In this document: piece by piece, positions 1 through 64,000 of the stretch
Layout of the letters: the number at the start of each line of letters is the position of its first letter
Numbering within the stretch: position 1 is the stretch's first letter
Assembly: GCF_965118125.1 (NCBI RefSeq)
Contig: NZ_OZ221287.1
Span: forward strand, 423,238-487,237
DNA length: 64,000 bases
Reading direction: 5' to 3'
Source: Pararobbsia alpina
GTDB taxonomy: Bacteria; Pseudomonadota; Gammaproteobacteria; Burkholderiales; Burkholderiaceae
Translations under genes and position numbers: made by a program
The notes under the pieces: model-generated
Databases searched by the model: none
The model's input: the letters and a program-made list of their open reading frames with translations, nothing else
Told to the model about the DNA's origin: nothing

Positions 1-34
1 GTACACGTATCAGTGGCTGCGCGGTACGCAGCCG

Positions 35-1318
35 GTGACGGGTGCGACCTCGCGGACGTACGACACACCGGCGACGACGGCTGCCGATAACGGTTCGGCC
101 TATAGCGTCAACGTAACGGGCCCTGACGGCACGGTGTCGGCGTCGAACCCGGCCACGCTGTCGGTCAACAGCACGAAGCTGAACTACACGGTTAAGCCGG
201 GCTTTATCACGGTCGACCTCGCGAACAATACACAGGGCGCCTATACGGACGATCAGGTGTACATCGTGGGCATCGGGCGCGATCCGGTCACGAACGTGTT
301 CTCGTGGCTCAATCCGGATGGCACGCTGACGCCGATGTCGGTCGCCGACAACACCGCGGCCAATCACCTGACGGCGCCGGCGAACGGCCAGAGCTACCCG
401 AACCACGGCTTCTCCCTCGCGCAGTTCAAGTCGATGGTAATTCCGCCGATGGGCGCAGGCCGTCTCTACGTGTCGCTCGGCAGCCCGCTGTATATCGCGG
501 TCAATCAGGATATCAACGGCAATGTCGCCTTTGCAGGCCCGAGTCCGCAGAACACGTCGGACCCGAACGAAAACATCAACTTCGACTGGTACGAGTTTTC
601 GTACGGCGGAAACGGTGTCTGGATCAACACAACGCAAGTCGACGAGTTCGGTTTCCCGCTGACGGAAGACGTCTACGCGCAGGGCGGAACGTGGCACCAG
701 CAGACCGGCATCACGCAGCACCATGCCGACCTGATGGCCGCCTATGCGAAGGAAGTCTCGAGCGCGTTCCAGCCGGTGCCGTCGTCGCCGTATCGAATCA
801 TGTCGCCGGGCCTGAGCACGTTCGCGGCGGGGCAAGCGAACAGCACGTACTTCGACGCGTATATCAACGAAGCCTGGACGTATTACGCGTCGCATGACTT
901 CGTCGTGACGGTCGGTGCGCGCCAGTTCAGCGGTCGTACCCAGGGCGACACGATCGTGTTCAACGAAGTGAACCTGAACAACGGTCAGTTCCAGGGCGAA
1001 GTGGCGAACATCGGCAAGCCGACGACGACGCAAGTGATCCAGGACAGCGGGCCGCTTGCATCGGGCACCGCGGTGGAGCAGGCGATCGAAGCGCAGATCG
1101 GCGCGGCATTCAACCGTCACGTCGTCGAGGATGTGACGAAGTGGAGCACGCCGTCGGCGTGGTACGCGGCTTCACCGTCGAATGAATACGCGCGCTTCTG
1201 GCACGACCACAACGTCAGCGGACTCGCCTACGGCTTCTCGTTCGACGACGTGGACAACCAGAGTTCGACGATTCAGTCGCCGAATCCGGAGCACATCGTG
1301 CTGGGTATTGGATGGTGA
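35..1318 (+). CDS. Secreted glycoside-hydrolase-like protein, candidate GH64-type beta-1,3-glucanase (thaumatin-like fold). The 5' end may lie upstream of the window.
   Basis: 427-aa ORF open to the window start. It has Asn/Thr/Ser-rich carbohydrate-active-enzyme composition, conserved-looking blocks (GRLYVSLGSPLYIA, INFDWYEF, GFPL) reminiscent of GH64 laminaripentaose-producing glucanases, and is followed by a GC-rich hairpin plus T-run. The family assignment is from memory and not verified. Confidence 0.45.
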   Translation: MTGATSRTYDTPATTAADNGSAYSVNVTGPDGTVSASNPATLSVNSTKLNYTVKPGFITVDLANNTQGAYTDDQVYIVGIGRDPVTNVFSWLNPDGTLTPMSVADNTAANHLTAPANGQSYPNHGFSLAQFKSMVIPPMGAGRLYVSLGSPLYIAVNQDINGNVAFAGPSPQNTSDPNENINFDWYEFSYGGNGVWINTTQVDEFGFPLTEDVYAQGGTWHQQTGITQHHADLMAAYAKEVSSAFQPVPSSPYRIMSPGLSTFAAGQANSTYFDAYINEAWTYYASHDFVVTVGARQFSGRTQGDTIVFNEVNLNNGQFQGEVANIGKPTTTQVIQDSGPLASGTAVEQAIEAQIGAAFNRHVVEDVTKWSTPSAWYAASPSNEYARFWHDHNVSGLAYGFSFDDVDNQSSTIQSPNPEHIVLGIGW

Positions 1319-1421
1319 TCGACGTGTGATCACGCCGCGACTGAAGCATGACCGGCGCGGACGCCGCGGTAACCCCGCAGTGTTCGCGCCGGGCTGATTC
1401 ACCGCTGAGGTGGTATTAAAA

Positions 1422-1456
1422 GGGCGCCCGATTTCGCGGCGCCCCCTTTCATTTTT
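1422..1456 (+). terminator. Rho-independent terminator after the glucanase-like gene
   Basis: Hairpin GGGCGCC-cgatttcgc-GGCGCCC followed by CCTTTCATTTTT. Confidence 0.45.
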
Positions 1457-1468
1457 AAGGGTGGTTCG

Positions 1469-1909
1469 ATGCGGTATCGATTGGGTAGGACTCAGCGTCT
1501 GAAGCGAGGTCAACGCGGCTTCACGCTGCTCGAATTGCTCGTGGTGCTCGTGATTATCGGCATGCTCGCGGCGATCGTCGGCCCGCGTTACTTCAATCAG
1601 CTCGGCAAGTCGCAGGCGACCGTCGCGCGCGCACAGATCGACGTGCTCACCAAGGCGATCGACAACTACCGCCTCGACGTCGGACGTTTCCCGACCTCGG
1701 AAGAAGGTCTGCAGGCGCTCGTGGTCAAGCCGGCCACGGCAGACAAGTGGGGCGGCCCGTATCTGAAGAAGGATGTGCCGCTCGATCCGTGGGGTCACCC
1801 CTACGTCTATCAGGTCCCCGGCACCAAGGGTGACTACGCCGTGATCTCGTATGGCCGCGATGGTCAGCCGGGTGGAACGGGCGAAGACGCAGATATCAGC
1901 AGCGAATAA
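1469..1909 (+). CDS. gspG: Type II secretion major pseudopilin GspG
   Basis: Long basic leader, then the prepilin cleavage/methylation motif QRG|FTLLELLVVLVIIG with Glu5. The C-terminal DPWGHPY and GDYAVISYGRDGQPGGTGEDADI calcium-loop signature is typical of GspG. RBS AAGGGTGG precedes the ATG. Confidence 0.85.
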   Translation: MRYRLGRTQRLKRGQRGFTLLELLVVLVIIGMLAAIVGPRYFNQLGKSQATVARAQIDVLTKAIDNYRLDVGRFPTSEEGLQALVVKPATADKWGGPYLKKDVPLDPWGHPYVYQVPGTKGDYAVISYGRDGQPGGTGEDADISSE

Positions 1910-2052
1910 GGCGACGGGAGCGCGCACACGTGTAGCGCAGCGCACGAGACGCTCGAGATCGGGCGATTCGGCGAATGCCACGGGGGTGTGTCTCGCTTCA
2001 CGTTTCGTCACCCGTGCGTCGCGAATATCGACGCCATGTTTAGCCGAGCATC

Positions 2053-3240
2053 ATGCAATACGAAGTCAGAGCGCTCTCGCCGGACAATCAGATCGTCGCC
2101 CTCGTCATCGACGCACAGGACGAGCGTGATGCGCGCGCGCAGGTCGAAGCGCGCGGCCTGCACGCGACCCGGCTCGCACCCGTGCGAAGTTTCAGGCGCG
2201 CAGCCGGCGGGCGCGGCGGTATCTCGCTCGTGTTGTTCAGCCAGGAATTGCTGGCGTTGCTGTTAGCCGGCCTGTCGATCGTCGAAGGCCTTGAAGCGCT
2301 GCTCGAACGCGAAGGCGGCGCACGGCTGCGCGTCGTGCTCGAACGATTGCTTGCCGGCCTGCGCGAAGGCAAGCGTTTCTCGAGCCTGCTCGCCGAGCAG
2401 TCTGATGTGTTTCCGCCGCTGTACGTCGGCATCGTGCGCGCGGCCGAGGGCACCAGCGATCTGCCGCGCGCCCTCTCGCGCTACGTCGATTACCAGGCGC
2501 GCATCGATACGGTCCGCAACAAGCTCGTCAGCGCGGCGATCTACCCGAGCATCCTGCTCGTCGTCGGCGGGGGCGTGTCGGCCTTCCTCATTGCTTTTGT
2601 TGTGCCGCGTTTCGCGACCATCTACGAAGGGACGGGACGTGCGCTGCCCTGGATGTCGCAGGTGCTGCTCGACTGGGGCAAGTTTGCCTCGTCGCATGGA
2701 CTGCCGCTTCTCGCGGGTGCCTTGGGCGCAGGCATTGCCATTACGGCAGCCGTACGCGCGACCATCGCAAAGGTCGGACTCGTGAGTCTGCTCGGCCGCG
2801 TGCCCGTGCTTGGACCGCATTTGCGGATCTACCAGCTTTCGCGGCTCTACCTGACGCTGGGCATGCTGCTCGAAGGCGGCATTCCGATCGTCGCCGCGAT
2901 GGAGACGGCCAGCGGCACCGTGTCGCCCGGGCTACGAGAAGGGCTGATGCGCGCACGCGCTGCCGTGCAATCGGGCGACGCGCTGTCGAGTGCATTCCAA
3001 TCCGAAGGGCTGACCACCCCGATTTCGCTGCGCATGCTGCGCGTGGGCGAGCGCTCCGGCGAAATGGGCACGATGCTCACACAATCGGCCGCGTTTTACG
3101 ACGGCGAGATCAGCCGCTGGATCGACCGCTTCACGCGCATGTTCGAGCCGCTGCTGATGTCGGCGATCGGGCTGATCGTCGGCACGATCGTCGTGCTGCT
3201 CTATATGCCGATCTTCGACCTCGCGGAAAGCCTCTCATGA
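2053..3240 (+). CDS. gspF: Type II secretion inner-membrane platform protein GspF
   Basis: 395 aa with the two-repeat GspF/PilC architecture and a three-TM topology. Its stop overlaps the gspE start (ATGA). Confidence 0.85.
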   Translation: MQYEVRALSPDNQIVALVIDAQDERDARAQVEARGLHATRLAPVRSFRRAAGGRGGISLVLFSQELLALLLAGLSIVEGLEALLEREGGARLRVVLERLLAGLREGKRFSSLLAEQSDVFPPLYVGIVRAAEGTSDLPRALSRYVDYQARIDTVRNKLVSAAIYPSILLVVGGGVSAFLIAFVVPRFATIYEGTGRALPWMSQVLLDWGKFASSHGLPLLAGALGAGIAITAAVRATIAKVGLVSLLGRVPVLGPHLRIYQLSRLYLTLGMLLEGGIPIVAAMETASGTVSPGLREGLMRARAAVQSGDALSSAFQSEGLTTPISLRMLRVGERSGEMGTMLTQSAAFYDGEISRWIDRFTRMFEPLLMSAIGLIVGTIVVLLYMPIFDLAESLS

Positions 3241-5096
3241 CGCAAAGAGAATCGATGGACGCGATCGAAGCGATTGGAACGTTTGAAGCGACCGACGCGA
3301 CCGAAACAATCGAAGTCGTGACACCAACGGCGGCAATCGGCTCGGCGAGCCGGATGAGCGCGACGCAATCCCCTGGGTCGACGGGGCAAATCGGAGCGAT
3401 GGGCGCAACGAGGCCGGCGAGCACCGCGGAGTCGCTTTTCGATATCGAAACGCTTTCGCGTGCCCGCGAGCAAGCCGCGGTGTCGCAGCGGTCGATCATC
3501 GTCGAGCTCGAAGCGCTGACGGGTGTCGAACCCCGGCAAGTGTTGCAATCGCTCGCACAGATGCTTGCCATGCACGTCATCGAGACGTCGGACATGCTGG
3601 CGATGAGTCCGGCATTCGACCGCGTGCCCTTGTCGAGAGCGATGCAGCGGCGGTGCGCGTTGCTGCGTGCAGACGGCGGCAAGCTTGTCGGCGTGACGAC
3701 CAACCCGTTCGATCTCGATCTTCAGACGTGGCTCGGTGCACAGGCGGGTGCCGAGGTCGACGTGCGGCTCGCCTTGCCGTCTGACCTTCAGGCGTACCAC
3801 ACGCGCATGGAAGAGTCGGCGCGCGCGATCGACAGTCTCGTGACCGAAGGCGGCGATGCGCGGGTCGACGGTCGCACGGCACAGGTGCTCTCGTTCGAAA
3901 CGGTCAGCGAGGCAGCGAGCCCCGCGGTCAAGCTCGTGAACTCGACGCTCTACGACGCGCTGAAGGCAGGCGCATCCGATATCCACCTTGAAAGCACCGC
4001 AAGTGGCCTTGCCCTGAAATATCGCGTCGACGGTGTGCTCGATTCGGCCGCGACGATTCATGGCGTTGAAACGGCCGAACAGGTGATCTCGCGTCTCAAG
4101 GTGCTCGCCGAGCTTGATATCGCTGAGCGTCGCGTGCCGCAGGACGGCAGCTTCCGCGTGGCGGCAAGCGGGCGCGACATCGATCTGCGCGTGTCGATCA
4201 TGCCCAGCATTCACGGCGAAGATGCCGTGATCCGGATTCTCGACAAGCGCGCGATGATCGAGGCCTATGGTTCGCTCACGCTCGAAGCACTCGGGTACGA
4301 CAGTGAATCGCTTGTCGCGCTGCGCGCGCTCGCCGAGGAGCCCTACGGCATGCTGCTCGTGACCGGGCCGACGGGCTCCGGCAAGACGACGACCTTATAC
4401 GCGGCATTGACGGAGATTCATAACGGCCGCGACAAGATCATCACGATCGAAGACCCGGTCGAATACCAGCTGCCCGGCATTCTGCAGATCCCCGTCAATG
4501 AGAAGAAAGGCCTGACGTTCGCGCGCGGCCTGCGCTCGATTCTGCGGCATGACCCGGACAAGATCATGGTCGGTGAAATCCGCGATCGCGAAACGGCCGA
4601 GATTGCGGTGCAGTCGGCGCTGACAGGTCACCTTGTGTTGACGACGGTCCACGCGAACAACGTATTCGATGTGTTTGGCCGCTTCGGACATATGGGCATC
4701 GATCCGTATGCGTTTGTGTCGGCCCTCAACGGCATCTGGGCACAGCGACTGTTGCGCGTGAATTGCACGCATTGCTCCGTGCCCTATGTGCCGACCGATG
4801 CCGAACTCGCACGAGTCGGACTCACGCGCGCCGATGTCACGACGTTTAATTTCATGCAGGGGACAGGGTGTGGTGATTGCCGCGGTACCGGGTATCGAGG
4901 CCGGCGCGCGATCGCCGAGATCCTGATTCTCGATGACGAGATTCGCGACATGGTGGTCGAGAAGCAGCCCATCCGCGCGATCAAGGATGCGGCGCGCCGC
5001 AACGGCACGCGGCAACTACGCGAAGTGGCATTGGGCCTGGTCAAGCGCGGCGAGACCACGCTGACCGAAGTCAAGCGGGTGACGCTCAATGCTTAA
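3237..5096 (+). CDS. gspE: Type II secretion / type IV pilus assembly ATPase (GspE/PilB family)
   Basis: T2SSE_N-like N-domain, Walker A GPTGSGKTTT, Asp box, Walker B and His box, plus a C-terminal tetracysteine Zn motif CTHC...CGDC. Confidence 0.85.
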   Translation: MTQRESMDAIEAIGTFEATDATETIEVVTPTAAIGSASRMSATQSPGSTGQIGAMGATRPASTAESLFDIETLSRAREQAAVSQRSIIVELEALTGVEPRQVLQSLAQMLAMHVIETSDMLAMSPAFDRVPLSRAMQRRCALLRADGGKLVGVTTNPFDLDLQTWLGAQAGAEVDVRLALPSDLQAYHTRMEESARAIDSLVTEGGDARVDGRTAQVLSFETVSEAASPAVKLVNSTLYDALKAGASDIHLESTASGLALKYRVDGVLDSAATIHGVETAEQVISRLKVLAELDIAERRVPQDGSFRVAASGRDIDLRVSIMPSIHGEDAVIRILDKRAMIEAYGSLTLEALGYDSESLVALRALAEEPYGMLLVTGPTGSGKTTTLYAALTEIHNGRDKIITIEDPVEYQLPGILQIPVNEKKGLTFARGLRSILRHDPDKIMVGEIRDRETAEIAVQSALTGHLVLTTVHANNVFDVFGRFGHMGIDPYAFVSALNGIWAQRLLRVNCTHCSVPYVPTDAELARVGLTRADVTTFNFMQGTGCGDCRGTGYRGRRAIAEILILDDEIRDMVVEKQPIRAIKDAARRNGTRQLREVALGLVKRGETTLTEVKRVTLNA

Positions 5097-6015
5097 GCGC
5101 CTCGCACGGGCTGTCTCACGGTTCCGGCCACGCGGGCATTGCGTGATCACCGTGTCACGCGAGGGCGTGTCGGCCCACCGTGTGCAGAGCGCACGCCGGC
5201 CCGGACAGGTTGTGGCTTTTCGTGCGCTGGGGCGTCCCGAGGACGCCGAGGCGGATGCGCTGGCTGCGCTGCTCGTGTCGGCGATCGACGAGGTCGACGG
5301 CCGCGGACTGCTGATGCATGTCACCGTGAGCGATGACCTCGCGCGCTATTTCATCGTGACCCCGCCGGCAAATAGCGCTCGCGTGCAGGATTTGCGTGCC
5401 GCTGCCTCGATTCGTTTTCAGACGCTGTACGGCGACTCCGACGCACGCTGGCATCTGGTTGCGGACTGGCAGGCCGCCGAGCCGTTTCTCGCGTGCGCGG
5501 TGCCGCGTCGCGTGTCGGCCGCGCTCGAACAAGCGGTCGCCGCGACGCGTGGGTGCCTGATCTCGGTGACCCCGGAGTTTGCCGGCGCATGGAACCGCGT
5601 GCGCAAGCAGCTCGGTGCGGATGCATGGATCGCAACATTGAACGGCCGCGTGCTGACGCTCGGCCTCGTGGGCGCCGCGCCCAAAGCGCGGCTTGTCAGC
5701 GTGCGCACGCTCGTGTTGCCCGAGCCCGTGCCGCCGCTCGCGTGGCTGCGCGAGCAGATCGCGCGCATGGCGCTGCTCGATAACGTGGTGCCGCCGTCGA
5801 TCCTGTTTGTGCAGGGCGAACCCCTTGAAGCGTGGCAAGGAGGCGGCGCGGCATTCACGGCGTCGGGCCGCGAAGCGATGTCGGTGCGATGGATTCGCTC
5901 GGGTGTCCGCGTGAAATCACGCGACAAGCGCACGGGTTCGCGCGTCGGTTCGACCGCAGGTGCGCTTGCATCACGCTTTGCGTCGCGCATCACGTCGGGC
6001 AGGTCGACGTCATGA
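5089..6015 (+). CDS. PilM/GspL-like cytoplasmic (actin-like) assembly protein
   Basis: 308-aa soluble protein translationally coupled between gspE and a PilN-like gene. The assignment rests on position and a weak fold-level resemblance only. Confidence 0.45.
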   Translation: MLKRLARAVSRFRPRGHCVITVSREGVSAHRVQSARRPGQVVAFRALGRPEDAEADALAALLVSAIDEVDGRGLLMHVTVSDDLARYFIVTPPANSARVQDLRAAASIRFQTLYGDSDARWHLVADWQAAEPFLACAVPRRVSAALEQAVAATRGCLISVTPEFAGAWNRVRKQLGADAWIATLNGRVLTLGLVGAAPKARLVSVRTLVLPEPVPPLAWLREQIARMALLDNVVPPSILFVQGEPLEAWQGGGAAFTASGREAMSVRWIRSGVRVKSRDKRTGSRVGSTAGALASRFASRITSGRSTS

Positions 6016-6563
6016 GACCTCTGTCGCTCGACCTCGCACCGTTCAGCCTGCGACGGGAACTCCATCGCATCCGGCCCGCGGCGAAGCTGTTTGCGCTGAT
6101 CGGCGTCGTGCTGTGCGTGTTGGCGGGCATTCGCATTCACGATCGCCTTCAGCATCTCGAGGCGCTCGATCGCGAGGCATCGCGGCTGACCGCACGCGCC
6201 GAGCGCATGGCGCGCGCATCGACGTCGATCAGGACCGAGCCGATCGATGTGAAACAAGGCGCGGCCGTCAATGCTGCGGTCGGTCGGCTCAATCTTCCAT
6301 GGGACGCGTTGCTCGATGCGATCGAAGCGGCGACACCGTCCCAGATCGCGCTGCTGGCGATCACGCCGGCACCGGGGCGCTCGTCGATTCGCATCGAAGC
6401 CGAATGCAGCGCGAGCAAGGACATAATCGATTATCTCGGCGCGCTCGAAGCGCAGCCCGTGCTGGCCGCCGTCAATCTGGTCAAGCACGAGGTCGTCAAG
6501 GACGGTGTGGAGAGCGTGATCCGGTTCGATATTGAAGTGCAATGGCGGGGGACGGCATCGTGA
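6012..6563 (+). CDS. PilN/GspM-like bitopic inner-membrane assembly protein
   Basis: ATG at 6012 overlaps the upstream stop (ATGA). Short cytoplasmic N-terminus, single TM (LFALIGVVLCVLAGI), a coiled-coil region, then a periplasmic domain. The ORF-track start at 5832 was trimmed. Confidence 0.5.
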   Translation: MRPLSLDLAPFSLRRELHRIRPAAKLFALIGVVLCVLAGIRIHDRLQHLEALDREASRLTARAERMARASTSIRTEPIDVKQGAAVNAAVGRLNLPWDALLDAIEAATPSQIALLAITPAPGRSSIRIEAECSASKDIIDYLGALEAQPVLAAVNLVKHEVVKDGVESVIRFDIEVQWRGTAS

Positions 6564-7441
6564 ACGCCACCTTGTCGAATCTTGGCCGAGGCCTGCTGAG
6601 GATGCGCCTTGCGATTGCCCGGATGGGCATCGGAGCGTCGTTCGCCGCCGTGCTCTTGCTCGGCGCCGCCGGGCTATGGGTCGTGGTGTTGCCTGGCGTG
6701 TCGACGCGGGTCGACGACCAGGCTCACGCGGTGGCGCTTGCGCGCAAGGCGCCTTTGCCGAAGCCCGTCGTATCGGCCCCGGCGTTGGCGTCGCAACGGC
6801 TGAATGCGTTCTATGCAGGGCTTGGCGATGGCGCACACACGGAGCAAATCGTCGGTCGCTTATTCGACGCTGCTTCGGAAGCCGGTGTCGTCCTTGATCG
6901 CGCCGAATACAAGCCCGCGCACGATGTGCCAGGTCGCTTCGATACGTACACCGTGATCTTGCCGTTGAAGGGCGACTACTCGAGCCTGCGACGCTTCAGC
7001 GAAAAAGTGCTCGTCACGATGCCTTATGCGGCACTCGACGATATGCGCTTCAAGCGCAATTCCGCGGGCGACCCGATGGTCGAGGCCAACCTGCGCTTTA
7101 CCGCATTTTTGCGGCCGGTGACGTGGGCGCCGATGGCGGCGGCCGCACCGGCAACCGCACCGGCGACCGCAGCCCCAGCGGCAAGCGACGCAGCAAGTGC
7201 CGCGTCGATCGCAAGTGCATCATCGGCAGCATTGCCCACTGCGTCGTCGGCCGTGGCAGCACCGGTACCCGCAGTGAGCGCTCCCATCAGAGTCGTGGAA
7301 TCCGGATCGTCGTCAGTATCCGTAACGGGGACGATTACCGTTATATCGCACGGCGCGACAGATATTCCGGCGATGCCGACCGTGCCGTTACCACCGTCTA
7401 TGGCACTGGCCCGAGATGCGACGCGCGAGGGACGTCCATGA
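6542..7441 (+). CDS. PilO/GspM-like inner-membrane protein with a Pro/Ala/Ser-rich C-terminal linker
   Basis: N-terminal TM (GASFAAVLLLGAAGLWVVVL), a periplasmic domain, then a low-complexity APATAPATAAPAAS tail. The start may be at 6602. Confidence 0.45.
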   Translation: MAGDGIVNATLSNLGRGLLRMRLAIARMGIGASFAAVLLLGAAGLWVVVLPGVSTRVDDQAHAVALARKAPLPKPVVSAPALASQRLNAFYAGLGDGAHTEQIVGRLFDAASEAGVVLDRAEYKPAHDVPGRFDTYTVILPLKGDYSSLRRFSEKVLVTMPYAALDDMRFKRNSAGDPMVEANLRFTAFLRPVTWAPMAAAAPATAPATAAPAASDAASAASIASASSAALPTASSAVAAPVPAVSAPIRVVESGSSSVSVTGTITVISHGATDIPAMPTVPLPPSMALARDATREGRP

Positions 7442-7971
7442 AGCGCAACCACGTCATCCTTGCCCTGATGTTCGTTTCGACCGCGGCCACTCTGGTGTTC
7501 ACTCGCAAGAACACATCGGACGACATTGTCGAAGCCGCGCCGCGCACGCATGCGGCCGCGCAGCCGTCGCAGTCGTCCCGTTCGAGTCATGGCGGCAGCA
7601 CAGGCACCGTGGGTATCGCTGAAGTGCAAACACGCGCCACACATGACGGTGCCGACGCCGCGCATCGCAAGGTCTTCGGCGCAACCGTGGTCGGCGCGCC
7701 CCTGCCTTCGGCTGCGCCCGCCGGCTCGGATATTCCCCCGCTGCCGACCGGGCCGCTCGTGCCGGATATGCCATTCACGTACATCGGCAAGCAGTCGTCG
7801 GACGGACGGTGGGAGGTCTATCTCTCTCGCGGCGACGACACGCTGATCGTGCGAGAGCAAACGATTATCGATGGGGCGTATCGCGTTGAATCGATCGCTC
7901 CCCCGACCATGACGCTGGTGTATCTGCCAACGAAACTGGTCCAGACCATGGACATCGGCAGTGCCGACTGA
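7438..7971 (+). CDS. PilP/GspC-HR-domain-like periplasmic lipoprotein or secretin-interacting protein
   Basis: Internal ATG at 7438 gives a signal/anchor MKRNHVILALMFVSTAATLV. The C-terminal beta-domain (YIGKQSSDGRWEVYLSRGDDTLIVREQTIIDGAYRVESI) resembles the PilP/GspC HR domain. Confidence 0.4.
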   Translation: MKRNHVILALMFVSTAATLVFTRKNTSDDIVEAAPRTHAAAQPSQSSRSSHGGSTGTVGIAEVQTRATHDGADAAHRKVFGATVVGAPLPSAAPAGSDIPPLPTGPLVPDMPFTYIGKQSSDGRWEVYLSRGDDTLIVREQTIIDGAYRVESIAPPTMTLVYLPTKLVQTMDIGSAD

Positions 7972-10618
7972 CGTGCCAACTGACGTGCTAACAGACACCA
8001 CTGACACGCGCGATACAAGGACAGAACCGTTGCGTACGCCATTCACAACCAACCGCATCCCACGTCGCATCTCACGGCGCATCCTGCGCTATGTGTCGAC
8101 ACTCGCCGCGCCCGCACTGTTGGTCGGCGTGCTCGCGAGCTGCGCCCAGCCCAATGCGTATCGCGATGGCCAGCAAGCCGTCGCCAATGGCAAGGTCGAC
8201 GAAGGGCTCGCGAAACTTCAGGAGGCGAGCCGTCAGGACCCGAAGGACGCGATTTATCGCTCCACGTTTATCGCCGAGCGGGAAAAAGCCCTGGTCACGT
8301 TCGACGAGCAAGGCGACCGTCTTGCCGCGACCGGCTCACGCGATGCCGCTCGAAAGATGTATGAGCGCGCGCTGGCCATCGAGCCCAACAACGAGCGCGC
8401 CATTGCCGGCATTGCGTCACTCGAGAATGCCGCACGTCTCGACGCGCTGATGAGTCGCGCCGAGGCGTTCGCCGCGCACCAGCAACCCGATGAAGCGCGT
8501 CGGGTGCTCAATACGGTGCTAACAGAGGCGCCTGCCAACCGACGCGCGCTCGCGCTCAAACGCAGGCTCGATATGGACTCGGGCCCAGCGCGTGTCGACG
8601 CCGCGCTGGCCGCCGCCTATCGCAAGCCCATTCGTATCGACTTCAGGGATGCGCCGCTCAAGCAGATCTTCGAAGTCATTTCGCATAGCTCAGGACTGAA
8701 CTTCCTGTTCGACAAGGACGTCAAGACCGACACGCGGACCTCGATCTACCTGAAGAACAGCACGATCGACGCGACTGTGCGCTACGTGCTGGCGACCAAT
8801 CAGCTCGCGCAGCAGGTGCTCGACGAGAACACCGTCCTGATCTATCCGGCGACACCCGCGAAGCAAAAGGACTATCAGGAGCTTGCCGTACGCACGTTCT
8901 TCCTGTCGTACACCGACGCGAAGACCATCGCCAATACGCTCAAGACCATCGTCAAATCGCACGATGTGGTGGCCGACGAAAAGCTCAACGTCGTGATCGT
9001 GCGCGACACACCCGACGCGATCAAGATGGCCGAAAAACTCGTGGCGCTCGAAGACGTGCCCGAGCCCGAAGTCATGCTCGAGGTCGAAGTGCTCGAAGTC
9101 AGCCGGACCAAGCTGCAGAACCTCGGTATCGCGTGGCCGGGCTCGATTTCGGTCACACCGCTTCCAGTCGGCACGTCGATCACCTCGCTGGCATCCGGCG
9201 CAACGAGCGGGGGCACGACCGGCAGCACGACGCTCGGCACGACATCGACCGGCTCGGGCACCTCGCCTGCGCTGACATTGTCGGACCTCGCGCATCAGAC
9301 CTCCCGCACCCTTGGCCTCTCCCAGTTGCAGGCGACGGCCAACGCGAACCTGCAGGATTCGGATGCGAAGCTGCTGACTAACCCGCGCATTCGCGTGCAC
9401 AACCACGAGAAAGCCAAGATCCTGATCGGTGAGCGCGTACCGAACATCACCTCGACGGCGACTTCGACGGGCTTTGTATCGCAGTCCGTGAACTACCTTG
9501 ATATCGGTCTGACGTTGCAGGTCGAGCCGACCATCTTTCTCGACGACACGGTGGGCATCAAGGTCTCGCTTGAAGTCAGCAGTTTGCTGAATACGGTCGC
9601 GGGGACATCGGGCACGACGGCCTATGAAATCGGCACGCGTACCGCGAGCACGGTGCTGCAATTGAAGAACGGTGAGACGGATGTGCTTGCCGGCCTGATC
9701 GACAGCGAAGAGCGCACGTCGGGCAACAAGCTGCCGGGCCTCGGCAACTTGCCGGTGCTCGGGCGTTTGTTCGGCGCGACGACCGACGACGACAAGGATA
9801 CGGAAATCGTGCTGTCGATCACGCCTCACCTCGTGCGCAACATTCAGCGTCCGGATGCCAACCTCGCGTATTTCACGTCGGGCACCGAGTCGAACATGCA
9901 CAGCATGGTTCAGTCGAACGGTTTGCCGGCGGGGTCGACGCCCGGTGTTGCACCTGCTGCGGCGCCATCAAGCAATAGCGCCCATCCTGGCTCGAACGGT
10001 GCGCAGAACGGACTCAACAACGGATTCGGCTCGAATGGCGGTTTGTCGAACAACGGCCTGAACAGTGCGTTTGGCGATAACAGTTCCTACGGATCGAATG
10101 GATCGAACGGCTCAAACAGCTCGTATGGGGGCGGCACAGGGACGAGCTATGCCGGAGACTCAGCGCCCTACGTGGGCGCCGCGGCGGGGGATCCCGGCAC
10201 CGCGCAGATGACCATTGAAGGTCCGCCTTCGGCGAAGATCGGCGACACCGTGTCGGTCGCGATGACCATGCAAGCGGATCAGCCTGTGTCGAGCGTGTCG
10301 TCGACCGTGACTTACGACAGCACCAAGCTGCAATTCATCGGTGCGACCGAGGGGGATTTCCTTCGACAGGGCGGAGCGCCGACGAGCTTCTCGAATCGCG
10401 TCGCACAAGGCGGTCACCTGATTCTCAGCGACACGGCCCAGGGCGGATCGGGCGCGGCATCGCAGGGCACATTTGCCGTGCTGAACTTCAAGGCCGTGGC
10501 GGCCGCATCGCAGACATCGATTCAGGTGCAGCCGGGATCGGTGATCGGCGTAACAGGAGCACCGATCACGATGACGCCGCCATCGGCATACACATTTGGC
10601 GTGGCGGGCTCGCCGTGA
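7961..10618 (+). CDS. gspD: Secretin (GspD/PilQ family) with a fused N-terminal TPR lipoprotein module and a C-terminal cohesin-like domain
   Basis: Lipobox LLVGVLASC, and an alternative GTG start at 8093 would give a normal-length signal peptide. TPR-like helical repeats follow, then N-domains, a secretin core ([21 protein letters not shown]...[11 protein letters not shown]...ITPHLV), a Gly/Ser/Asn-rich linker, and a roughly 130-aa beta-rich C-terminal domain. Confidence 0.8.
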
Positions 10619-11097
10619 TGGTTCGGCGCCGGCAGAGCGGATTCACGCTGATCGAGCTGCTCGTGACGCTGGCCATCCTTGGCGTGCTCGCCTCGATGAC
10701 CGTGCCCGTTGCGCAGGTGATGCGACAGCGCGAACGCGAGCAGGAGCTGCGTGAGGCCCTGCACGAGATCCGTCATGCAATCGATGCGTACAAGGTCGCG
10801 AGCAAGGAGGGGCATATCCCGGTAGAAGCCGGCGCAAGCGGATATCCGCCCAAGCTAGAGGTGCTCGTCGATGGCGTGCCGGATCAAAGCGACCCCAAGG
10901 GGCACAAGCTGTACTTCCTTCGCCGCATCCCGCGCGATCCGATGAATAACGATCCGGACCTCAGTGCTGCAGAGACGTGGGGCAAGCGATGCTACGCGAG
11001 CGAGGCCGACGACCCGCAAGAGGGCGACGACGTGTACGACGTTTACACCACGTCGAAAAACGTCGGGCTCAACGGCATTCCTTATCGGAACTGGTGA
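10615..11097 (+). CDS. Minor pseudopilin (GspH/GspJ-like)
   Basis: MMVRRRQSG|[18 protein letters not shown] prepilin motif with Glu5. Translationally coupled on both sides. Confidence 0.7.
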
Positions 11098-11624
11098 TGC
11101 GGATCAGAGAACGTTTGAGCCGGACGATGGACGGATTCCTGCGAAGCGGAGGCCGAAGCACGCGGATCGGCGAGCGTGCATGGCGAACGCGAGTTGTCGA
11201 GCGGATCACGGCTCCTTCGGCAGCGCGTGAGGTACTTCGGAAGGATCGACCGGGCCGCGCACGCGGATTCACGTTGATCGAACTCCTGCTCGTGCTGGCC
11301 ATTGTGTCGCTGCTTCTGACGCTGGCGTTGCCGCAGTACTTCCATTCGATCGACGCTTCGAAGGAGAAGGTGCTCGCCGAGAATCTGCTCGTGACGCGCG
11401 ATGCGATCGACAAGTTCTATGGTGACGTGGGGCGCTATCCCGACTCGCTCGATGAGCTCGTCGACAAGCACTACCTGCGGGCGTTGCCGGTCGACCCGAT
11501 CACGGACAGCACGACAACGTGGATCATTGTCGCGCCTGAAGAACAATTCCCGGGCAAGGTCTACGACATCAAGAGCGGCGCCGAAGGCTCAACGCTCGAC
11601 GGGCAGGCGTACGGGGCGCTATGA
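11097..11624 (+). CDS. Minor pseudopilin (GspI-like) with an unusually long N-terminal leader
   Basis: ARG|FTLIELLLVLAIVSLLLT prepilin motif. The only in-frame starts (ATG 11097, TTG 11112, ATG 11127) give 48-58-aa leaders. Confidence 0.6.
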   Translation: MRIRERLSRTMDGFLRSGGRSTRIGERAWRTRVVERITAPSAAREVLRKDRPGRARGFTLIELLLVLAIVSLLLTLALPQYFHSIDASKEKVLAENLLVTRDAIDKFYGDVGRYPDSLDELVDKHYLRALPVDPITDSTTTWIIVAPEEQFPGKVYDIKSGAEGSTLDGQAYGAL

Positions 11625-12466
11625 CTGCGGTCAAATACGCAAGGCGATCGCGTCCGCGGCAAGGCGGCTACGCCTATCTCGCCCTGTTGATCCTGATCGC
11701 GATCATCGGCGTGGCTGCTGCTGCGACGGCTGAGCTCGGCGATGTGTATCAACGCCGGATGGCCGAGAAGGAGTTGCTCTTTGTAGGCGGTGAGTTCCAG
11801 CGCGCCCTGACAAGCTACTCGGCACAGACACCACTCGGGCAGCCGACACAACCGCGCACGCTCGATGACCTCGTGCATGACCCACGCTATCCGAATCCGG
11901 TGCATCACCTGCGAAAGGTCTACGCCGATCCGATGACAGGCAAGGCTGACTGGGTCCTCGTCAAGTCACCGGATGGGCAGACGATCGTTGGCATCCATAG
12001 TGCATCGAAGGCGCATCCGATCCAGGTCGCACAGTTCCCCGATGAGTTTCAAGGCTTCGAAGACCAGCGCAGCTACACGCAATGGATCTTTGTCGCTCGT
12101 CTCACTCAAACCCCCGGACAAAGAACTGCGATCGCGCCACTCACGATCTATCAACCGAACAACGGCAACGGCAACAGCAATGGCGCATCGAACAGCGCGC
12201 CTCAAGGCGGAGGCACCGCCTCGTCTGACAGCACGTTTGGATCCGGTAACGCAGGATCGACGGGAGGCTCGAGCGGCTTCGGTGGAAACGGGACCACGGG
12301 ATATGGCGGGACCGGCGGCTCGGGCTTTGGCCAGAGCGGACCGAATTCATTGGGTGGGGGAAACGGCACGACAGGTTTCGGCGCAGCCGGTAGTTCGTCT
12401 TTCGGAGGATCCGGGGCAAACGGCTTTGGCGGAAACGGCGCTACGAACAGTAGTGATGCGCCTTGA
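11621..12466 (+). CDS. GspK-like minor pseudopilin lacking Glu5, with a Gly/Asn/Ser-rich C-terminal tail
   Basis: RQGGYAYLALLILIAIIGVAAA hydrophobic N-terminus without the conserved Glu. It is the last gene of the cluster and is followed by a terminator. Confidence 0.45.
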   Translation: MTAVKYARRSRPRQGGYAYLALLILIAIIGVAAAATAELGDVYQRRMAEKELLFVGGEFQRALTSYSAQTPLGQPTQPRTLDDLVHDPRYPNPVHHLRKVYADPMTGKADWVLVKSPDGQTIVGIHSASKAHPIQVAQFPDEFQGFEDQRSYTQWIFVARLTQTPGQRTAIAPLTIYQPNNGNGNSNGASNSAPQGGGTASSDSTFGSGNAGSTGGSSGFGGNGTTGYGGTGGSGFGQSGPNSLGGGNGTTGFGAAGSSSFGGSGANGFGGNGATNSSDAP

Positions 12467-12595
12467 TTCGAATCTCAACGCTCGCATTTCGACCCTCGCA
12501 TCTGTACGCGAAACCTATGTTTTTATCGGTTTCGTGTAGAGATAGATCGCGCGTCGGATCTGATCGGCCGTGCCTTGCAATCCGCAGCACCAAAG

Positions 12596-12626
12596 CAAAA
12601 AGCCCAACCGAAGTTGGGCTTTTCAC
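12596..12626 (-). terminator. Bidirectional intrinsic terminator between the T2SS-like cluster and tRNA-Phe
   Basis: AAAAAGCCCAAC-cgaa-GTTGGGCTTTT hairpin flanked by A/T runs on both strands. Confidence 0.5.
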
Positions 12627-12637
12627 ATGATTCTGAA

Positions 12638-12713
12638 TGGTGGCCTGGGGCGGAATCGAACCACCGACACGCGGATTTTCAATCCGCTGCTCTACCAACT
12701 GAGCTACCGGGCC
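12638..12713 (-). tRNA. tRNA-Phe (GAA)
   Basis: The reverse complement gives GGCCCGGTAGCTCAGTTGGTAGAGCAGCGGATTGAAAATCCGC...GGTTCGATTCCGCCCCAGGCCACCA. It is a cloverleaf with anticodon GAA, T-loop TTCGATT and 3' CCA, with one C-A mismatch at acceptor pair 5-68. Confidence 0.85.
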
Positions 12714-12775
12714 ACGCAGAAGCGAAAGTATAGCAGTGGTCTTGTCCGCGTTTCAACCCTTCTGCCAAACTTTTT

Positions 12776-13447
12776 TTACTCGCTCTTGTTCTTGCCCAAA
12801 TCCACGCCGAGTTGCTTGAGCTTGCGATACAGGTGAGTCCGCTCGAGGCCGGTCTTTTCGGCCACGCGCGTCATGCTGCCGTTTTCGCGCGCGAGGTGGT
12901 ACTCGAAGTACGCGCGCTCGAACGCATCACGTGCGTCGCGCAACGGAATATCGAACGAGATCGCGCCCGCGTTGGACGCCGGTGCAGCCGGCGTGGCAGG
13001 CACGCCGTCGATACCCGCCGGGGGCTCGATGCCACCCGGAGCACCAACCGGTGCCGCGGCTGCCGGCATGACCGGCGGCATCGCACCGCGTTCGAGTCCC
13101 TGCTCAACGGCTTTGAGCAGCTTCTGCAGCGTGATCGGCTTCTCGAGAAAGTTGAGTGCGCCGATCTTGGTCGCTTCAACGGCCGTATCGATCGTCGCGT
13201 GCCCCGACATCATGATCACGGGCATCTTCAACTGGCCTTGAGCGGCCCATTCCTTCAGCAAGGACACGCCGTCCGTGTCAGGCATCCAGATATCGAGCAA
13301 TACGAGATCCGGCGTCTGCTGTTCGAAGTAGTCACGCGCAGCCTGCGCGTTCTCGGCGACGTCGACCGCATGGCCCTCGTCGCTGAGGATCTCCGACAGC
13401 AACTCGCGGATGCCCATTTCATCGTCTACCACGAGGATGGTTGCCAT
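12776..13447 (-). CDS. Two-component response regulator, REC plus Fis-type HTH (NtrX-like, no AAA+ domain)
   Basis: MATILVVDDE...LLDIWMPDTDG receiver domain, an Ala/Pro-rich linker, and a C-terminal Fis-family HTH. It is paired with the upstream kinase. Confidence 0.8.
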   Translation of the reverse strand: MATILVVDDEMGIRELLSEILSDEGHAVDVAENAQAARDYFEQQTPDLVLLDIWMPDTDGVSLLKEWAAQGQLKMPVIMMSGHATIDTAVEATKIGALNFLEKPITLQKLLKAVEQGLERGAMPPVMPAAAAPVGAPGGIEPPAGIDGVPATPAAPASNAGAISFDIPLRDARDAFERAYFEYHLARENGSMTRVAEKTGLERTHLYRKLKQLGVDLGKNKSE

Positions 13448-15826
13448 TTACTCTACCTTTGTATGCGCTGTTGCTTTTGTTTGCGGCGTCGCTGTGTCTT
13501 CCGCCAGCTCTAGAAACAGGATCGAAACCTGCGCACCGGCGATCGATCCATCGCCTGCCTTGGTCCGGTTGCGAATGTCGATTCGCGCACCGTGCTCATC
13601 GACAATCTTCTTGACCGTCGCAAGCCCAAGGCCCGTTCCCTTCGCCTTCGTCGTTACGTAAGGCTCGAATGCCCGGGTCAGGATCCTTGCGGGGAAGCCC
13701 GAGCCATTGTCGGAGACCGATAGCCGTACCGACTGCCGGCTATGTCCATGTGCATCGGGGTCTCCGTATTCTACTGTTCGCGTTTCGAGCAACACACGCG
13801 GCACCGCAACTTCAGCTACGGCATCCAGTGCGTTCTGCAGCAGGTTGTGGATCACCTGGCGCAATTGCGTCGCATCGCCGCGAATGATCGGCAATGGCAT
13901 CAGCTCGATCTTGAGCGGACCCTTGCCATCTTCGATGCCGTACAACGTGAGCACTTCCGCAACGAGATCGTTGAGCTGCAGATTTTGCAGCACCGCAGGC
14001 GGTGTGCGCGCATATTCGCGGAAGTCATCAACCATGCGCTTCATCGCAGCGACCTGATTCACGATCGTCGTCGCACCGCGTCGCAACACCTCTGCATCTG
14101 GCGCTGCGAGCTTGTCGGTCAGCTTCATCTGCAGTCGCTCGGCCGACAACTGAATCGGTGTCAGGGGATTCTTGATCTCGTGAGCCAGCCGGCGGGCGAC
14201 TTCACCCCATGCCACCGAGCGCTGTGCCGAGATCACGTCAGAGATGTCGTCGAACACAATCACGTAGCCATCCGTCGCTGCAACGTCTTCATGCTCGCCG
14301 CCGTTGACATGCGTCGTTGCGCGAAGCAGCGGTGCGCCGCGCACGAGCAAGGTCAGCGGATCGGTTTCGCCGGGCACGGGCACTTCCAGCTGCTGTTGCC
14401 AATGACCGCGACGCTCACCCATCTCCGGACCTGCGGTCGCCTGGCTGTCCGCGAACGCCTTGCGCACCATCGCGCCGAGTTCCTTGAGCACCACGATCCG
14501 GTCGAGCGGCTGATTGAGCTCGCCCTCGAACGGCTGACGGAAGATGCGTTCGGCACCGGCATTCGCCGTCGTCAAACGGAACTGTCGGTCAAAGACGAAC
14601 ACACCCGCGGTCAGATTGGCCAGGATGCTCTCGAGATAGGCCTTCGATTGTTCGAGTGCCGTTCGATTGCGCTCGACCGCGACTCGCGCTTCGGACAGCT
14701 GTCGCGTCATGGCGTTGAACGATTGCGTCAGGAAGCCAAGCTCGTCGTTCGAATTGATTTCGCGCTTCGGTGTGTAGTCGCCGCGTGCGATCTCCTTGGT
14801 CCCTTCAGCGAGCAGGAACAACGGCCGTGCCAGCTGATTACCCAACGCAAGTGCGAGCAGCATCGCGATGAACGTCGCGAGGAACAGCGCGAGCGTCAGC
14901 GTGCCGATGTACATCTTGCGCAACCCCGTTCGGCCCAGCGCTTTTTCCGAGTACTCGCGGTATGCACGCTGAACGGCTTCGGCGTTCTGGGCAAGCGAGG
15001 GCTGAACCGGTTGGGTCACCTGCAGGAAGCGGTCTTCCGTCCGGAGCCCTGTGGTCAGTCCGCCCGGTATTCGCACGACAACGCGTAGCTGAAGCGGCGC
15101 GCTTTTCGTGGGTGTCGCTTGTTGGGCCTGGCTTGCCGAGAGCGAGGTGTCGGTGTCGAGCTCGCCCTCGACCGCGGCATAGCCGCGGCCGCGCGCCTGC
15201 TGGAGCATCAGGTTCGACGGCATGTCCGGCATCAGTGTCGCGAAGTTCGACGACGCTTGCGCAATGACGTTGCGCTTGTCGTCGAGAATCGTCGCGTCGT
15301 GAACACCGTACTGGTCGCGCAGGCGCAGCAGCGTGAGCGTCGACTGATCGTTGTCGTTGCCGAGCTGATCGGCCATCAGATGGGCCTTGTTCTGCAAGTC
15401 GGCGAGCGCGTTGTCCAGCATGCCGCGACCCAGGTTCAGCCCGGACTCGAGCGCGGTTTCCACATTGATGTCGAACCACGACTCGATGCTTCGCGACACG
15501 AATTGCAGCGAGACCAGGTAGATGATGCCGCCCGGCAGCACGCCGACAAGCGCAAAGAAGATCGCCAGCTTCGCAAGCAATCGCGTGCCGAAGCGACCCT
15601 GGCGCAGCCGCGCATAGATGATCCAGACAAGGCCGCCGATGATCAGCAGGAACACAATGGCGATCGCGACATTCGCCGCATACAGCCACGAGTAATAGCG
15701 ATCGAAGAAGTCCGTGTTCGCGCTCGCGAGCGCAAGCAGCACCAGCAACAGCAGCGCCGTGACGGCGACCGTCGACAGCAGCAGGCGGGTCAGGAAGCTC
15801 TTGAGGCTCGCGTTACTGTTTGCCAT
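13448..15826 (-). CDS. Sensor histidine kinase (NtrY-like: multi-TM N-terminus, HAMP, PAS, HisKA, HATPase)
   Basis: Several N-terminal TM helices, a HAMP region, H-box HEIKNPLTPIQLSAERL, and N/G1/G2 boxes (DNGSGF, GTGLGLA). Confidence 0.8.
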   Translation of the reverse strand: MANSNASLKSFLTRLLLSTVAVTALLLLVLLALASANTDFFDRYYSWLYAANVAIAIVFLLIIGGLVWIIYARLRQGRFGTRLLAKLAIFFALVGVLPGGIIYLVSLQFVSRSIESWFDINVETALESGLNLGRGMLDNALADLQNKAHLMADQLGNDNDQSTLTLLRLRDQYGVHDATILDDKRNVIAQASSNFATLMPDMPSNLMLQQARGRGYAAVEGELDTDTSLSASQAQQATPTKSAPLQLRVVVRIPGGLTTGLRTEDRFLQVTQPVQPSLAQNAEAVQRAYREYSEKALGRTGLRKMYIGTLTLALFLATFIAMLLALALGNQLARPLFLLAEGTKEIARGDYTPKREINSNDELGFLTQSFNAMTRQLSEARVAVERNRTALEQSKAYLESILANLTAGVFVFDRQFRLTTANAGAERIFRQPFEGELNQPLDRIVVLKELGAMVRKAFADSQATAGPEMGERRGHWQQQLEVPVPGETDPLTLLVRGAPLLRATTHVNGGEHEDVAATDGYVIVFDDISDVISAQRSVAWGEVARRLAHEIKNPLTPIQLSAERLQMKLTDKLAAPDAEVLRRGATTIVNQVAAMKRMVDDFREYARTPPAVLQNLQLNDLVAEVLTLYGIEDGKGPLKIELMPLPIIRGDATQLRQVIHNLLQNALDAVAEVAVPRVLLETRTVEYGDPDAHGHSRQSVRLSVSDNGSGFPARILTRAFEPYVTTKAKGTGLGLATVKKIVDEHGARIDIRNRTKAGDGSIAGAQVSILFLELAEDTATPQTKATAHTKVE

Positions 15827-16406
15827 GGTCGCTCACAGTAAAGGAGAAGCGCTTCCAGTCCGAAGCAAGATTCCAGTCGCGGTTGTTGACCGCGTCGATC
15901 TGGAACGGCTTGGGCATCAGCGCAACGTCGAGTTGCATGCGTACGGATGCCTGATAAATGGTGTCGTTCGACACTTCGTTGCGATCGATGACGTGCCACG
16001 ACGTCACGTGCTGGACCACGGCCAAGGCATCCTTGAGACTCGGGAATGCGAGCTGAAGCCCGCTTCCGGTCGATACCCGGTATTCACGTGTCAGTGGCTG
16101 GAACGAGAGGCGAATGCTTTGCTGGGTCCGCACGGTCTCTTCGTCGAACCAGTACCAGCGCCCGCGCGTGAGCACGAACTCGGTTGTGAAATAGAGCGGG
16201 ATACCTTTGTTGACCGCGTCTTCGAGGCTGCTATTGAGGTCGAACGAGAAGCGCGCGTCGAGACTCCATCCCGTGGCGCCGTCGGCCTCGAGCGATGCGC
16301 GCTCGACGGCAATCGTATCGGCCCGCGCGACATTGGCCATCCACATCGCGAGCACGATGCAGCACAGCCCAAGCCAACGCAGCGGGGAAAGACGTAAGCG
16401 AATCAC
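15813..16406 (-). CDS. DUF4390-family periplasmic protein
   Basis: Signal peptide, and a conserved position between rsmB and the ntrY-like kinase with overlapping starts and stops. Confidence 0.55.
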   Translation of the reverse strand: MIRLRLSPLRWLGLCCIVLAMWMANVARADTIAVERASLEADGATGWSLDARFSFDLNSSLEDAVNKGIPLYFTTEFVLTRGRWYWFDEETVRTQQSIRLSFQPLTREYRVSTGSGLQLAFPSLKDALAVVQHVTSWHVIDRNEVSNDTIYQASVRMQLDVALMPKPFQIDAVNNRDWNLASDWKRFSFTVSDHGKQ

Positions 16407-17806
16407 CGTTTCTGAAAGCGCGCGTAGAAGAATCCGTCGTGATTGAACCCCGAACCAGACATCGCGTGACTGGCCGGACCGACTCCGGTGATCGAGGGAA
16501 GCAACTGGCCCGGCGCGCCCAATCGTACCGCATCTGGCTGAGCCGATTCAAACCAACGGGCTTGCGCCTCGCCTTCATCGGGGAAGATCGAGCACGTCAC
16601 ATAGAGCAACTCGCCGCCTGGCGCGAGCGTTTTCCAGAGCGCGGGCAGGATCCTGCGCTGTTCGGCCGCCAGCGCTGCGATGTCGGATTCGCGGCGCAAC
16701 CAGCGAATGTCCGGGTGACGCCGCACGATGCCCGAGGCCGAACAGGGTACATCAGCGAGGATCCGGTCGAACGGGCGCCCGTCCCACCATGTGTCGGGGT
16801 CGGCGGCGTCGCCGATCTTCACCGTTGCTTCGAGTTTGAGGCGTTGCAGGTTTTCGCCGATGCGCGGCGCGCGGTCGGCGCTCGACTCGACGGCGACCAG
16901 GTCGAGCGTCGCATGTTCGAGAAGGTGACCGGTCTTGCCGCCGGGCGCCGCGCAGGCGTCGAGCACACGCATGCCGTCCTTCGCATCGAGGAGCAGTGCC
17001 GCGCGCTGTGCCCCGCTGTCCTGGACGGAGACGTCGCCGTCGAAGAAGCCCGGCAGACGGTCGACGGGCACGGCCCGATCGAGCACGATCGCATCGGGCG
17101 CGTCGGCACCTGCGAGGCTCGCGGCGATACCCGCCTCATCGAGGCGCACCTTGTAGGCGGCCGCGGTGGTCTTGCGACGATTGACGCGCAAGGTGAGCGG
17201 TGCACGGTTGTTGCCCGCTTCGAGGATCGCCTGCCATTGATCGGGCCACGCGGCTCGAACCCGGTCGATCCACCACTGCGGGTAGTTCCACTGAGCGGAT
17301 TCGGCCTTGCGGACCTTCACTAACAGCGCGTCGCGCTCGCGGAGGAAACGGCGCAGTACCGCGTTGACGAGTCCCTTGGCAAAAGCGATCTCGCGGCGCG
17401 CTGCGACGGCGTTGACGGCCTGATCGACGATCGTGAACTCGGTGTAGGCGTGGGCGACAGCCGGCTCGACCTGCGCCGATCCATCCGCGCTGTGTTCATG
17501 ACCGTCGAGCATCAGGGCGAGCGAGCAGGTCAAAATGCCGTGCACGTGCTCCGGCGGAGCCTTCTGCATCATCGTCGCGATCAGCGCATCGGCCGTCGCC
17601 AGCACGCGCATGGAGCGATACGCGATGTCCTGGATCGCCCCGCGGGCGGGCGCGACCTTATCCGAACGGGTGATTTCAACGATGGCGGCCGGCAACGACG
17701 TGCCCGTGCGCACGGCGTTGACCGCTTGAGCGGCCGCATCGAGTGCGAAGCCGAGCGAGTCAGGGGCGAGATGTAGGGCAGAGAGGCGCTTGCGCAAATT
17801 CGACAA
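16403..17806 (-). CDS. rsmB: 16S rRNA (cytosine967-C5)-methyltransferase RsmB/Sun
   Basis: NusB-like N-domain, SAM-binding motif VLDACAAPGGKT and catalytic PCS motif (DVPCSASG). Conserved fmt-rsmB synteny. Confidence 0.85.
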   Translation of the reverse strand: MSNLRKRLSALHLAPDSLGFALDAAAQAVNAVRTGTSLPAAIVEITRSDKVAPARGAIQDIAYRSMRVLATADALIATMMQKAPPEHVHGILTCSLALMLDGHEHSADGSAQVEPAVAHAYTEFTIVDQAVNAVAARREIAFAKGLVNAVLRRFLRERDALLVKVRKAESAQWNYPQWWIDRVRAAWPDQWQAILEAGNNRAPLTLRVNRRKTTAAAYKVRLDEAGIAASLAGADAPDAIVLDRAVPVDRLPGFFDGDVSVQDSGAQRAALLLDAKDGMRVLDACAAPGGKTGHLLEHATLDLVAVESSADRAPRIGENLQRLKLEATVKIGDAADPDTWWDGRPFDRILADVPCSASGIVRRHPDIRWLRRESDIAALAAEQRRILPALWKTLAPGGELLYVTCSIFPDEGEAQARWFESAQPDAVRLGAPGQLLPSITGVGPASHAMSGSGFNHDGFFYARFQKR

Positions 17807-18184
17807 CCGGTAGAGCTCGCGGACAGGCCATCAACCCGGATTCAGGGTGGCCACGCGCGGCAATATGCAAAAAGCCGGCGCCCCGGATGGGCCGCCGGCA
17901 GGTTGGGTATTGTAGCGTGCGCGGTTGAAGCCAGAGGTCCTTGCCGGCGACGGCGTGGCGCACGGCTTATCAGGCAACGCACATAGCGTCGAATCCTCTG
18001 CCCATGGCCGGAAGATTTCACCTTGAGCTCGCGTCAAGCCGCGATGTCGACGGCCTGCGCGTAGGGCTCTGAGGTCGTCGCGGTCCGCGGGCGCCATTGC
18101 CGTCAGGTCATTTCCATCTGCCGCGAGATACGTTCCTCCGTGCTCGCGTGACAAGCGGCCCGATCGATGGCCTTTCAGTAGGGC

Positions 18185-19045
18185 TCAGAGGTCGTAGCGG
18201 CCGGTTCGCGCCATTTCCATCAGCCGCGAGATACGTTCTTCCGTGCTCGGGTGCGTCGAGAAGAGATTGGCCACGCCGCCGCCGGACAACGGATTCATGA
18301 TCATCATCTGCGCCGTCGCCGGGTGCTCCTCGGCCGTCGGGAACGGAGTTCCGGTCGCATAGCGGTGAATCTTGTCGAGCGCCGAGGCGAGTGCCTGCGG
18401 ATCGCCCGAAATCTCTGCGCCGCCGCGGTCCGCTTCGAATTCCCGCGCACGCGAGATCGCCATCTGGATCAGGCCAGCCGCGACAGGCGCCAGGATCATC
18501 ACTGCGATCCCGGCGATCGGATTGGCCGCGCGACCTTCCGAATCGCGTCCGCCGAACAGGAAGGCCAGGTTCGCAAGGGCCGAAATGGCACCGGCCATCG
18601 TCGCGGAGACCGTCGAAATCAGGATGTCGCGGTGCTTCACGTGAGCGAGTTCGTGCGCCATGACGCCGCGCATTTCGCGTTCGGACAGCGCCCGCAGGAT
18701 CCCCGTTGTTGCGGCGACCGCCGCGTGTTCCGGGTTACGGCCCGTCGCAAATGCGTTCGGTGCGGCTTCATCGATCAGGTAGACCCGCGGCATCGGCAGA
18801 TTCGCACGCGTCGCGAGTTCGCGGATCATCCGGTAGAACTGCGGCGCACTGGTTTCGTCGACTTCGCGCGCGTTGTACATCCGCAGCACCATCTGATCGG
18901 AAAACCAGTACGAAAAGAAATTCATCGCGAGGGCGAGGAACAGCGCGATCGCCATGCCTCGGTGGCCGCCAATCACGCCACCGATCACGATGAAGAGTGC
19001 AGTGATCGCCGCCATGAGCATGGCGGTCTTGACCCAGTTGAACAT
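18185..19045 (-). CDS. htpX: Heat-shock membrane zinc protease HtpX
   Basis: Start trimmed to the [10 protein letters not shown]... ATG at 19045. HEXXH motif [10 protein letters not shown] and two N-terminal TM helices. The longer ORF-track version only adds a translation of the upstream SSR. Confidence 0.85.
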
Positions 19046-19176
19046 TCGGTTTGCCTCGCGGGAACGCCGTGTTGTAAGGAAATTGTTAGATTGGGGTGGC
19101 GAGAAGAAATTCAAGACCGCGGCCTCTGCCCGCGCACGGATGTCGCGCGACACTGGGGCCGGAGCCGGGAGCTGCG

Positions 19177-19268
<92 letters not shown>

Positions 19269-19357
19269 CGGGCCCCAGAGCGAGAGTCCGGCCCGGGGCC
19301 GGGACCTCGCTGGGCCTTTGCTACTGCTACGGCCAAGGCCGCCCCGCAGTCATTCCA

Positions 19358-20134
19358 TCAGCGGTGCAGCGAAGCGAGTCGCACGCCGAGCCCGATAAAC
19401 GCGGTGCCGACGACGCGGTCGATCCACTGGCGCACCACGGGCCGGCCGCGCATTCTCTCGGTCACCGATCCGGCGATCCACGCCACGCCGCAATTCCAGA
19501 CGGTGCTCATCACGACAAACACGGCCCCGAGCACGAGGAAAGCGAGCGTCTTGTGCGCGCTGCCCGTGCTGACGAACTGGGGAAAGAACGAAACGAAGAA
19601 CAGGATGACCTTCGGATTGAGCACGTTCGTCCAGAAACCGGAGACCAGCACCGATCGCAAGGACTTCGGGGGCTTGACCGCAGCACCACCCGATGTCGAC
19701 GCCAGGACGTCGCCGACGCGGCGGCCCTGTGCGTCTGCCGCAGCGTCGTCGGCGCCGCCCGTCACGGTTGCTGCCGTGGCACCCATCGGCCCATCTGCAG
19801 CCTCGCTCGTTGCACGAGCCGTCGCTTCCTCGATCGCCGCGTCGGACTTACGGGCGAACAACATTCGCGCACCCAGATAAATCAGATAGATCGCGCCTGC
19901 GAACTTGATGACGGTGAACGCAGCGGCGGACGCGGCAAGGATGGCCGTCAGCCCGAATGCCACAGCGAGCGAATGCACGATGCAGCCCATCGATATCCCG
20001 AGCGCCGAGACGATGCCGGCCTTGCGACCCTGGCTCACGCTACGTCCGACGATAAAGGCTGTATCCGGGCCCGGCGTGACGTTCAGCAGCAGGACGGCGA
20101 TAACGAAAAAGGGGAACGATGAGATGCCCAGCAT
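19358..20134 (-). CDS. LysE/RhtB-family amino-acid exporter with an internal Ala/Gly-rich loop
   Basis: Start trimmed to [27 protein letters not shown] with GGAG 8 nt upstream. Six-TM LysE-type profile and PKSLR/NPK motifs. Confidence 0.7.
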
Positions 20135-20412
20135 GGTGCGACTCCGCACGTGGCATCGCAGACCATCCGCGATGCCAGACGTGTCTATTGTAGAGCGCAC
20201 CCGCTGCGAATCGCGATATGGCCGAATGGGCGGTTGGTGGAGTGTTGCGCGCCGCTGCGAGTCATCGCCTCGCATTTGATCGGCGCGGCGGTCATCGACA
20301 GGTGTCCGAAGCGGCCGCCGGGTGCCGGAAGCGGCGTTGAAGCCTCGGGCACGGCGTCGTAGCATTCAACACCGCGCGTGGATGTTGATGTTGAAGTGAG
20401 TGAACGCTTTCG

Positions 20413-21402
20413 TCAGGATTCGCTGCTGGACAGCGTCTGTCCCGCGCGCAGCTCGACACCCGCGAGGAATTCACGTGCCGGCAGCCGCTTGCCGCCAGGC
20501 TTCTGGAGCTCAGTCACGCGAATCGCACCATCGCCGCACGCGACGACCACACCCTGCGCGCCGGCCGACACGATCGTGCCCGGCGCGACGGCGAATTCGT
20601 CGGTCGGCGCATCCGTCGTCTGCGCGGACCACAGCTTGAGCGGCGTTCCGTTCCACTGGGCGACAGCGCCGGGAAACGGGTCGAACGCGCGAATCTGGCG
20701 CGCGAGCACGTCGGCCGATTGCGACCAGTCGAGCGCGGCCTCTTCCTTCGCGATTTTCTGCGCGTACGTTGCGCCTTCGGCCGGTTGAGGCGTTGCATCG
20801 AGCTTGCCGCTTCGCTCGAGTTCGACAAGTGCTTCGACGATCAGCTTCGCGCCGAGCGCCGCGAGCGTGTCGTGCATCGTCGTGTAGGTATCGGTCGCAC
20901 CGATCGGCACGGCCGATTCGCTGATCATCGGACCGGTATCGAGACCGGCGTCCATCTTCATGATCGTGATGCCGGTTCGCGCGTCGCCGGCCTGGATGGC
21001 GCGGTGGATCGGCGCGGCGCCGCGCCAGCGCGGCAACAGCGAACCGTGAATATTCAGGCAGCCATGCGGCGGAATGTCGAGGACTTCCTGCGGCAGCAGC
21101 AGGCCGTAGGCGGCCACGACCATGACGTCGTGCGGCGTCGCGTTGAGTTGATCGAGCGCGGCGGCTGCCTCAGCAGGATATTTGCCTTCCCGGCGCAACG
21201 ACGGCGGCTGCGCCACCGCGATGCCGTGCTCGAGCGCCGTACGCTTGACGGCGCTCGCTGCGAGCTTCATGCCGCGGCCGGCCGGACGATCGGGTTGCGT
21301 GAGCACGAGCGGCACCGGGAAACCTGCCGCAACGATGGCTTCGAGCGCGGTCGCCGCGAATTCGGGCGTTCCGGCAAAGATGACCCGCAGCGAATGGGTC
21401 AT
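20413..21402 (-). CDS. fmt: Methionyl-tRNA formyltransferase
   Basis: [16 protein letters not shown]... formyltransferase N-domain with the SLLP motif. Overlaps the def stop. Confidence 0.9.
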
Positions 21403-21905
21403 CAGGCTGCGGCAGTCTGCTTGCGAAGCTTGGTCTTGATGCGCGTCTGCTTGAGCGGCGACAGGTATTCGACGAACACGCGGCCCATCAGGTGATCCAT
21501 TTCATGCTGGATGCAGACCGCGAGCAGGCCTTCCGCGTCGATCTCAAACGTTTCGCCCTTTTCGTTGAGGGCACGCACCTTCACGTGATCGGGGCGCTCA
21601 ACCTTGTCGTAAATGCCAGGCACCGACAGGCAGCCTTCTTCGCACAGTTGCTTTTCGTCGCTCGACCAGATGACTTCAGGGTTGATGAACACCTTGAGCT
21701 GGTCTTTCGACTCGGAGATGTCGATGACGATCACGCGCTCGTGCACGTCGACCTGTGTCGCGGCGAGGCCGATGCCCGGTGCGTCGTACATCGTTTCGGC
21801 CATGTCGCTGACGAGCCTGCGGATGCGGTCATCCACTTGAGCGACAGGCTTGGCGACCTTGTGCAGACGCTTGTCCGGGTACTGAAGAATGTTGAGCAAT
21901 GCCAT
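21402..21905 (-). CDS. def: Peptide deformylase
   Basis: Start trimmed to [14 protein letters not shown]. Motifs GCLSVPG, EGCLS and HEMDHL are present. Confidence 0.9.
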
Positions 21906-22230
21906 ATCGAAATCCGTGCGAAATGCGTGGTCCGCTGCGCCGTGCTCGGAAAAACCGCCCGGGTTGCCGCGCGACTGGCCATTCGGCTGAGTGTCGCGCC
22001 CAATCGGCGCCCAGCAGAATATGAGGACGGAATTCCCCGGATTCAATGCAAATGACCACGCGATCCCGGCAGGTTCAACGATTTACCGGGGGATCGGTGG
22101 CGGGTGCCAACAGCGAGATTGGTGAATAGCTGAAGTCTAGCACAGGGCCGACAGGCCCATCGGGCGGGCGTTTTGGGGCGATGGTGCGCTTTTTTGCATT
22201 GAAGTTCGGGCCAGACACAGGGAGCGAGGC

Positions 22231-23673
22231 ATGTCGTTGCAGCCGAAGGACCCGCCGGTGGCGGCGGGGAAGACGGAGAGCGAAGGGCCGGAGCAAGCGG
22301 GGGCCGCGGTGTTGCCCGTCGGCTGTGAGACCAGGGGAGATAGCGGCCAGGTGAGTGAGCCGTTGCCCGGTCCGAGGATGGAGCAGGAGAATCAGCAAGG
22401 AGTCGGGGCGGTCGAGGCAAAAGCGCGAGCGAGCGATCCCATGCGCGCCCAGCCACTCGCGCCGGACGAGCTAAGCGCGTGGCTGCGCCTCGTCGGAACG
22501 CCGCAGCTCGGCCCGATCCGAATCCGGCGTTTGCTCGAGCGATTCGGGCTTCCGGTCGATGTGCTGCGTGCAAAGCCGTCGCAGCTCGAGCGTGTTCTCG
22601 GTCAGACGCTCGCCGAAGAAGTGCTGGCGCCGTCCACGACGGCGTTCAGGCGTGAGGTCGAGCACGTTGCCCGTTGGCTCGAGGTGCCGCACCACCATCT
22701 TCTGGTGCTCGGAGACCCTGCGTATCCACCGGCGTTGCTCGAGTCGCCCGATCCGCCGCCGATGCTCTATGTGAGCGGGCGGCTGGAGCTGCTCCATCCT
22801 GGTGGCGAAGGGCAACCCGGGGTCGCCGTCGTAGGGAGTCGCAGCGCGACCCATGCAGGCAGGACGCAGGCCCAGCGTTTTGCGACCGCACTCGGCGATG
22901 CGGGGGTGCGCGTCGTGTCGGGGCTGGCGATGGGCATCGACGCGGTCGCACACTCGAGCGCGCTCGACACGGCGGGCGGCACGGTCGCCGTCGTCGGGAC
23001 GGGTGTGGATCGTGTCTATCCCCTGGAGAACCGCGAACTCGGCGAACGTATTGCGGTTGAAGGTGCGGTCGTGTCCGAGTGGCCACTCGGTACGCCGCCG
23101 CGTCCGGCGCATTTCCCGCGGCGAAACCGCGTGATCGCTGCGTTGTCGGCTGGCGTGCTCGTCGTCGAAGCGACGCCGCATTCCGGGTCGCTCATCACCG
23201 CCCAGCTGGCCATCGACTATGGGCGCGACGTCTATGCGATTCCGGGATCCATCGAGGCGCCGTGCAAGCGTGGATGCAATCGCCTGATCCGCGAAGGCGC
23301 GATGCTGGTCGAGTCGCCGAACGATCTGCTTGCGCTGTTGGGGCTTATCTGTCCGGAAGCTGAGGCGCGGTCCGTGCGTCAGCGGCACGCTTCAACGCTG
23401 GCGTCTGCCCCTGCAGCACAGGTCGCCGACTCGCAAACTCCCGCGCCGGGGCTGAGTGCGACGGCTGCCAACGGTTCGGTGCTCGGACAGGTTCCGGACC
23501 CGCAGGCCCTTGGCGTGCTCGCCGCGCTGGGACACGACCCGGCGCCGCTCGATGTCCTCGTTGCTCGGACCGGCCTGAGCGGAGCGCAAGTCCAGGCCGC
23601 GGTACTGGCGCTCGAACTCAATGGACAGGTCGAATGGCTGGCAGGAGGGCAGGTCGCGAGAATTGTGTCCTGA
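22231..23673 (+). CDS. dprA: DNA-processing protein DprA (Smf)
   Basis: Rossmann-like DprA core (VAVVGSRSAT...GLAMGIDAVAHSSAL...AIPGSI) plus a C-terminal winged-helix region. The start is uncertain and may be the internal ATG at 22441. Divergent from def-fmt as in many proteobacteria. Confidence 0.8.
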   Translation: MSLQPKDPPVAAGKTESEGPEQAGAAVLPVGCETRGDSGQVSEPLPGPRMEQENQQGVGAVEAKARASDPMRAQPLAPDELSAWLRLVGTPQLGPIRIRRLLERFGLPVDVLRAKPSQLERVLGQTLAEEVLAPSTTAFRREVEHVARWLEVPHHHLLVLGDPAYPPALLESPDPPPMLYVSGRLELLHPGGEGQPGVAVVGSRSATHAGRTQAQRFATALGDAGVRVVSGLAMGIDAVAHSSALDTAGGTVAVVGTGVDRVYPLENRELGERIAVEGAVVSEWPLGTPPRPAHFPRRNRVIAALSAGVLVVEATPHSGSLITAQLAIDYGRDVYAIPGSIEAPCKRGCNRLIREGAMLVESPNDLLALLGLICPEAEARSVRQRHASTLASAPAAQVADSQTPAPGLSATAANGSVLGQVPDPQALGVLAALGHDPAPLDVLVARTGLSGAQVQAAVLALELNGQVEWLAGGQVARIVS

Positions 23674-24092
23674 TTACATACGCACGAATCGGCGCAAGGC
23701 ATGACGCACGGGCATACGCAACGGCACTCGCTGGAGCACATGCACGGGCACATCCAACGGCACACGCAAGGCGAGGCACAAGGGCAAACGCACGCAAGAT
23801 TCCCCGGCTACCGCCGATAACCCTGATACCGGAGGGGGGCACGCCGCACTGCGCGTCGTGCTACATTGCCTCGATACGGCCACTGGCACGCCTGCACGGC
23901 GGTGCACTGCACTGCATCAACGTCGAGTCGCACCCGCTTTCGCACTCGCGCATGCGCAGATCGTCAGCGCGACACTCGCGCGCGGACGACATGCACCGAC
24001 AGATGTCGACACGCGACGCGCTTGATACGCGTCTGCACAGCGTTCGCATGAGGTGACAGACTGGCCGGCGGTGAATCAGGATTCTCGAACGT

Positions 24093-24470
24093 ATGGCCAT
24101 TCTCGATTTCGATACCGACGCGCATACCATTGCGTCGCGTTTGTCCGACCCGGCGACACTGCTCGTCGCTTGCCTCTGCGCCGAATGGTGCGGGACGTGT
24201 CGCGAGTACCGAGTGATGTTCGAGACGCTGGCGCAAGCGCACCCCGAAGCCTGCTTCGTCTGGATCGATGTCGAGACGCATGCCGAGATCGTCGACGACT
24301 TCGATGTCGAAAACTTCCCGACGATCCTCATCGAAGATGGCGCCAGCACGCGTTTCTTCGGAACGGTGCTGCCGCAGCCGCGCATCGTCGAGCGGATGCT
24401 CGAGGAATTCGCGAGAGAGGAAGGCTCACCCGGCGGCCTGAAGCTGCGCACGACACTCGCTGCGGCCTGA
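24093..24470 (+). CDS. Thioredoxin-like protein (WCGTC active site)
   Basis: 125 aa with a CxxC motif in thioredoxin-fold context. Confidence 0.55.
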   Translation: MAILDFDTDAHTIASRLSDPATLLVACLCAEWCGTCREYRVMFETLAQAHPEACFVWIDVETHAEIVDDFDVENFPTILIEDGASTRFFGTVLPQPRIVERMLEEFAREEGSPGGLKLRTTLAAA

Positions 24471-24997
24471 CGCGTCACGCTTTTTCGCTATCTCTATTAG
24501 AAAGAAAGCGAAAGACAGCGAAAGAACGAGAAAGACACCGCGCAGTGTTTCAAAAACCTTTCAGATTTTCGTGAAGCGCATTGCGATTCCGATCGCCGGT
24601 GCGCCGATTATGCAAAGTGTCGCCAATTCGCACGCGCATTAAACGACTGAACGAAAGGCCGATCCGCGCATACCTCCCACCGGAGGCGTCAGGGTTGCGA
24701 CACCGGCATCTGACGGGTTGCACATAACCGCTCCACGTTTGAACGAATCGACCGGAGAAGCCTGCCGGACGGGCCTTTGCTCGCGATCGTGCTTGCGTGC
24801 CCCTTCACCCCGCCCTAATATGTGCCGCCGCGCGCAAGCCGTATCCACGACCTTCGTCCGCCGCCGTTGGCGCATGGCTTGCTTGCGCGTTTCGTCAGCA
24901 TTGCGATCGATAGCGGGCATGGTCGTCAACGAGCTGTGTGCTATAAAGCGTTCGTCAAACCGTCCACCATACTTACAGGCCCTACCACTGAATCGTC

Positions 24998-27778
24998 ATG
25001 GGAAAAGCACTCATCATCGCCGAGAAGCCGTCGGTCGCGAACGACATCGCACGCGCGCTGGGCGGCTTTACCAAGCATGACGAGTATTTCGAGAGCGACG
25101 ACTACGTCATCTCGTCGGCTGTCGGCCATTTGCTCGAAATCGCCGCGCCCGAAGAATACGACGTCAAACGCGGTAAATGGAGTTTCGCGAATTTGCCGGT
25201 GATTCCGCCGCATTTCGATCTGAATCCGATCGCAAAGAGCGAATCACGGCTCAAGGTCCTGACGCGCCTGATCAAACGAAAGGACGTCGATGCCCTCATC
25301 AACGCATGTGACGCGGGGCGTGAAGGCGAGCTGATTTTCCGTCTGATCGTTCAGCACGCGAAGGCCAAGCAACCCGTGCAGCGCCTGTGGCTCCAGTCGA
25401 TGACGCCTCAGTCGATCCGCGAGGGCTTCGCGAGCCTGCGTTCCGACAACGACATGCTGCCGCTTGCCGATGCCGCCCGTTGCCGTTCCGAAGCCGACTG
25501 GCTGGTCGGTATCAACGGCACGCGTGCGATGACCGCGTTCAACAGCAAGGGCGGTGGCTTCTTCCTGACGACGGTCGGTCGCGTGCAAACGCCGACGTTG
25601 TCGATCGTCGTCGAACGGGAAGAGAAGATCCGCCGTTTCGTGGCGCGCGACTATTGGGAAGTGCGCGCGAATTTCGTCTGCGCGGCCGGCTTCTATGAAG
25701 CGCGCTGGTTCGATCCGAAATTCAAGCGCGACGAGTTCGACCCGGAAAAGCGCGATTCGCGGCTCTGGAGCCTTGCCGCAGCTGAGTCTGTCGTCGCGGC
25801 ATGCCGTGACAAGCAGGGCATTGTCACCGAAGAGTCCAAGCCGTCGACCCAGATGTCGCCGCTGCTGTTCGACTTGACGAGCCTGCAGCGCGAGGCCAAT
25901 GGCCGTTTCGGATTCTCGGCGAAGAACACATTGGGCCTTGCCCAGGCGCTGTACGAAAAGCACAAGGTGCTCACGTACCCGCGGACGGATTCGCGCGCGC
26001 TGCCCGAAGACTATCTCGACACCGTCAAGGGCACGCTCGAGATGCTCAAGGGCTCGAACAACTATCTGCCGTTCGCCAAGCAGGCGCTCGACAAGGGTTG
26101 GGTCAAGCCGAACAAGCGCATCTTCGACAACTCGAAGATCAGCGATCACTTCGCCATCATCCCGACGCTGCAGGAACCGAAGAATCTGTCCGAACCGGAA
26201 CAGAAGCTGTACGACCTGGTGGTCAAGCGCTTCCTGGCGGTGTTCTTCCCGGCGGCCGAGTTCCTCGTCACGACGCGGATCACGGAAGTCGTCGGTCATT
26301 TCTTCAAGACCGAGGGCAAGGTCCTCGTCAACCCGGGCTGGCTGCAGATTTACGGCCGCGACGCAGCGGGAGACGATGCGAACCTCGTGCCGGTGGCCAA
26401 GGACGAGAAGGTCCGCACCGAGTCGATTGCGGCGCATGGCCTCGTGACCAAGCCGCCTGCACGCTATAACGAAGCCACGCTGCTGTCGGCGATGGAAGGC
26501 GCGGGCAAGCTCGTCGAAGACGAAGAGCTGCGCGAGGCGATGGGCGCGAAGGGGCTGGGCACACCGGCAACGCGAGCGGCCATCATCGAAGGCCTGCTCG
26601 CCGAAAAGTACCTGCTGCGTGAAGGCCGCGAGCTGATTCCGACGGCCAAAGCATTTCAATTGATGACATTGCTGCGCGGCCTCGGGGTCGAGGAACTGAC
26701 CGCACCCGAGCTGACGGGCGAGTGGGAACACAAGCTCGCGCAGATGGAACGCGGCATGCTGCCTCGTGATGCGTTTATGCGCGAGATCGCGCAAATGACG
26801 CAGACCATCGTGAAACGCGCAAAGGAATACGACTCCGATACGATCCCCGGCGACTACGCGACGCTCGAGACGCCATGCCCGCACTGTGGCGGCCAGGTGA
26901 AGGAGAACTACCGGCGCTTCGCCTGCACGAAGTGCGAGTTCTCGATCACCAAGGTGCCTGCGGGTCGCCAGTTCGAGATCCCCGAAGTCGAGGAGCTGCT
27001 GACCAAGAAGGAAATCGGTCCGCTGTCGGGCTTCCGCAGCAAGATGGGTCGCCCGTTCTCGGCGATTCTCAAGTTGTCGTTCGACGACGAGATCAGCAAC
27101 TTCAAGCTTGAATTCGACTTTGGCCAGGATCAGGGCGGCGAAGACGGCGAAGCGCCGGATTTCTCGACCCAGGAGCCCGTTGGCCAATGTCCGAAGTGCG
27201 GCGGCCGGGTGTTCGAGCTCGGCATGAGCTACGTCTGCGAGAACTCGACGACCAGCCCGAAGAGCTGCGACTTCCGTTCGGGCAAGGTCATCCTGCAGCA
27301 GGAGATGACGCGCGAGCAGATGGCCAAGCTGCTGAACGAAGGACGCACGGATCTGCTGACGGGATTCAAGTCGTCGCGTACCGGCCGCAACTTCAAGGCA
27401 TTCCTCGTCAAGCAGAAGGATGGCTCGATCGGCTTCGAGTTCGAGAAGAAGGAGCCGAAGCCCGGCAAGGATGGCGCAGCGGTAAAAACGGCCGGTAAGG
27501 GCAAAGCCGCGAAGTCTTCGGGTGCCGATGAGAGCGATTCGGGCGACGTCGTGACGCAGGAGGCCGAGGGCAGCGCCGCCGCTCCGGCTCGCAAGACTGC
27601 GGCCAGCAAGACGGGAGCAAGCAAGACGGCCGCAAGCAAGTCTCCGGCGGGCAAGACCGCCGCAAAAACCGCGACGAAGACCACCGCCAAGGCGGCGACC
27701 AAGACGGCAGGCTCCAAAACGGCTGCCACGAAGGTTGCTGCGAAGAAGGCCACCGAGTCGGACGACGACCCGTTCTGA
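24998..27778 (+). CDS. topB: Type IA DNA topoisomerase (topoisomerase III-like) with C-terminal Zn-ribbons and a Lys/Ala/Thr-rich basic tail
   Basis: MGKALIIAEKPSVANDIARAL TOPRIM start, type IA core, CxxC...CxxC zinc ribbons, and a histone-H1-like KTAAKTATKTTAKAATK tail. Confidence 0.75.
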   Translation: MGKALIIAEKPSVANDIARALGGFTKHDEYFESDDYVISSAVGHLLEIAAPEEYDVKRGKWSFANLPVIPPHFDLNPIAKSESRLKVLTRLIKRKDVDALINACDAGREGELIFRLIVQHAKAKQPVQRLWLQSMTPQSIREGFASLRSDNDMLPLADAARCRSEADWLVGINGTRAMTAFNSKGGGFFLTTVGRVQTPTLSIVVEREEKIRRFVARDYWEVRANFVCAAGFYEARWFDPKFKRDEFDPEKRDSRLWSLAAAESVVAACRDKQGIVTEESKPSTQMSPLLFDLTSLQREANGRFGFSAKNTLGLAQALYEKHKVLTYPRTDSRALPEDYLDTVKGTLEMLKGSNNYLPFAKQALDKGWVKPNKRIFDNSKISDHFAIIPTLQEPKNLSEPEQKLYDLVVKRFLAVFFPAAEFLVTTRITEVVGHFFKTEGKVLVNPGWLQIYGRDAAGDDANLVPVAKDEKVRTESIAAHGLVTKPPARYNEATLLSAMEGAGKLVEDEELREAMGAKGLGTPATRAAIIEGLLAEKYLLREGRELIPTAKAFQLMTLLRGLGVEELTAPELTGEWEHKLAQMERGMLPRDAFMREIAQMTQTIVKRAKEYDSDTIPGDYATLETPCPHCGGQVKENYRRFACTKCEFSITKVPAGRQFEIPEVEELLTKKEIGPLSGFRSKMGRPFSAILKLSFDDEISNFKLEFDFGQDQGGEDGEAPDFSTQEPVGQCPKCGGRVFELGMSYVCENSTTSPKSCDFRSGKVILQQEMTREQMAKLLNEGRTDLLTGFKSSRTGRNFKAFLVKQKDGSIGFEFEKKEPKPGKDGAAVKTAGKGKAAKSSGADESDSGDVVTQEAEGSAAAPARKTAASKTGASKTAASKSPAGKTAAKTATKTTAKAATKTAGSKTAATKVAAKKATESDDDPF

Positions 27779-27794
27779 CGCGGTAACGGAAGGA

Positions 27795-27826
27795 CGCACG
27801 CGACGGCACATTCCCCGTCGCGTGCG
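27795..27826 (+). terminator. Perfect 11-bp stem hairpin downstream of topB (putative terminator or processing site)
   Basis: GCACGCGACGG-cacattcc-CCGTCGCGTGC, with no strong T-run after it. Confidence 0.3.
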
Positions 27827-28045
27827 ATGTCACTGTTGCACATCGACCTGTTTCGGCGCCTGCGCTTCGCTTGTGCGATGCCGCATGCCAGCTCCCCTTT
27901 CCTCCGCATTCCTGATCGATCTTCCGATCGAGAAACTTGCACCATCGCCTGACTAACTGTTACAACTACAGCGATGGCGCGCACGGACACGCGCGGGTTC
28001 TATCGTGTTCAATGTCGGGACCTGCCCGCCTCTCGAATCCAAGCG

Positions 28046-29071
28046 ATGATGAAAATAGCGATTCTCGACGACTATCAGGACGCGGTCCGCAAGCTCAGTT
28101 GCTTCTCGTTGCTGGCCGACCATGACGTCAAAGTGTTCAACAACACGGTCCGTGGCATCGGCCAGTTGTCGAGCCGCCTCGCCGAGACTGAAGCCCTGGT
28201 GCTGATTCGCGAGCGCACGCGCGTGACCGCGCAACTGCTCGACAAACTTCCCAAGCTTCGCGTGATTTCGCAGACCGGCCGCGTCGGAAGCGGGCACATC
28301 GATATCGAAGCCTGCACTGAGCGTGGCATCGTCGTGCTCGAAGGCAAGGGCTCACCGGTCGCACCCGCTGAACTGACGTGGGCGCTGATCATGGCCGCAC
28401 AGCGTCGCATTCCGCAATATGTCGCTAACCTCAAGCAGGGCGCATGGCAGCAATCGGGGCTGAAGACGTCATCGATGCCCGCGAATTTCGGTCTGGGTCA
28501 CGTGCTGCGTGGGCAGACGCTCGGCATCTGGGGATATGGAAAGATCGGCCAGCTTGTCGCGGGCTATGGGCGCGCATTCGGCATGAAGGTGCTGGTCTGG
28601 GGCCGCGAGCATTCGCTGGCTGCCGCGCGCAAGGACGGCTACGACGTAGCGGACAGTCGCGAGGGCCTGTTCCGTGAGGCCGACGTGCTGACCGTTCATC
28701 TGCGTCTTCACGACGACACGAAAGCGATCATCAGCCGTCACGATCTGCTTCAAATGAAGCCCACGGCGTTGTTCGTCAACACGAGCCGTGCCGAGTTGCT
28801 CGAGGAGAATGCGATCGTCAGCGCGCTGACTGAAGGTCGTCCCGGCATGGTGGCGGTCGACGTGTTCGAAAGCGAGCCGATCCTGCAGGGGCACAGCCTG
28901 CTGCGCATGGAGAACGCCGTGTGCACGCCGCATATCGGGTATGTCGAGCACGAAAGCTACGAGCTGTACTTCAGCCTCGCGTTCCAGAACATCCTCGACT
29001 ATCTCGACGGGAAAACCGACAGCGCGGTCAATCCCGATGCACTGAGCAAGCATCGCCGCACACGGACGTAG
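28046..29071 (+). CDS. D-isomer-specific 2-hydroxyacid dehydrogenase family protein
   Basis: NAD-binding GIWGYGKIGQ motif and catalytic R...E...H pattern (HIGYVE). Start trimmed to MMKIAILDD. Confidence 0.7.
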   Translation: MMKIAILDDYQDAVRKLSCFSLLADHDVKVFNNTVRGIGQLSSRLAETEALVLIRERTRVTAQLLDKLPKLRVISQTGRVGSGHIDIEACTERGIVVLEGKGSPVAPAELTWALIMAAQRRIPQYVANLKQGAWQQSGLKTSSMPANFGLGHVLRGQTLGIWGYGKIGQLVAGYGRAFGMKVLVWGREHSLAAARKDGYDVADSREGLFREADVLTVHLRLHDDTKAIISRHDLLQMKPTALFVNTSRAELLEENAIVSALTEGRPGMVAVDVFESEPILQGHSLLRMENAVCTPHIGYVEHESYELYFSLAFQNILDYLDGKTDSAVNPDALSKHRRTRT

Positions 29072-29258
29072 TGCCGGCGCGTGCTAAGCGTGTAAGCGTA
29101 GTGGGTACATATTGCCGATTGACGCGAATGAGGCGATGCGTGCGTCGCCGCAGATTGTGCAAGGCCGTGTGACTTCCCGCCGTTGCGATGTGCCGCATTG
29201 AAGACGCGGGACCTCGCTCAACGATACGACATCGCCGTGATACTCAGGCAATGATCCA

Positions 29259-30128
29259 TCAACGCGTGATGGCCGACGCAATGAAATCCGGTGCGCGTTC
29301 GATAAAGACGTCACCGTCGCGACGTCCGAGGTCGTACGCGTGCTGCATCTGTTGCGGGCTCGTGTAGTCCCAGCTCGAGATGGGCACCTTGCTTGACGGC
29401 TGCACATACAGACGATGCTGCAGCTCGTGATTGATCACGAACATCTGCGGACGCGGATAGCGCCGCGTCACCATGACGAGCACCATGCCCGGTGATTCGT
29501 CGAGCCCGTCGACGGGCACGTTGTCGACCATTCCCCCATCGAGCACAGGCCGTCCGTCGCGACGTAGGACCGGCGTGAATGGCGGCGTGCATGCCGACTG
29601 CAGCATGAGATCGGCGAGATCTTCAACCGTCGCGCAATCTTGCGCGCGAATAAACTCACGATGGAATCCGATATTGCGGCCGAGCGTCGGATGCAGCGTT
29701 TTGCGGATGTGCTTCTCGATGTTGTAGGCGATCAGCGCTGTGACGACGCCCGAGCGTGCGCCGAGCCAGCGCGGCAGATGCGAGATACCGACCCGGATAT
29801 CGGGCGCGCGCTTGAGCGCGTCGAAATGCTCACCATAGATATCGAGCAGCGCCTGCCGGTAGATTTTGTAATGCGGAAATACGGGCTTGCCCGGGGCAAG
29901 GAGATTGCCCCAATAGAAGTTCTTCTTGTTGTGCCGGAGCGCCTCGAGGTAATAGTTCATGACCCACTTCGAGTCGCGCGTGAACAGCATGCAGGCGGTC
30001 GCGGCTCCCGCCGAGATGCCCGAGATCACACGCGGCTTGAGGTCGAACCGTGCCGATACGACATCCCAGAAGCCGGCCTGCCACCAGCAGCGGTTGCCGC
30101 CGCCGGCAAAAACGACTTGATCGAACAT
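29259..30128 (-). CDS. Patatin-like phospholipase
   Basis: GGGNRCWWQAGF oxyanion motif, GISAG nucleophile elbow and a DGG catalytic Asp motif. Start trimmed to MFDQVVFAGGG. Confidence 0.7.
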   Translation of the reverse strand: MFDQVVFAGGGNRCWWQAGFWDVVSARFDLKPRVISGISAGAATACMLFTRDSKWVMNYYLEALRHNKKNFYWGNLLAPGKPVFPHYKIYRQALLDIYGEHFDALKRAPDIRVGISHLPRWLGARSGVVTALIAYNIEKHIRKTLHPTLGRNIGFHREFIRAQDCATVEDLADLMLQSACTPPFTPVLRRDGRPVLDGGMVDNVPVDGLDESPGMVLVMVTRRYPRPQMFVINHELQHRLYVQPSSKVPISSWDYTSPQQMQHAYDLGRRDGDVFIERAPDFIASAITR

Positions 30129-30308
30129 CCCTTGCAGTCTCGACAATGGTGAATGAGGGCGCGAAGCATCACGACGCGCGATGCCCAACGATACCGCGTC
30201 AGCCTTGATTTGACGGGAGAGGACGACCTCTATCGAAACTTTCTCAAGATTTTTTTCGAAAGGGGGTAGCGCACGTAAAAAAAGTCGTGCTATAGTTCGA
30301 CCTCTGTT

Positions 30309-30384
30309 GGGGCGTTAGCTCAGTTGGTAGAGCAGCGGACTCTTAATCCGTAGGTCGAGTGTTCGAGTCACTCACGCCCCACCA
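30309..30384 (+). tRNA. tRNA-Lys (CTT)
   Basis: GGGGCGTTAGCTCAGTTGGTAGAGCAGCGGACTCTTAATCCGT...GAGTGTTCGAGTCACTCACGCCCCACCA. Seven-bp acceptor stem, anticodon loop CT-CTT-AA and encoded CCA. Confidence 0.85.
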
Positions 30385-30396
30385 CCCAATTAGAAA

Positions 30397-30433
30397 GGCC
30401 GCTCAGCGAAAGCTGAGCGGCCTTTTGCTTTTG
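30397..30433 (+). terminator. Intrinsic terminator of tRNA-Lys
   Basis: GGCCGCTCAGC-gaaa-GCTGAGCGGCC followed by TTTTGCTTTTG. Confidence 0.6.
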
Positions 30434-30521
30434 CGCGACGTAGTGCGTTGCATGTGACGGACGCGAGTCGCCGCGGCGCGATATGCGTATCGACGTCGAT
30501 GAAGGGGCGCCTATACCGTCC

Positions 30522-31361
30522 CTACTGTACGTCGACTGTCGCGGCTGCCTCAACACCGTTCACCACCTCTCGCAAGAACCGGTCAAGCAAAACGACTTCT
30601 CCTTCCGGTCGCTTGTATTCGCGATCATGCTCGGCGTCGGCCAACATGCTCTCGATCAAAGCGTGGATCGCCGGACGGCGCGGTCCGTATTCGCCTTCCG
30701 TCGCTTGCATCTTCAACGCGAGCAATGCGTCGACTTCCGCGAGCAGTTCAGGATCGTGGACGGTTGCCGCGACCAGATCCGCGAATCGCATCGGCGGCAT
30801 GCCCAGCCCGGCATCGATCCAGCGAACGGCCAGCAAAGGCCGTAGAACGTACAGATACTTCTTGTACCGGACGGTCTCGTCCTTCAAATAGCCGCGGAAG
30901 TTCTTTTTCGCCATCGACAGGTAGTGGTGACGACCTCTCAGCGGAGAAAAGAATGCCGTCGCGAGTTCGCGCAAGCGAGGCGCCCACGACGCATCTTCCC
31001 GATACGTCACCGGCGAATCGAGCCACTCGAGCAACGTCGGGTTCGATCGATGCAGCAGCTGAAGCGCCTTTCGTAGCTCCCAGCCGCTGACGTCGAGCAC
31101 GTCGTCGATCGGCCGCTCGATCACGTCGCGTTGAGGTTCGACACGCAAGTACCAATCCCGCCGATGGACATAGACGAACCGCACGTCATAGTCGCTATCC
31201 GGCGACGCAAAGCCCCATCCGCGACTCCCCGATTCGCAAGCGAACAACACCCGAACATCGTGTTGCCGCTCGACGGTCCTGAGTTCCTCCATCACACGTT
31301 CACGCACAGCGGGATCGATCGGGTGCGCACTGCGCACCGTCGTCCGTTCTTCCCGTTTCAT
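30522..31361 (-). CDS. Pol-beta-superfamily nucleotidyltransferase (COG3541-like)
   Basis: hG[GS]...D.D NTase signature VLFACESGSRGWGFASPDSDYDVRFVY. 279 aa, last gene of the operon driven by the sigma54 promoter at 33093-33108. Confidence 0.6.
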   Translation of the reverse strand: MKREERTTVRSAHPIDPAVRERVMEELRTVERQHDVRVLFACESGSRGWGFASPDSDYDVRFVYVHRRDWYLRVEPQRDVIERPIDDVLDVSGWELRKALQLLHRSNPTLLEWLDSPVTYREDASWAPRLRELATAFFSPLRGRHHYLSMAKKNFRGYLKDETVRYKKYLYVLRPLLAVRWIDAGLGMPPMRFADLVAATVHDPELLAEVDALLALKMQATEGEYGPRRPAIHALIESMLADAEHDREYKRPEGEVVLLDRFLREVVNGVEAAATVDVQ

Positions 31362-31430
31362 TTCAAACTCCCCGATGCAATCAGCCGGCGGTGCAATGAT
31401 TGAATTGCAACCGCCGGCACAACCTGTTTC

Positions 31431-32570
31431 CTACGTCGGCTTGATGCTCACTAGACCGTTCAGCACCTGGTCGAGTCCCCCGAACACCGAAATGCGATCG
31501 ATACGCTCCGCAATACGTTCAAGGGTTTCGAGCTCCTTGAGTCGAAGCGCGGTCGGGTTTTCTTCCATGACCTTGGCAGTGTTCAGCAGAGAGCGCGTCG
31601 CCGCAGTCTCTTCGCGGCGGCGGATCACATTGGCCTGAGCCGCTTTCTCCGCCTCCACAACCTGCGCAAGGATCGTCTTCATGTCACCCGGCAGCGTGAT
31701 GTCCTTCACACCGACACTGCGCACGTCCACACCGGTGCCCTCCATACGGGCTCGCACCTGTTCGATCACGCTTTCGTCGATGACCTGCTTGTTCTCGAGC
31801 AGTTCGTCGAGCGAACGCGTTCCCACGGCCGAGCGCAGCGCGAACTGCAACTCGCGATAGAGATGATCGACCGGTTTTTGCAGCTGTCCGAATGCGCGCA
31901 GTACATCGACGTAGCTCCAGCTCGCCGCCAGCGTGAGGCGCAGCGTGACCTTGTCGCGGGTCAGAATCTCCTGTCCCGATACTTCGAGCGCCTGCAGGCG
32001 CTTATCGACCAGATCCACCGACACGTCGCGCCCATAACGCCAGAAGCCCGACACGCCCGGTTCGAGCAAGCGCTCCACCTTGCCGTCGACCTTGAGCACA
32101 CCGACGTTGTAGGCCGGCACGTGCGCAAGCAGCACACCCGCAAGCCCAGTTGTCGCCCGAGTGCGCAGCGCCGGCAGTTGCAGTTGCGTCACCAGATCCT
32201 GCGGCAGCGCAAATCCGGCGCGCAGGTCGATCGTCTCGAGACGATGCGCGATTTGCCCTTGCCAGTACAGGCGGCGCGTGCCGGGCGCGAGCACCTCAAC
32301 GAGCATGTCGTTCTCGTAACGCAGCCCGACCTGGGTGTCGGCCAGATCCATCGGCACAAAGTAGCGCGACACGACGTCCGTCGCCGCGCAACGCAGATAC
32401 TCGCCCAGCGACGCATCAGCGAGCGGCTCGTCGAGCTGGCACGTCTTGACGGTGAGCCGACCAAACGGATCGAAGGCACGGAACACACCCGGTTCGAGCA
32501 CCTTCACGAAGTCACCCTCGCTCATCAGCAGGGCGCGCTCGTTCTTCTTCACTACAACGCGGTTCCACAT
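31431..32570 (-). CDS. SPFH/band-7 (slipin/stomatin-like) domain protein with a roughly 150-aa N-terminal domain of unknown function
   Basis: Start trimmed to MWNRVVVKKNERALL at 32570. The central SPFH domain and the C-terminal coiled-coil/Ala-rich segment (AQVVEAEKAAQANVIRRREETAATR) are typical of band-7 proteins. Confidence 0.7.
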   Translation of the reverse strand: MWNRVVVKKNERALLMSEGDFVKVLEPGVFRAFDPFGRLTVKTCQLDEPLADASLGEYLRCAATDVVSRYFVPMDLADTQVGLRYENDMLVEVLAPGTRRLYWQGQIAHRLETIDLRAGFALPQDLVTQLQLPALRTRATTGLAGVLLAHVPAYNVGVLKVDGKVERLLEPGVSGFWRYGRDVSVDLVDKRLQALEVSGQEILTRDKVTLRLTLAASWSYVDVLRAFGQLQKPVDHLYRELQFALRSAVGTRSLDELLENKQVIDESVIEQVRARMEGTGVDVRSVGVKDITLPGDMKTILAQVVEAEKAAQANVIRRREETAATRSLLNTAKVMEENPTALRLKELETLERIAERIDRISVFGGLDQVLNGLVSIKPT

Positions 32571-32789
32571 GACATTGTCCTTTTTTTGTTGCCCGCCGGG
32601 CACGCGCGCCGGATGGATCGCGGAACGACGCGAACGGGTGGGTGTCGCGAAACGGCTCGCAGCCTTCGAAGCAATGCGCATGCTCTTGCATTGCCGCGTC
32701 GACTGCACGTCGTCCGCCTGCCCAGCCGGTCACGCGGGACCGAAACCGATCCGACGCGCGACGGGCCTTTCGGCCCGCGCCAGCGGTGA

Positions 32790-33082
32790 CTACCTGAATC
32801 CCCGGCGGAGACCGGGAGCGCGGGACTCGAACCCGCGAGCCGTCAGCCGAAGCCGTTGGCATTACCTTTCCATTTCTTGCTTGGTCAGTGCACCGGGAAT
32901 CGAACCCGGATGACGTCGCCAGACGCACTACGATTTGCCTTAGTACCTGCGGGCGGCATGCGCAGCCACGACGCTCCCGGTTCCTCGCATGCAACGTCAG
33001 TCGCCGCGGGTTTCGGGTTCGGTGTCAGCGCACCAGCAAGGCTTTGTGAACCTTGGCTCGTGGGCCTGCAGGACATCCGGCG
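32790..33082 (-). ncRNA. Candidate structured ncRNA with two tRNA-like modules (Y-RNA-like or tRNA-mimic), transcribed from the sigma54 promoter
   Basis: Module A (plus coordinates 32882-32930, read on the minus strand) is UAGUGCG-14 nt-CCGGG-UUCGAUU-CCCGG-UGCACUG-A-CCA. This is an acceptor-stem plus T-arm minihelix with a canonical T-loop and a 3'-terminal ACCA. Module B (about 32793-32870) is GCGGG-UUCGAGU-CCCGC followed by the hairpin CCCGG-ucuccg-CCGGG. The 700-bp intergenic space is unusually large for this genome. Confidence 0.3.
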
Positions 33083-33092
33083 GTTTCCTTAT

Positions 33093-33108
33093 TGCGAGGA
33101 CCGTGCCA
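33093..33108 (-). promoter_or_regulatory. Sigma54 (RpoN) -24/-12 promoter driving the ncRNA-SPFH-NTase operon, divergent from rtcR
   Basis: The minus strand reads CTGGCACGGTCCTCGCA, against the consensus TGGCACG-N4-TTGCW. The GG and GC dinucleotides are correctly spaced and there is one mismatch in the -12 box. It sits 160 bp from the rtcR start, leaving room for activator sites. Confidence 0.5.
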
Positions 33109-33269
33109 GCGCGGCGTCGATTGCGCGGGGAAGCGGCGCAATCCCTTGCCAGGCTTGGCTCGAGGCAACGAGGCACGTTGACAGGGCCTTGACCGAGGGT
33201 GCGCATGACGGTGTGAGGTATCCTCAAATTCTGATACGCTGATATCGCACCCGATATTTGTAGATAAAC

Positions 33270-34865
33270 ATGCGAAAGACCGTTGCGATTGGTTTTCTCG
33301 GCACTGTGCTCGACCTGGGACGGCGCGCGCGTCGATGGCAAAAGTGGCGCCCTACGGTCAGTCTGTGTACCCAGCCCGACATGCCGGTCGACCGGCTCGA
33401 GTTGCTTTACCCGCCGGACTACGACCGATTGGCCAATCGCGTTCGCGAGGACATCGTTGAGTTGTCACCACGCACCGAGGTGCGGCTGACGCCGGTCGAA
33501 ATCGGTAACCCGTGGGATTTCGAAGAGGTGTACGCGACGCTGCACGATTTCGCTCGCGGCTACGCTTTCGACGTGGACGCGGAGGACTACCTCGTCCACA
33601 TCACCACGGGCACTCACGTCGCGCAGATCTGCTGGTTTTTGCTCGCCGAGGCCCGCTACCTGCCTGCGCGGCTCGTGCAGACCTCACCACCCGAGCATTC
33701 GGACGACGGTCCGAAAGGCCCAGGCGAGATATCGGTCATCGATCTCGATCTGTCACGATACGACCGCATTGCACAACGATTCACGCGCGAACGCGACGAG
33801 ACCGTTTCCTTCCTGAAAGCAGGCATTGCGACGCGCAATGCCCGGTTCAACGCCTTGATCGAGCAGCTCGAACGCGTCGCCGTGCGATCGCGGGCGCCGA
33901 TGCTGCTGGTCGGGCCGACCGGAGCGGGCAAATCGTTTCTTGCAAAGCGCATCTACGAACTCAAGCACGCGCGACACAAGCTCGCTGGGCCCTTCGTTGA
34001 AATCAACTGTGCGACGCTGCGTGGCGATGCGGCCATGTCGACGTTGTTCGGCCATGTCAAAGGCGCTTTCACAGGAGCACAGAGTGCGCGGGCCGGCCTG
34101 CTTCGCGCTGCCGACGCAGGGCTGCTCTTCCTCGATGAAATCGGCGAACTGGGCCTCGACGAGCAAGCGATGTTGCTCAAGGCCATCGAAGAGAAGCGCT
34201 TTTTGCCGGTCGGCGCCGACATCGAAGCGACAAGCGATTTCCAGTTGATCGCCGGCACGCATCGCGATTTGCAGCGCATGGTGAGTGCGGGAGCGTTCCG
34301 GGAGGACCTCTATGCGCGTATCAATTTGTGGACCTACGACTTGCCGGGCCTCGCTGATCGTCGCGAAGATATTGAACCGAATCTTGACTATGAGCTCGAT
34401 CGGTTCGTCGAAGCCAATGGCGAACGCGTTCGATTCAATGTGGAAGCCAAACGGCGCTATCTGGATTTTGCGACGTCGACTCACGCGTTGTGGCCGGGCA
34501 ATTTCCGCGAGTTATCCGCATCTGTTACGCGGATGGCCACGTTGTCGGATGCGGGTCGCATTACCGAAGCCAACGCCGTCGAAGAGGTCACGCGCTTGCG
34601 ACGTTCGTGGCGGTCCGGCGATACGGAGTCGAGTCGCGTCGCTGTGCTGCTGGGCGAGCGCGCCGCCGAAATCGACTTGTTCGACCGGATGCAGCTCGAA
34701 CAGGTGCTGCGTGTCTGCGCAGCGGCGACAAGCATTTCCGAAGCCGGACGCGCCTTGTTCGCGGTGTCACGTGCGAACAAGAAGCAGCCGAACGATGCAG
34801 ACCGGCTGCGCAAGTATCTCGCGCGCTTCGGCGTCGAATGGGACAGCATCGCCTCGCTGCGCTGA
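33270..34865 (+). CDS. rtcR: Sigma54-dependent transcriptional activator RtcR (CARF-like N-domain, AAA+, HTH)
   Basis: Conserved RtcR-type N-terminal motifs MRKTV..GF.GT.LD....RW.KWRPT and NPWDFEEVYA.LHDFARGY......EDYL.HITTGTHVAQICWFLLAEARYLPARL..SPP. AAA+ Walker A GPTGAGKSF, the GAFTGA sigma54-contact motif, and the C-terminal NDADRLRKYLARFG tail. Confidence 0.9.
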   Translation: MRKTVAIGFLGTVLDLGRRARRWQKWRPTVSLCTQPDMPVDRLELLYPPDYDRLANRVREDIVELSPRTEVRLTPVEIGNPWDFEEVYATLHDFARGYAFDVDAEDYLVHITTGTHVAQICWFLLAEARYLPARLVQTSPPEHSDDGPKGPGEISVIDLDLSRYDRIAQRFTRERDETVSFLKAGIATRNARFNALIEQLERVAVRSRAPMLLVGPTGAGKSFLAKRIYELKHARHKLAGPFVEINCATLRGDAAMSTLFGHVKGAFTGAQSARAGLLRAADAGLLFLDEIGELGLDEQAMLLKAIEEKRFLPVGADIEATSDFQLIAGTHRDLQRMVSAGAFREDLYARINLWTYDLPGLADRREDIEPNLDYELDRFVEANGERVRFNVEAKRRYLDFATSTHALWPGNFRELSASVTRMATLSDAGRITEANAVEEVTRLRRSWRSGDTESSRVAVLLGERAAEIDLFDRMQLEQVLRVCAAATSISEAGRALFAVSRANKKQPNDADRLRKYLARFGVEWDSIASLR

Positions 34866-34989
34866 TAACGCATTACCGCTCTTCGCCAACATGCCCCTTA
34901 TATTGCCGCCCTGCGCTGATGGCCCCCTTGATTGGCGATCTGCCGTTGCTCGGGCGGGGGTGCGGTGGCTCCCGTCGCCGTCGGGCCGA

Positions 34990-35511
34990 TTAACGATCGA
35001 GGTCAGCGATCTGTTGCAGCGACAGTCCCATTTGGCCGCGCAGAAACTTCGCCATCGTCCAATACGGCAGCGCGTGTTCGTCCATCGCGCCAAACGTGTC
35101 CCTGTAGAGCGGCAACCAGCGCAAGGCGGCCTCGATGCGCTGTTCGCGTGTCGCCTCCTGCCTGTGCTCGCCGTAGGGAAGGCTTCGATGGTGAATAAAG
35201 AAACGACCGGGCAAGCGCTCTTCACAAAGCGTTTTGTATTCGCGCGTTTGCAGGATCAGGTAGTGCCAGACGTCGTCGATCTCTTGCTCGACAGGCAGGA
35301 ACTGCCCGCGCAGCGACGCTGGGTGAGCCGAGACGAGGTAGAGATACCGGAGGCACTCGATGATCCGGTGTTCCGCATCTGCGCTATCGGTCTCGCTTTG
35401 TTGCGCGACATGCAGCACGGTTTCTTGATAGAGACGAGGGCACACGAGCGACCTGAGTGTCTTGATCGACACAAGACCTGGCGACGGGCAGCGCGATGCG
35501 GCGTCATTCAT
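34990..35511 (-). CDS. Hypothetical protein (start may instead lie upstream at 35685, placing the octamer repeat in-frame)
   Basis: 174-aa ORF from MNDAASR..., or 231 aa from the upstream ATG. No recognisable domain. An octamer tandem repeat lies 50-110 bp upstream of the short start. Confidence 0.4.
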   Translation of the reverse strand: MNDAASRCPSPGLVSIKTLRSLVCPRLYQETVLHVAQQSETDSADAEHRIIECLRYLYLVSAHPASLRGQFLPVEQEIDDVWHYLILQTREYKTLCEERLPGRFFIHHRSLPYGEHRQEATREQRIEAALRWLPLYRDTFGAMDEHALPYWTMAKFLRGQMGLSLQQIADLDR

Positions 35512-35563
35512 GGAAATCGTTGACCCCGGGGGGCTCCGCGGCGGATAGAAGATGGGTACAGTC

Positions 35564-35619
35564 TTGACCCGCTGACCCGCTGACCCGCTGACCCGCTGAC
35601 CCGCTGACCCGCTGACCCG
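35564..35619. repeat. Octanucleotide tandem repeat (CTGACCCG)x6 plus one imperfect unit
   Basis: TTGACCCG then CTGACCCG x6, read directly from the sequence. Confidence 0.95.
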
Positions 35620-35724
35620 CGGGCTCGTCGGCAGCGTTGTCGCACGCGAGATTCGCTTCAGCGACGTCCTCACCCGGCCACGCACAATCTAGTGTGGCCG
35701 TGATGAGGTGCAGGGCCCGCTGAA

Positions 35725-35892
35725 TCAGTTCGCGCCTTCGGTGCCTTTGTACGGCCACTCGTCGGGATCGACGCAACCTTGTTTCGCCGTGGTCTTGCTT
35801 CCGTTCGTAAGCGTTGCAACCTCCGGCGAATTGGCCGCCACCCACTTGTTCCAGTTGAGATCGCCGGCGATGTCCTTGATCAAGTCCTTCAT
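35725..35892 (-). CDS. Small hypothetical protein (55 aa)
   Basis: ATG preceded by GGAG at -6. MKDLIKDIAGDLNWNKWVAANSPEVATLTNGSKTTAKQGCVDPDEWPYKGTEGAN with no known domain. Confidence 0.3.
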   Translation of the reverse strand: MKDLIKDIAGDLNWNKWVAANSPEVATLTNGSKTTAKQGCVDPDEWPYKGTEGAN

Positions 35893-36129
35893 AGGAACTC
35901 CGTTACGTTGAAAGGAGCAGGTTCGGCTCTTCGACACGGACGAAGTTCGGATGGGAGGCGCAGCTTGATCGGTTCAAGCAAATCGAGGTCACGGCCACGT
36001 TTGAACGGCTTTGACCTCACGAATCGCATGCCCACTTCGGAATAGCGTGTGATACTCCACGCACATTAAAACCCCATAAAAATCGCGACCTCGCCGCCTG
36101 GTGCCCGAGGATCGACAGGAGACAAGACT

Positions 36130-36900
36130 GTGCATGCGTTCACACTGTCCGAGCCTATCGGCATCATCGGCCTCGTGCTTGTTGCGGGCCTCTGGGCCGG
36201 GCTTCAAAACGCGCTTGCGGGCGGTGGGTCCTTCGTGACGTTGCCGGCGCTGATCGTCGCGGGCATGTCGCCGCTCGCGGCCAATATCACATCGACCGTT
36301 GCGCTGTTCCCGGGGCAGCTCGCGAGTGGTGTCGCCGGACGCAAGCTCGTGACGGGTGCCGAACATCTGTCGTTTCTGACGTTATTCGTGATCAGCCTTG
36401 CGGGTGGCGCGCTCGGTGGATTGCTTCTGCTCAAGACACCGTCGACGCTCTTCGCCCATCTGGTGCCCTGGCTCGTGCTGTTCGCGACTGTGGTGTTCAC
36501 GTGGGGCAGCTTCTTTCGCAAGTCGGGCGAGTCTGCGGTCCATCTCGGGCGGTACGGTGCGATGACCGCTCAGTTTGTCGTCGCGATCTATGGCGGTTAT
36601 TTCGGAGGTGGGATCGGCTTCCTGATGATGGCGCTGCTAACGATGGCCGGCCTCCCGACTCGCAGCGCAGGTGCAACCAAGAACGCGCTCGCGGGCGTCA
36701 TGAATGCATCCGCGGTCGTGCTCTTCATTACTTCGAGCCAGCTGCACTGGCGCGAGGCCATCATACTGGGCGCGGGCGCCATCGTCGGTGGCCTGTTCGG
36801 TTCGTGGGCCCTGCATCGGGTCAACGAACGCGTCCTGCGGATCGCGATCGTCTGCATCGGCATCGCGTTGACGATCGGTTTGTTTGTGCGCCCCGTCTGA
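36130..36900 (+). CDS. TauE/SafE (TSUP, DUF81) family membrane permease
   Basis: 256 aa, 7-8 TM helices, Gly-rich TSUP repeats (GLQNALAGGGSFVTLPAL; GGYFGGGIGFLMMALL). Confidence 0.75.
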   Translation: MHAFTLSEPIGIIGLVLVAGLWAGLQNALAGGGSFVTLPALIVAGMSPLAANITSTVALFPGQLASGVAGRKLVTGAEHLSFLTLFVISLAGGALGGLLLLKTPSTLFAHLVPWLVLFATVVFTWGSFFRKSGESAVHLGRYGAMTAQFVVAIYGGYFGGGIGFLMMALLTMAGLPTRSAGATKNALAGVMNASAVVLFITSSQLHWREAIILGAGAIVGGLFGSWALHRVNERVLRIAIVCIGIALTIGLFVRPV

Positions 36901-37083
36901 TTCAACGGGCACGCAATCGGCTCGCCAAGCCCGCGAAGTGCGCGCTGCGCGCTGCGAACGGCGAGCGTTCACCAACATCACCGGCACTATTGCGCGGCTT
37001 TCCCGTTCAAGGCGACCCGGTGCTCACGGTTCGGCATCAGCCTCGCCGCCTCGGCACGCGTTGATCGATGTGCGCTTCAACCG

Positions 37084-37653
37084 TCAATGCGCAGGATTGA
37101 TCAGCGCGGTCATGACGTGATCGGTCCACTCGCCGTTGATCTTCAAATAGGACCGTGCGAGCCCTTCCCTCTCAAATCCCAGACTTTGAAGCAATCGGGC
37201 GCTGCGTAAATTCTCGGGACGATGATTCGCCATGACGCGGTGCAGGTCATAGCGCGCGAACATCTCGTCGATCGAGCGGCGCACGCCTTCTCGCATATAC
37301 CCGTGACCTTCGGCGTTCCCGCTGATCGAGAACCCGAGGTGGCACGCCTGGAACGCACCGCGAATGATGTTCGAGAAATTGCAGGTGCCGGTCAGCACGC
37401 CCGTTTCACGGTCGATGAACACAAGGTGGACGGCCAGCCCGTCATGCATCTGTGCGACGGTGCCTGCGATACGTGCCTGAGTTGACGGCAACGTATAGAA
37501 GTCGTCAGTGCGCAGCGGCTCCCATGGCTGCAGGTGCGCGCGATTGCGCACGTGATAGTCGAGGATGGCCGCCGCGTCGCCGATCGCGATCGGGCGGATC
37601 GTCAGCCGCTCGGAAACCACTCCGTCCACAGGAAATTTCAGCATCGAACTCAT
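37084..37653 (-). CDS. GNAT-family N-acetyltransferase (RimJ/RimL-like)
   Basis: Acetyl-CoA-binding motif in ...SISGNAEGHGYMREGVRRSIDEMF... Start trimmed to MSSMLKF. Confidence 0.7.
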   Translation of the reverse strand: MSSMLKFPVDGVVSERLTIRPIAIGDAAAILDYHVRNRAHLQPWEPLRTDDFYTLPSTQARIAGTVAQMHDGLAVHLVFIDRETGVLTGTCNFSNIIRGAFQACHLGFSISGNAEGHGYMREGVRRSIDEMFARYDLHRVMANHRPENLRSARLLQSLGFEREGLARSYLKINGEWTDHVMTALINPAH

Positions 37654-38316
37654 GACGGCAACGTCGGCGAATGAATGGCGGGGGCGCATTGTGCACCATG
37701 TTTCCCGAACCCGCCGCGCTCGCCTCCCGCCGGACCCTCGCCCCCTGTCTGACATCGCGCTGGATACATATCGGTACGTAAGCGCCGTGTGTACACACGC
37801 CTCAAATCCCGCTTTTTGCAACACCGCGCAACGCCCGATCGCCCGGAGAGCATTGCCTGGAGCGGGTATACGAGAGGCTGTCCGAATTCACATACTTTGA
37901 GAGCACAAATCACGTCGCATGAATACAACGTTCGGCGAAAGCGCTTTCGGCGCTTATTTCCAATTACTGCCTCGGCAGTCGATCAATAATAATATTCTCT
38001 GATTATAAGTAACGTGTTTATTATCTACGAGTTATTAAATTTCAAATCGTTTCAAGGCATTGTTTATAAAGGGATCGTGGTTTTAGCGACCTGTTCAATC
38101 TGACTATTTTCATCCCGTACATCATCCTTTTACCCTCCGCAAGCTTCTGATTGCACAGCGTTTTCCCTAAGCCAGACGGTGAGTCCCCGCCAAAAATGTG
38201 AAACCTATAATTGCGCCGAAATGTGAAAGAGACATTTCGCATGTTCGGACGCTTTGGCGGCTGAGAAATGCCGACATTCGGGGCGCTACCCGCGTTTTAA
38301 TCATCGAGGAGACGTA

Positions 38317-39456
38317 ATGAAAAAGGTTGTTTTGACCACGTCGCTGCTGGCGATCGCAGCCGCTGCTCAAGCCCAAAGCAGCGTTACGCTGTATGGCCGT
38401 ATCGACAACGGCTTCCAGTACGAAAACGGCCTGCCCGGCGGCCACAAGTGGAGCTTCGAGAGCGGCGATTGGGGCTGCTCCTGGTTCGGCATGCAAGGTT
38501 CTGAAGATATCGGCGGCGGCACGCAGATCATCTTCCAACTGGAAGGCCAGCTGAACACGGCCAACGGCCAACTCGCAGGCGCACTCTTCGGTCGTCACGC
38601 AACGATCGGTGCAACGAACGCTGCCTACGGTACGTTCAAGTTGGGTAACCTCGGCGCTGGCGAAATCCAGCAGGATTCGTGGGGTCTCGACCCGCAGCTG
38701 ATGCAGCGTTATGCAATTTCGACGCTGGTCCGTGGTCGTAACTGGTCGAGCGCAGCGAACGGCTTCGAGTATTCGACGCCGAACCTGTGGGGCCTGACGG
38801 TCAAGGGTCAGTATGACGTGACCAACAACTACAACTGGAACCAGGCTTCGTCGCCGACCGGCCAAGGCCGTACCGACGGTATCGAACTGGTTTATGACCT
38901 GGGTCCCCTCGAACTGCGCGGCATCTATGACGAAGTCCGCAGCGCCGCAGGCACGTTCGACAACGTCTACGCTCACTCGCGTTCGATCATGGGCGGCGGT
39001 ACGTACACGCTCGGTCCGGTCAAGATCTACGCTGGCTATCAGCACTTGAACGCTCCGGCAGCAACGGACGCAACGATGAACGTTGGCGTGGTCGGCACGG
39101 CGGGTGCGAACCCGGCAGGCGTGACGGCACCGACTTCGGTTGATCACGAATGGGGTGGTGTGGCCTGGCAAGCAACGCCGGCTGCAGCTCTGACGGCCGC
39201 TGTGTACCACACGAACGCCAACCACGGTAACGGCAATGCGACGATGTACACGCTCGCAGGCACGTACAACTTGTCGAAGCGCACGTTCGTGTACACGGAA
39301 TTCGGCTACATCCATAACAGCTCGACGTCGAATATCGACCTCGGCAACGACGGTTATGGCAACAGCACGGATAGCACCGGCGCGATCGTCGGCAACAACC
39401 CGGCTTATGGCCACAGCCAGACGGGCGTGTTCGCCGGGATCATGACGGCGTTCTAA
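38317..39456 (+). CDS. Outer-membrane general porin (Burkholderia OpcP/Omp38-like)
   Basis: RBS GAGGAG, signal peptide MKKVVLTTSLLAIAAAAQA, SVTLYGRIDNGFQY N-terminus and a C-terminal Phe (AGIMTAF). An AT-rich promoter island lies upstream. Confidence 0.8.
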   Translation: MKKVVLTTSLLAIAAAAQAQSSVTLYGRIDNGFQYENGLPGGHKWSFESGDWGCSWFGMQGSEDIGGGTQIIFQLEGQLNTANGQLAGALFGRHATIGATNAAYGTFKLGNLGAGEIQQDSWGLDPQLMQRYAISTLVRGRNWSSAANGFEYSTPNLWGLTVKGQYDVTNNYNWNQASSPTGQGRTDGIELVYDLGPLELRGIYDEVRSAAGTFDNVYAHSRSIMGGGTYTLGPVKIYAGYQHLNAPAATDATMNVGVVGTAGANPAGVTAPTSVDHEWGGVAWQATPAAALTAAVYHTNANHGNGNATMYTLAGTYNLSKRTFVYTEFGYIHNSSTSNIDLGNDGYGNSTDSTGAIVGNNPAYGHSQTGVFAGIMTAF

Positions 39457-39691
39457 TCGACGCGCGTTCAGAACTCTCCGCGGTACCTGTAGTGCAATAA
39501 GTTGCTAACAACGTAAGCAGTATTCTTGACCAGCTACTCGTAGAAGGGCCGGTGTGACGCTTCCCCAGCGGCGTCCCACCGGTTTTGTTTTTTGTGGGCG
39601 CGAACTCTCTGCAGTTCACCAGGCTGTTGCAACGCGTCAAAGGGTTTCTCCCATATTTGAAAGCGCTTGCATGCCCCCTACACTGCGAAGC

Positions 39692-40756
39692 ATGAGTGAT
39701 CCGACTTCGCGTTCCAGTAACGTCACCCTTGAAGAAATCGCGCGTGCGGCCGGTGTGTCGCCGAGCACGGTTTCGCGCATTCTGAACGGGACGGCTCGCG
39801 TTTCTGATGCGAAGCAACAGGCCGTCGAAAAGGCGATCGCGGAATTTCATTACCAGCCGAATGTGCTGGCCCGCAGTCTTGCAAGCGGACGTACGAATAC
39901 GATCGGTGTCCTCACGCAAGCCATTGCGAGTCCGTTCTACGGAGAATGGCTGCGCGGCATTGAAGACACCTTGCTTGATCCGGGCCTGACGCCCTTGTTC
40001 GTCAGCAGTCATTGGAGCCCGGCGGAAGAGGCTGCGCGGCTCGAGCAGCTGCTCGCGCGTCGTGTTGATGGCGTCATCATTCTTCACGGCCAGATCTCGG
40101 AAGAGCTGCTCGTACGCTACTCGGCGCGCGCGCCGCTCGTCGTGCTGGGCCGGTCACTCGAGCCGCATCCTTCGCTCGCCTGCCTGCCGATCGACAACGA
40201 AACGGGCGCGCGCGACGCGACCGCGCATTTGATCGGTCTCGGCCACCGCGACATCGCATTTGTCGCGGGCCCGCCTGATCACGGCGATTCAACCGAGCGC
40301 TTCGTCGGATATCAGGCGGCACTGGCGGCTGCGGGCATTGCGTTCGACGAGTCGCTCGTCGTCGAGGCCGATTTCACGGAAGCCGGCGGTTTTCGCGCCA
40401 TGGAGCGCCTGTTCGAAACGGCTCCCCAGCTGACGGCGGTGTTCTGCTCGAATGACCAGATGGCCTATGGCGCGCGCCTCGCGCTGTACCGGCGCGGCCT
40501 GCGGGTGCCTGAAGACATTTCCCTCGTGGGCTTCGACGATCTGCCAACGTCCATCTATATGACGCCGCCGTTGACCACCGTGCGTCAGCCGACCTATGAG
40601 ATCGGCTGTCTCGCTGCGCGCGCGGTGGTGCAGCTGATCCGGGGCGAGACGGTGACGATGGACCCCGTGCCGCTGACACTGGAAATACGCGAAACCACGC
40701 AGCGCCGCAACGCGGTCGACACACTCGATCGGACACCTGACGAAATCGCAGGATAA
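39692..40756 (+). CDS. LacI-family transcriptional regulator
   Basis: N-terminal HTH VTLEEIARAAGVSPSTVSRILNG plus a periplasmic-binding-protein-like sugar-binding core. Confidence 0.8.
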   Translation: MSDPTSRSSNVTLEEIARAAGVSPSTVSRILNGTARVSDAKQQAVEKAIAEFHYQPNVLARSLASGRTNTIGVLTQAIASPFYGEWLRGIEDTLLDPGLTPLFVSSHWSPAEEAARLEQLLARRVDGVIILHGQISEELLVRYSARAPLVVLGRSLEPHPSLACLPIDNETGARDATAHLIGLGHRDIAFVAGPPDHGDSTERFVGYQAALAAAGIAFDESLVVEADFTEAGGFRAMERLFETAPQLTAVFCSNDQMAYGARLALYRRGLRVPEDISLVGFDDLPTSIYMTPPLTTVRQPTYEIGCLAARAVVQLIRGETVTMDPVPLTLEIRETTQRRNAVDTLDRTPDEIAG

Positions 40757-41270
40757 GGGGATCGTTTTTTTTGCCTGCGCATGAATGCGCTTTCATGGAG
40801 AAAGGTAGCAAGACAACAAAATCACCGATCGGCATTGAGATTTTGGCCGACAGGGGTCGTACCGAATTGTTGAGGGCGGAAAACGGTGCATACAATCACC
40901 CTCCGATTTCCATCTTCAACACGGCCGCAAAAGCGCCGACGAGGAATCTGTCCAGACCTGAGTGACTAGGCACGACAGGCCCTCCAGGCTCTTCCAAGCG
41001 CGGCCGGCAGGCGATGTGTGTGCTTTTCCGGAAGTTTCCGGGAGGCGTATGCGGAACCTGGGGCACGAACCCTGGCCACGAATCGTTTCGATCTCCGGTC
41101 AGGCGCACCGCTCAGAGAAGGCGGACATCGGTACGCGGGCCGCGAACCGGTTTCTGCCGGCGCTGCGAGCCTCGCGACGTTATTGCGCACCGTACAGGCG
41201 CAACCGATCGTTAACCGGAAAAGGGCATGCTGTCAGGGCTGTCCAGTATCGAAATCAGGAGACGTAAAAG

Positions 41271-42389
<1,119 letters not shown>

Positions 42390-42650
42390 TGTAGCGGGAA
42401 AAGCTTCGCGCAGTGCATGCCCCGGTACGTCCGAGGCATGCGGCGCGCGGAGCGAGCGTTCGGCAGCAGTCGTTTCTGGCTGCTCGAGCGGGTGCGCCGG
42501 ACATCCCGGCGCACTTCGCAAGCACCCCTGCAGAGCGACGCAGCGCACTCGCTGTGATGAGAAGTCGGGTCGATCAGCATGGATGCATTGAGCAGGGTTG
42601 AGTCGAGGTTCGCGTGACGGATGCCGGTACCAGCCACTAGGGAACGAAAG

Positions 42651-42899
42651 ATGGAAAAGCGAGTTTCAAAGACAGTCTTCAAGGCCAAGGCCTGTGAATT
42701 TCTACGGCATGTCGAAACGTTGGGCGAGACGGTCATCGTGACCGATCGCGGCGAGCCGACGGTCGAAATCCGGCCCTATCGCCGGCTTCAGAAAAGTCCG
42801 CTCGACGTGCTGCGCGCGTCGATCGTCCACTTCAATGGACTGGATGAACAGCCCGTGGCGGGTGAAGCAACAGCGACTGGCATCGAGAGCGGTGAATGA
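42651..42899 (+). CDS. Type II antitoxin (Phd/YefM-like), paired with VapC
   Basis: 82 aa, RBS GGGAA, ATGA overlap with the downstream PIN toxin. Confidence 0.55.
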   Translation: MEKRVSKTVFKAKACEFLRHVETLGETVIVTDRGEPTVEIRPYRRLQKSPLDVLRASIVHFNGLDEQPVAGEATATGIESGE

Positions 42900-43285
42900 T
42901 CACGTTGGACACGCATGCGCTGGTCTGCTGGCTCAGCGGCAGACGCACGCTGAGCAAAGCCGCGCGTGAAGCGATCGAAAAAGAGCTGAACGGCGGCGAG
43001 ATCCTGATTTCGTCGATCAGTGCACTGGAAGTGGCCGACCTCGTCGAAGGCGGCAAGCTCGTGTTGTCGATGGACACGCCCAGCTGGCTCGCGACCGTGG
43101 CGTCGATCGAGGGCGTCCGGATTGTCCCGGTGGATGCCGAGATCGCCTTTCGGGCCGCGCGCCTGTCGCCGACGCTGCCATCGAATCAACGCATCATCGT
43201 CGCGACCGCCCGGACGTTCGGCGGACCGCTCGTGACGCAGAACGCCAAGGTGCGGGCGCTGACCCACGTCGAAACCATCTGGTAG
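42896..43285 (+). CDS. vapC: PIN-domain toxin VapC
   Basis: MITLDTHALVCWL... with the conserved acidic residues of the PIN fold (D6, E, D, D). Confidence 0.75.
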   Translation: MITLDTHALVCWLSGRRTLSKAAREAIEKELNGGEILISSISALEVADLVEGGKLVLSMDTPSWLATVASIEGVRIVPVDAEIAFRAARLSPTLPSNQRIIVATARTFGGPLVTQNAKVRALTHVETIW

Positions 43286-43771
43286 TTCGTTCCCGATGCG
43301 CGCGGGCTCCCGTCGCGCGCGCCCCCTGTTCTGCGTTCACTGCGATGCCGGCCCGCCATGGCATTCCGCGCGTCCGCTCAAACCCCTTCAGTTATTAAGC
43401 AATGTGTCGTTAGTCGGAATAACGGCCGATACGCTTTGACCGTTGCTATTGTGTTGAATTAAACAAATACCGGGCTCGATCCTCGCGTGACTGCCGGCAT
43501 CTCTGCCAAACTGACGCTTTCGTCGAGGCTTGCCGGCCCGAATCCCGCACGCAACGCAATTCATTTGCACGCAACGGTTTAGCGTCAATTCGACCGATCT
43601 TTACCGCGCGACAATGAATTGAATGGATATGTCATCCGTTGTCCGGCGGAAAACGTTTGCACTTCTATTGAGTGGAATCGGCAGAATTCGTCGGCTTCTG
43701 TGCCGCGGGAGTATCAAGTGGGTCAGACTCACAAATTTGTAAAGTTGCTCCGGTTGTCGGGCTTTACGCCG

Positions 43772-45154
43772 ATGGCCATCGCGATGTTCGTGCTGGGAAC
43801 GGCGCTTTCGTTCACCGCACCGTATGTTTCGCTGTACGGCGTGAATCACGCCCATATGAGCCCGGGAAAACTGGGCTTCTTCATGACGATGATGGCCATC
43901 TCGGGTGTCGTCATCAGCCGCTATCTCGGCAAGCGCTCGGATGCAGCGCCCAATCGCCGGCCTTACGTGCTCGTCGCAAATCTGGCTGCCGTGATCGGTT
44001 ACGGTGGTCTCGGCCTGACGAGTAATTACTGGCTGATTCTCGTGCTGGGCTGCGTGTTCCTGGGGATCGCCGCCGCCATCCTCCCGCAGATGTTCGCTTT
44101 CTCGAAGACCGCGCTCGCGTTCTCCGACAGCGAAGAGGAAGACCTCGGACAGGCGGGGCTGCGTACGCTCGTGTCGATCGCCTGGGTATTCGGCCCCTCG
44201 ATCGGCGCCATTCTGCTGAGCCTGCTCGACTTCGACGGCCTGTTCGGTATCGCCGCGGGCTGTTTCGCGCTGGCCGGGCTCCTGGTATTCCGTGCGAAGA
44301 CGCAGCCGGCGTCCGCTTCGCACCCTGTGCATACACCGCCGGCCATGCCGCTCGACAGCGGGCTACCGGAACTGACGCTGCCCGAGCACCCGGCTGCAGC
44401 CGACGCGCCTTTGCGTCGCAACCCGCCCGCCGTCGCATCGCGCGCGTCGACGGCCACCATCGCGCAGTCGGCATCGCGGCCGGTCGCCACGAGCACAAAG
44501 ACGTCTGCGCACGGCACCATGGCCGGTGTCAAAGCCGGCGGCCAATCGCTCATGAAGCGCTTCGGCGTCGACACCACGATCCTGCTCGCCTTCACGGCGT
44601 TCACCTTCGTGGGTATGTCGGGCGCAGCCGTGATGATTGCGCTGCCCATCTATATGGTCAACGTGCTGCATGGCAATAGTCACCAGGTCGCCATGATGTT
44701 CGGCTGGGGTGCGTTGCTCGAAGTGCCGATCATGCTCGGCTTCGGGCTGAGCTCGAAACGGCTGCCCAAAAGCAAGCTGATTGCTGCGGGTGCGTTGATT
44801 CACGTCATCTATTTCATCGGCATCATGCTCGCCGACAGCGCCGAGCATCTGATACCGCTACAGGCCGCCAATGCGGTCGTCGTGTCGGTTTTCTCGTGCC
44901 TGGGCATGCAGTACTTCCAGGAATTGATGCCGAACGAGCCCGGCAGCGCGACGACGTTGTTCTTTAATACGAACCGGGTCGGTGCGATTGTCGCGGGCGT
45001 ATTGACGGGCTGGATAGCGGGAATGTTCAGCTACTGGCACGTATTCATCATGTGTGCCGTGCTGTCGAGCATTGCGTTCGTGATGCTCGTCTATCTGGCG
45101 CGGCAGGACGCGCGGGTGCGAGGCAAGGCGGGCGCTGCAAAGCTGGCACGCTGA
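43772..45154 (+). CDS. MFS transporter
   Basis: Twelve predicted TM helices with a central Ala/Pro-rich loop. The start is uncertain: the ORF opens at 43619 and the first ATG inside TM1 is at 43772. Confidence 0.65.
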   Translation: MAIAMFVLGTALSFTAPYVSLYGVNHAHMSPGKLGFFMTMMAISGVVISRYLGKRSDAAPNRRPYVLVANLAAVIGYGGLGLTSNYWLILVLGCVFLGIAAAILPQMFAFSKTALAFSDSEEEDLGQAGLRTLVSIAWVFGPSIGAILLSLLDFDGLFGIAAGCFALAGLLVFRAKTQPASASHPVHTPPAMPLDSGLPELTLPEHPAAADAPLRRNPPAVASRASTATIAQSASRPVATSTKTSAHGTMAGVKAGGQSLMKRFGVDTTILLAFTAFTFVGMSGAAVMIALPIYMVNVLHGNSHQVAMMFGWGALLEVPIMLGFGLSSKRLPKSKLIAAGALIHVIYFIGIMLADSAEHLIPLQAANAVVVSVFSCLGMQYFQELMPNEPGSATTLFFNTNRVGAIVAGVLTGWIAGMFSYWHVFIMCAVLSSIAFVMLVYLARQDARVRGKAGAAKLAR

Positions 45155-45293
45155 AGCCCCCGCTTCACATCTCCGATCATTTGCGCTCAAGCGCAAACGC
45201 CACAAGCCCGAATCAATCGGGCGAGCGAACCCCGGTCCGATAATCGGACCGGCGTGGGCGGGCTACTTTCAGATCAAAGCAGGGTAATCGCCG

Positions 45294-45641
45294 TTATTGG
45301 CGAATAAAGGCGTCTGTCGTCCAGAGGCCTTCGGTATCCCCGTTGGTGGCGCCGACGAATTCGACGTCGTGTCCGATCACCTTGATCGCGCGGAATTCGC
45401 TTTCCTGCGGCGTGTTGACGCAGTCATAACCGGTGAAGTATTGCTGGGCCTGTCCGTGTTCCCCGGCTTGTTCGTGCTGAAACGCCGAATCGAACTTGTC
45501 TTTGGAAAGACAGCCATATGATCCCGGTTTGAAATGAAAGCTCTGCGCCGGTGCGACCCCGTCCGCATGGGCAAGTGCGCCGAAGCCCATCAAGGCGGGC
45601 GTGGCAACGATGACCGAAATCACTGCTTGCTTGAGTTTCAT
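45294..45641 (-). CDS. Small secreted hypothetical protein
   Basis: Signal peptide MKLKQAVISVIVATPALMGFGALAHA. 115 aa, two Cys residues. An AT-rich promoter island lies upstream. Confidence 0.4.
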   Translation of the reverse strand: MKLKQAVISVIVATPALMGFGALAHADGVAPAQSFHFKPGSYGCLSKDKFDSAFQHEQAGEHGQAQQYFTGYDCVNTPQESEFRAIKVIGHDVEFVGATNGDTEGLWTTDAFIRQ

Positions 45642-46084
45642 ATTTTGTCTCCGTGCGAACGCATACTCAGATGAGCTATGTACTTAATTCCATTTCCCGT
45701 GTCCGCAATCTTTATGCTAGGTGAATTAATTCGTTAAACAAGGAATTTATTTGTGCGAACGCAGCACGAAAATCCGCCAGTTCTGTAAGTCGCTCAATAC
45801 CGCTATTTGCTGGCTTGATGAGCGCGATATCAGATTATTGTGCGAAGCCGCAATATCAGGGATTTCCTGATGAGTTAATGACGTGATTAATTTGATTTTG
45901 CTGCGAGCGCAAATAAGCTGCCTGAGCAGAGGACGCCAAGGCTGGAAGCGGCATTCAGGGCGGACCTGTGGCTAAAACGCATAATCCGTACAACTCCCGA
46001 TGGGCGCTGCCGGTGCGCCGCACTACATTTCGAAGCGCGGGGAGACCACCTGTTTGAAGCGTAATAACGACAAGACGGCGCGCA

Positions 46085-46114
46085 CAAAAAAACGCCCGGC
46101 GCTTGGCGCCGGGC
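46085..46114 (-). terminator. Intrinsic terminator
   Basis: AAAAAAACGCCCGGCGC-ttg-GCGCCGGGCT. Read on the minus strand this is a hairpin followed by a T-run. Confidence 0.45.
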
Positions 46115-46494
46115 TCAAACTCACCGGGTAGTAGAGACACACACTGCTAGGCTCAAAACTCCCGAGCCGATTCTCTATTCGCAAGACATATGCCCGCTCG
46201 TTCCGAGCGCGGTTTTTTTATTTCTCCGTTTCGGTATCCCCAATGAAATTGCCTCGTGGAAATCGCACTGGCAGTGCGTTTGCGCCACAAGGTGGCCAAA
46301 CGAAGATCAATTCACGATGACGATCGGGCTCGTCGCGGAGAGATTCGCTTCAAGCTTGGCGCTGTCAAAACGACAATTCATTGGAACGGGTTACTCGGCA
46401 GGGTCGAAATGCCATTTGGCGAATGTTCAATGGCAGAGGTTAATGAGCGCGCTTCATTGGCAAACCCGAAGTTCTGGCGTTCCGCACCAATGAG

Positions 46495-47370
46495 CTAAGC
46501 CGCCGGTCCTTTCGAGGGGAGATGAGCATCGGGCGCATCGTCGGTCCGGGCGAGAACGAGCACCGCGACCAGAATCATCACGCCACCGAGCAATCGAATT
46601 GGCGTCATCGCTTCCCCAAATGCCAGCCAGGCGAGCGCGATCGTGACGACGGGTTCGAGCGTCGACAGCATCGCTGCGTTGACCGGTCCGATTCGGGCCA
46701 GCCCGGCGAAGAAGCAAAGAATCGGAATCACCGTCGACACCAGCGCGACCGCCGCGACCGCAAGCCAACCGCCGGTGGAATGGGGCCAGGTTGCGCCGCG
46801 CGCCGCGACAAATGCGCCGAATACGACTGCCGCCGCCCCGCAGACGATCGTCGAGACCTGTGCCGGTGAAACGCGGGAGAGCACCCGTGTCCCGACCAGG
46901 ATGTAGACCGAGTAAATCAGCGCTGCGCCGATCGCTAGCGCGACCCCCAGCAGGTTCACCTCCCCCACCTTGCCGATCGTCACCGCCAGGCCCCCGAGCG
47001 CCAGCGCGAGTGCCACCAGCTTGGTCGCCCGAAGTTTTTCGTGGAGGAATATAGCCGCAAGCACCGTCACGATTGCCGGATAAGAATAGAGCAGCAGCGC
47101 GACGAGCCCGGGCGAGATATAGCGCAAGGCCGAGAAATAGCAGAACGACTGGCCCGCATAGCCGAGCGCGCCCATGCCCGTCACGATCAAGAGCTCCCGG
47201 CCCCGCGGAAAAGATTGGCGGCGCGCGACGGCCAGCCCGACAAATACCAGCGCCGCAAGACCGAAACGAAGAAACAGCAGCGTCATCACGTCGACGCCCG
47301 CGGCATAGGCGAATCGCGCAAAGATGGCCAGCGCGCCAAACGCGCTGGCGGAGAAAAGAATGTAGAGCAT
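46495..47370 (-). CDS. EamA/DMT-family transporter
   Basis: Ten TM helices with two EamA repeats. Start trimmed to MLYILFSASAFGALAIF. Confidence 0.7.
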   Translation of the reverse strand: MLYILFSASAFGALAIFARFAYAAGVDVMTLLFLRFGLAALVFVGLAVARRQSFPRGRELLIVTGMGALGYAGQSFCYFSALRYISPGLVALLLYSYPAIVTVLAAIFLHEKLRATKLVALALALGGLAVTIGKVGEVNLLGVALAIGAALIYSVYILVGTRVLSRVSPAQVSTIVCGAAAVVFGAFVAARGATWPHSTGGWLAVAAVALVSTVIPILCFFAGLARIGPVNAAMLSTLEPVVTIALAWLAFGEAMTPIRLLGGVMILVAVLVLARTDDAPDAHLPSKGPAA

Positions 47371-47517
47371 GGCAGCGAAGCAGAAGCGGTCGGCGCAGCG
47401 TATCAGGAAGTCGACGCGGAGGAGTCGGATGCGCAACCAACCGGTTCGGGGGCCGCGGCCAGCGCCATTCACACATGACTGACCGGATGGTTCCGGCGTC
47501 ATCAATCCGGGTTACGC

Positions 47518-48315
47518 TTGCGCATCCCATCTGCCCGGACGCGCATTCGCGTGAGGAACCACCCCATGCTGTTGGTCGAAACGCTGTTTGTGCTGCTGGT
47601 CGTCGGCTGGTACGTCGTGTTCCGCTGGCTGCCGGCCTGGCGCTGGCTCACCGTGTCCGCCGGAGCCGTGTGCATCGTGGCGGTGCTGTCCGGCTGGCTG
47701 CCTTCGCATCTGCTCGAGCGGCTCCGCGTCGCGGAGATCCGGCCATTGCCGCCGTGTGCGTCGTCGGTATCCATTGTCGTGCTCGGAGGTGGGACCCGCT
47801 TCGATGATGATCTCAACCAATACGTGCCGCAGCGCGATTCGGAAACCAAAGAACTCACGGCGCGCGCGCTCTATGAGCGGTGCAAAAGTGTGTCGGCCTC
47901 GTGCACCCTTTATTTAAGTGGTGGCGATCCTCAGAAGCACGGTATCCCCGAGGCCGAAGCTTTCCACCGCGACATGCTCGCGCTGGGCATTCCCGAACGC
48001 GACATGCGCGTCGAAGGCAAGAGTCTCAACACCTACCAGAACGCGAAATTCACCACACCGATGCTCGGCGCATTGGGCTCGACGCAGGTCTATCTGGTGA
48101 CGACGCCGTATCACATGCGTCGCGCGCTCGCGATGTTCGGTCGCTTCGGCGTCGATCCGATCGCTGTCGAATCGCCCTTGTCGCCCCCGCGCGCCCACGA
48201 CTTGCTGCGACCGATTCGACCGCTGCTCGAAAATGTCCGGTTCACGGTGATCGGCACGCATGAGTGGCTTGGCCTGTTACAGCTCAAGGTGTACTCAGCA
48301 TTGGGCTGGTACTAG
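47518..48315 (+). CDS. DUF218 (ElyC/SanA/YdcF) family protein
   Basis: N-terminal TM followed by a DUF218 core (IVVLGGG...LYLSGGD...VTTPYHMRRA). Confidence 0.65.
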   Translation: MRIPSARTRIRVRNHPMLLVETLFVLLVVGWYVVFRWLPAWRWLTVSAGAVCIVAVLSGWLPSHLLERLRVAEIRPLPPCASSVSIVVLGGGTRFDDDLNQYVPQRDSETKELTARALYERCKSVSASCTLYLSGGDPQKHGIPEAEAFHRDMLALGIPERDMRVEGKSLNTYQNAKFTTPMLGALGSTQVYLVTTPYHMRRALAMFGRFGVDPIAVESPLSPPRAHDLLRPIRPLLENVRFTVIGTHEWLGLLQLKVYSALGWY

Positions 48316-48486
48316 GCTCACCACGTCATCCGGAGCGACACAGTCCGCGTGGATATCACGCCCAGTTCCATGGCGTGATCTGCGCAAAAGTTTGCATTTG
48401 GCTAACATCGTTGTGCTGGCCGGCGGGCAGCTCTGCCCCGCCGGCCATTTTTTTTGCACCCGTTTCCCAAGAACCTGGGGCTGCCA

Positions 48487-49380
48487 ATGTCTGATGTCCT
48501 GTCGCAAGGCCAAGCCGACCACGCGATGCGGAACTGGTCTCATCCCGGGCCAGGCCGCGTCAAGATCGGATCTCGCGAGCATCTGAACATGTTCTGCGAC
48601 ATGCTGCTCGAGACGCACAACCCCTATAAGCCTGCTGTCATCGATTGGCCGACGTTGTCGCCCGAGGCATTACAGCGCGTCACGTCGTTGCCCATCTGGA
48701 ACATCGCTGTCCAGAAAGAGGGCAGCGCCTCGATCAGCGTGGAGACGTTTGCGAATACTGTCGACGACCCCTTGCTCCGGCGCGCGCTCGAGATGGACGG
48801 CAATGAGGAACTGCGCCACAAGGCTGTGCTGTCGAAGCTCGTCGAGGCATACGGTATTACGCTTGAGCCCGAACCGGACTATCCGGCGCCCAAGGACCCG
48901 GAGTGGGGCTGGATGGCGATCGGCTATGGCGAGTGCATCGACAGTTTTTTTGCGTTCGGACTCTTTGAAGTCGCGCGACGTTCGGGCTACTTTCCGCCCG
49001 AGCTGATCGAAACGTTCGAGCCTGTCATTCAGGAAGAGGGACGCCATATCCTGTTCTTCGTGAACTGGGCCGCGTGGTATCGCCGGAACATGCCGTGGTG
49101 GCGACGCCCGTGGTTCGTGGTCAAGACGGCAGCCGTCTGGGTTCATCTGATCTGGGAGCGCATCGGTCTCGCGAAGGGGCTCGACGCGGATGGCGCGGTG
49201 CAGGATACGAATTTCACCGTCAACGGAACAGGTGCGGTCGGTGTGCAACTGAGCCCGGCGCAGATGATCGATCTCTGTCTCGAGGAGAACGAGCGCCGGA
49301 TGGCCGGGTACGACCGGCGGTTGCTGCGGCCGCGCATCGTGCCATTCATGGCGCGACTGGCGCGCAGGTTCCTCAAGTAG
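48487..49380 (+). CDS. Ferritin-like/diiron-carboxylate superfamily hypothetical protein
   Basis: Paired E...EExxH-type motifs (EELRH, EEGRH) in predicted helices. The family is uncertain. Confidence 0.35.
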   Translation: MSDVLSQGQADHAMRNWSHPGPGRVKIGSREHLNMFCDMLLETHNPYKPAVIDWPTLSPEALQRVTSLPIWNIAVQKEGSASISVETFANTVDDPLLRRALEMDGNEELRHKAVLSKLVEAYGITLEPEPDYPAPKDPEWGWMAIGYGECIDSFFAFGLFEVARRSGYFPPELIETFEPVIQEEGRHILFFVNWAAWYRRNMPWWRRPWFVVKTAAVWVHLIWERIGLAKGLDADGAVQDTNFTVNGTGAVGVQLSPAQMIDLCLEENERRMAGYDRRLLRPRIVPFMARLARRFLK

Positions 49381-49613
49381 CGACCCCGGGGCCGCCGAAC
49401 GTGCGTGCTGCGTCCCCCGGTGAGGGTCGGGCCTCGCGCTTCCCGATGAGGCTCGGGCCTCGCGCGTCCCGTGCGCCGAAGGTTGGCTGAGGCCCGCTTC
49501 TTGCTGATCACGAAGCGAGTCGGATGGATCCGCGGTCCGTGCATGACGTGCGTGCTGCGATGAGGTTCATCATCGCCCCTCCGACGAGGTTTCGACCTAC
49601 CGGAGGATGGATC

Positions 49614-50081
49614 ATGACAAGAAGCACGACCCGAAGTGTCGGGCACGTCGCCGCACGTGCCATCGTCTCAGGCCTGATTGTCACATCGGGCTTTGCCAGT
49701 GCGGTCGCCGCGTATGCCGACGACACGCCGAGCCCGTGTGCGGCGCTCAAACGCATTGTCTCGGCGGCGCCGCAGGGATTTGAAACATTGGGACCCAACG
49801 ACGGAAGGGCCGTCGCTCAGCCCTATGGCAGCGACGCGTCGTGCACGGGTTCGCACGATACCTATGAGTGTCAGTGGTCACCGAACCCCGGCGCCGGATC
49901 GGTCGCCGATGCGCTGCAGGCTGTCGCGGCGGATATCGCGTCATGCCTGCCCGCTGCGACGCATGATCAGAACACGCCGGGGCTGCAGCACTTTTACATC
50001 GGACCGAAAGGCTCCCGGACGGAGATCTCTGCAACGACGGCCGGTGGCACGAAGCTCAAGATCATCGTGTCGGGCAAGTGA
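49614..50081 (+). CDS. Exported hypothetical protein
   Basis: Signal peptide MTRSTTRSVGHVAARAIVSGLIVTSGFASAVAAYA. Four Cys residues, no known domain. Confidence 0.35.
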   Translation: MTRSTTRSVGHVAARAIVSGLIVTSGFASAVAAYADDTPSPCAALKRIVSAAPQGFETLGPNDGRAVAQPYGSDASCTGSHDTYECQWSPNPGAGSVADALQAVAADIASCLPAATHDQNTPGLQHFYIGPKGSRTEISATTAGGTKLKIIVSGK

Positions 50082-50191
50082 GGCTCGGCCCCGCCGTGAC
50101 GCCGAAAGCGTTGTGACGTTAGCCTCGGTCGACGCGGGCCGGAAGCTCCGTCCCCGCCTCGACAGGCAATGCGTTCAAGCGAGACATCGTC

Positions 50192-50407
50192 CTACCGATG
50201 GTGCCAATGATCGCCGTAGTTCGAGATGCCGATGCCGACGCTGACCGATGGCTCAGGTGCGGGGTAGTAGGCCGGGGCGGGCTCATAGTAGCCGGGTCCC
50301 GGCCCGTAAGCGGGTCCATATGCGTATTGCGGCGGTCCTTCGGCGACACATCCTCCTAGCAGACCCACTACACTCGCTGCGGCTGAAATGACGAGGATCG
50401 TTTTCAT
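50192..50407 (-). CDS. Small Tyr/Pro/Gly-rich lipoprotein
   Basis: Strong RBS GGGAGAA, lipobox LLGGC. 71 aa with YYPAPEP repeats. Confidence 0.45.
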   Translation of the reverse strand: MKTILVISAAASVVGLLGGCVAEGPPQYAYGPAYGPGPGYYEPAPAYYPAPEPSVSVGIGISNYGDHWHHR

Positions 50408-50768
50408 GATCGTTCTCCCTTTCCATATCCTGTCAGGCAGCACGGGGGATGCCCGCGAAAGACGGTGATGGAACACAGGTGTAACGATGTGAAAGGTCAG
50501 ACGTAAGGTGTGCCGATGGGAGCGTGCCGGTACGCAGGCGTGCCGTGCATGGGGCGCTTCATCCTCAGCGTTGGGTGACGCGTTACGCATCCGGAGATTG
50601 CGACACCACCATAGGTTGGGCGATGGAGCTCGTGTGCGATGCGTGATTGATGCGCGCCGGCGTGAATAGATTGCTGCTGCAGCTCGTTTACCCGTCGCAG
50701 TCCTACGTTTTGATCAGGCGACGTCATGTGCGATGCCATCGCGTGGGACACACCGCGAGGGGCATGCC

Positions 50769-51599
50769 ATGCACAGCGCACCGGTCGAGCCGTTTCTCGA
50801 ATCCCTTGTCGAGCTGCCTACCTGGGCACATCAAGCCTCGGTTGCCGACACTGCCGTTGCTCGACAGCGGGCATCGCTGTGGATAGCGAGCGTATTGCTG
50901 CTCGCGTCGTGCGGAGGCGGAGGGAGTGGCGGAGGCACCGCAAGCAGCGGCACCTCGACGGCGCCCGTGACGATGTCAGGCACAGCGGCCACAGGAAAAG
51001 CCTTGGCCAATGCGTCGGTCAGCATGACCTGTGCACGAGGATCGGGGAGCACCACGAGCGATGCCAACGGCAATTACAGCGCGTCGTTCATGGCAGCACT
51101 GCCGTGTTTAATCACGGTCACATCCGGATCGACGGTACTGCATTCGGTGGCCTTCGCCGGTGGCACATTCAACACGACGCCGGAGACTGAGTTGTTGCTC
51201 GACTACCTGTCCGCGCAACTCGGCACCAATCTCACCGGCCTGTTCGCAGGCCTGACATCAAGCGTGACGATCGAGCAAGTGCTGGGCAATGCAGCGGACG
51301 TGACGAGCGCCGAAACGGCCGTCGTGCAGACACTCGATAAAAGCAATCAGGTCTCGCTAACGACCACCGCGTTTCTGACGCAATCGTTCTCTGCGACGCA
51401 GTCTGCTGAAGACACCGATCTCGAAATGCTCAACACCGCCGGCGCAGTCGACGTCAATGGCATGCCAGTAGCAGCAACGTCGAGCGCCGTGACCGCCGCA
51501 GGCGCCGCAAACCCGATCCCCAATTCAGGCACCACCAACACCGGCGGAGCGGGAGGACAAAGCGGCGGTATAGGCGGGATGGGCGGCGGGATGATGTGA
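50769..51599 (+). CDS. Lipoprotein of unknown function with Gly-rich termini
   Basis: Lipobox LLLASCGGGGS, a Ser/Thr-rich beta-domain and a C-terminal GGAGGQSGGIGGMGGGMM tail. The start is uncertain (50733 or 50769). Confidence 0.4.
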   Translation: MHSAPVEPFLESLVELPTWAHQASVADTAVARQRASLWIASVLLLASCGGGGSGGGTASSGTSTAPVTMSGTAATGKALANASVSMTCARGSGSTTSDANGNYSASFMAALPCLITVTSGSTVLHSVAFAGGTFNTTPETELLLDYLSAQLGTNLTGLFAGLTSSVTIEQVLGNAADVTSAETAVVQTLDKSNQVSLTTTAFLTQSFSATQSAEDTDLEMLNTAGAVDVNGMPVAATSSAVTAAGAANPIPNSGTTNTGGAGGQSGGIGGMGGGMM

Positions 51600-51668
51600 C
51601 GTCTGTCTCGGATAACGCATGCAGTGCCTTTGCAAGGGCCGGCGGCAGGTTGTTATCGACAAAGAAAT

Positions 51669-52352
51669 TCACGCGGTCAGGCTCTCTTCAAACGCCACGG
51701 CCGCCTCAACCGCTGTCGCAGGCACTTCATAAAGTTTGGCGACAAACTGCTTGTCGCCTTCTGCGACGACGGCGTCGTACAAAACCGACGTTCTGATAGA
51801 CCCGTGAGTCACGACGGGCTTGCCGAATGCGATCTTCGGATCGAGAACGATTGCTCGGGTTTTTGATGACGGATACCACCGCGCGGCAGTCGAGTTCGTA
51901 TCGAATTCGATGCCTCGATAGAGCGACGGTTCGATGATCTTCCGGAAAGCGTATTGTTGTTTGACCAGATCTAGCAGCTGCGTTTCGCCCGTTTCCTGAA
52001 GCGCCGAAGCAAAGATAGATCGGCCATCTGTACGGAACTGGCGCGAGGTAAAGGGGTAGTCGGTCTCGAACAGCTCACGCGCACGCTGGCTCGCTAGCCG
52101 AATGGTATGGAGACTGACGCCATGCTTGCGGAAAGCATGAACAAACCGAACCTCGAGAAGATCGTGAAAACTGATCGCGTCCAAACAATCGTCGGACAGT
52201 TCAGTTTCCCAAAGCGGCGCGTTGGCTTTCCGCGCACCGTGCTTGTCTCGAGAGGGATATCCATTCAGCCAGCGACGAAGATCACGAAGCGGAACCTTCG
52301 TCAGTTTGGCGGCTTCAGGGAAGGTGTACAGGCCTACGCCGGTCAACTGCAT
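51669..52352 (-). CDS. Hypothetical protein with a possible N-terminal HTH
   Basis: MQLTGVGLYTFPEAAKLTKVPLRDLRRWL is HTH-like. The rest has no recognisable domain. Confidence 0.3.
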   Translation of the reverse strand: MQLTGVGLYTFPEAAKLTKVPLRDLRRWLNGYPSRDKHGARKANAPLWETELSDDCLDAISFHDLLEVRFVHAFRKHGVSLHTIRLASQRARELFETDYPFTSRQFRTDGRSIFASALQETGETQLLDLVKQQYAFRKIIEPSLYRGIEFDTNSTAARWYPSSKTRAIVLDPKIAFGKPVVTHGSIRTSVLYDAVVAEGDKQFVAKLYEVPATAVEAAVAFEESLTA

Positions 52353-52525
52353 GTACGCCCCTCCCGTTTCGTTTGGTCGCCGATGGATTCGGCAGTGCAA
52401 GATGACGAATTCTACTGAATCCGAGCAGGCTCGGTCTGCGACGTGTGGTCGCACCGGTCGGAGCTTATCGTGCGAGTCGTTTCACCGCATTTAGATGTGA
52501 GCGCCCGGGTGTGCTGAGAGGTGCC

Positions 52526-53917
52526 CTACTTCCCAATACAAAACCGGCTAAAGATCACACCCAGCAAATCGTCCGAACTGAACTCGCCGGTGATCGAGTT
52601 GAGCTGGTCCTGAGCGAGACGTAACTCTTCCGCGAACAGATCGAGCGAGTCTGAACGTTGTTCGGCGTGGTCGTGCGCGATGGCCAGGTGCTCGGCAGCG
52701 GCGCGGAGTGCGGTCAGGTGACGTTCGCGCGCCAGAAACACGTCCTCGCCGCCGGGTTGCCATCCGGCGATCTTGAGCAACGCAGCCCGCAGCAGATCAA
52801 TGCCTTCGCCTTCGCGTGCAGACAGGCGCACCTCGACGGCATCGCCCTCATCATCGATCACGACTTGCGCGTGCTCACCGGCAAGGTCGATCTTGTTCAC
52901 GATCCGCAGGACGGGCACGCCCGCCGGAAATCGCGACGCGATGCCGATGTTGTCGACCGTCATGCCTTCGCGTGCATCAAGCAGATGCAGCACGACGTCG
53001 GCACGTTCGATCTCGTTCCACGACCGCTCGATGCCGATGCGTTCGACTTCGTCTTCCGTCGCACGCAAACCTGCCGTATCGATCACATGCAGCGGAATAC
53101 CTTCGATCTGGATGGTCTGCGCGACCTTGTCGCGCGTGGTGCCGGCGATCGGCGTCACGATGGCGAGCTCGGCGCCCGCGAGTGAGTTCAGCAGCGACGA
53201 TTTTCCGACGTTGGGCTCGCCCGCCAGCACGACCGACATGCCTTCGCGCAACAGCGCACCCTGACGTGCGTCCGCAAGCACGTGCGCCAGCGAGGCCCGG
53301 ATCGCCGCGAGCTTGCCGCGTGCATTGGCTGCTTCGAGAAAGTCGATTTCTTCTTCAGGGAAGTCGAGCGTCGCTTCGACGAGCATGCGCAGATTGATCA
53401 CGTCTTCGACGAGCGCGTGAACGAGTTTCGAGAACGCGCCATCGAGTGAGCGTCCGGCCGATCGGGCGGCGGCTTCAGTGCTTGCCTCGATCAGATCGGC
53501 GACGGCCTCGGCCTGTGCGAGATCGAGCTTGTCATTCAGAAACGCGCGACGCGTGAATTCGCCCGGCTCCGCGAGCCGCACACCCATCGCGCGCCCGACC
53601 TCGATGCAACGCTGCAACAGCAGCTGCATGATCACGGGACCGCCGTGCGCCTGGAGTTCCAGCACGGCTTCACCGGTGTAGGAATTCGGCCCGGTGAAGT
53701 ACAGCGCAATCCCACGGTCGAGGATCTCGCCGCGGCCATCGTGAAATCCGCAGTAGTGCGCGTGGCGCGGGGTCAGCGCCTGACCGCAGAGTGCCTCGAT
53801 GGCCGACTCGACCACTTCCCCACGGTGTTTGCCGAACGAGACGCGCACGACGCCGATCCCCCCGCGCCCCGCGGCAGTCGCTATGGCGGCAATCGGATCC
53901 TGATCGGTAGCAAGCAT
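52526..53917 (-). CDS. mnmE: tRNA modification GTPase MnmE (TrmE)
   Basis: Start trimmed to [28 protein letters not shown]-domain GxxNVGKSS and DTAG motifs, and the invariant C-terminal CIGK. Confidence 0.85.
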
Positions 53918-54353
53918 GGTGAAGTCTCGGTAGCACGGGCGCGTCGTTGGCCGCGAATTGTAGCGTGATGCCTGCGAGCACGAAGTCGTGTCCATCCAAT
54001 GACTGCCGCTGTAAGACGAATTCGTCAAGACGCCGTCGCTCAATGGACGCCGGAAGAGGAAATGCCTGATTTCGCGATAGGCCATCATCCCGAATGGAGC
54101 GGGATGGAAGCTGATTTAAACCGAGTGGGATATCCGCGACAACATGTCGCATATTGTTTGTTCTGACTGCATGGCTTCGAACGGTCGTGCTGCGCGCGCA
54201 AAAGGCAAGTCTCGCGTTTCGGGCCGTGTCATTGAATGGGATTGCACGGCGCGAGCGCCCGTGCGAAGGGTTGCCGGAGCGCCGATTGGGGATCCGTACC
54301 CAATTGCTCGGGCGGTTGAGCATCCACGACGTCCTCAATGCAGAATTTGCCCC

Positions 54354-54773
54354 ATGCCCTCAGACATCGAAAAACAGTCCTTCTCGCGTCGCCTGCGAGC
54401 CGCGCTCGACCAAGCCACCAAGGGCAGAGGCGCAACGGACCTTGCGCGCGAGTTCAACCTTCAGCATCGAGAAGGTGAAGGTGTGAGCGTTCAGAGTGCC
54501 CACAAGTGGCTCAGCGGCAAGGCGATCCCCACATCCGACAAGCTGGGTACGCTTGCGCGCTGGCTCAATGTGTCCGAGCACTGGCTTCACTACGGACCAC
54601 CGCCCGATTCCGATGCGACGTCCAGCACGCCGTCGAACCGGTTGGGCATGGACGTCCATCCGCGTTTTGGCGAGTGTGCGTCGCTCGTGCGCAAGATCGA
54701 GGCGCTGTCGCCGCGTCATCGCCTGCTCGTCGAGGAAATCGTGACGCAGTTCTATGTGGGGTCGACCGATTGA
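54354..54773 (+). CDS. XRE-family HTH transcriptional regulator
   Basis: FSRRLRAALDQATKGRGATDLAREFNLQHREGEGVSVQSAHKWLSGKAIPTSDKLGTLARWLNVSEHWL is a classic XRE/Cro-like HTH. Confidence 0.5.
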   Translation: MPSDIEKQSFSRRLRAALDQATKGRGATDLAREFNLQHREGEGVSVQSAHKWLSGKAIPTSDKLGTLARWLNVSEHWLHYGPPPDSDATSSTPSNRLGMDVHPRFGECASLVRKIEALSPRHRLLVEEIVTQFYVGSTD

Positions 54774-55194
54774 GCCGGAGTGCCGGAAAGCGACGCAACA
54801 TCGTCCCGACACCGTCTCGCTTGCGCTCACTGCCAGGTCGTCATTGAGCGCAGGCAAAAAAATAGCCCGCGTAGTCAAGCTACGGCGGGCTAAATCCATA
54901 TCGGAGGACATGGAGGAGACGGGTTCAATGTACCGGGTCTGATTTTGCGCCGCAACAAGAAAAAATTAAGCGCTTGACCCCTTGTACGGGTAAACGTGGG
55001 CCTGGCACGCTCGATGCCCTGTCTGGCATGGCTCTGCAAGCCTTACGTGACAAGGCTCTGCCGTAAGCTGACAGAGCGTAATCGTTTGCGCAAACCCCTA
55101 TTTTGCCCAATCCGAGAGACTCCTCTAGCCTCTGATCGGAAAAAATGGTGTGGTGCACATACGACTCATCTGTCGCGCGCGTAACCGGCTCGCG

Positions 55195-55974
55195 CTACTT
55201 TTTTCCGCCGGTCGCCAGCCCCTTTTGATCGAGTTCCGGGTAGTGGCGGAAGATGCACGACTCGTTGAAGGGAATCCGGCGGTCCGACTCGAGGTACGCC
55301 GCGATGCGCGGCAGTTCACGTACGCGGTCGCGTAGCGCGGCGAGCCGGGGCCACACATCGTCGAACGACTCGACGCCGAGCGGGAACGCGTACTGAGTGC
55401 CCTCGACGATCTGAAAAATCGACAGATCGACGTAGCTCCGGCTGTCGCCCACCATCCATGTGTCCCCCGCCGGATTCTGGGCGAGCACGCGCTCGAAATA
55501 CCCCATGAACTTCGGCACCCGATGTTCGAGAAAGGCGGCGGAACGTTGCTTGGCCGCCGGCTTCTGGTCCTCGAAGTAAAGATTCGTCGACAACGGATGG
55601 TGCGTGTCGTGAGCTTCCGTCACGTAGTCCGCGATCGTGAGCTGGAGCGAATGCGCCCAGTATTTGCCTTGTTCGTCGGATGGCGCGAGCCCGTGCTTGT
55701 CCCCAAGGTAGAGCAGCGCGTTCGCGGTCTGGCACAGCAAAAGATCGCCTGCTTTGAGGAACGGCGGCGCGAAAGGGATATAGGCCGTGTGCCTGTCTTT
55801 CATCGGGGCCATCATCGCCTTCGTGCCACCGTGTTGCTCGGCCGGTTCGCGTGCGACATCCACGTAGGTCAGGCCGGCCTCTTCGAGCGCGAGGCGGATG
55901 AATTCGCCGCGGCCGGGCAGCCCGTCCCAGTAGTGAAGTTCGTAGCGCAGTTGACCGCTTTTGTTGTCAGTCAT
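55195..55974 (-). CDS. Glutathione S-transferase family protein
   Basis: N-terminal thioredoxin-like GST domain (LRYELHYWDGLPGRGEFIRLALEEAG) and a C-terminal alpha-helical domain. Confidence 0.55.
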   Translation of the reverse strand: MTDNKSGQLRYELHYWDGLPGRGEFIRLALEEAGLTYVDVAREPAEQHGGTKAMMAPMKDRHTAYIPFAPPFLKAGDLLLCQTANALLYLGDKHGLAPSDEQGKYWAHSLQLTIADYVTEAHDTHHPLSTNLYFEDQKPAAKQRSAAFLEHRVPKFMGYFERVLAQNPAGDTWMVGDSRSYVDLSIFQIVEGTQYAFPLGVESFDDVWPRLAALRDRVRELPRIAAYLESDRRIPFNESCIFRHYPELDQKGLATGGKK

Positions 55975-56186
55975 AGGTGCTCCGTCGTTAGGGGAATTCT
56001 GCAAGCGCAGCGATGAGTCGATGCGCGGAGGTCGATGCGTGCGTGCTCAACATAGCACCGTCACGATGCCGCGCGTCGGGAATGCACCTGGGTCGCCGGC
56101 GCACGGGATGTGCCTGCCGGGACGCTTTTCTGCGAATCGCCGGCACTCGCCAAGGTAGAATCGGCCGTTTCCCCGGCGGCAAGGTC

Positions 56187-57341
56187 ATGAGCGCAAATCC
56201 GACAATCGAATGGACAGAGGATGATGGTGAGGCGCGCTCGGCGCATTGGCGGTCCGAGACCGGAACGCCCGCACCGCGACGCGTCGTGATTGCCGACGAC
56301 ACCACGACGGCCGACACGGCGTTCCGCCTTGCGTCCGAGGGAACGGGACTTCTGTGGCGCGGCGATTTCCAGAATGCGCGCCAATTGCTGCAGGCGATGG
56401 CCCGTCGCGTCGACCGCCCGCCGAAGAAAAAGAAGGCGCCGCCCGCCACGCTCATCGATGCGTTCAACCAGCATCGCCAGGCCCAATCGCAACGGGCACG
56501 CACGCTTAACGCGGTGCTGATTCCGGTCGAGGCCGATTACGGCATCGCGTTGCGTCGCGCACCCGACGTGCGCGCAGCCTGCGAACAGGCCTACGGCCCC
56601 GCCGACGGCGAACCGTCCGTCGCTTCGCTGAGAGAATTGCAAGGCCTGGTTGGCGCGTACGAATGGCGCAAACGCGGGGTCGAGATTCCCGCGCTCGGCG
56701 ATCGCATTCATCCGCACTATGGTGTGTTCTCGCCCGTGCGCGGCGAATATCTTGACCTTGTGGAGCAGGCTCCGTTGCCTTCCACGTCGCTGGCTTTCGA
56801 TATCGGCACAGGGACGGGCGTGCTTGCCGCGCTGCTCGCAAAACGCGGTGTCGAGCGCGTGGTGGCTACCGATCAGGATGCGCGCGCCCTCGCGTGCGCG
56901 CGCGAGAACATCGAGCGTCTCGGCTATGCGAAGCGCGTCAAAGTCGTCGAGGCCAATTTGTTTCCCGAGGGCCGGGCACCGCTTATTGTCTGCAATCCGC
57001 CCTGGCTGCCCGCTCGCCCCAGCTCCGCTCTTGAGTACGCGATCTACGATCCCGAGAGCCAGATGCTCAAGGGCTTTCTGAACGGTCTGGCTGCGCATCT
57101 CGAGCCCGGTGGAGAAGGCTGGCTGATTCTGTCAGACCTCGCCGAGCATATCGGGCTGCGCACGCGCGACGAACTCCTCGCGCTGTTCGAGCAGGCCGGG
57201 CTCACCGTGCTCGACAAACTCAGCGTGCGGCCACGGCACCCGAAGGCGAGCGACACGGAAGACCCGTTGCACGCCGCGCGCACGCGGGAGATGACCTCGT
57301 TGTGGCGCCTCGCGGCGCGGAACAATCAGGCCGCCAGATAG
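56187..57341 (+). CDS. Class I SAM-dependent methyltransferase with an NPPW motif (RsmC/HemK-like N-MTase family)
   Basis: Motif I DIGTGTGVLA, motif IV VCNPPWLP, and a roughly 170-aa N-terminal domain with a Lys-rich patch (PPKKKKAPP). Confidence 0.6.
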   Translation: MSANPTIEWTEDDGEARSAHWRSETGTPAPRRVVIADDTTTADTAFRLASEGTGLLWRGDFQNARQLLQAMARRVDRPPKKKKAPPATLIDAFNQHRQAQSQRARTLNAVLIPVEADYGIALRRAPDVRAACEQAYGPADGEPSVASLRELQGLVGAYEWRKRGVEIPALGDRIHPHYGVFSPVRGEYLDLVEQAPLPSTSLAFDIGTGTGVLAALLAKRGVERVVATDQDARALACARENIERLGYAKRVKVVEANLFPEGRAPLIVCNPPWLPARPSSALEYAIYDPESQMLKGFLNGLAAHLEPGGEGWLILSDLAEHIGLRTRDELLALFEQAGLTVLDKLSVRPRHPKASDTEDPLHAARTREMTSLWRLAARNNQAAR

Positions 57342-58810
57342 CTGACGACACCGCGGCCGGCAGCGACGCCGGTCGCGAAGCATGCCGTGAGTAAATACCC
57401 GCCGGTCGGCGCTTCCCAGTCGAGCATCTCGCCCGCGCAGAAGACGCCGGGCAGTGCACGCAGCATCAGGTTGGCATCGAGCGATTCGAACCTCACGCCC
57501 CCCGCGCTGCTGATCACCTCGTCGATTGGCCGGGCTCGGTCCAGACGGATCGGCAATGCTTTGATCGCCGATGCAAGGCGCGCCGGATCGGCGAAATCCT
57601 CCCTGGACACGCATTCATGCAGCAACCCTGCCTTGACGCCTGAGAGTCCAAGCCGGCTGCGCAGATGGCTCGACATCGAACGCGATCCACGCGGATGTGC
57701 AACTTCGTCGAATACACGCTCGTCGCTGAGCCCCGGCACCAGGTCGAGCAACACGGTCGCCTGATCGGCACGTGTGATTTCGTCGCGAATCACCGATGAC
57801 AACGCGTAGACCAGACTGCCCTCGATGCCCGATTCCGTGACGACGCATTCGCCCTGGCGAAATGCAGTGGTACCGGCGCCGGTCACCACCGCCAGCGAGA
57901 CGGACTTGAGAAAGTCCCCCGCATGCCGCGAGCGGAAGTGCTCTGTCCATGTCGTATCGAAGCCGCAATTGGCCGGCACCAGCGGGGCGATATCGACGCT
58001 GGCGGCCTGAAGCCACGGAGCCCATGCCCCGTCCGAGCCGAGCCGGGGCCAACTGGCGCCACCCAGCCCCAGCACGACGGCGTCGGCCAGAAACGAGCGT
58101 TCGCCGTCGGGGGTGACGAACGTCAGCCGATGGCCGTTGCGGTGATCCGGTCCTGAGCCTTCGATACGGTGCAGCGACGACCCTGTCCATCGGTGTCGCA
58201 TATGAAATTGCACGCCGTGCTGCTTGAGCCGATGGAGCCACGCACGCAACATGGGGGCGGCTTTCATGTCGGTCGGAAAAACCCGTCCGGAGCTGCCGAT
58301 AAACGTCTCGAAGCCGAGCGAGCGGGTCCACGCGCGCAGCGCCTCGGGCCGCATCAGGTCGATCAACGGGGCAAGCTGCGCACGTCGATCGCCATACCGC
58401 CCGAGGAACGCGTCGAGAGGCTCGGAGTGGGTGAGGTTCATGCCGCCCTTGCCGGCCATCAGGAACTTGCGTCCGACCGACGGCATGGCGTCGAACACGG
58501 CGACGGCAAAGCCTGCGGCAGCCATCGTTTCGGCGGCCATCAGCCCGGCAGGACCGCCACCGATCACAGCCACCGTGCGTTGGCGATGGCCCGTCGACAG
58601 CGCGTCGGACGCGTTGTCGAGGGGCGCGAGCGACATCCCCCCAGGCAACGCGCGCGCAGCGGAGGCGACATGAACGGGATCCGAATCGGGCCCGGAAGCG
58701 GGACCAGAAGCAGGATCGGAAGCGGGTCCAGAAGCAGGACCAGTCGGAAACATGTTCTGCATGAATGCGGCAAAAATTGGGCGTCGATGGCGGCGCGCGG
58801 ACGTGACCAT
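57326..58810 (-). CDS. NAD(P)/FAD-dependent oxidoreductase, HI0933/BaiN-like flavoprotein
   Basis: GGGPAGLMAA dinucleotide-binding motif and HI0933-family blocks. The start is uncertain (58810, 58762 or 58636). The N-terminal extension contains a PASGPASDPASGPASGP repeat. Confidence 0.7.
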   Translation of the reverse strand: MVTSARRHRRPIFAAFMQNMFPTGPASGPASDPASGPASGPDSDPVHVASAARALPGGMSLAPLDNASDALSTGHRQRTVAVIGGGPAGLMAAETMAAAGFAVAVFDAMPSVGRKFLMAGKGGMNLTHSEPLDAFLGRYGDRRAQLAPLIDLMRPEALRAWTRSLGFETFIGSSGRVFPTDMKAAPMLRAWLHRLKQHGVQFHMRHRWTGSSLHRIEGSGPDHRNGHRLTFVTPDGERSFLADAVVLGLGGASWPRLGSDGAWAPWLQAASVDIAPLVPANCGFDTTWTEHFRSRHAGDFLKSVSLAVVTGAGTTAFRQGECVVTESGIEGSLVYALSSVIRDEITRADQATVLLDLVPGLSDERVFDEVAHPRGSRSMSSHLRSRLGLSGVKAGLLHECVSREDFADPARLASAIKALPIRLDRARPIDEVISSAGGVRFESLDANLMLRALPGVFCAGEMLDWEAPTGGYLLTACFATGVAAGRGVVSYLAA

Positions 58811-59004
58811 ACCTCAAAACCATCGCTTATCGCGTGAATGTTCGCTCGGGCACGGACTGCCGGGCGCGCACCTGAGAGACTGGCGGCGATCGGGCAGAGG
58901 CTGAGCGGCGCACATCGAGTCACTTCGCGGCACCTGTCCGGGCATCCCGGATGCCGGCGATCGGTGGCCGGCTCGGCGTGGCCTGACATTGTGGGGATTT
59001 TGAC

Positions 59005-59970
59005 GTGATCGACAGCGACGTGCTTGTTTCCATTTGCATCCCGACCTGTGACCGGCCGGAGTTGCTCGAGCTCGCGCTCGCGTCGTGTCTCGCGCAGACC
59101 TATCCGCACATTCAGATCGTGATCGGCGACGACTCGCGCGGCGATGCGACGCACGCGATGATGCACACGCGCTACGCGCAAGACGGTCGCATCCACTACG
59201 TTCGCAACACCCCCTCGCTCGGCCAGGGGCAAAACGTCGCAAGCCTGTTTTCGCGTGCCGAAGGCGACAAGATCCTGCTGCTGCACGACGACGACCTGCT
59301 CGAGCACGACGCGCTCGAATCGATGCTCGGCCTCTGGCGACGTCATCCCGACCTTGAAATCGCATTCGGTGATCAATATGTGATCGATATCGAGGGCAAG
59401 GTCGATCTCGAACAAAGCCGGGCCGGCAATATCGCGTTTTATCGGACCCAGCGCGCCGAAGGGCTTCAAAAGGAGCCGGGACGCACGGGCCTGGTGTCGA
59501 TGTTCCCGAACAACGGATGGCTCGCGAACGCTGACCTCGTCAAGCGCGTGAACTACAAGGCGAAATTCGGCTCGGGCTGCGACTACGCGTTCGGCGTCGA
59601 AATTTGTCTCGCGGCGTCGAAGATCTACTACCTGAAGAAATACGTGTCGTCATATCGCGTGACGCCGGGTGCGATTTCGCAGACGACCGCCGTGTCGCTG
59701 AACTCGGCGGCGGTCGAGGCCTATCGCGTCGTGCACGCGCTCAAGTTGTCGCGCAATCTGGAGTCGGCTCGCCGGGTCGCCTACAAGCGCATGGTGCCGA
59801 TCGTCGTCTCGACGCTGTCGAGGCACAACCAGCCGATCAACAGCCTCAAGCTCGCGCTCACGCATCTTCACGCGTACAACTACGGGCTCAGCCCGCGCTT
59901 TTACTACCACATGCTCCTGATCGGCAAATCGATGCTTCAGCGCACGCGCGGCAAACGGGCGGTGGCGTAG
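59005..59970 (+). CDS. Family 2 glycosyltransferase
   Basis: GTG start. VSICIPTCDRPELL...GDDS...LHDDDLL covers the GT-A DxD region. Confidence 0.7.
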   Translation: MIDSDVLVSICIPTCDRPELLELALASCLAQTYPHIQIVIGDDSRGDATHAMMHTRYAQDGRIHYVRNTPSLGQGQNVASLFSRAEGDKILLLHDDDLLEHDALESMLGLWRRHPDLEIAFGDQYVIDIEGKVDLEQSRAGNIAFYRTQRAEGLQKEPGRTGLVSMFPNNGWLANADLVKRVNYKAKFGSGCDYAFGVEICLAASKIYYLKKYVSSYRVTPGAISQTTAVSLNSAAVEAYRVVHALKLSRNLESARRVAYKRMVPIVVSTLSRHNQPINSLKLALTHLHAYNYGLSPRFYYHMLLIGKSMLQRTRGKRAVA

Positions 59971-60068
59971 CGATCGGGGCACATCGGTCGCGCCGTGCGT
60001 GGATTGAAGCTCAAGCACCCGATAAGGTGGGGGCGCGGTCTAAGGCGGGCGAAGCACGCGACAGACAT

Positions 60069-60098
60069 AAAAAAACCACCCCGAAGGGTGGTTTTTTA
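60069..60098. terminator. Bidirectional intrinsic terminator between the convergent GT2 and KfrA-like genes
   Basis: AAAAAACCACCC-cgaa-GGGTGGTTTTTT. Confidence 0.6.
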
Positions 60099-60127
60099 TT
60101 GCGCCCTGCCATCAGGCTTGCCGGTCA

Positions 60128-62665
60128 TCAGCGAGCCGGCTCGGTCTGACGCTGGCGCTGGGCTTGCTCGGCCTGCGCCGCGGCAATCGTCTGTTCCTGC
60201 ACATCCAGACGCAGCAGCGGGTGGCCCGGGTTCATCGAACCCAGTTCGGCGCTCAGCTTGTTGCGCAACGACGCTTCGCCTGCCGCACGCGACTCGAACA
60301 GCGCATTGCGTTCCATGGCGTCGTTCAGGTGCTGCTTGAGCTTCTTCGCATACGCATCCCACTTCTCGTAGTTGCGGTGCACTTCTTCCATTTCAGCGTT
60401 GCGGCGCTCGACATGGGTCGCCAGCTCGCGCTGCAGGTCGTTGACCTTCTTCACGGCCTCGACTGCTGCTTCACGTTCCGAGACGAGATCCTGCTGTGCA
60501 CCACCGATCGTCGAAGCGAGTTCGGCGAGTCGTGCATCGAATTCGTTCGCACGCGTTTCGGCCGTGACCACACGGGAATCGGCGTAGTCGAGTTCGTTGA
60601 GCAGTCGATCGATTTCGCCTTGCATGCGATCGATCTCAGCCTGCGCGTCGCCCGACACACCGTCCGAATGAGCGGCGACGAGCTTGTCACGATCCGCGTC
60701 GTACATCTGGATCGAGCGGCGCAGGTCGTCGTTTTCACGCGAAATCTGGGCCATCGCTTCGGCGTGGCTCGTGCGCTGATCCGACAGTTCCGAATGCGCC
60801 TGCGCGAGTTCGATACCGAGTTCCGTCAGGCGCGACTGCAGTTCGTTCTGACGCGTTGCTTCGCCGATCGAATCGACGCGGCTCGCGCGTTCGTTGTCGA
60901 GCTCGGCTTGCGCGTGCTCGAGCGAGGCATTCAGTTCCGATGCGCGCGCTTCGAGTGCGGCCGTCTGGGCTTCGCTCGATGCGAGTCGATCGTGCTGGGC
61001 GGCCAGCTTGGCCTGAAGATCGGCGAGTTCTGCACCACGCGCATCCGCTTGCGCCGCTGCCGGCGACAGCTCGGCGATCTGTGCGTTCAGTGCGTCGATC
61101 TTGGCTTGAGCCGCGGCGGCATCTCTTTGCAATGCGTCGATGTGCGCGGCCGACGATGCGACCTGCGTGCTCAGATGATCCGATTGCGCCGCAGCTTGCT
61201 GTGCCAGACCGTTGGCGTGGGCCGACGAGTCTGCCATCTGCTGTTGCAGATGCTCGATATGCGCCGACGACACGCTGGCTTGCTGGTTCAGCGCATCCAC
61301 TTGGGCCACTGCGGCGGCGTAACGCTGGCTCAGGCTTTCGAGTTGCGCGCGGGCTTCGCCGTGTTCCTTGCGCAGCGTTTCTGCGTCGGCCACTGCGGCG
61401 GCGTGCTGTTGCGACAACGTGTCGAGCTGCGAGGTCGAATCCGCGTTCTGCGACATCAGCGTGTCGACCTGAGCCGCCGAGATTTCACCTTGCTGCGTCA
61501 GCGTTTCGATTTGGGCGGCGGCGCCTTGTGCCTGCTGCGTCAGCACTTCGATGCGAGCCGCCGCTTCCGTGGCTTCCAGCGACAGCTGATCGACCTTCGA
61601 CGCGGCTTGCGTGGCCTGCTGTGCGTGTGCGGCAGCCGCAGCGCTCGACTCGGCAACGTGTGCGGTCAGGTCTGCGACGTTCGTGGTCAGTTCGGCGACG
61701 CGTGCCGATTGCTCCGCAGCGCGTGCGGTCTGCTCGGTGGCGCGCTGCTCCGAAGCGTGGAGTTGCGACTTGAGCGCTTCGACTGTCGAAGCCGCGTCCG
61801 TGACCTGCGCGTTCAGTTCGGCGATCTTCGCTTCGTCCGCGGCCGCCTTCATATTGAGGTCCGACGCGGAGTTCTGGGCTTCCGAAGCCTGGCTCGCGAG
61901 CTCGCTTGCGAGTGCGCTGACTTCCGTCACTTGCGCGTTGAGCTTGGCGATCTCGGCATCCTTCGCCTGCAGCTGAGCCGTCAGCGCGCTGGCTTGCGCT
62001 GCGTGGGCGGCACCCTGGTCGACCAGCGCCTGAAGCTCCTTGAGCTGCTGCGCATAGGCGGCGTGATCCTGAGCCCGTGCCTCGTTCGCCGCAGCCAGTT
62101 CGTTACGGCCGCGCTCGAGGTCCGTCGACATCTGGAGCATCTTGTGGTCGGCGGCACCTGCGCGCACTTCGGCCTGTTCGGCGCGGCTGTTCGCGTAGAT
62201 CAGGTCGGCCGACACGCGCGAGAGCTCGTCGCTCTTTTCCTGGTATGCATCCGACAGCTCACCTTGGCGACGGCGGCTCGACTCGAGCTCCTCCACCGTG
62301 ATCTGAAGTTCCTGAAGCGCCTCGTCCCGTTCGGCGTTGGCCTCGTCGATGCGCTTCGAAGTCAGGCGCAAGCGGCGCGACGCATCTTTTTGCGCTTCGT
62401 CGTTTGCGGCCGTCCAGAGGCGATCGAGAGCCGACAGCATCAAGTCCGAAATATCGTTCGGCAGTGCAGGGCGCTCATATTGCTGACCCAGCGCCATCGA
62501 CTGCGACTCGCGCCAGCGGCGCAGCGCGGCCGCGACCGTGACGATCGAGCCACCGTGGACTTCGGACCAGACTTCGAGAGGGGAGACTTTGCGGCCTTCG
62601 ACGGTCAGACGTTGGGCGATTTCGCTGACAATGTCGTCGGTTACTTCGGGGGTGGTGCCAGCCAT
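60128..62665 (-). CDS. KfrA-N-domain DNA-binding protein with a roughly 700-aa Ala/Gln/Glu-rich coiled-coil containing internal repeats
   Basis: The N-terminus IVSEIAQRLTVEGRKVSPLEVWSEVHGGSIVTVAAALRRWRE matches the KfrA_N pattern. Periodic coiled-coil repeats follow (LTQQ..., ALNAQ...). Confidence 0.6.
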   Translation of the reverse strand: MAGTTPEVTDDIVSEIAQRLTVEGRKVSPLEVWSEVHGGSIVTVAAALRRWRESQSMALGQQYERPALPNDISDLMLSALDRLWTAANDEAQKDASRRLRLTSKRIDEANAERDEALQELQITVEELESSRRRQGELSDAYQEKSDELSRVSADLIYANSRAEQAEVRAGAADHKMLQMSTDLERGRNELAAANEARAQDHAAYAQQLKELQALVDQGAAHAAQASALTAQLQAKDAEIAKLNAQVTEVSALASELASQASEAQNSASDLNMKAAADEAKIAELNAQVTDAASTVEALKSQLHASEQRATEQTARAAEQSARVAELTTNVADLTAHVAESSAAAAAHAQQATQAASKVDQLSLEATEAAARIEVLTQQAQGAAAQIETLTQQGEISAAQVDTLMSQNADSTSQLDTLSQQHAAAVADAETLRKEHGEARAQLESLSQRYAAAVAQVDALNQQASVSSAHIEHLQQQMADSSAHANGLAQQAAAQSDHLSTQVASSAAHIDALQRDAAAAQAKIDALNAQIAELSPAAAQADARGAELADLQAKLAAQHDRLASSEAQTAALEARASELNASLEHAQAELDNERASRVDSIGEATRQNELQSRLTELGIELAQAHSELSDQRTSHAEAMAQISRENDDLRRSIQMYDADRDKLVAAHSDGVSGDAQAEIDRMQGEIDRLLNELDYADSRVVTAETRANEFDARLAELASTIGGAQQDLVSEREAAVEAVKKVNDLQRELATHVERRNAEMEEVHRNYEKWDAYAKKLKQHLNDAMERNALFESRAAGEASLRNKLSAELGSMNPGHPLLRLDVQEQTIAAAQAEQAQRQRQTEPAR

Positions 62666-63471
62666 GGTGCCTCGGCAATCGGTATAGAGGTGAAATCAGG
62701 TACTTGTTTCGGTCAAACCGGCGTTTCGGGGGAACCGTCGATTCAGGCCGTGCTGCGCAATTCGGGAGGCGATCGCTCGAGGGTCGGCTTCGACATGCTC
62801 TGCTCGCCACGGTACAGGCGTTACAGTAGCCGAATTGATCCGCATCGATCGGGCAAACAGAGCGCCGAACGCCCCTTATTTCATGATGCTTTGTTGATAA
62901 CCCACGTGAACTTCCGCGTCGCAAGCGTCGTGCCGCATGGCACGGACTGCTTGTGCCACGCAACATCAGGCCAGGCCATCACTGTGTTTTCCCCGGATTG
63001 ACGACATCCGCGTGGGTCTTATCGCACAGCCCGAAGCGCTGCTACATCCATGAACCGCAATCATTTTTTATGGGCGCACCCGACGTATTGCGGTGCATCG
63101 CCCGGACTTGTACGCCATCAAGAATAGGACGCAAGTTTGGCAGGAATAGGGCGGATTTTATTGCGTAGAAGTTCGGCATCCGAAGTGTTGTAAATGAGTC
63201 GGATCGAGCGGGTATCAACAGGGATTAACCGGTATTCACTGATGGTGAATTCACGGTGAGTTCCGAAGCCTCGATACAGCGACCGAATCATTGATTGCCG
63301 CGCATCTGGCATCCGGCGCAAGCATTAGCGTAAGTATTTTGAAAGAATATCAGCCCTTTCCACTTCCTTACCGCCCTATTACCTTCACATTAAGATGCTG
63401 AAATCCGCGCCTGATCGCGGTCGCATTTCGTCCCTTTCGCAATACCTATATATATCCGCCCTGGAGCCCGC

Positions 63472-64000
63472 ATGAATCTCGTTTCGCTGGCCAACTTCGG
63501 CTCCGACAACGTCGGCCTGATCAACGGCTTCCGTTTCTCGCCGGGCGAGCCTGGCGTGGCCATCGAATTGCCCGAAGCGGCCGAGTGGCTCGAATCCGCA
63601 CCGCACGGCGAAGACTTTCTCTGGGTCCACCTGAACCTCGCGCGATCGTCATGTGAGCGCTGGATGCGCACACATCTCGACCTGCCCGACGAGTTCTTCG
63701 ACGCCTTGCGGGACGGTTCGCGCTCGACGCGGATCGAGCAGCTCGAAGGCAAACTCCTCGCCGTCGTCAACGACGTGATCTTCAACTTCGACCTTGCTTC
63801 GTCGGATATCTCCACGCTTTGGGTCTGCGTGACGCCGAACCTGCTCGTCACGGCGCGCCTCACGCCCTTGCGTTCAGTTGACAAGCTGAGCGCCGCCGTG
63901 AAGCGCGGCGAAACATTCCGCTCACCCGGCGAGCTGCTCGTGCATCTGCTGCGCGATCAGGCCGATGTGCTTGCGCAAATCGTGCGTCAGACGAGCCTCG
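63472..64000 (+). CDS. CorA/ZntB-family divalent-cation transporter, N-terminal fragment (runs off the window)
   Basis: RBS GGAG, MNLVSLANFGSDNVGLINGFRFSPGEP...EDFLWVHLNL resembles the CorA-like cytoplasmic funnel domain. No stop before the window end. Confidence 0.4.
   Translation, partial: MNLVSLANFGSDNVGLINGFRFSPGEPGVAIELPEAAEWLESAPHGEDFLWVHLNLARSSCERWMRTHLDLPDEFFDALRDGSRSTRIEQLEGKLLAVVNDVIFNFDLASSDISTLWVCVTPNLLVTARLTPLRSVDKLSAAVKRGETFRSPGELLVHLLRDQADVLAQIVRQTSL

Follow-up and report, generated by a model that had tools for sequence, protein, structure and literature searches.

An eleven-gene cluster on the forward strand of the Pararobbsia alpina genome encodes a real and intact secretion machine of the "unorthodox type II secretion" kind already known from Ralstonia genomes. 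It lies at positions 1469-12466 of the window, by which we mean the whole stretch of 64,000 nucleotides that was analysed. Taking all lines of evidence together, we think it fairly probable that this cluster encodes a complete type IV-filament machine, one of T2SS (type II secretion system) kind, that it belongs to the Ralstonia unorthodox T2SS family, and that the giant glycosidase encoded immediately upstream is its most likely cargo. The unorthodox family is already known but little studied, and we found no functional study of it in the literature; what is new is the location of a giant glycosidase gene directly upstream of the cluster in most Burkholderiaceae loci.

Organization and distribution of the gene cluster

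The initial annotation described a non-canonical T2SS-like cluster, and all eleven of its open reading frames are present at the coordinates given there, in an order that recurs in other genomes (Table 1). They encode a GspG-type pseudopilin (G), F, E, four unannotated proteins (orf4-orf7), a secretin and three further pseudopilins, one of them without Glu5. Translational coupling had been proposed for almost every junction, and nine of the ten do overlap, by 1-22 nt, the sole gap being the 143 nt between the genes for G and F. All essential functional classes are represented with the exception of a prepilin peptidase, which is not encoded in the cluster; nor does the cluster contain a retraction ATPase or an adhesin-type pilin. 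No canonical gspC-N operon was found among the scanned ORFs of the window.

The 11-gene order is identical in 29 genome loci of Burkholderiaceae and Oxalobacteraceae wherever the flanking sequence sufficed, and because it is kept in all of these it is not due to chance. Further loci (L030, L031, L035-L037, L039 and L040) show this order too, and the module is also present on plasmids of P. largidicola and B. ambifaria, on one ENA assembly contig that is possibly a MAG (L035), and on two metagenome contigs. Several genomes contain two or three copies of the system (L013/L014, L006/L022), with multiple places per plasmid record, and one copy is carried by a conjugative plasmid. A P. largidicola gene is labelled gspG_4, which implies that there are other gspG genes in that genome.

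The closest described relatives are in Ralstonia, where a ps1 homologue is present on 110 megaplasmids and where all 11 window proteins have colinear matches in the megaplasmid cluster, including the four unannotated ones (orf4, E = 1e-4; orf5, 1e-18; orf6, 8e-11; orf7, 9e-20). The Ralstonia unorthodox T2SS consists of seven core genes plus four hypothetical ones that separate gspE from gspD (Li et al. 2016, PMC5080846), a description that fits the cluster here, so that the resemblance to the unorthodox second T2SS of Ralstonia noted in the initial annotation is borne out. The Ralstonia cluster adjoins rhsB, occurs in some strains but not in others (Cho et al. 2019, PMC6428702), and coexists with an orthodox 12-gene T2SS (PMC5080846, PMC6428702).

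Table 1. Features of the P. alpina cluster and its flanks, in window coordinates.
Feature	Position	Strand	Basis or remark
Giant secreted glycosidase gene, 3' end, cut by window start	2..1318	+	Pfam Glyco_hydro_64, 257.7 bits
GC-rich hairpin then U-rich tract, between glycosidase gene and gspG	1422..1456	+	fold -21.1 kcal/mol, z -0.97
G, major pseudopilin, GspG type	1469..1909	+	TIGR01710, Pfam T2SSG
F, inner-membrane platform protein, GspF/PilC family	2053..3240	+	Pfam T2SSF, E = 1.8e-45
E, assembly ATPase, GspE/PilB family, MshEN-type N-domain	3237..5096	+	T2SSE, MshEN
orf4, cytoplasmic actin-like protein without TM segment	5089..6015	+	AF2 model, Foldseek
orf5, bitopic PilN-type protein	6012..6563	+	Pfam PilN, 24.2 bits against threshold of 22.8
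orf6, bitopic GspM/PilO-type protein	6542..7441; alternative start 6602, favoured by gene callers	+	matches of relatives
orf7, TM-anchored GspC/PilP-type HR-domain protein	7438..7971	+	
Secretin, predicted lipoprotein	7961..10618; true start probably 7961-8093	+	Pfam STN, Secretin_N, Secretin
Secretin, TPR	8306-8569	+	
Secretin, STN/N0	8696-8851	+	
Secretin, Secretin_N (single, N1)	8888-9067	+	
Secretin domain proper	9353-9838	+	Gly/Ser/Asn-rich linker after
Secretin, C-terminal cohesin	10211-10531	+	
ps1, pseudopilin 1	10615..11097	+	N_methyl, E = 1.2e-10
ps2, pseudopilin 2	11097..11624; start codon uncertain	+	N_methyl, E = 5e-7
orf11, pseudopilin-like, last gene	11621..12466	+	last position in every locus
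Strong orf11/tRNA-Phe intergenic hairpin with A- and U-runs on either side	12598..12623		region z = -4.57
tRNA-Phe, convergent with cluster	12638-12713	-	

Pseudopilins, platform protein and ATPase

The major subunit was initially assigned to the GspG type, and it passes the curated GspG equivalog (TIGR01710) with 174 bits (cutoff 88.85), and matches Pfam T2SSG with E = 3.3e-40; it has a 17-aa basic leader, a G|FTLLE cleavage motif and a mature length of 129 aa. Two of the remaining pseudopilins share the motif G|FTLIE. The first, ps1 (151 aa mature), is distantly GspG-like, with 51 bits on the GspG model and thus under the cutoff, and is the best conserved of the family's accessory proteins, with 59-88% identity across loci and 70% to Ralstonia; in ps2 the motif lies at nt 11265-11282, the mature protein has 118 aa, and the GspG model gives 46 bits. 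The last gene, orf11, has Ala at +5 in place of Glu (G|YAYLA), within an N-terminal hydrophobic segment kept in relatives as G|FTY[LI]GLL, and encodes a conserved core of ~145 aa followed by a Gly/Ser-rich tail of ~120 aa. It had been called GspK-like, and the missing Glu5 is the sole support for this; having no Pfam or NCBIfam family match, orf11 is rejected as a GspK family member and is described here as a short pseudopilin-like protein.

F scores 257 bits on the GspF model (equivalog cutoff 424) and 183 on PilC models. E matches T2SSE (398.9 bits) and MshEN (35.6 bits), and its N-terminus is extended by ~65 aa that are poorly conserved; it reaches 485.6 bits on the GspE model (cutoff 630) and 460 on the PilB model (cutoff 676), and against PDB entries 340 bits for GspE and 335 for PilB, so that by sequence comparison the ATPase is equidistant from the two. 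As E, F and the secretin all fall below the equivalog cutoffs for both T2SS and T4aP, the assignment to secretion rather than to a pilus comes mainly from the GspG-type subunit.

The alignment platform and the secretin

The four genes between E and the secretin together encode a complete alignment platform, which the initial annotation had likened to PilMNOP rather than to GspC/L/M. The pilM-N-O-P-Q gene order supports that view, but the distinction was drawn too sharply: orf4 also matches cytoplasmic GspL, and with orf4 of the PilM or cyto-GspL kind, orf5 PilN-type, orf6 GspM_b/PilO-type and orf7 carrying a GspC/PilP HR domain, the platform is neither purely PilMNOP nor canonical GspC/L/M. 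The AlphaFold and Foldseek comparison suggested earlier for settling the matter gave a mixed rather than an exclusive answer for orf4, which has no Pfam or NCBIfam match. The AF2 model (pLDDT 85) has as its top PDB matches PilM (5eox, E = 7e-10; 2ych) and the cytoplasmic domains of PulL, EpsL and GspL (5tkw, 1yf5, 4pht), with target-normalised TM-scores of 0.56-0.63 against cyto-GspL and 0.33-0.47 against PilM. By this model, orf4 is the counterpart of either PilM or cytoplasmic GspL, and is closer in size to the latter. Its profile matches 1614 cluster representatives at E <= 1e-3, and in some relatives orf4 and orf5 are fused into a GspL-like protein.

The Pfam PilN match of orf5 is barely over threshold, and PilN is matched by 22 of 23 members of its family and GspL_C by two; the protein combines a conserved motif at its N-terminus, L-x-[LI]-D-[LF]-A-P, with a single TM segment, a coiled coil and a ferredoxin-like domain in the periplasm. 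The window orf6, with a variable Ala/Ser/Pro-rich C-terminal tail, has no family match of its own and occupies the position of pilO. Its proposed PilO likeness is seen in three of 20 relatives, whereas Pfam T2SSM_b is commoner (9 of 20, best 4.6e-5) and T2SSM is matched once. In orf7, a TM helix at the N-terminus is joined through ~80 aa of disordered linker to a six-stranded HR domain at the C-terminus, and there is neither a PDZ domain nor a lipobox; a protein 100% identical to it is called "Secretion system X translation initiation factor", and "secretion system X" naming is used for its homologues in some sources.

The secretin has a predicted lipobox, LASC, with its Cys at nt 8141; in most loci this lipobox and the AAQxAYRDGQ that comes after it are conserved, and the same domain architecture is found in Ralstonia, B. 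ambifaria and Trinickia. The PilQ model gives 173 bits and the GspD model 164, each under its own cutoff.

The upstream giant glycosidase

The initial annotation placed the beginning of the cluster at 1469, but functionally this is not its start, because the ORF upstream forms the 3' end of a giant glycosidase gene, and this gene goes along with the cluster. Its frame is open from base 2, the visible part encodes an Ig-like stretch and a GH64 beta-1,3-glucanase domain, and a Logan contig lengthens the gene to at least 701 aa. A co-oriented giant glycosidase gene is directly upstream in 17 of the 19 Burkholderiaceae loci with enough flank; where a genome has two copies of the system (Burkholderia sp. 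Ac-20365), there is a giant glycosidase at each. The homologues range from 1865 to more than 2171 aa and contain GH2, Ig I-set and F5/8-type-C (discoidin) domains, with or without GH64. Relatives from Ralstonia, B. ambifaria, Oxalobacteraceae and metagenomes have as the equivalent neighbour a large RHS protein with a signal peptide. RHS neighbours are found at L027, L028, L031, L036, L039 and on the P0298 contig, and a lytic transglycosylase accompanies this RHS-linked subfamily. No obvious giant neighbour is present at Trinickia L023 and L025, nor at L026, L035 and L040.

Substrates of T2SSs need a Sec-type signal peptide, and both the glycosidase homologues and the Ralstonia RHS protein begin with one; the RHS-like proteins of Oxalobacteraceae look similar. 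The export of a dedicated substrate, as proposed in the initial annotation, is thus plausible, and gene adjacency points to the upstream glycosidase, which had not been named as cargo, as the candidate in P. alpina. With 200-300 kDa, or an RHS shell, the candidate cargos are very large and equal or exceed known T2SS substrates in size; no dockerin that might go with the cohesin of the secretin was found in them. Export of the glycosidase would suggest that beta-glucan cell walls, fungal or other, are degraded.

Co-transcription of the glycosidase gene with gspG is uncertain, because a hairpin that could perhaps be terminator- or attenuator-like lies between them; it was not called by the consensus scan. 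The hairpin downstream of orf11 is likely the operon terminator, the fold of its region being matched by none of 200 shuffles.

Proposed mechanism and alternatives

In the mechanism we propose, the four pseudopilins would be processed by a prepilin peptidase encoded elsewhere. By analogy with PilM-PilN, orf4 would bind the conserved N-terminal LDLAP peptide of orf5 and so dock the ATPase to the membrane; orf5 and orf6 would span the periplasm, and the HR domain of orf7 may touch the N0 domain of the secretin, as in GspC and PilP. The secretin would pilot itself to the outer membrane through its N-terminal lipid anchor and TPR module, and a short pseudopilus of G, growing with ATP, would push folded, Sec-exported periplasmic cargo out through it.

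It is unlikely that the cluster instead encodes a surface pilus of the T4aP or MSHA kind that serves to adhere to, for instance, fungal hyphae or plant surfaces, with the giant neighbours taking other routes. The order of the platform genes, the PilQ-like secretin with N0 and a single N1 and with PilQ as its best model, the PGAP name of its Ralstonia orthologue ("type IV pilus secretin PilQ"), the MshEN domain of E and the lytic transglycosylase of the RHS-linked subfamily are all as a pilus would have them. However, the major subunit is of the compact GspG form and over the equivalog cutoff, the GspF and GspE models give F and E better scores than the PilC and PilB models do, a PilT-type ATPase, a PilY1-type adhesin and a large variable pilin are absent from all compared loci, and the tight, recurrent linkage to giant signal-peptide proteins is hard to explain otherwise.

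Two further possibilities concern what an exporter of this kind would export. That it is a rearranged form of the main general T2SS of the organism, with many substrates, would agree with the lack of a gspC-N operon among the scanned window ORFs and with the near-complete set of functional classes. We consider this very improbable given the coexistence with an orthodox system and the variable occurrence among strains in Ralstonia, the multiple copies in several genomes, the copy on a conjugative plasmid, the gspG_4 label and the scores below canonical equivalog cutoffs. There is also a small chance that the exporter is functional with its real substrates encoded elsewhere, the adjacency of the glycosidase gene reflecting shared regulation or a genomic island; genes for classical T2SS cargo usually lie scattered, a terminator-like hairpin precedes gspG, and five loci have no giant neighbour. 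Against this stand the frequency of the adjacency in Burkholderiaceae, its presence at both paralogous copies of one genome, and the placement of a different giant signal-peptide protein at the same spot in other lineages.

Comparison with known systems

With canonical T2SSs (Pul, Eps, Xcp and Burkholderia Gsp) the cluster shares a GspG-type subunit over the curated cutoff, homologues of F, E and the secretin, the absence of a retraction ATPase, and candidate substrates with a Sec signal peptide; as structural equivalents, orf4 plus orf5 correspond to GspL, orf6 to GspM and orf7 to the HR domain of GspC. It differs in that GspL is split in two, the GspC equivalent has neither a PDZ nor a coiled-coil domain, the secretin contains a single N1 in place of N1-N3 and in addition a lipobox, TPR and cohesin, G-F-E come first, E, F and D are under equivalog cutoffs, and no recognisable GspH/I/J/K tip set, GspN or GspO is encoded in the cluster.

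The likeness to T4aP PilMNOPQ consists of the M-N-O-P-secretin order with an HR/PilP-fold protein immediately preceding the secretin, a cytoplasmic actin-like protein encoded separately, a PilN-type protein whose N-terminal motif resembles the PilN INLLP peptide, and a secretin with N0 and a single N1; the TPR module recalls the PilF/PilW/Tgl pilotins, but here is fused to the secretin. Unlike in T4aP, orf4 falls short of PilM by ~100 aa and does not match PilM in Pfam, orf7 has a TM anchor instead of being a lipoprotein, AMIN domains, PilT/PilU, a PilA-type pilin and PilY1 are missing, and the major subunit is GspG-type.

The Hxc system of Pseudomonas aeruginosa is likewise a dedicated second T2SS, whose narrow substrate is encoded adjacent to it. 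Its secretin, HxcQ, is a self-piloting liposecretin; to our knowledge HxcQ has no TPR or cohesin, and the Hxc system has kept ordinary GspC/L/M and GspH-K homologues. Compared with Hxc as generally described, the earlier characterization as Hxc-like holds for the predicted lipoprotein secretin but not for the platform.

The unorthodox T2SS of the Ralstonia solanacearum species complex has the same succession of gspG, F, E, four hypothetical genes, secretin and three pseudopilins, with identities ranging from ~29% (orf4) to 70% (ps1). The window differs in the long low-complexity extensions of its orf6, orf11 and secretin, and in its neighbour, a co-oriented giant GH2...GH64 glycosidase in place of the divergent RHS protein of Ralstonia; the secretin architecture is shared, C-terminal cohesin included.

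Organization and chromosomal setting of the cluster

All eleven open reading frames that the initial annotation assigned to the cluster are present on the forward strand, in the order G, F, E, orf4, orf5, orf6, orf7, secretin, ps1, ps2 and orf11; the cluster is real, and its designation as non-canonical is correct. E occupies 3237–5096 and the secretin gene 7961–10618, and proteins assigned to Pararobbsia alpina match the products of orf4 and orf7 at 100% identity. Neighboring reading frames overlap by 1–22 nt at nine of the ten junctions, the only gap being one of 143 nt between gspG and gspF. A strong hairpin with flanking A- and U-runs lies between orf11 and a convergent tRNA-Phe gene. Around gspG a consensus scan called neither promoter nor terminator, and a hairpin upstream of it is statistically not unusual in a folding test. 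Long low-complexity extensions occur in four of the cluster proteins (E, orf6, the secretin and orf11); their length differs widely among species, and many relatives have short ones or none.

The scanned ORFs outside the cluster are core-chromosome genes (a two-component system, rsmB, fmt, def, dprA, topA, an RtcR/RlaP RNA-repair cluster, an ABC transporter ATPase and mnmE), and no canonical gsp gene is found among the window ORFs scanned. A housekeeping block elsewhere in the window places the cluster in a part of the chromosome that is conserved and possibly close to the origin. A genomic island at the tRNA-Phe gene was considered and is not claimed, since the GC content of the cluster (0.62–0.65) equals that of its surroundings and no integrase is seen. 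The two-component genes past the tRNA-Phe gene, beyond which lies a DUF4390 gene, are probably unrelated to the secretion module, as they are not conserved beside it in other genomes.

Features of the window, in window coordinates
Feature	Coordinates	Strand	Remarks
Giant glycosidase gene, visible 3' end	2-1318		Open from window base 1
Eleven-gene cluster	1469-12466	+	
E, low-complexity N-terminus	3237-3430	+	
orf4 to orf7	5089-7971	+	Between E and secretin gene
orf6, low-complexity tail	7140-7441	+	Ala/Ser/Pro-rich
Secretin, low-complexity linker	9839-10210	+	Gly/Ser/Asn-rich
orf11, low-complexity tail	12101-12466	+	Gly/Ser/Asn-rich
Hairpin	12598-12623		
tRNA-Phe	12638-12713		
Response regulator (223 aa) and HAMP histidine kinase (792 aa)	12776-15826	-	Just past tRNA-Phe
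Housekeeping block	16403-27778		rsmB, M48 peptidase, LysE, fmt, def, dprA, topA
tRNA-Lys(CTT)	30309-30384		RNA-repair-type cluster adjoins (30309-34865)
RlaP	30522-31361	-	
Band7/SPFH protein	31431-32708	-	
RtcR, sigma-54 activator	33270-34865	+	
mnmE	52526-54088		
AT-skewed segment	60001-63001		AT skew strongly negative, -0.26
Coiled-coil, SMC/Rad50-like ORF (845 aa)	60128-62665	-	Overlapped by 945-aa ORF on +; either may be real

Pseudopilins, ATPase and secretin

The major subunit is GspG-type, as had been proposed from the sequence: the G product scores 174 bits on the GspG equivalog model TIGR01710, well past the curated cutoff of 88.85 for this major pseudopilin of canonical type II secretion systems (T2SSs), and has a basic leader of 17 residues, the cleavage motif G|FTLLE and a mature chain of 129 aa. 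F and E carry the Pfam domains of their superfamilies, though neither reaches equivalog level; F scores 257 bits on the GspF model (cutoff 424), and E scores 485.6 bits on the GspE model (cutoff 630.25) and 460 bits on the PilB model (cutoff 676). Scores of E against PDB sequences place it midway between the two families, at 340 bits for GspE and 335 bits for PilB. With control by c-di-GMP in mind, the N-terminus of its MshEN domain was inspected by eye for an RLG-type motif, and none was seen.

The secretin falls far under the cutoffs of both the PilQ model (173 bits) and the GspD model TIGR02517 (164 bits against 351). Its Pfam domains are TPR, STN (N0), Secretin_N, Secretin and a C-terminal Cohesin, and with a single Secretin_N it lacks the N1–N3 set of canonical GspD. 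A lipobox, LASC with the cysteine at position 61, is conserved in most loci as L[AGST][AG]C followed by AAQxAYRDGQ, and by sequence the protein is therefore predicted to be a lipoprotein secretin to which a TPR module is fused. Among the loci compared, the Cohesin is missing only in that of Undibacterium.

There are only three accessory pseudopilins. The products of ps1 and ps2 are prepilins with the motif G|FTLIE that fall under the cutoffs of the gspH, gspI and gspJ models, a weak GspG match being the best for each. That of orf11 has a hydrophobic prepilin-like N-terminus, Ala rather than Glu at +5 and a Gly/Ser-rich tail; the missing Glu5 agrees with the label GspK-like that it had been given, but the likeness ends there, as the protein matches no family in Pfam or NCBIfam. 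Neither the cluster nor any of the related loci inspected contains a gene for a prepilin peptidase (GspO).

Four middle proteins as probable platform components

The assignment of orf4 and orf7 to classes rests on structure prediction, the Pfam scans of their relatives being uninformative. No Pfam family, PilM included, is matched by orf4 or by 35 relatives. Its AlphaFold model is confident (pLDDT 85) and has no transmembrane (TM) helix. The Foldseek comparison with the PDB bears out the PilM/GspL likeness proposed by the initial annotation: PilM (5eox, E = 7e-10; 2ych) and the cytoplasmic domains of PulL, EpsL and GspL (5tkw, 1yf5, 4pht) match with equal significance, followed by FtsA. Since the model has no TM helix and target-length-normalized TM scores favor cytoplasmic GspL (0.56–0.63) over PilM (0.33–0.47), the predicted structure makes orf4 free-standing like PilM and compact in size like cytoplasmic GspL.

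The product of orf5 lies narrowly over the Pfam PilN cutoff (24.2 bits against 22.8), and its relatives match PilN in 22 of 23 cases and GspL_C in two of the 23. A conserved N-terminal motif, L-x-[LI]-D-[LF]-A-P, resembles the INLLP peptide of PilN, the part that binds PilM in the PilM:PilN structures 2ych and 5eou. Some orf4 relatives from metagenomes are fused to orf5, at about 460 aa (447–468 aa), in the arrangement of GspL, and split and fused forms therefore both exist in one family. Relatives of this length are P0162, P0167, P0183, P0185, P0204, P0205, P0245 and P0270, together with one on the P0298 contig, and those checked are single GspL-like chains with a PilN domain.

Profile searches of PDB sequences with orf5 and orf6 gave nothing meaningful. 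The orf6 product itself matches no family; among 20 relatives, nine match T2SSM_b, three PilO and one T2SSM, the E-values of the GspM-type matches all being weak. For orf7, a Pfam scan of relatives found no relevant family, and the PilP lipobox is absent. By class we assign orf4 to PilM/GspL, orf5 to PilN, orf6 tentatively to GspM/PilO and orf7 to GspC/PilP. The platform had been described as PilMNOP rather than GspC/L/M, and gene order and the split layout do resemble PilMNOP-PilQ, but the proteins are no closer to the versions of type IVa pili (T4aP) than to GspL, GspM and GspC. With all four hypothetical proteins assigned to platform classes the machine appears complete, and its layout would be an evolutionary intermediate between those of the T2SS and T4aP.

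A family that includes the unorthodox T2SS of Ralstonia

A profile of orf4 finds 1614 representatives (50%-identity clusters) at E <= 1e-3, and a genome scan with it yielded 29 loci in Paraburkholderia, Trinickia, Caballeronia, Burkholderia and the Oxalobacteraceae (Undibacterium, Paucimonas, Collimonas). Wherever the flank suffices, the eleven window proteins map to each of the 29 in unchanged order. Further copies lie on Paraburkholderia megaplasmids, one conjugative B. ambifaria plasmid, an ENA assembly contig that is possibly a MAG, and two metagenome contigs, and a ps1 homologue is found on 110 Ralstonia megaplasmids. In several genomes the whole module is present in two or three paralogous copies, as in Burkholderia sp. 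Ac-20365 (L013 and L014), Paraburkholderia rhizosphaerae (L006 and L022) and plasmid records. The B. ambifaria plasmid (L031; NZ_CP086300, 216 kb) carries, at positions 1–15093, the module with genes for an RHS protein, an IPT/TIG protein, a cytochrome c peroxidase and a lytic transglycosylase; since this plasmid is conjugative, the system is horizontally mobile. The cytochrome c peroxidase gene recurs in Collimonas (L029), there upstream of the module.

The cluster belongs to a known and functionally uncharacterized kind, which has been visible in genomes for some two decades as 'unorthodox T2SS' or 'secretion system X'. The latter corresponds to the SEED/RAST subsystem 'Predicted secretion system X'; homologues of orf7 are called 'Secretion system X translation initiation factor' in some sources, and in the literature searched the term appears only in a genome announcement. 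Li et al. (2016; PMC5080846) described an 'unorthodox T2SS' of Ralstonia that exists beside an orthodox 12-gene T2SS; it has seven core genes, and four hypothetical genes separate its gspE from its gspD. The likeness to that system suggested by the initial annotation is borne out, in that the window has the same seven core genes (G, F, E, D and three pseudopilins) and, between E and the secretin, four hypothetical ones, the secretin is a predicted lipoprotein that combines TPR, STN, Secretin_N, Secretin and Cohesin, and all eleven proteins match a Ralstonia megaplasmid locus (L036) colinearly in tblastn, with E from 1e-4 (orf4) to 0. In the annotation of that locus, gspG, F and E come after an RHS protein and are followed by four hypothetical genes, a gene named 'PilQ' and three pseudopilins. 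Such a cluster and the adjacent rhsB are missing from tomato-non-pathogenic strains (Cho et al. 2019; PMC6428702), and the orthodox T2SS is the sole T2SS discussed in a 2026 Ralstonia RB-TnSeq preprint. Our literature searches for the family returned genome-description papers and no functional study.

Neighboring genes and candidate cargo

Directly upstream of gspG the window opens within a gene that ends in a GH64 beta-1,3-glucanase domain, and Logan contigs lengthen this P. alpina gene upstream by only ~0.8 kb. A co-oriented gene for a giant protein occupies this position at 17 of the 19 Burkholderiaceae loci with enough upstream flank, the exceptions being two Trinickia loci (L023 and L025). 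Complete giant glycosidases (1865–1961 aa) contain GH2 modules, Ig I-set repeats and three discoidin domains, and longer ones (over 2171 aa, running off the 10-kb flank) have extra Ig and discoidin repeats and a C-terminal GH64. Each of the two modules of Burkholderia sp. Ac-20365 has its own giant glycosidase upstream. A GH64 protein search, which returned mostly fragments, did not recover the giant Paraburkholderia proteins.

The adjacent rhs gene of Ralstonia has no counterpart beside the cluster here, where, as at the 17 Burkholderiaceae loci, the giant glycosidase is found instead. Large RHS neighbors mark a more distant subfamily in Ralstonia, B. ambifaria, Paucimonas, an Oxalobacteraceae MAG and two metagenome contigs (L027, L028, L031, L036, L039 and the P0298 contig), often with a lytic transglycosylase, an IPT/TIG protein and a cytochrome c peroxidase. 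T2SS substrates need Sec-type signals, and such signal peptides start the giant glycosidases and the Ralstonia RHS protein, the Oxalobacteraceae RHS-like proteins looking similar; RHS proteins delivered by the type VI secretion system (T6SS) are not known to carry one. Pairing of the secretin cohesin with a dockerin on the cargo was considered, but a dockerin was found in neither the glycosidase nor the RHS protein. Two distant loci have other neighbors: on the ENA contig (L035, 16694–17449) the module is directly followed by a gene for a Laminin_G_3 protein that bears a PEP-CTERM sorting signal, and at L040 (4038–4697) an Imm11 polymorphic-toxin immunity protein is encoded upstream.

Proposed mechanism and alternatives

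The gene set and folds support a two-step pathway of the T2SS type. For each part the comparisons establish that it is present, that it is conserved and to which structural class it belongs. The wiring between the parts, self-piloting of the secretin by the lipidated TPR module, the giant glycosidase as the probable cargo here and a function of the cohesin domain are what we infer. As one tentative reading, which taken as a whole we consider possible and somewhat doubtful, 'system X' would be a distinct and widespread T2SS-like branch in which each machine serves one exceptionally large Sec-dependent cargo. These cargos would be 200–300 kDa multi-domain glycosidases in Pararobbsia, Paraburkholderia, Trinickia, Caballeronia and Burkholderia, and RHS/YD-shell toxins with signal peptides in Ralstonia, B. 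ambifaria and the Oxalobacteraceae, with the cohesin of the self-piloting liposecretin docking the cargo or retaining it at the surface.

The PilQ-like secretin and the MNOPQ gene order could instead suggest a surface pilus rather than a secretion machine, but we think this unlikely given a GspG-type subunit and the absence of PilT, an adhesin and a PilA-type pilin. Less probable still is that the cluster is the main T2SS in rearranged form, against which stand the coexistence of the Ralstonia relatives with orthodox systems, the several copies per genome and the carriage on plasmids. A working exporter whose cargo is encoded elsewhere, to be weighed against the recurrent linkage to giant-protein genes, also seems improbable to us.

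The family itself was already known; of its eleven genes four still carry the annotation hypothetical, and we found no function assigned to it. New here are the platform classes of these four proteins, the liposecretin architecture with TPR and cohesin, and the repeated occurrence beside the module of giant proteins with signal peptides as cargo candidates. The cargo hypothesis is concrete: the giant GH2/GH64 glycosidase in this genome and RHS proteins in other lineages. If correct, it would account for the exit of some very large Sec-dependent enzymes and RHS toxins from the cell, and would bear on fungal antagonism by soil Burkholderiaceae and on strain-variable traits in Ralstonia. Should the dedicated-machine reading of 'system X' hold in full, there would be a two-step route of RHS export independent of the T6SS.

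Comparison with canonical T2SS, T4aP and Hxc systems

Canonical GspL is a single chain of cytoplasmic domain, TM segment and periplasmic domain, whereas here it is split between orf4, without a TM segment, and orf5, with the PilN domain. Canonical GspC has a TM segment, an HR domain and a PDZ or coiled-coil domain, and the canonical minor pseudopilins GspH, I, J and K are not matched in the window cluster. In T4aP systems PilM-N-O-P precede PilQ, an order that the cluster fits, as do the folds, but Pfam PilM is matched by none of 35 proteins and PilO by three of 20, and orf7 lacks a lipobox; the retraction ATPase PilT and PilA-type major pilin of T4aP are absent too, the cluster having one ATPase and a GspG-type subunit. 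With the Hxc T2SS, a system marked by phosphate regulation and a LapA-type substrate to which the initial annotation likened the cluster, the cluster shares a lipoprotein secretin, as predicted here from the lipobox.

Follow-up and report, generated by a model that had tools for sequence, protein, structure and literature searches.

What does the RtcR activator control at a locus from which both RtcB and RtcA are missing? In the window, by which we mean the whole 64-kb stretch of DNA analysed here, rtcR is divergent from a sigma54 promoter that is followed, all on the minus strand, by a leader RNA, a gene for an SPFH protein and a gene for the nucleotidyltransferase RlaP (Table 1), and this operon ends convergently with a tRNA-Lys(CTT) gene at 30309-30384, as a preliminary description of the locus had stated. 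The absence of RtcB, RtcA and Ro60 that it reported was also confirmed, as tblastn found neither of the former within the whole window, and no TROVE domain was seen in the 10 window ORFs scanned, the largest included. That description took SPFH and nucleotidyltransferase proteins to have replaced the ligase and cyclase, and suggested an undescribed module for RNA damage or tRNA surveillance. We consider it very likely, however, that the locus is an RtcR-controlled Band-7/b7a-tRNA/RlaP RNA-repair operon, of a kind normally centred on RtcB, from which the rtcB gene, once located between those for SPFH and RlaP, was cleanly deleted in this lineage.

Table 1. Features of the locus, with positions in the window.
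Feature	Position	Strand	Basis
RlaP: Pol-beta-fold nucleotidyltransferase, PF10127, 279 aa	30522..31361	-	Pfam
SPFH-RlaP spacer, 69 nt, one GC-rich hairpin	31362..31430	-	junction comparison with L086, L005
Soluble SPFH/Band-7 "slipin", 379 aa	31431..32570	-	Pfam Band_7
Structured leader/ncRNA, about 370 nt	32709..33081	-	RNAalifold on 6 close relatives
Leader 3' domain: three hairpins, about 32816-32801, 32780-32761, 32760-32731	32728..32816	-	RNAalifold, close relatives
tRNA-like module 2, degenerate cloverleaf b7a-tRNA remnant	32819..32880	-	comparison of 27 sequences
tRNA-like module 1 (minihelix)	32882..32930	-	sequence and T-stem covariation in 27 sequences
Leader 5' domain: hairpin P2 (33058-33035), helix P3 (33033-33022 with 32969-32958)	32958..33058	-	covariation
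Sigma54 (-24/-12) promoter TGGCACGGTCCTCGCA	33093..33108	-	pattern search
Candidate RtcR upstream activating site, imperfect inverted repeat CGAT-N8-ATCA	33232..33247	.	sequence inspection
rtcR: sigma54 enhancer-binding activator, 531 aa, N-terminal RtcR/CARF-type domain	33270..34865	+	Pfam

The gene assignments of the preliminary description and its proposed link to the Rtc system hold. The RtcR protein matches PF06956 in full length over residues 2-185 (E 6.8e-83) as well as PF00158 (Sigma54_activat), and the gene said to encode a COG3541-like nucleotidyltransferase was identified by profile search as a full-length member of PF10127, RlaP (E 8.5e-98; profile positions 1-248 of 249 covered), with all family-invariant residues retained, the GS...DxD motif among them. 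All three genes are under purifying selection, with dN/dS values against relatives of 0.09-0.12 for rtcR, 0.16-0.20 for the SPFH gene and 0.08-0.11 for the RlaP gene, and the overall range (0.08-0.20) equals that among rtcB-positive relatives.

The SPFH protein, for which no transmembrane segment was found, has three beta units in tandem, followed by a stomatin-like SPFH core and a long helix at the C-terminus (AlphaFold model, pLDDT 85), and stomatin structures in the PDB match its residues 151-356. The Band_7 assignment was correct; the N-domain, described as novel, is formed by two further copies, in tandem, of the beta unit preceding the core and is family-wide in these slipins. Foldseek matches covering these N-terminal repeats came from the major vault protein (MVP) alone, which shares with the window protein N-terminal tandem beta repeats, an SPFH-like domain, a long helix and, in the vault particle, an association with a small structured RNA (vault RNA), a likeness that is to be read as a structural analogy only. 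The gene starts at an ATG at 32570 with the RBS AAGGA upstream; a GTG at 32708 was rejected as the start, as the length of the homologues (379-382 aa) fits the ATG. Deletion of the P. aeruginosa SPFH gene (paFlo8) gave no phenotype in standard assays, none of which addressed RNA damage.

The divergent sigma54 promoter, also part of the preliminary description, carries an element that is invariant in the intergenic regions of 7 related loci, and transcription would be expected to start near 33082. This motif was found at every RtcR-linked locus but L013 and is missing from RtcR-less loci, save for one distant match in L039 and a degenerate CGGCAC in L080 and L081. The imperfect repeat listed in Table 1 lies some 125-140 bp upstream of the -24 element, with CGATCTGATTGTATCG at the aligned position in Burkholderia loci and CGATATTTCATTATCG in the E. 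coli rtcR-rtcB intergenic region; from the sequence only, we infer that it is a putative RtcR activating site.

The leader RNA was thought to span about 300 nt and to hold two T-arm/acceptor modules. The structured region is in fact longer and consists of a tentative closing stem, a 5' domain, two tRNA-like modules and 3' hairpins, conserved over its whole length in close relatives; two T-arm hairpins (about 32909-32893 and 32837-32819) are indeed present, but an acceptor stem remains only in module 1. We regard this structure as supported because of covariation and not because of its thermodynamic z-score, which at -1.14 is by itself not significant. The closing stem (33081-33063 with 32727-32709) is tentative, as its compensatory changes, a U-A pair in the window instead of the C-G of relatives, plus a second change at the neighbouring pair in Cupriavidus, come from RNAalifold on only six closely related sequences. 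Across 24 beta- and gammaproteobacterial leaders, 91% of cells in the 5' domain were paired as opposed to 35-50% in slid controls, 17 pairs had changed on both sides, and none of 500 shuffles matched the observed value; in the window only, about 33 nt are inserted in the P3 loop. One helix of the 3' domain (A6 columns 383-386 with 478-481) is likewise supported in 24 sequences.

Module 1 is intact in the window and lacks both D arm and anticodon arm: an acceptor stem (UAGUGCG/UGCACUG) and a T arm (CCGGG-UUCGAUU-CCCGG) are followed by an encoded ACCA, and in about 20 of 27 relatives, by our count, NCCA comes after the acceptor stem. It gives a weak match to the tRNA-like mascRNA model. Module 2 retains its T arm and a C(UUCG)G hairpin (32855-32844), while both its D stem and its acceptor stem are disrupted, with all 4 D-stem pairs lost in the window alone among 27 sequences. 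In relatives the cloverleaf scores 45-56 bits on the Rfam tRNA model, and compensatory changes affect 15 of 23 pairs in A3; in the window, module 2 has no Rfam tRNA match even at E<=10, and ARAGORN and the Rfam models for tRNA and YrlA gave no match to the leader. Decay of the cloverleaf, the best-conserved part of this RNA in relatives, could amount to a partial loss of function.

The loss of rtcB becomes apparent upon comparison of gene orders. In relatives, the position of the short SPFH-RlaP spacer is occupied by rtcB (about 1.2 kb): the B. cepacia complex has rtcR divergent from SPFH-RtcB-RlaP, Cupriavidus has SPFH-RtcB, and in the nearest relatives (L086 and L087, with 80-82% SPFH identity) RtcB directly follows SPFH. 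Because the closest relatives keep RtcB between SPFH and RlaP, we regard the window as a deletion derivative, and the notion that ligase and cyclase were replaced had to be abandoned. In a census of 80 genome loci, in which only those with enough flank were counted, RtcR, RtcB and RlaP occurred together in 11 loci, RtcR with RtcB in 11, and RtcR with RlaP but no RtcB in 4, the window included. A further RtcB-less locus with RtcR and RlaP, L032, had too short a flank to be counted.

Burroughs and Aravind reportedly placed Band-7/SPFH, b7a-tRNA and RlaP in RtcB-centred RNA-repair operons (NAR, 2016). As relayed from Burroughs and Aravind 2016 in two later reports, these are accessories of RtcB operons (10.1101/312249, PMC12776372), where b7a-tRNA, a predicted RNA, and Band-7 adjoin RtcB (10.1101/312249); the name RlaP and the activity of Pseudomonas orthologues are given in PMC12776372. 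The rtc locus of P. aeruginosa contains the SPFH gene along with RtcA and RtcB (PMC13086221). This class of operon is already described computationally and is not a new effector system. Compared with its members in the B. cepacia complex (L005), Pseudomonas (L009-L012) and the P. aeruginosa rtc locus, the window keeps order and orientation as well as orthologous parts (RtcR, sigma54 promoter, conserved leader with tRNA-like modules, slipin-type SPFH, RlaP); its SPFH protein is 76-82% identical to homologues in Burkholderia, Paraburkholderia and Cupriavidus, and identity for RlaP is 82-85%. It differs in the absence of rtcB, the degenerate cloverleaf and the insertion in the 5' domain and, from the Pseudomonas versions, in lacking rtcA. 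The E. coli rtcR/rtcBA and Salmonella rtcR/rsr-yrlBA-rtcBA loci share the divergent arrangement and a similar upstream CGAT-N8-ATCG repeat, and the latter also a tRNA-mimicking RNA co-transcribed with repair genes. The window, however, lacks RtcB, RtcA and Ro60, its RNA falls outside the YrlA/YrlB families (no Rfam match), and the proposed partner protein is SPFH rather than the TROVE-domain Ro60.

An undescribed system with new RtcR effectors would agree with the operon content and with the absence of RtcB, RtcA and Rsr, yet we find it highly improbable, as its parts have been published as accessories and occur alongside RtcB in most relatives, a 1.2-kb deletion and not an exchange separates the window from them, and the SPFH N-terminal region is family-typical. 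The opposite reading, that the remaining genes and RNA have had no function since the loss of rtcB and are heading to pseudogenisation, could draw on the missing gene, on the cloverleaf stems lost only here and on the 33-nt insertion. It is nonetheless improbable: the three ORFs are full-length with family-invariant residues, dN/dS is not above that of rtcB-positive relatives, the promoter, module 1 and 5' domain helices are intact, the closing stem shows a compensatory change, the insertion is confined to a hairpin loop, and many Enterobacterales still carry analogous units without rtcB.

These units raise the alternative of a self-sufficient, ligase-independent RtcR-regulon module made up of SPFH, RlaP and the minihelix RNA and needing rtcB neither in cis nor in trans, in which RlaP, for example, restores or tails 3' ends, either on tRNAs or on the minihelix itself, inside an SPFH cage. 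RtcB-less RtcR, SPFH and RlaP loci did arise independently in Lonsdalea, Klebsiella and Superficieibacter, 1632 of 5426 complete E. coli genomes carry SPFH-RlaP as an orphan sigma54 unit, all rtcB-less versions retain the T-arm minihelix and none has an intact cloverleaf, and the genes are under purifying selection. The orphan unit (K. oxytoca L044; E. coli IAI39) resembles the window in its sigma54 promoter, in lacking an adjoining rtcB and in its leader, which has a single T-arm minihelix and no cloverleaf, but this leader is shorter (about 310 nt), identities are 55-57% for RlaP and about 56% for SPFH, and in E. coli no rtcR adjoins it; the two are independent evolutionary events. We deem this alternative unlikely. 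A copy of rtcB elsewhere under RtcR control, which would reduce the locus to a fragmented known operon, was seen in a homologous case only, E. coli IAI39, where rtcR-rtcBA lies 570 kb from the orphan unit (ECIAI39_RS22195/RS22200); because of this genome, and because rtcB is present in 4858 of the 5426, cooperation with rtcB in trans is at least as likely. Moreover, the products of RlaP are proposed substrates for later ligation (PMC12776372), and L087 combines RtcB with an already eroded cloverleaf, which weakens the correlation between the two.

For the RtcB-centred operon reduced by deletion, we propose that the CARF-like domain of RtcR would sense RNA damage, possibly as tRNA fragments with cyclic-phosphate ends as Salmonella work suggests, and activate the divergent promoter. 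The transcript would start with the structured RNA, its ACCA-ended acceptor/T-arm minihelix and its decayed cloverleaf, which may be processed into a stable RNA; the soluble, oligomerising SPFH protein might act as a scaffold or cage with it, on the model of Ro60 with Y RNA and following a published proposal. RlaP, as shown for Pseudomonas orthologues (PMC12776372), would extend damaged RNAs, for instance nibbled tRNA halves, by one or two nucleotides at their 3'-OH ends, and sealing would be left to a ligase encoded elsewhere, or would not occur. As selection still acts on the RNA core and on all three proteins, the reduced module probably works as an accessory arm of the Rtc response.

The rtcR locus of P. 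alpina is real, belongs to a known kind described computationally, and is remarkable only as a ligase-less derivative in which the tRNA-like cloverleaf of the leader RNA has decayed. With regard to the genes, the inventory of the preliminary description was essentially right: RtcR gave a full-length profile match and, according to Pfam, combines a CARF-like N-domain with a sigma54-interaction AAA+ domain; profile searches returned the expected SPFH and nucleotidyltransferase families for the two divergent genes; and the unit does end convergently on tRNA-Lys. The ORF listing places the SPFH start at GTG 32708; the true start is almost certainly the ATG codon listed below, because AAGGA precedes it and the resulting protein length matches that of many homologues. 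All three proteins are full length, and, based on the ORF listing and Pfam, only two ORFs lie downstream of the predicted sigma54 promoter. The lack of RtcB, RtcA and Ro60 also held, as no tblastn match was found in the 64-kb window to Burkholderia and E. coli RtcB, or to E. coli RtcA at E<=1, and no TROVE domain was present in the operon ORFs or in 10 other ORFs scanned, the largest included. The locus thus resembles the rtc operon of E. coli and Salmonella in having RtcR and a divergent, here predicted, sigma54 promoter, but differs from it in the absence of RtcB and RtcA from its operon, and it differs from the Ro60/Y RNA (rsr-yrlBA) arrangement in having neither a TROVE protein in the scanned ORFs nor a YrlA/YrlB match.

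Features of the rtcR-SPFH-RlaP locus (window positions)
Feature	Position	Strand	Basis or remark
tRNA-Lys(CTT)	30309-30384	+	convergent with RlaP
RlaP	30522-31361	-	PF10127, "RNA repair pathway DNA polymerase beta family", E 8.5e-98, profile positions 1-248 of 249
SPFH/Band_7 protein	start ATG 32570	-	PF01145; 379 aa
Module 1 minihelix, intact	32930-32882	-	UAGUGCG...CCGGG-UUCGAUU-CCCGG-UGCACUG-ACCA
P3 helix	33033-33022 with 32969-32958	-	5' domain covariation, 24 leaders
P2 helix	33058-33035	-	5' domain covariation, 24 leaders
Long-range closing stem (tentative)	33081-33063 with 32727-32709	-	six close relatives
Predicted sigma54 -24/-12 element, TGGCACGGTCCTCGCA	33093-33108	-	pattern search; -24 GG / -12 GC type
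rtcR	33270-34865	+	PF06956, full length, E 6.8e-83; PF00158 (sigma54-interaction AAA+ domain), E 1.4e-49

Two other features of the window were recorded. About 700 bp downstream of rtcR, at 35565-35620, TGACCCGC is perfectly repeated seven times in tandem, inside or beside a 231-aa ORF (34990-35685, minus strand) with no Pfam match, and the minus strand at 54857-54921 matches the Rfam family RF02278 ("Betaproteobacteria toxic small RNA") at 50.5 bits, against a gathering threshold of 50, which agrees with an origin of the window in Burkholderiaceae.

In the case of the promoter, the window holds five one-mismatch sigma54 matches against 2.2 expected, so that the pattern match alone is weak evidence. 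Comparison, in fact, supports the divergent promoter that had been predicted: the element is invariant across seven related intergenic regions and, in a set of about 85 SPFH loci, every RtcR-linked locus but one (L013) has the motif, while no clean match was found in the RtcR-less loci, three of which (L039, L080, L081) have degenerate or distant ones. About 130 bp upstream of the predicted promoter, beside the rtcR start codon (33232-33247), lies CGAT-N8-ATCG, an inverted repeat whose second half reads ATCA in the window; it is common to the E. coli rtcR-rtcB intergenic region (L091:~6895-6910) and to the SPFH loci of Burkholderia (columns ~22-40 of alignment A2); this repeat is a candidate RtcR binding site.

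The preliminary description had read the locus as an undescribed module in which SPFH and nucleotidyltransferase effectors replace the ligase and the cyclase. This reading did not survive comparison, as the components have been published and the closest relatives have RtcB beside SPFH. On one chromosome from the B. cepacia complex, rtcR is divergent from SPFH-RtcB-RlaP, and in Cupriavidus necator RtcB-PALP-rtcR is divergent from SPFH-RtcB; in both of the two closest available relatives (80% and 82% SPFH identity), RtcB directly follows SPFH. No locus identical to that of the window emerged from the genome scan for SPFH loci, and its gene arrangement was otherwise seen on two short Logan contigs only. 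Where the relatives have an rtcB of about 1.2 kb flanked by two GC-rich hairpins, the window has a 69-nt gap between SPFH and RlaP, with one GC-rich hairpin. Gene order in the relatives and the sequence of this junction indicate that the locus arose from a described operon type through deletion of rtcB in this lineage, rather than through an exchange of effectors. With respect to the Band-7/b7a-tRNA system, its slipin-type SPFH protein is full length and orthologous to RtcB-adjacent SPFH genes, and one difference is the missing RtcB, present in the nearest relatives. Another reading would make the locus a decaying relic of such an operon. Pairwise dN/dS between the window and its relatives is, in fact, low for SPFH (0.16-0.20), RlaP (0.08-0.11) and RtcR (0.09-0.12), with values of 0.13-0.21 among the rtcB-containing relatives; these ratios, together with the full-length proteins and the residues kept in RlaP, argue against a relic, even though selection might have been relaxed recently.

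Concerning the two effector proteins, RlaP retains every residue invariant in 14 orthologues, including the ESGSRGWGF..SDxD stretch, with S44-G45-S46, D57 and D59, and also D79/E82/D90, among the invariant positions; it thus resembles its family both in the full-length profile match and in the Pol-beta motif, hG[GS]...DxD, with a third carboxylate. A PDB sequence search with RlaP returned no match. The C-terminal two thirds of the SPFH protein (residues 151-356) match stomatin, and no hydrophobic segment was found in it. Its AlphaFold model (pLDDT 85) consists of three tandem beta units, the SPFH core and a long C-terminal helix, and the three units have a common ...V..E.G.....G.....L.PG... 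pattern. On the basis of this model, the N-domain is best described as two additional copies of the unit ordinarily found ahead of the SPFH core and, because a three-unit N-terminal region is typical of the entire family (556 representatives of 50%-identity clusters at E<1e-30), it is not novel to this locus, as had been proposed. Homologues 76-82% identical occur across the B. cepacia complex, Paraburkholderia and Cupriavidus, annotated as "slipin family protein".

The RNA between promoter and SPFH had been described as about 300 nt of structure with two tRNA-like modules, which is roughly right, except that the leader spans about 370 nt, contains further conserved domains, and has in its downstream module a remnant. 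In 80 genomes of many phyla, almost every SPFH homologue is preceded, at a distance of 250-600 nt, by T-arm-like hairpins (5 bp and a TTCGANT loop) whose stems covary; many of these hairpins are labeled tRNA or "tRNA-???" by ARAGORN, with aberrant anticodon loops. When RNAalifold was applied to a plain MAFFT alignment of 27 betaproteobacterial loci, a full cloverleaf was recovered for the downstream module (module 2), with 97.5% of cells paired versus 35-52% with slid partners, changes on both sides in 15 of 23 pairs, and none of 500 shuffles reaching the observed values. Module 2 of the relatives scores 45-56 bits on the Rfam tRNA model, and its anticodon loops vary, some being 7-nt loops with various anticodons and others tetraloops. 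The window, alone among the 27 sequences, has all four D-stem pairs and the acceptor pairs of module 2 broken, with the T arm kept. The upstream module of betaproteobacteria is a minihelix made of an acceptor stem and a T arm, lacking D and anticodon arms and followed by NCCA in about 20 of the 27 sequences, as read from the alignment; that of the window is intact and ends in ACCA. We rejected the possibility that the leader is a YrlA/YrlB Y RNA or an authentic tRNA: the tRNA model RF00005 had no match in 32500-33350 even at E<=10, the Rfam Y-RNA/YrlA models gave none in the leader at the gathering threshold or at E<=10, where all that turned up was at chance level, and ARAGORN found tRNA-Phe and tRNA-Lys alone in the window, neither in the leader.

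Conservation among related intergenic regions is not limited to the tRNA-like modules, but spans the entire leader. Across 24 beta- and gammaproteobacterial leaders, the 5' domain with helices P2 and P3 has 91% of cells paired versus 35-50% in slid controls, with 17 double-change pairs and none of 500 shuffles reaching the observed values, and it is kept even in Pseudomonas loci that lack a T arm, as in P. entomophila and P. soli (L010, L041), which have RtcB, SPFH and no tRNA-like module. A 33-nt insertion found in the window alone falls in the P3 loop. The 5' strand of a possible long-range closing stem lies at the expected transcription start, and a compensatory change in the window, with a second in Cupriavidus at the neighboring pair, tentatively suggests that this stem is real; it was not recovered from the broad 24-sequence alignment, probably owing to poor alignment of the ends. 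The single-sequence fold of the leader was no better than that of shuffles (z -1.14), so thermodynamics alone is uninformative in such GC-rich DNA. A further motif, which reads (C)CGCCGGTGC in the relatives and GCTGGTGC / CGCTGGCGC in the window, is present at two places in the leader, after P2 (~33043-33030) and after the tRNA-like modules (~32790-32778), each time preceding a helix (columns ~63-77 and ~378-390 of the 24-leader alignment), and may be a repeated protein-binding site.

Ligase-less forms are not confined to the window. Among those of the 80 genome loci with enough flanking sequence, RtcR, RtcB and RlaP occur together in 11, RtcR and RtcB in 11, and RtcR and RlaP without RtcB in four, namely the window, Klebsiella oxytoca, a Klebsiella sp. 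and Superficieibacter, the rest lacking RtcR; Lonsdalea iberica has the same ligase-less arrangement, with a flank too short to be counted. In these Enterobacterales versions, a predicted sigma54 promoter is accompanied by one T-arm minihelix, and the cloverleaf is absent. In E. coli, the SPFH-RlaP pair, annotated as "slipin family protein" and "nucleotidyltransferase domain-containing protein", was found in 1632 of 5426 complete genomes (~30%), and rtcB in 4858 of 5426. In strain IAI39 the orphan unit lies between yjbD and a prophage (L088:5789-8241; NC_011750.1 4622738-4625190), with its own predicted promoter (TGGCACGCTTCTCGCA) and one T arm. Neither rtcR nor rtcB is adjacent to it; rtcR, divergent from rtcB-rtcA, lies 570 kb away on the same chromosome. 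According to the preliminary description, an rtcB elsewhere would have counted against an undescribed module, and in this homologous case the unit does coexist with rtcR-rtcBA. The orphan slipin-RlaP unit of E. coli is probably a second, so far unrecognized, unit in the RtcR regulon.

Operon composition is highly modular: some close Burkholderia relatives have SPFH-RtcB without RlaP (L007, L008, L087). Clustering of neighboring ORFs was noisy, due to GC-rich shadow ORFs, and the only recurrent extras were, in 13 loci, an HNH endonuclease gene located about 1.1 kb upstream of SPFH (e.g. L020:5890-6483) and, in nine, the gene of a small zinc protein of treble-clef type (PF13451) that separates SPFH from RtcB (e.g. 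L009:8169-8567). Where RtcR is absent, most genes that follow SPFH lack a Pfam match. In several RtcR-less loci, SPFH lies directly downstream of large same-strand tRNA arrays (L058:2533-6670, with 25 tRNAs; L040, 16; L019 and L054, 10 each; L042, 9; also L062, L071, L016 and L030), often with RtcB further downstream, which ties SPFH/tRNA-like RNA units to "tRNA array" islands.

As for published work, the 2016 abstract of Burroughs and Aravind reportedly links SPFH/Band-7 both to "a novel tRNA-like molecule" and to a novel nucleotidyltransferase, in agreement with the citing papers of 2018 and 2025. The two authors named RlaP for its place in RNA-ligase operons (NAR 2016). Two Pseudomonas RlaPs (P. 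fluorescens, P. aeruginosa), the genes of which sit between rtcB and rtcA under RtcR, extend the 3'-OH of damaged RNA by one or two NMPs (PMC12776372; 2025 preprint), and the rtc locus of P. aeruginosa PA14 has an SPFH gene, paFlo8, embedded in it (PMC13086221). The remaining described Band-7/b7a-tRNA components are summarized in the 2018 Wolin/Ferre-D'Amare preprint (10.1101/312249), and neither Band-7 nor RlaP is mentioned by Hughes et al. (2020). Judging from this literature, RtcR would be activated by damaged tRNA fragments, RlaP would add one or two nucleotides to 3'-OH ends, and SPFH with the tRNA-like RNA might act as a scaffold or cofactor, in analogy to Ro60 with Y RNA.

The SPFH-RlaP-minihelix unit appears separable from RtcB, given that an rtcB in cis has been lost or is lacking in the window lineage, Klebsiella, Lonsdalea and Superficieibacter, and that some 30% of the complete genomes of E. 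coli have the unit as an orphan. It is conceivable, although we consider it unlikely, that the RtcR regulon has a second, separable arm made up of this unit and its predicted promoter, and that labor is divided in the leader, the cloverleaf serving RtcB and decaying where no RtcB is encoded in cis, and the NCCA minihelix serving SPFH/RlaP, for example by nucleating an SPFH cage or by offering RlaP a primer or decoy. A correlation between cloverleaf decay and rtcB loss is weakened by L087, a near relative with RtcB yet an eroded module 2, and by P. entomophila and P. soli, in which RtcB is present without any T arm.

The Band-7/b7a-tRNA/RlaP branch of RNA repair has been predicted since 2016 and is almost untested: b7a-tRNA has never been detected, no role is known for its SPFH partner, and the biochemistry of RlaP first appeared in the 2025 preprint. 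The locus refines this known system and overturns nothing known; its interest lies in the separable unit, frequent in E. coli, and in a well-supported leader RNA, experimentally untouched, whose covariation-backed domains lend themselves to Northern blots or RNA-seq and to the definition of an Rfam family. Variants that keep RtcR, leader RNA, SPFH and RlaP without the ligase reveal which parts travel together, and ligase-less forms, including common E. coli with the unit apart from rtcBA, are simple genetic systems for the roles of SPFH and RlaP.

Follow-up and report, generated by a model that had tools for sequence, protein, structure and literature searches.

RtcB/RtcA operons, which rank with the commonest RNA-repair systems of bacteria, come with accessory parts: Band-7, RlaP, and non-coding RNAs. 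One such RNA, YrlA, is a tRNA mimic of ~114 nt in RtcR-controlled rsr-yrlBA-rtcBA operons with Rsr, where it is often tandem; its tRNA elements are permuted (T-arm, then hairpin, then D-arm), and it is closed by a terminal stem that Chen et al. (2014) are said to have identified as the Rsr-binding site. Another is b7a-tRNA, a tRNA-resembling non-coding RNA that Burroughs and Aravind 2016 (PMC5062991, doi 10.1093/nar/gkw722) are reported to have predicted in RNA-repair operons, beside RtcB and a gene for a Band-7/SPFH protein; it was proposed to be to the Band-7 scaffold what Y RNA is to Ro, its cognate RNA. A 2018 preprint treats b7a-tRNA as without experimental validation; the literature searched yielded no later experimental report, and the name was found solely in that preprint. 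Among the proteins of these operons, RtcR is activated by damaged tRNA (PMC7790460, PMC10159003), and RlaP is reported to add 1–2 nucleotides to RNA 3′-OH ends with a preference for the 5′ half of nicked tRNA (bioRxiv 10.64898/2025.12.29.696909).

We analyzed a window, the whole 64-kb stretch of DNA presented here, around an RtcR-divergent leader on its minus strand. Sequence comparison shows that this leader holds a conserved and widespread structured RNA of ~340 nt (33084-32744, minus strand), with its start at the RtcR/sigma-54 promoter; the structured leader continues past ~32744 to just before the Band-7 start codon. The core feature is very probably a member of the Band-7-associated tRNA-like RNA family, the b7a-tRNA of Burroughs and Aravind 2016. 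This family identity, joined to a mechanism in which the RNA is the partner of the Band-7 protein, is the best overall explanation, and we put its probability at roughly 60%. The genes and promoter of the locus are as follows.

33270-34865, plus strand: RtcR gene with a Sigma54_activat domain, divergent from the leader
33093-33108, minus strand: sigma-54-type promoter TGGCACGGTCCTCGCA (TGGCAC-N5-TCGCA), a pattern match with 1 mismatch, divergent from rtcR
31431-32570, minus strand: Band-7/SPFH (slipin/stomatin-like) gene, Pfam Band_7 E = 3e-27, directly downstream of the RNA
30522-31361, minus strand: RlaP nucleotidyltransferase gene, Pfam RlaP (PF10127) E = 8.5e-98, after Band-7

The promoter's TGGCAC-N5-TCGC element is also aligned in beta- and gammaproteobacterial relatives, and transcription is predicted to start from it at ~33082-33084, the upper boundary of the feature in the earlier note. 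As described for b7a-tRNA, the RNA lies next to a Band-7 gene of an RNA-repair locus, with Band_7 directly downstream, RlaP next, and RtcR divergent. The RNA ligase RtcB is absent: relatives carry rtcB between Band-7 and RlaP (Band7-RtcB-RlaP order in L082), and tblastn gave no RtcB match anywhere in the 64-kb window.

Membership of the window RNA was assessed with models from which its own sequence was left out. The whole-RNA sequence profile (34 relatives) matches 33084-32744(-) over profile positions 8-321 of 324 (nhmmer, E = 5.2e-24), and a profile from non-Burkholderia sequences only still matches the window (nhmmer, E = 1.2e-8); the window's two real tRNAs match the whole-RNA profile in its module-B part only, at 31-32 bits. 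Covariance model R1, built from 20 relatives, matches 32811-32930(-) with 50.9 bits (E = 1.4e-10), and the window copy is the lowest-scoring family member (49-51 bits). Ordinary tRNAs score 52-55 bits with R1 and phage tRNA arrays up to 64, a range in which R1 alone cannot tell tandem tRNAs from weak family members. Because the window's R1 score does not exceed that of ordinary tRNAs, its membership rests on the full-length profile match together with synteny.

R1 gives 64-125 bits for 52 relatives, found in metagenomes and in genomes of Burkholderia, Paraburkholderia, Cupriavidus-like bacteria, Rhodocyclaceae, Gallionellaceae, Chitinibacter/Jeongeupia, and Pseudomonas. Across more than 50 related loci the architecture is a 5′ two-hairpin domain, module A, module B, a small hairpin, and GCAGUACCC, which is nearly invariant. 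Compared with b7a-tRNA as described second-hand, the window RNA shares its genomic position. The resemblance to an authentic tRNA is strong in relatives (Rfam tRNA 36-60 bits; 18-19/19 pairs in module B); in the window, module A is a minihelix (12/12 pairs), module B keeps 13/19 pairs, and neither Rfam tRNA nor ARAGORN calls the RNA. Here the RNA is resolved as two tandem modules within a larger RNA (5′ domain, hairpin 4, GCAGUACCC, 3′ domain), which may go beyond the original description, and the window copy differs in its minihelix module A, eroded module B, and lack of RtcB. The comparison thereby gives a b7a-tRNA-type RNA a testable anatomy: boundaries, two modules, a conserved 5′ domain, and a near-invariant 9-mer.

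That the leader contains two tRNA-derived modules, as the earlier note had proposed from the letters, is confirmed by the sequence and by the relatives. All module features lie on the minus strand.

32882-32930, minus strand: module A, acceptor/T-arm minihelix with A-CCA tail, 12/12 pairs formed (alignment to R1)
32930-32924, minus strand: module A acceptor 5′ strand UAGUGCG (read from sequence)
32923-32910, minus strand: module A linker UCUGGCGACGUCAU, 14 nt (read from sequence)
32909-32893, minus strand: module A T-arm CCGGG-UUCGAUU-CCCGG (read from sequence)
32892-32886, minus strand: module A acceptor 3′ strand UGCACUG (read from sequence)
32885 and 32884-32882, minus strand: module A A and CCA (read from sequence)
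32815-32880, minus strand: module B, eroded tRNA-like cloverleaf with residual acceptor (alignment to R1)
32876-32859, minus strand: module B D-like region (alignment to R1)
32858-32840, minus strand: module B UUCG-capped anticodon-like stem (alignment to R1)
32836-32820, minus strand: module B T-arm GCGGG-UUCGAGU-CCCGC, intact (alignment to R1)

Module A has the layout first read for it, including a 7-pair acceptor-like stem of 5 Watson-Crick and 2 G-U pairs on the minus strand. Among the 52 relatives it behaves as a conserved acceptor/T-arm minihelix, with compensatory changes in 7/7 acceptor pairs and 4/5 T-stem pairs, and the window adds lineage-specific compensatory changes of its own (UAGUGC/GCACUG). 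RNAfold returned the acceptor and T-arm fold for module A, but at an ordinary energy (z = −0.41), so that comparative evidence, and not thermodynamics alone, separates the module from chance. Over modules A and B together, 95.3% of cells in the 52 relatives are paired and 22 of 31 pairs change on both sides (239 cells); 0/500 shuffles reached as high a value, and slid controls gave 36-49%. Module B likewise stands as claimed, its T-arm 73 nt after that of module A and flanked by hairpins (32858-32840 before, 32816-32800 after). Its pairing is where the window departs: 13/19 pairs form in L083, a near-identical twin of the window, 15 in L081, and 18-19 in 50 further family members, those that match at 63.9 bits or more. 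The contrast drawn at the outset between compensatory change and random drift therefore divides by module, with maintained structure for module A and drift for module B in the window lineage (13/19 pairs in the window itself).

In relatives, module B is a cloverleaf with a 4-6-bp acceptor, no conserved anticodon, and no CCA; its acceptor and anticodon stems covary (5/5 pairs each), its D-stem and T-stem are nearly invariant, and the D-arm with GG and the T-arm are invariant or nearly so. In Pseudomonas and the alpha-type loci, module A forms a complete tRNA-like cloverleaf (L058 and L066 score 56-60 bits with Rfam tRNA; also called by ARAGORN). Burkholderia has it as a minihelix, and many lineages have lost its D and anticodon arms. 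The two modules thus evolve differently: A is reducible to an acceptor/T minihelix, and B keeps the tRNA elbow without ends or anticodon. Rfam (36-60 bits) and ARAGORN call the relatives' modules tRNA, with anticodons that vary by locus or are 2-nt readings of tetraloops, so the modules are tRNA-shaped and not decoders. At the anticodon-like position, Burkholderia and several Pseudomonas have stable tetraloops (UUCG, GCAA, GAAA), and other members have 7-nt loops of unconserved sequence. Such loops would suit a nuclease-resistant tRNA decoy, in which tRNA-shaped modules without a cleavable anticodon loop soak up tRNA-targeting ribotoxins; in the RtcR systems studied, tRNA damage switches the operon on, and the same work raises the decoy idea for YrlA (PMC7790460). 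We consider this improbable here, given that normal 7-nt loops are kept in several members and that the strict Band-7 linkage, the conserved 5′ domain, and the GCAGUACCC motif would be left unexplained.

Rfam (gathering score; E ≤ 10) and ARAGORN, run on the region, returned only a weak mascRNA-like match (16.2 bits, E = 3.3, far below the gathering score), so the region belongs to no curated family. The tmRNA tRNA-like domain, mascRNA, and viral 3′ tRNA-like structures combine an acceptor/T-arm coaxial stack with CCA, as module A does, but CCA is not conserved across the Band-7-associated family. A tmRNA was rejected: ARAGORN finds none, Rfam gives no tmRNA match at E ≤ 10, and there is no tag reading frame. 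An authentic tRNA was rejected as well, the only ARAGORN and Rfam calls being tRNA-Phe and tRNA-Lys elsewhere in the window. The family shares with authentic tRNAs the acceptor, D, anticodon, and T arms, the canonical T-loop, and the D-loop GG; it differs in having no conserved anticodon and loops that are often tetraloops (UUCG in window module B).

Upstream of module A lies the 5′ domain.

33064-33081, minus strand: P0 closing helix, 5′ strand GCCGGAUGUCCUGCAGGC, pairing with 32937-32954
33031-33062, minus strand: extended hairpin 1 (CACGAGCCAAGG-UUCACAAAG-CCUUGCUGGUG), from RNAalifold on 29 relatives
32958-33033, minus strand: hairpin P3 (GUGCGC...GCGCAU), 90% paired, 8/9 pairs covarying
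32937-32954, minus strand: P0 closing helix, 3′ strand GCCCGCAGGUACUAAGGC, partner of 33064-33081

The 5′ core is 91.3% paired, with covariation in 13/17 pairs and 0/500 shuffles as high; within it, the hairpin 1 helix is 92% paired and changes on both sides in 5/8 pairs (for example, G-C vs A-U at columns 15/39). The P0 pairs were found by hand (GCC/GGC, GU/AC, CCUGC/GCAGG, GGC/GCC), and complementarity with different sequences occurs at P0 in other lineages (GGUCGC/GCGAUC in L041, CGACCG/CGGUCG in L066). Cognate P0 duplexes compared with non-cognate ones give a mean z of −0.84 and rank best or second best in 9/31; support for this helix is moderate. In the alignments, a distal P3 insertion of ~37 nt is present in the window and L083 only, and the window contains a 10-nt perfect complement between 32981-32972 and 32820-32811. 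In this lineage, the lost module B acceptor stem may be rebuilt in trans by the 37-nt insertion. Minimum-free-energy folds of whole leaders were too noisy for use.

Three further elements follow module B.

32800-32816, minus strand: hairpin 4 (CCCGG-UCUCCGC-CGGGG) after module B; relatives have a hairpin at the same place with differing sequences, e.g., CUGUCC-GCAA-GGACAG
32785-32793, minus strand: GUAGUCACC, the window variant of the near-invariant GCAGUACCC motif, differing at 3/9 positions in columns conserved across orders
32592-32787, minus strand: 3′ leader domain closed by helix P5 (32787-32771 with 32612-32592), ending ~20 nt before the Band-7 start codon

In the window, the cognate P5 duplex reaches −30.0 kcal/mol, and non-cognate duplexes average −21.5 (z = −1.9); the alpha-type loci, where the sequences are different, have z = −1.7 to −3.6, and the overall mean z is −0.53. 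A family-wide long-range helix between GGCCCRC (before hairpin 1) and GYGGGCC (after GCAGUACCC) was also tried; it is perfect in L046 and L161, with CAC/GUG vs CGC/GCG in Burkholderia, but it was rejected as a general feature (cognate vs non-cognate mean z = 0.03).

Y RNA membership, the identity first suggested for the minihelix, did not survive comparison. Within 32400-33400 the Rfam YrlA model (RF02553, gathering score 69 bits) has no match at E ≤ 10, nor does it reach its gathering score in any of 11 family loci; as a positive control, it scores 55-85 bits on the Y RNAs of sister Rsr loci. In those sister operons, which are without Band-7, Rsr(Ro60) and YrlA Y RNAs in tandem precede RtcB (immediately so in L056, L065, and L080), YrlA standing in place of the Band-7-associated RNA. 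No Rsr/Ro60 (TROVE) gene was found in the window operon, whose genes are Band_7 and RlaP. YrlA and the window RNA have the D-arm sequence GCUCA..GGUAGAGC in common, as well as the T-arm sequence GCGGGUUCGA.UCCCGC, and both occupy equivalent operon positions, but the window RNA has its tRNA elements in normal order and no conserved terminal stem. Because it lies in an RNA-repair operon, at the place held by Rsr/YrlA in sister operons, the window RNA may be regarded, by analogy, as a functional analogue of Y RNA in genomic context.

The specific model of the earlier note was a YrlA-type Y RNA with a long terminal stem, its ACCA minihelix acting as substrate for a nucleotidyltransferase, CCA addition, or aminoacylation. 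In module A the 7-bp acceptor stem is indeed perfect, the T-arm is canonical, and A-CCA is present, and RlaP does act on RNA 3′ ends (bioRxiv 10.64898/2025.12.29.696909). The terminal stem holds only in part: CCUUGCUGGU / ACCAAGCAAG are complementary in the window (duplex −12.5 kcal/mol), but relatives mostly give −1.7 to −7, and the proposed 5′ strand, CCUUGCUGGUG, is the 3′ strand of the covarying local hairpin 1. Nor is the encoded CCA a defining feature, since N-CCA follows module A in 11/52 non-redundant relatives and is absent in Pseudomonas, including the species with studied RlaP. The tie between CCA addition and the downstream nucleotidyltransferase is not supported either, that enzyme being RlaP (PF10127), with the reported activity and preference given above. 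With no YrlA match, no Rsr, and a negative family-wide closing-helix test (mean z = 0.03), sequence comparison largely refutes this model, and we leave it a very small probability.

By the same comparisons, the window copy is the most divergent of the family. Since rtcB is gone, module A and both T-arms are kept, and the acceptor, D, and anticodon stems of module B have decayed, we read it as a reduced, possibly partly non-functional version. Decaying tRNA pseudogenes without a function of their own would look similar in several respects—module B minus 6/19 pairs, the motif altered at 3/9 positions, the P3 insertion, the lost rtcB, the family's lowest R1 score—but compensatory changes across orders of bacteria exclude this for the family, and the window still has module A, both T-arms, hairpin 1, P3, and the promoter in intact form. 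Decay of the window copy is at most partial, and a functionless remnant is highly improbable. What this adds for the window is modest, namely a divergent and partly decayed representative of an already predicted class.

Gene context across the family singles out one neighbor. Band-7 lies downstream of the RNA, on the same strand, in every family locus. This adjacency occurs in the beta/gamma types, which have a sigma-54 promoter, and behind arrays of ordinary tRNA genes that lack one, and also without detected RtcB or RlaP in the 1.5-12 kb available downstream (alpha-type and L115-type loci); in alpha-type loci the RNA directly continues the tRNA gene array. The Band-7 protein, and not RtcB, RlaP, or RtcR, is the constant partner of the RNA, which points experiments at a Band-7 ribonucleoprotein. 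Metagenomes were searched with the pattern T-arm + N20-50 + GCAGTRCCC, and of 120 matches only the ~25 with Band-7 downstream were used; most of the 120 were rejected as ordinary tRNA genes with a chance 9-mer, followed by integrases or unrelated genes. The same pattern in viral contigs identified no phage-borne member, the matches being phage tRNA arrays.

In the PDB, the Band-7 protein has sequence matches to chains of stomatin (E = 1e-17 to 1e-19), in entries that are multi-chain assemblies with 16 chains each, and no hydrophobic membrane segment was seen in it by eye. Its predicted structure is of low confidence (mean pLDDT 56, shallow alignment), and Foldseek with this low-confidence model returned stomatin, HflK/C, and prohibitin only. 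The model, made in search of an RNA-binding N-terminal domain, added nothing beyond the sequence match to stomatin.

We infer that the most likely role of the RNA is that of partner to the Band-7 protein. It would be made together with the operon, its tRNA-like modules would probably be trimmed by tRNA-processing enzymes, and it would then be the partner of a soluble Band-7/SPFH protein that forms cages. By mimicking tRNA, the RNA would enable the Band-7 particle to engage enzymes or substrates with an affinity for tRNA shape (RtcB, RlaP, damaged tRNAs), the part that Y RNA plays for the Ro60/Rsr ring. Taken as a whole, this mechanism is tentative, a serious proposal that falls somewhat short of an even bet.

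The same arrangement suits a cis-acting 5′ UTR equally well, the RNA always being immediately upstream of Band-7 on the same strand. On that account the leader, attached to or processed from the Band-7 mRNA, controls mRNA stability, processing, or translation, and the modules are RNase P/RNase Z entry sites or protein-binding switches and not a free RNA cofactor. No intrinsic terminator was found between the RNA and Band-7 in the window; the P5-closed 3′ domain, whose complementary sequences are lineage-specific, stops 20-45 nt short of the start codon; and the alpha-type Band-7 follows tRNA genes without a recognizable promoter of its own, so that tRNA-type processing would be needed to free its mRNA. 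Against this, the strongest conservation falls on tRNA 3D-shape features (D-arm GG, T-arm) that a mere processing signal does not need, and sister operons have free Y RNAs at the same place. We judge the cis-acting account unlikely, and it is compatible with the RNA-partner reading.

The RNA-partner reading extends to a possible, if doubtful, particle. A multi-domain RNA of ~340–500 nt (5′ junction domain, two tRNA mimics, GCAGUACCC, and closed 3′ domain) and a soluble SPFH/Band-7 cage could form a Ro/Y-RNA-like or vault-like particle handling damaged tRNA, the RNA and Band-7 pair also occurring alone behind tRNA arrays.

Present-day loci form a natural "deletion series" of the RNA: the window has no RtcB and an eroded module B, Erwinia has one minihelix, and Pseudomonas has two full cloverleaves.

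In the window, modules A and B lie within the first 290 nt of the leader of a Band-7/SPFH gene. The features that define the locus are the following:

33270–34865, plus strand: RtcR gene, with Pfam RtcR and Sigma54_activat matches
33108–33093, minus strand: sigma-54-type promoter TGGCACGGTCCTCGCA, divergent from rtcR
32930–32882, minus strand: module A, UAGUGCG, 14 nt, CCGGG-UUCGAUU-CCCGG, UGCACUG-A-CCA
32836–32820, minus strand: canonical T-arm of module B, GCGGG-UUCGAGU-CCCGC, flanked by a UUCG-capped hairpin on its 5′ side and a second hairpin on its 3′ side
32570–31431, minus strand: Band-7/SPFH gene, starting about 510 nt downstream of the promoter
31384–31392 and 31410–31418: arms of a perfect 9-nt inverted repeat, GCCGGCGGT/ACCGCCGGC, inside the intergenic spacer that runs from the Band-7 stop to the start of RlaP (31362–31430)
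31361–30522, minus strand: RlaP (PF10127) nucleotidyltransferase gene, next after Band-7

The sequence of both modules is exactly as the earlier note had read it. ARAGORN made no call on the leader modules, Rfam gave no match in this region of the window, and module A folds with an ordinary energy (z = −0.41); the window sequence alone is therefore compatible with chance.

Relatives supply the structural evidence. An RlaP protein search, with one genome per species, yielded 80 loci, and a metagenome scan about 25 additional Band-7 loci. Where Band-7 is present in the RlaP-search loci, the gene order is RtcR, a leader of 345–560 nt, Band-7, RtcB, and RlaP; leaders of Band-7 loci carry recurring pairs of T-loop motifs spaced 70–75 nt apart. 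Leader alignments give a common order—promoter, 5′ domain, module A, module B, small hairpin, near-invariant GCAGUACCC, GC-rich 3′ domain, Band-7—that spans Burkholderia, Paraburkholderia, Rhodocyclaceae, Gallionellaceae, Chitinibacter/Jeongeupia, and Pseudomonas. A whole-RNA sequence profile built from 34 relatives, with the window left out, matches the window at 33084–32744 on the minus strand (profile positions 8–321 of 324; E = 5.2e-24), and the true tRNAs of the window match only its module-B segment.

Across the family loci, Band-7 is the constant neighbor of the RNA. In some loci the two accompany RtcB and RlaP under RtcR/sigma-54 control; they also occur together in alpha-type metagenome loci (L084, L107, L112, L124, L145, L153, and L163), which place 2–6 ordinary tRNA genes, the 5′ domain, two full tRNA-like cloverleaves, and Band-7 in that order on one strand. 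These loci have no sigma-54 promoter, and neither RtcB nor RlaP was detected downstream of Band-7 in the four whose contigs extend beyond it (1.5–12 kb). The neighbors of L153 resemble TIR-domain proteins, judged from sequence without a domain scan. In L084 and L112, the last tRNA gene before the tRNA-like RNA is tRNA-Lys(CUU); the window also has a tRNA-Lys(CUU) gene (30309–30384, plus strand), convergent with the RlaP end, which may be coincidence. Erwinia-type leaders (L074, L079, L128, and L183) are about 150 nt shorter: The promoter, small hairpin, and motif are retained and the 5′ domain is reduced; a single acceptor/T-arm minihelix (GCGAAG ... ACGGG-UUCGACU-CCCGG-CUUCGC-ACC) replaces modules A and B, and the leader ends with GCAGUACCCC ahead of Band-7.

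Module A is a complete cloverleaf in Pseudomonas and one group of metagenome loci (Rfam tRNA, 56–60 bits in L058 and L066), and module B in most relatives; their "anticodons" vary by locus, or a tetraloop takes their place. A covariance model (R1), built from 20 minihelix-type relatives with the window excluded, scored 52 relatives at 64–125 bits. In the R1 alignment, 95.3% of cells are paired and 22 of 31 pairs changed on both sides (239 cells), values reached by none of 500 shuffles. Fitting to the model biases this alignment toward structure; sliding the partner lowers pairing to 36–49%, and these controls, together with acceptor stems read by hand, argue that the covariation signal is real. 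All seven pairs of the module A acceptor stem covary, with variants UAGUGC/GCACUG in the window, AGAUGC/GCAUCU in L081, GGGCGC/GCGCCC in L005, GGGCAAU/AUUGCCC in L041, and GCGAAG/CUUCGC in Erwinia. In module B, the acceptor and anticodon stems covary at 5/5 pairs each, and the sequences of the D-stem and T-stem hardly vary. On this comparative evidence, we conclude that both modules derive from tRNA and that selection acts on their structure.

Within the 5′ domain, the region 33062–32958 forms two hairpins conserved with compensatory changes: An alignment of 29 relatives has 91.3% paired cells and 13 of 17 pairs changed on both sides, unequaled in 500 shuffles. Hairpin 1, the extended one, reads CACGAGCCAAGG-loop-CCUUGCUGGUG. 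The earlier note drew on its 3′ strand for the long terminal stem, pairing it with the stretch after module A. Only the window (−12.5 kcal/mol) and its nearest relative form that stem strongly; elsewhere it is weak. Nor did a cognate versus non-cognate energy test support a helix around both modules across the family (mean z = 0.03), so a Y-RNA-like terminal stem is absent. The same test gives moderate support (mean z = −0.84) to a putative closing helix of the 5′ domain, P0, which pairs the first ~20 nt of the transcript with the ~20 nt preceding module A through sequences that differ considerably between lineages.

YrlA-type Y RNAs do occur in sister operons without Band-7, which carry Rsr (Ro60: TROVE + vWA), 3–5 tandem YrlA RNAs, RtcB, and RlaP. 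L039, L045, L056, L065, and L080 each have three to five tandem YrlA copies upstream of RtcB (Rfam RF02553, 55–85 bits), lying between Rsr and RtcB in L056, L065, and L080. The YrlA model gave no match in the window at E ≤ 10 and none at the gathering score in 11 Band-7 loci. YrlA and the Band-7-associated RNA are alike in D-arm and T-arm sequences and operon position; YrlA, however, permutes its tRNA elements (T-arm, hairpin, D-arm) within a terminal stem, whereas the window RNA has them in normal order and twice. We therefore regard the two as different families, and the Y RNA assignment is abandoned given the silent model, the normal element order, and the missing terminal stem.

The proposed link between the module A CCA and the downstream nucleotidyltransferase fares no better. 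Among 52 non-redundant relatives, N-CCA follows module A in 11 and N-CC in 21; Pseudomonas has none. According to one report (bioRxiv 10.64898/2025.12.29.696909), RlaP extends RNA 3′-OH ends by one or two nucleotides, with a preference for the 5′ half of a nicked tRNA; a role in repairing over-trimmed tRNA ahead of ligation is proposed. We found no tie between RlaP and the CCA.

The window lineage is isolated, its closest Band-7 proteins being just 82% identical; L083, a near-identical twin from a short-read assembly, has the same arrangement with nine intergenic differences. Module A keeps 12/12 pairs in the window and module B 13/19, against 18–19/19 in 50 relatives and 15 in L081. The conserved 9-mer reads GUAGUCACC, and P3, a hairpin of the 5′ domain, has an insertion of ~37 nt. 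No RtcB was found in the 64-kb window: The exact site of the relatives' 1.2-kb rtcB gene, between Band-7 and RlaP, is the 69-nt gap 31362–31430, whose inverted repeat may be a deletion scar or an intercistronic hairpin. R1 gives its lowest member scores to the window (50.9 bits) and to L083 (49.3 bits), no higher than those of ordinary tRNAs or phage tRNA arrays. Together, the lost module B pairs, altered 9-mer, P3 insertion, missing rtcB, and lowest R1 scores indicate a reduced copy that retains the module A minihelix and both T-arms but whose module B body has drifted. Within the P3 insertion, 32972–32981 is a perfect 10-nt complement of 32811–32820, the strand after the module B T-stem and the equivalent of the 3′ half of the module B acceptor stem in relatives. 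This complement, present in the window and L083 only, may reflect chance or the rebuilding of an acceptor stem; 75 of 1000 shuffles (7.5%) hold a repeat that long somewhere in the sequence.

Position, partners, and tRNA likeness fit the predicted Band-7-associated tRNA-like class (Burroughs and Aravind, 2016), to which we assign the window RNA as a divergent member rather than a Y RNA. The earlier note's observation thus stands and its interpretation survives in part, without the Y RNA identity; novelty for the window is low to moderate, and the useful product is the family anatomy. A 2018 preprint on YrlA structure noted that some bacteria encode RtcB beside a Band-7 protein and a predicted ncRNA, which then lacked validation (bioRxiv 10.1101/312249). 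Later literature searches found no experimental work on this RNA, and a survey of the SPFH proteins in P. aeruginosa, published in 2026, notes one in the rtc locus and nothing further (PMC13086221).

The window's Band-7 protein is stomatin-like, with no obvious membrane segment. The most likely role of the RNA is as cognate partner of such a protein, assembled into a soluble SPFH ring or cage. A tRNA elbow is suggested by the conserved D-loop GG and T-loop, and a tRNA shape might allow the particle to engage damaged tRNAs or tRNA-recognizing enzymes, by analogy with Y RNA and Ro. The chief alternative is that the RNA acts in cis as the Band-7 leader: It is always upstream of and contiguous with the gene, with no terminator between them. 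P5, a putative helix of the 3′ domain, would pair 32771–32787, directly after the GCAGUACCC motif, with 32592–32612, and equivalent complementarity to a segment 20–45 nt before the Band-7 start codon recurs through lineage-specific complementary sequences in L084, L112, L124, L145, L153, L163, and L052. It would close a 3′ domain of ~170–200 nt just ahead of the ribosome-binding site, placing the motif beside that site. A tRNA-decoy role is also possible, given anticodon stems capped by tetraloops. In Anabaena, translation stress co-induces a slipin gene together with rtcB and a tRNA array (PMC10272220), which matches the theme of these loci but is no more than a lead.

Elsewhere in the window, 54857–54921 (minus strand) matches the Rfam "Betaproteobacteria toxic small RNA" family (RF02278) at 50.5 bits, against a gathering score of 50.
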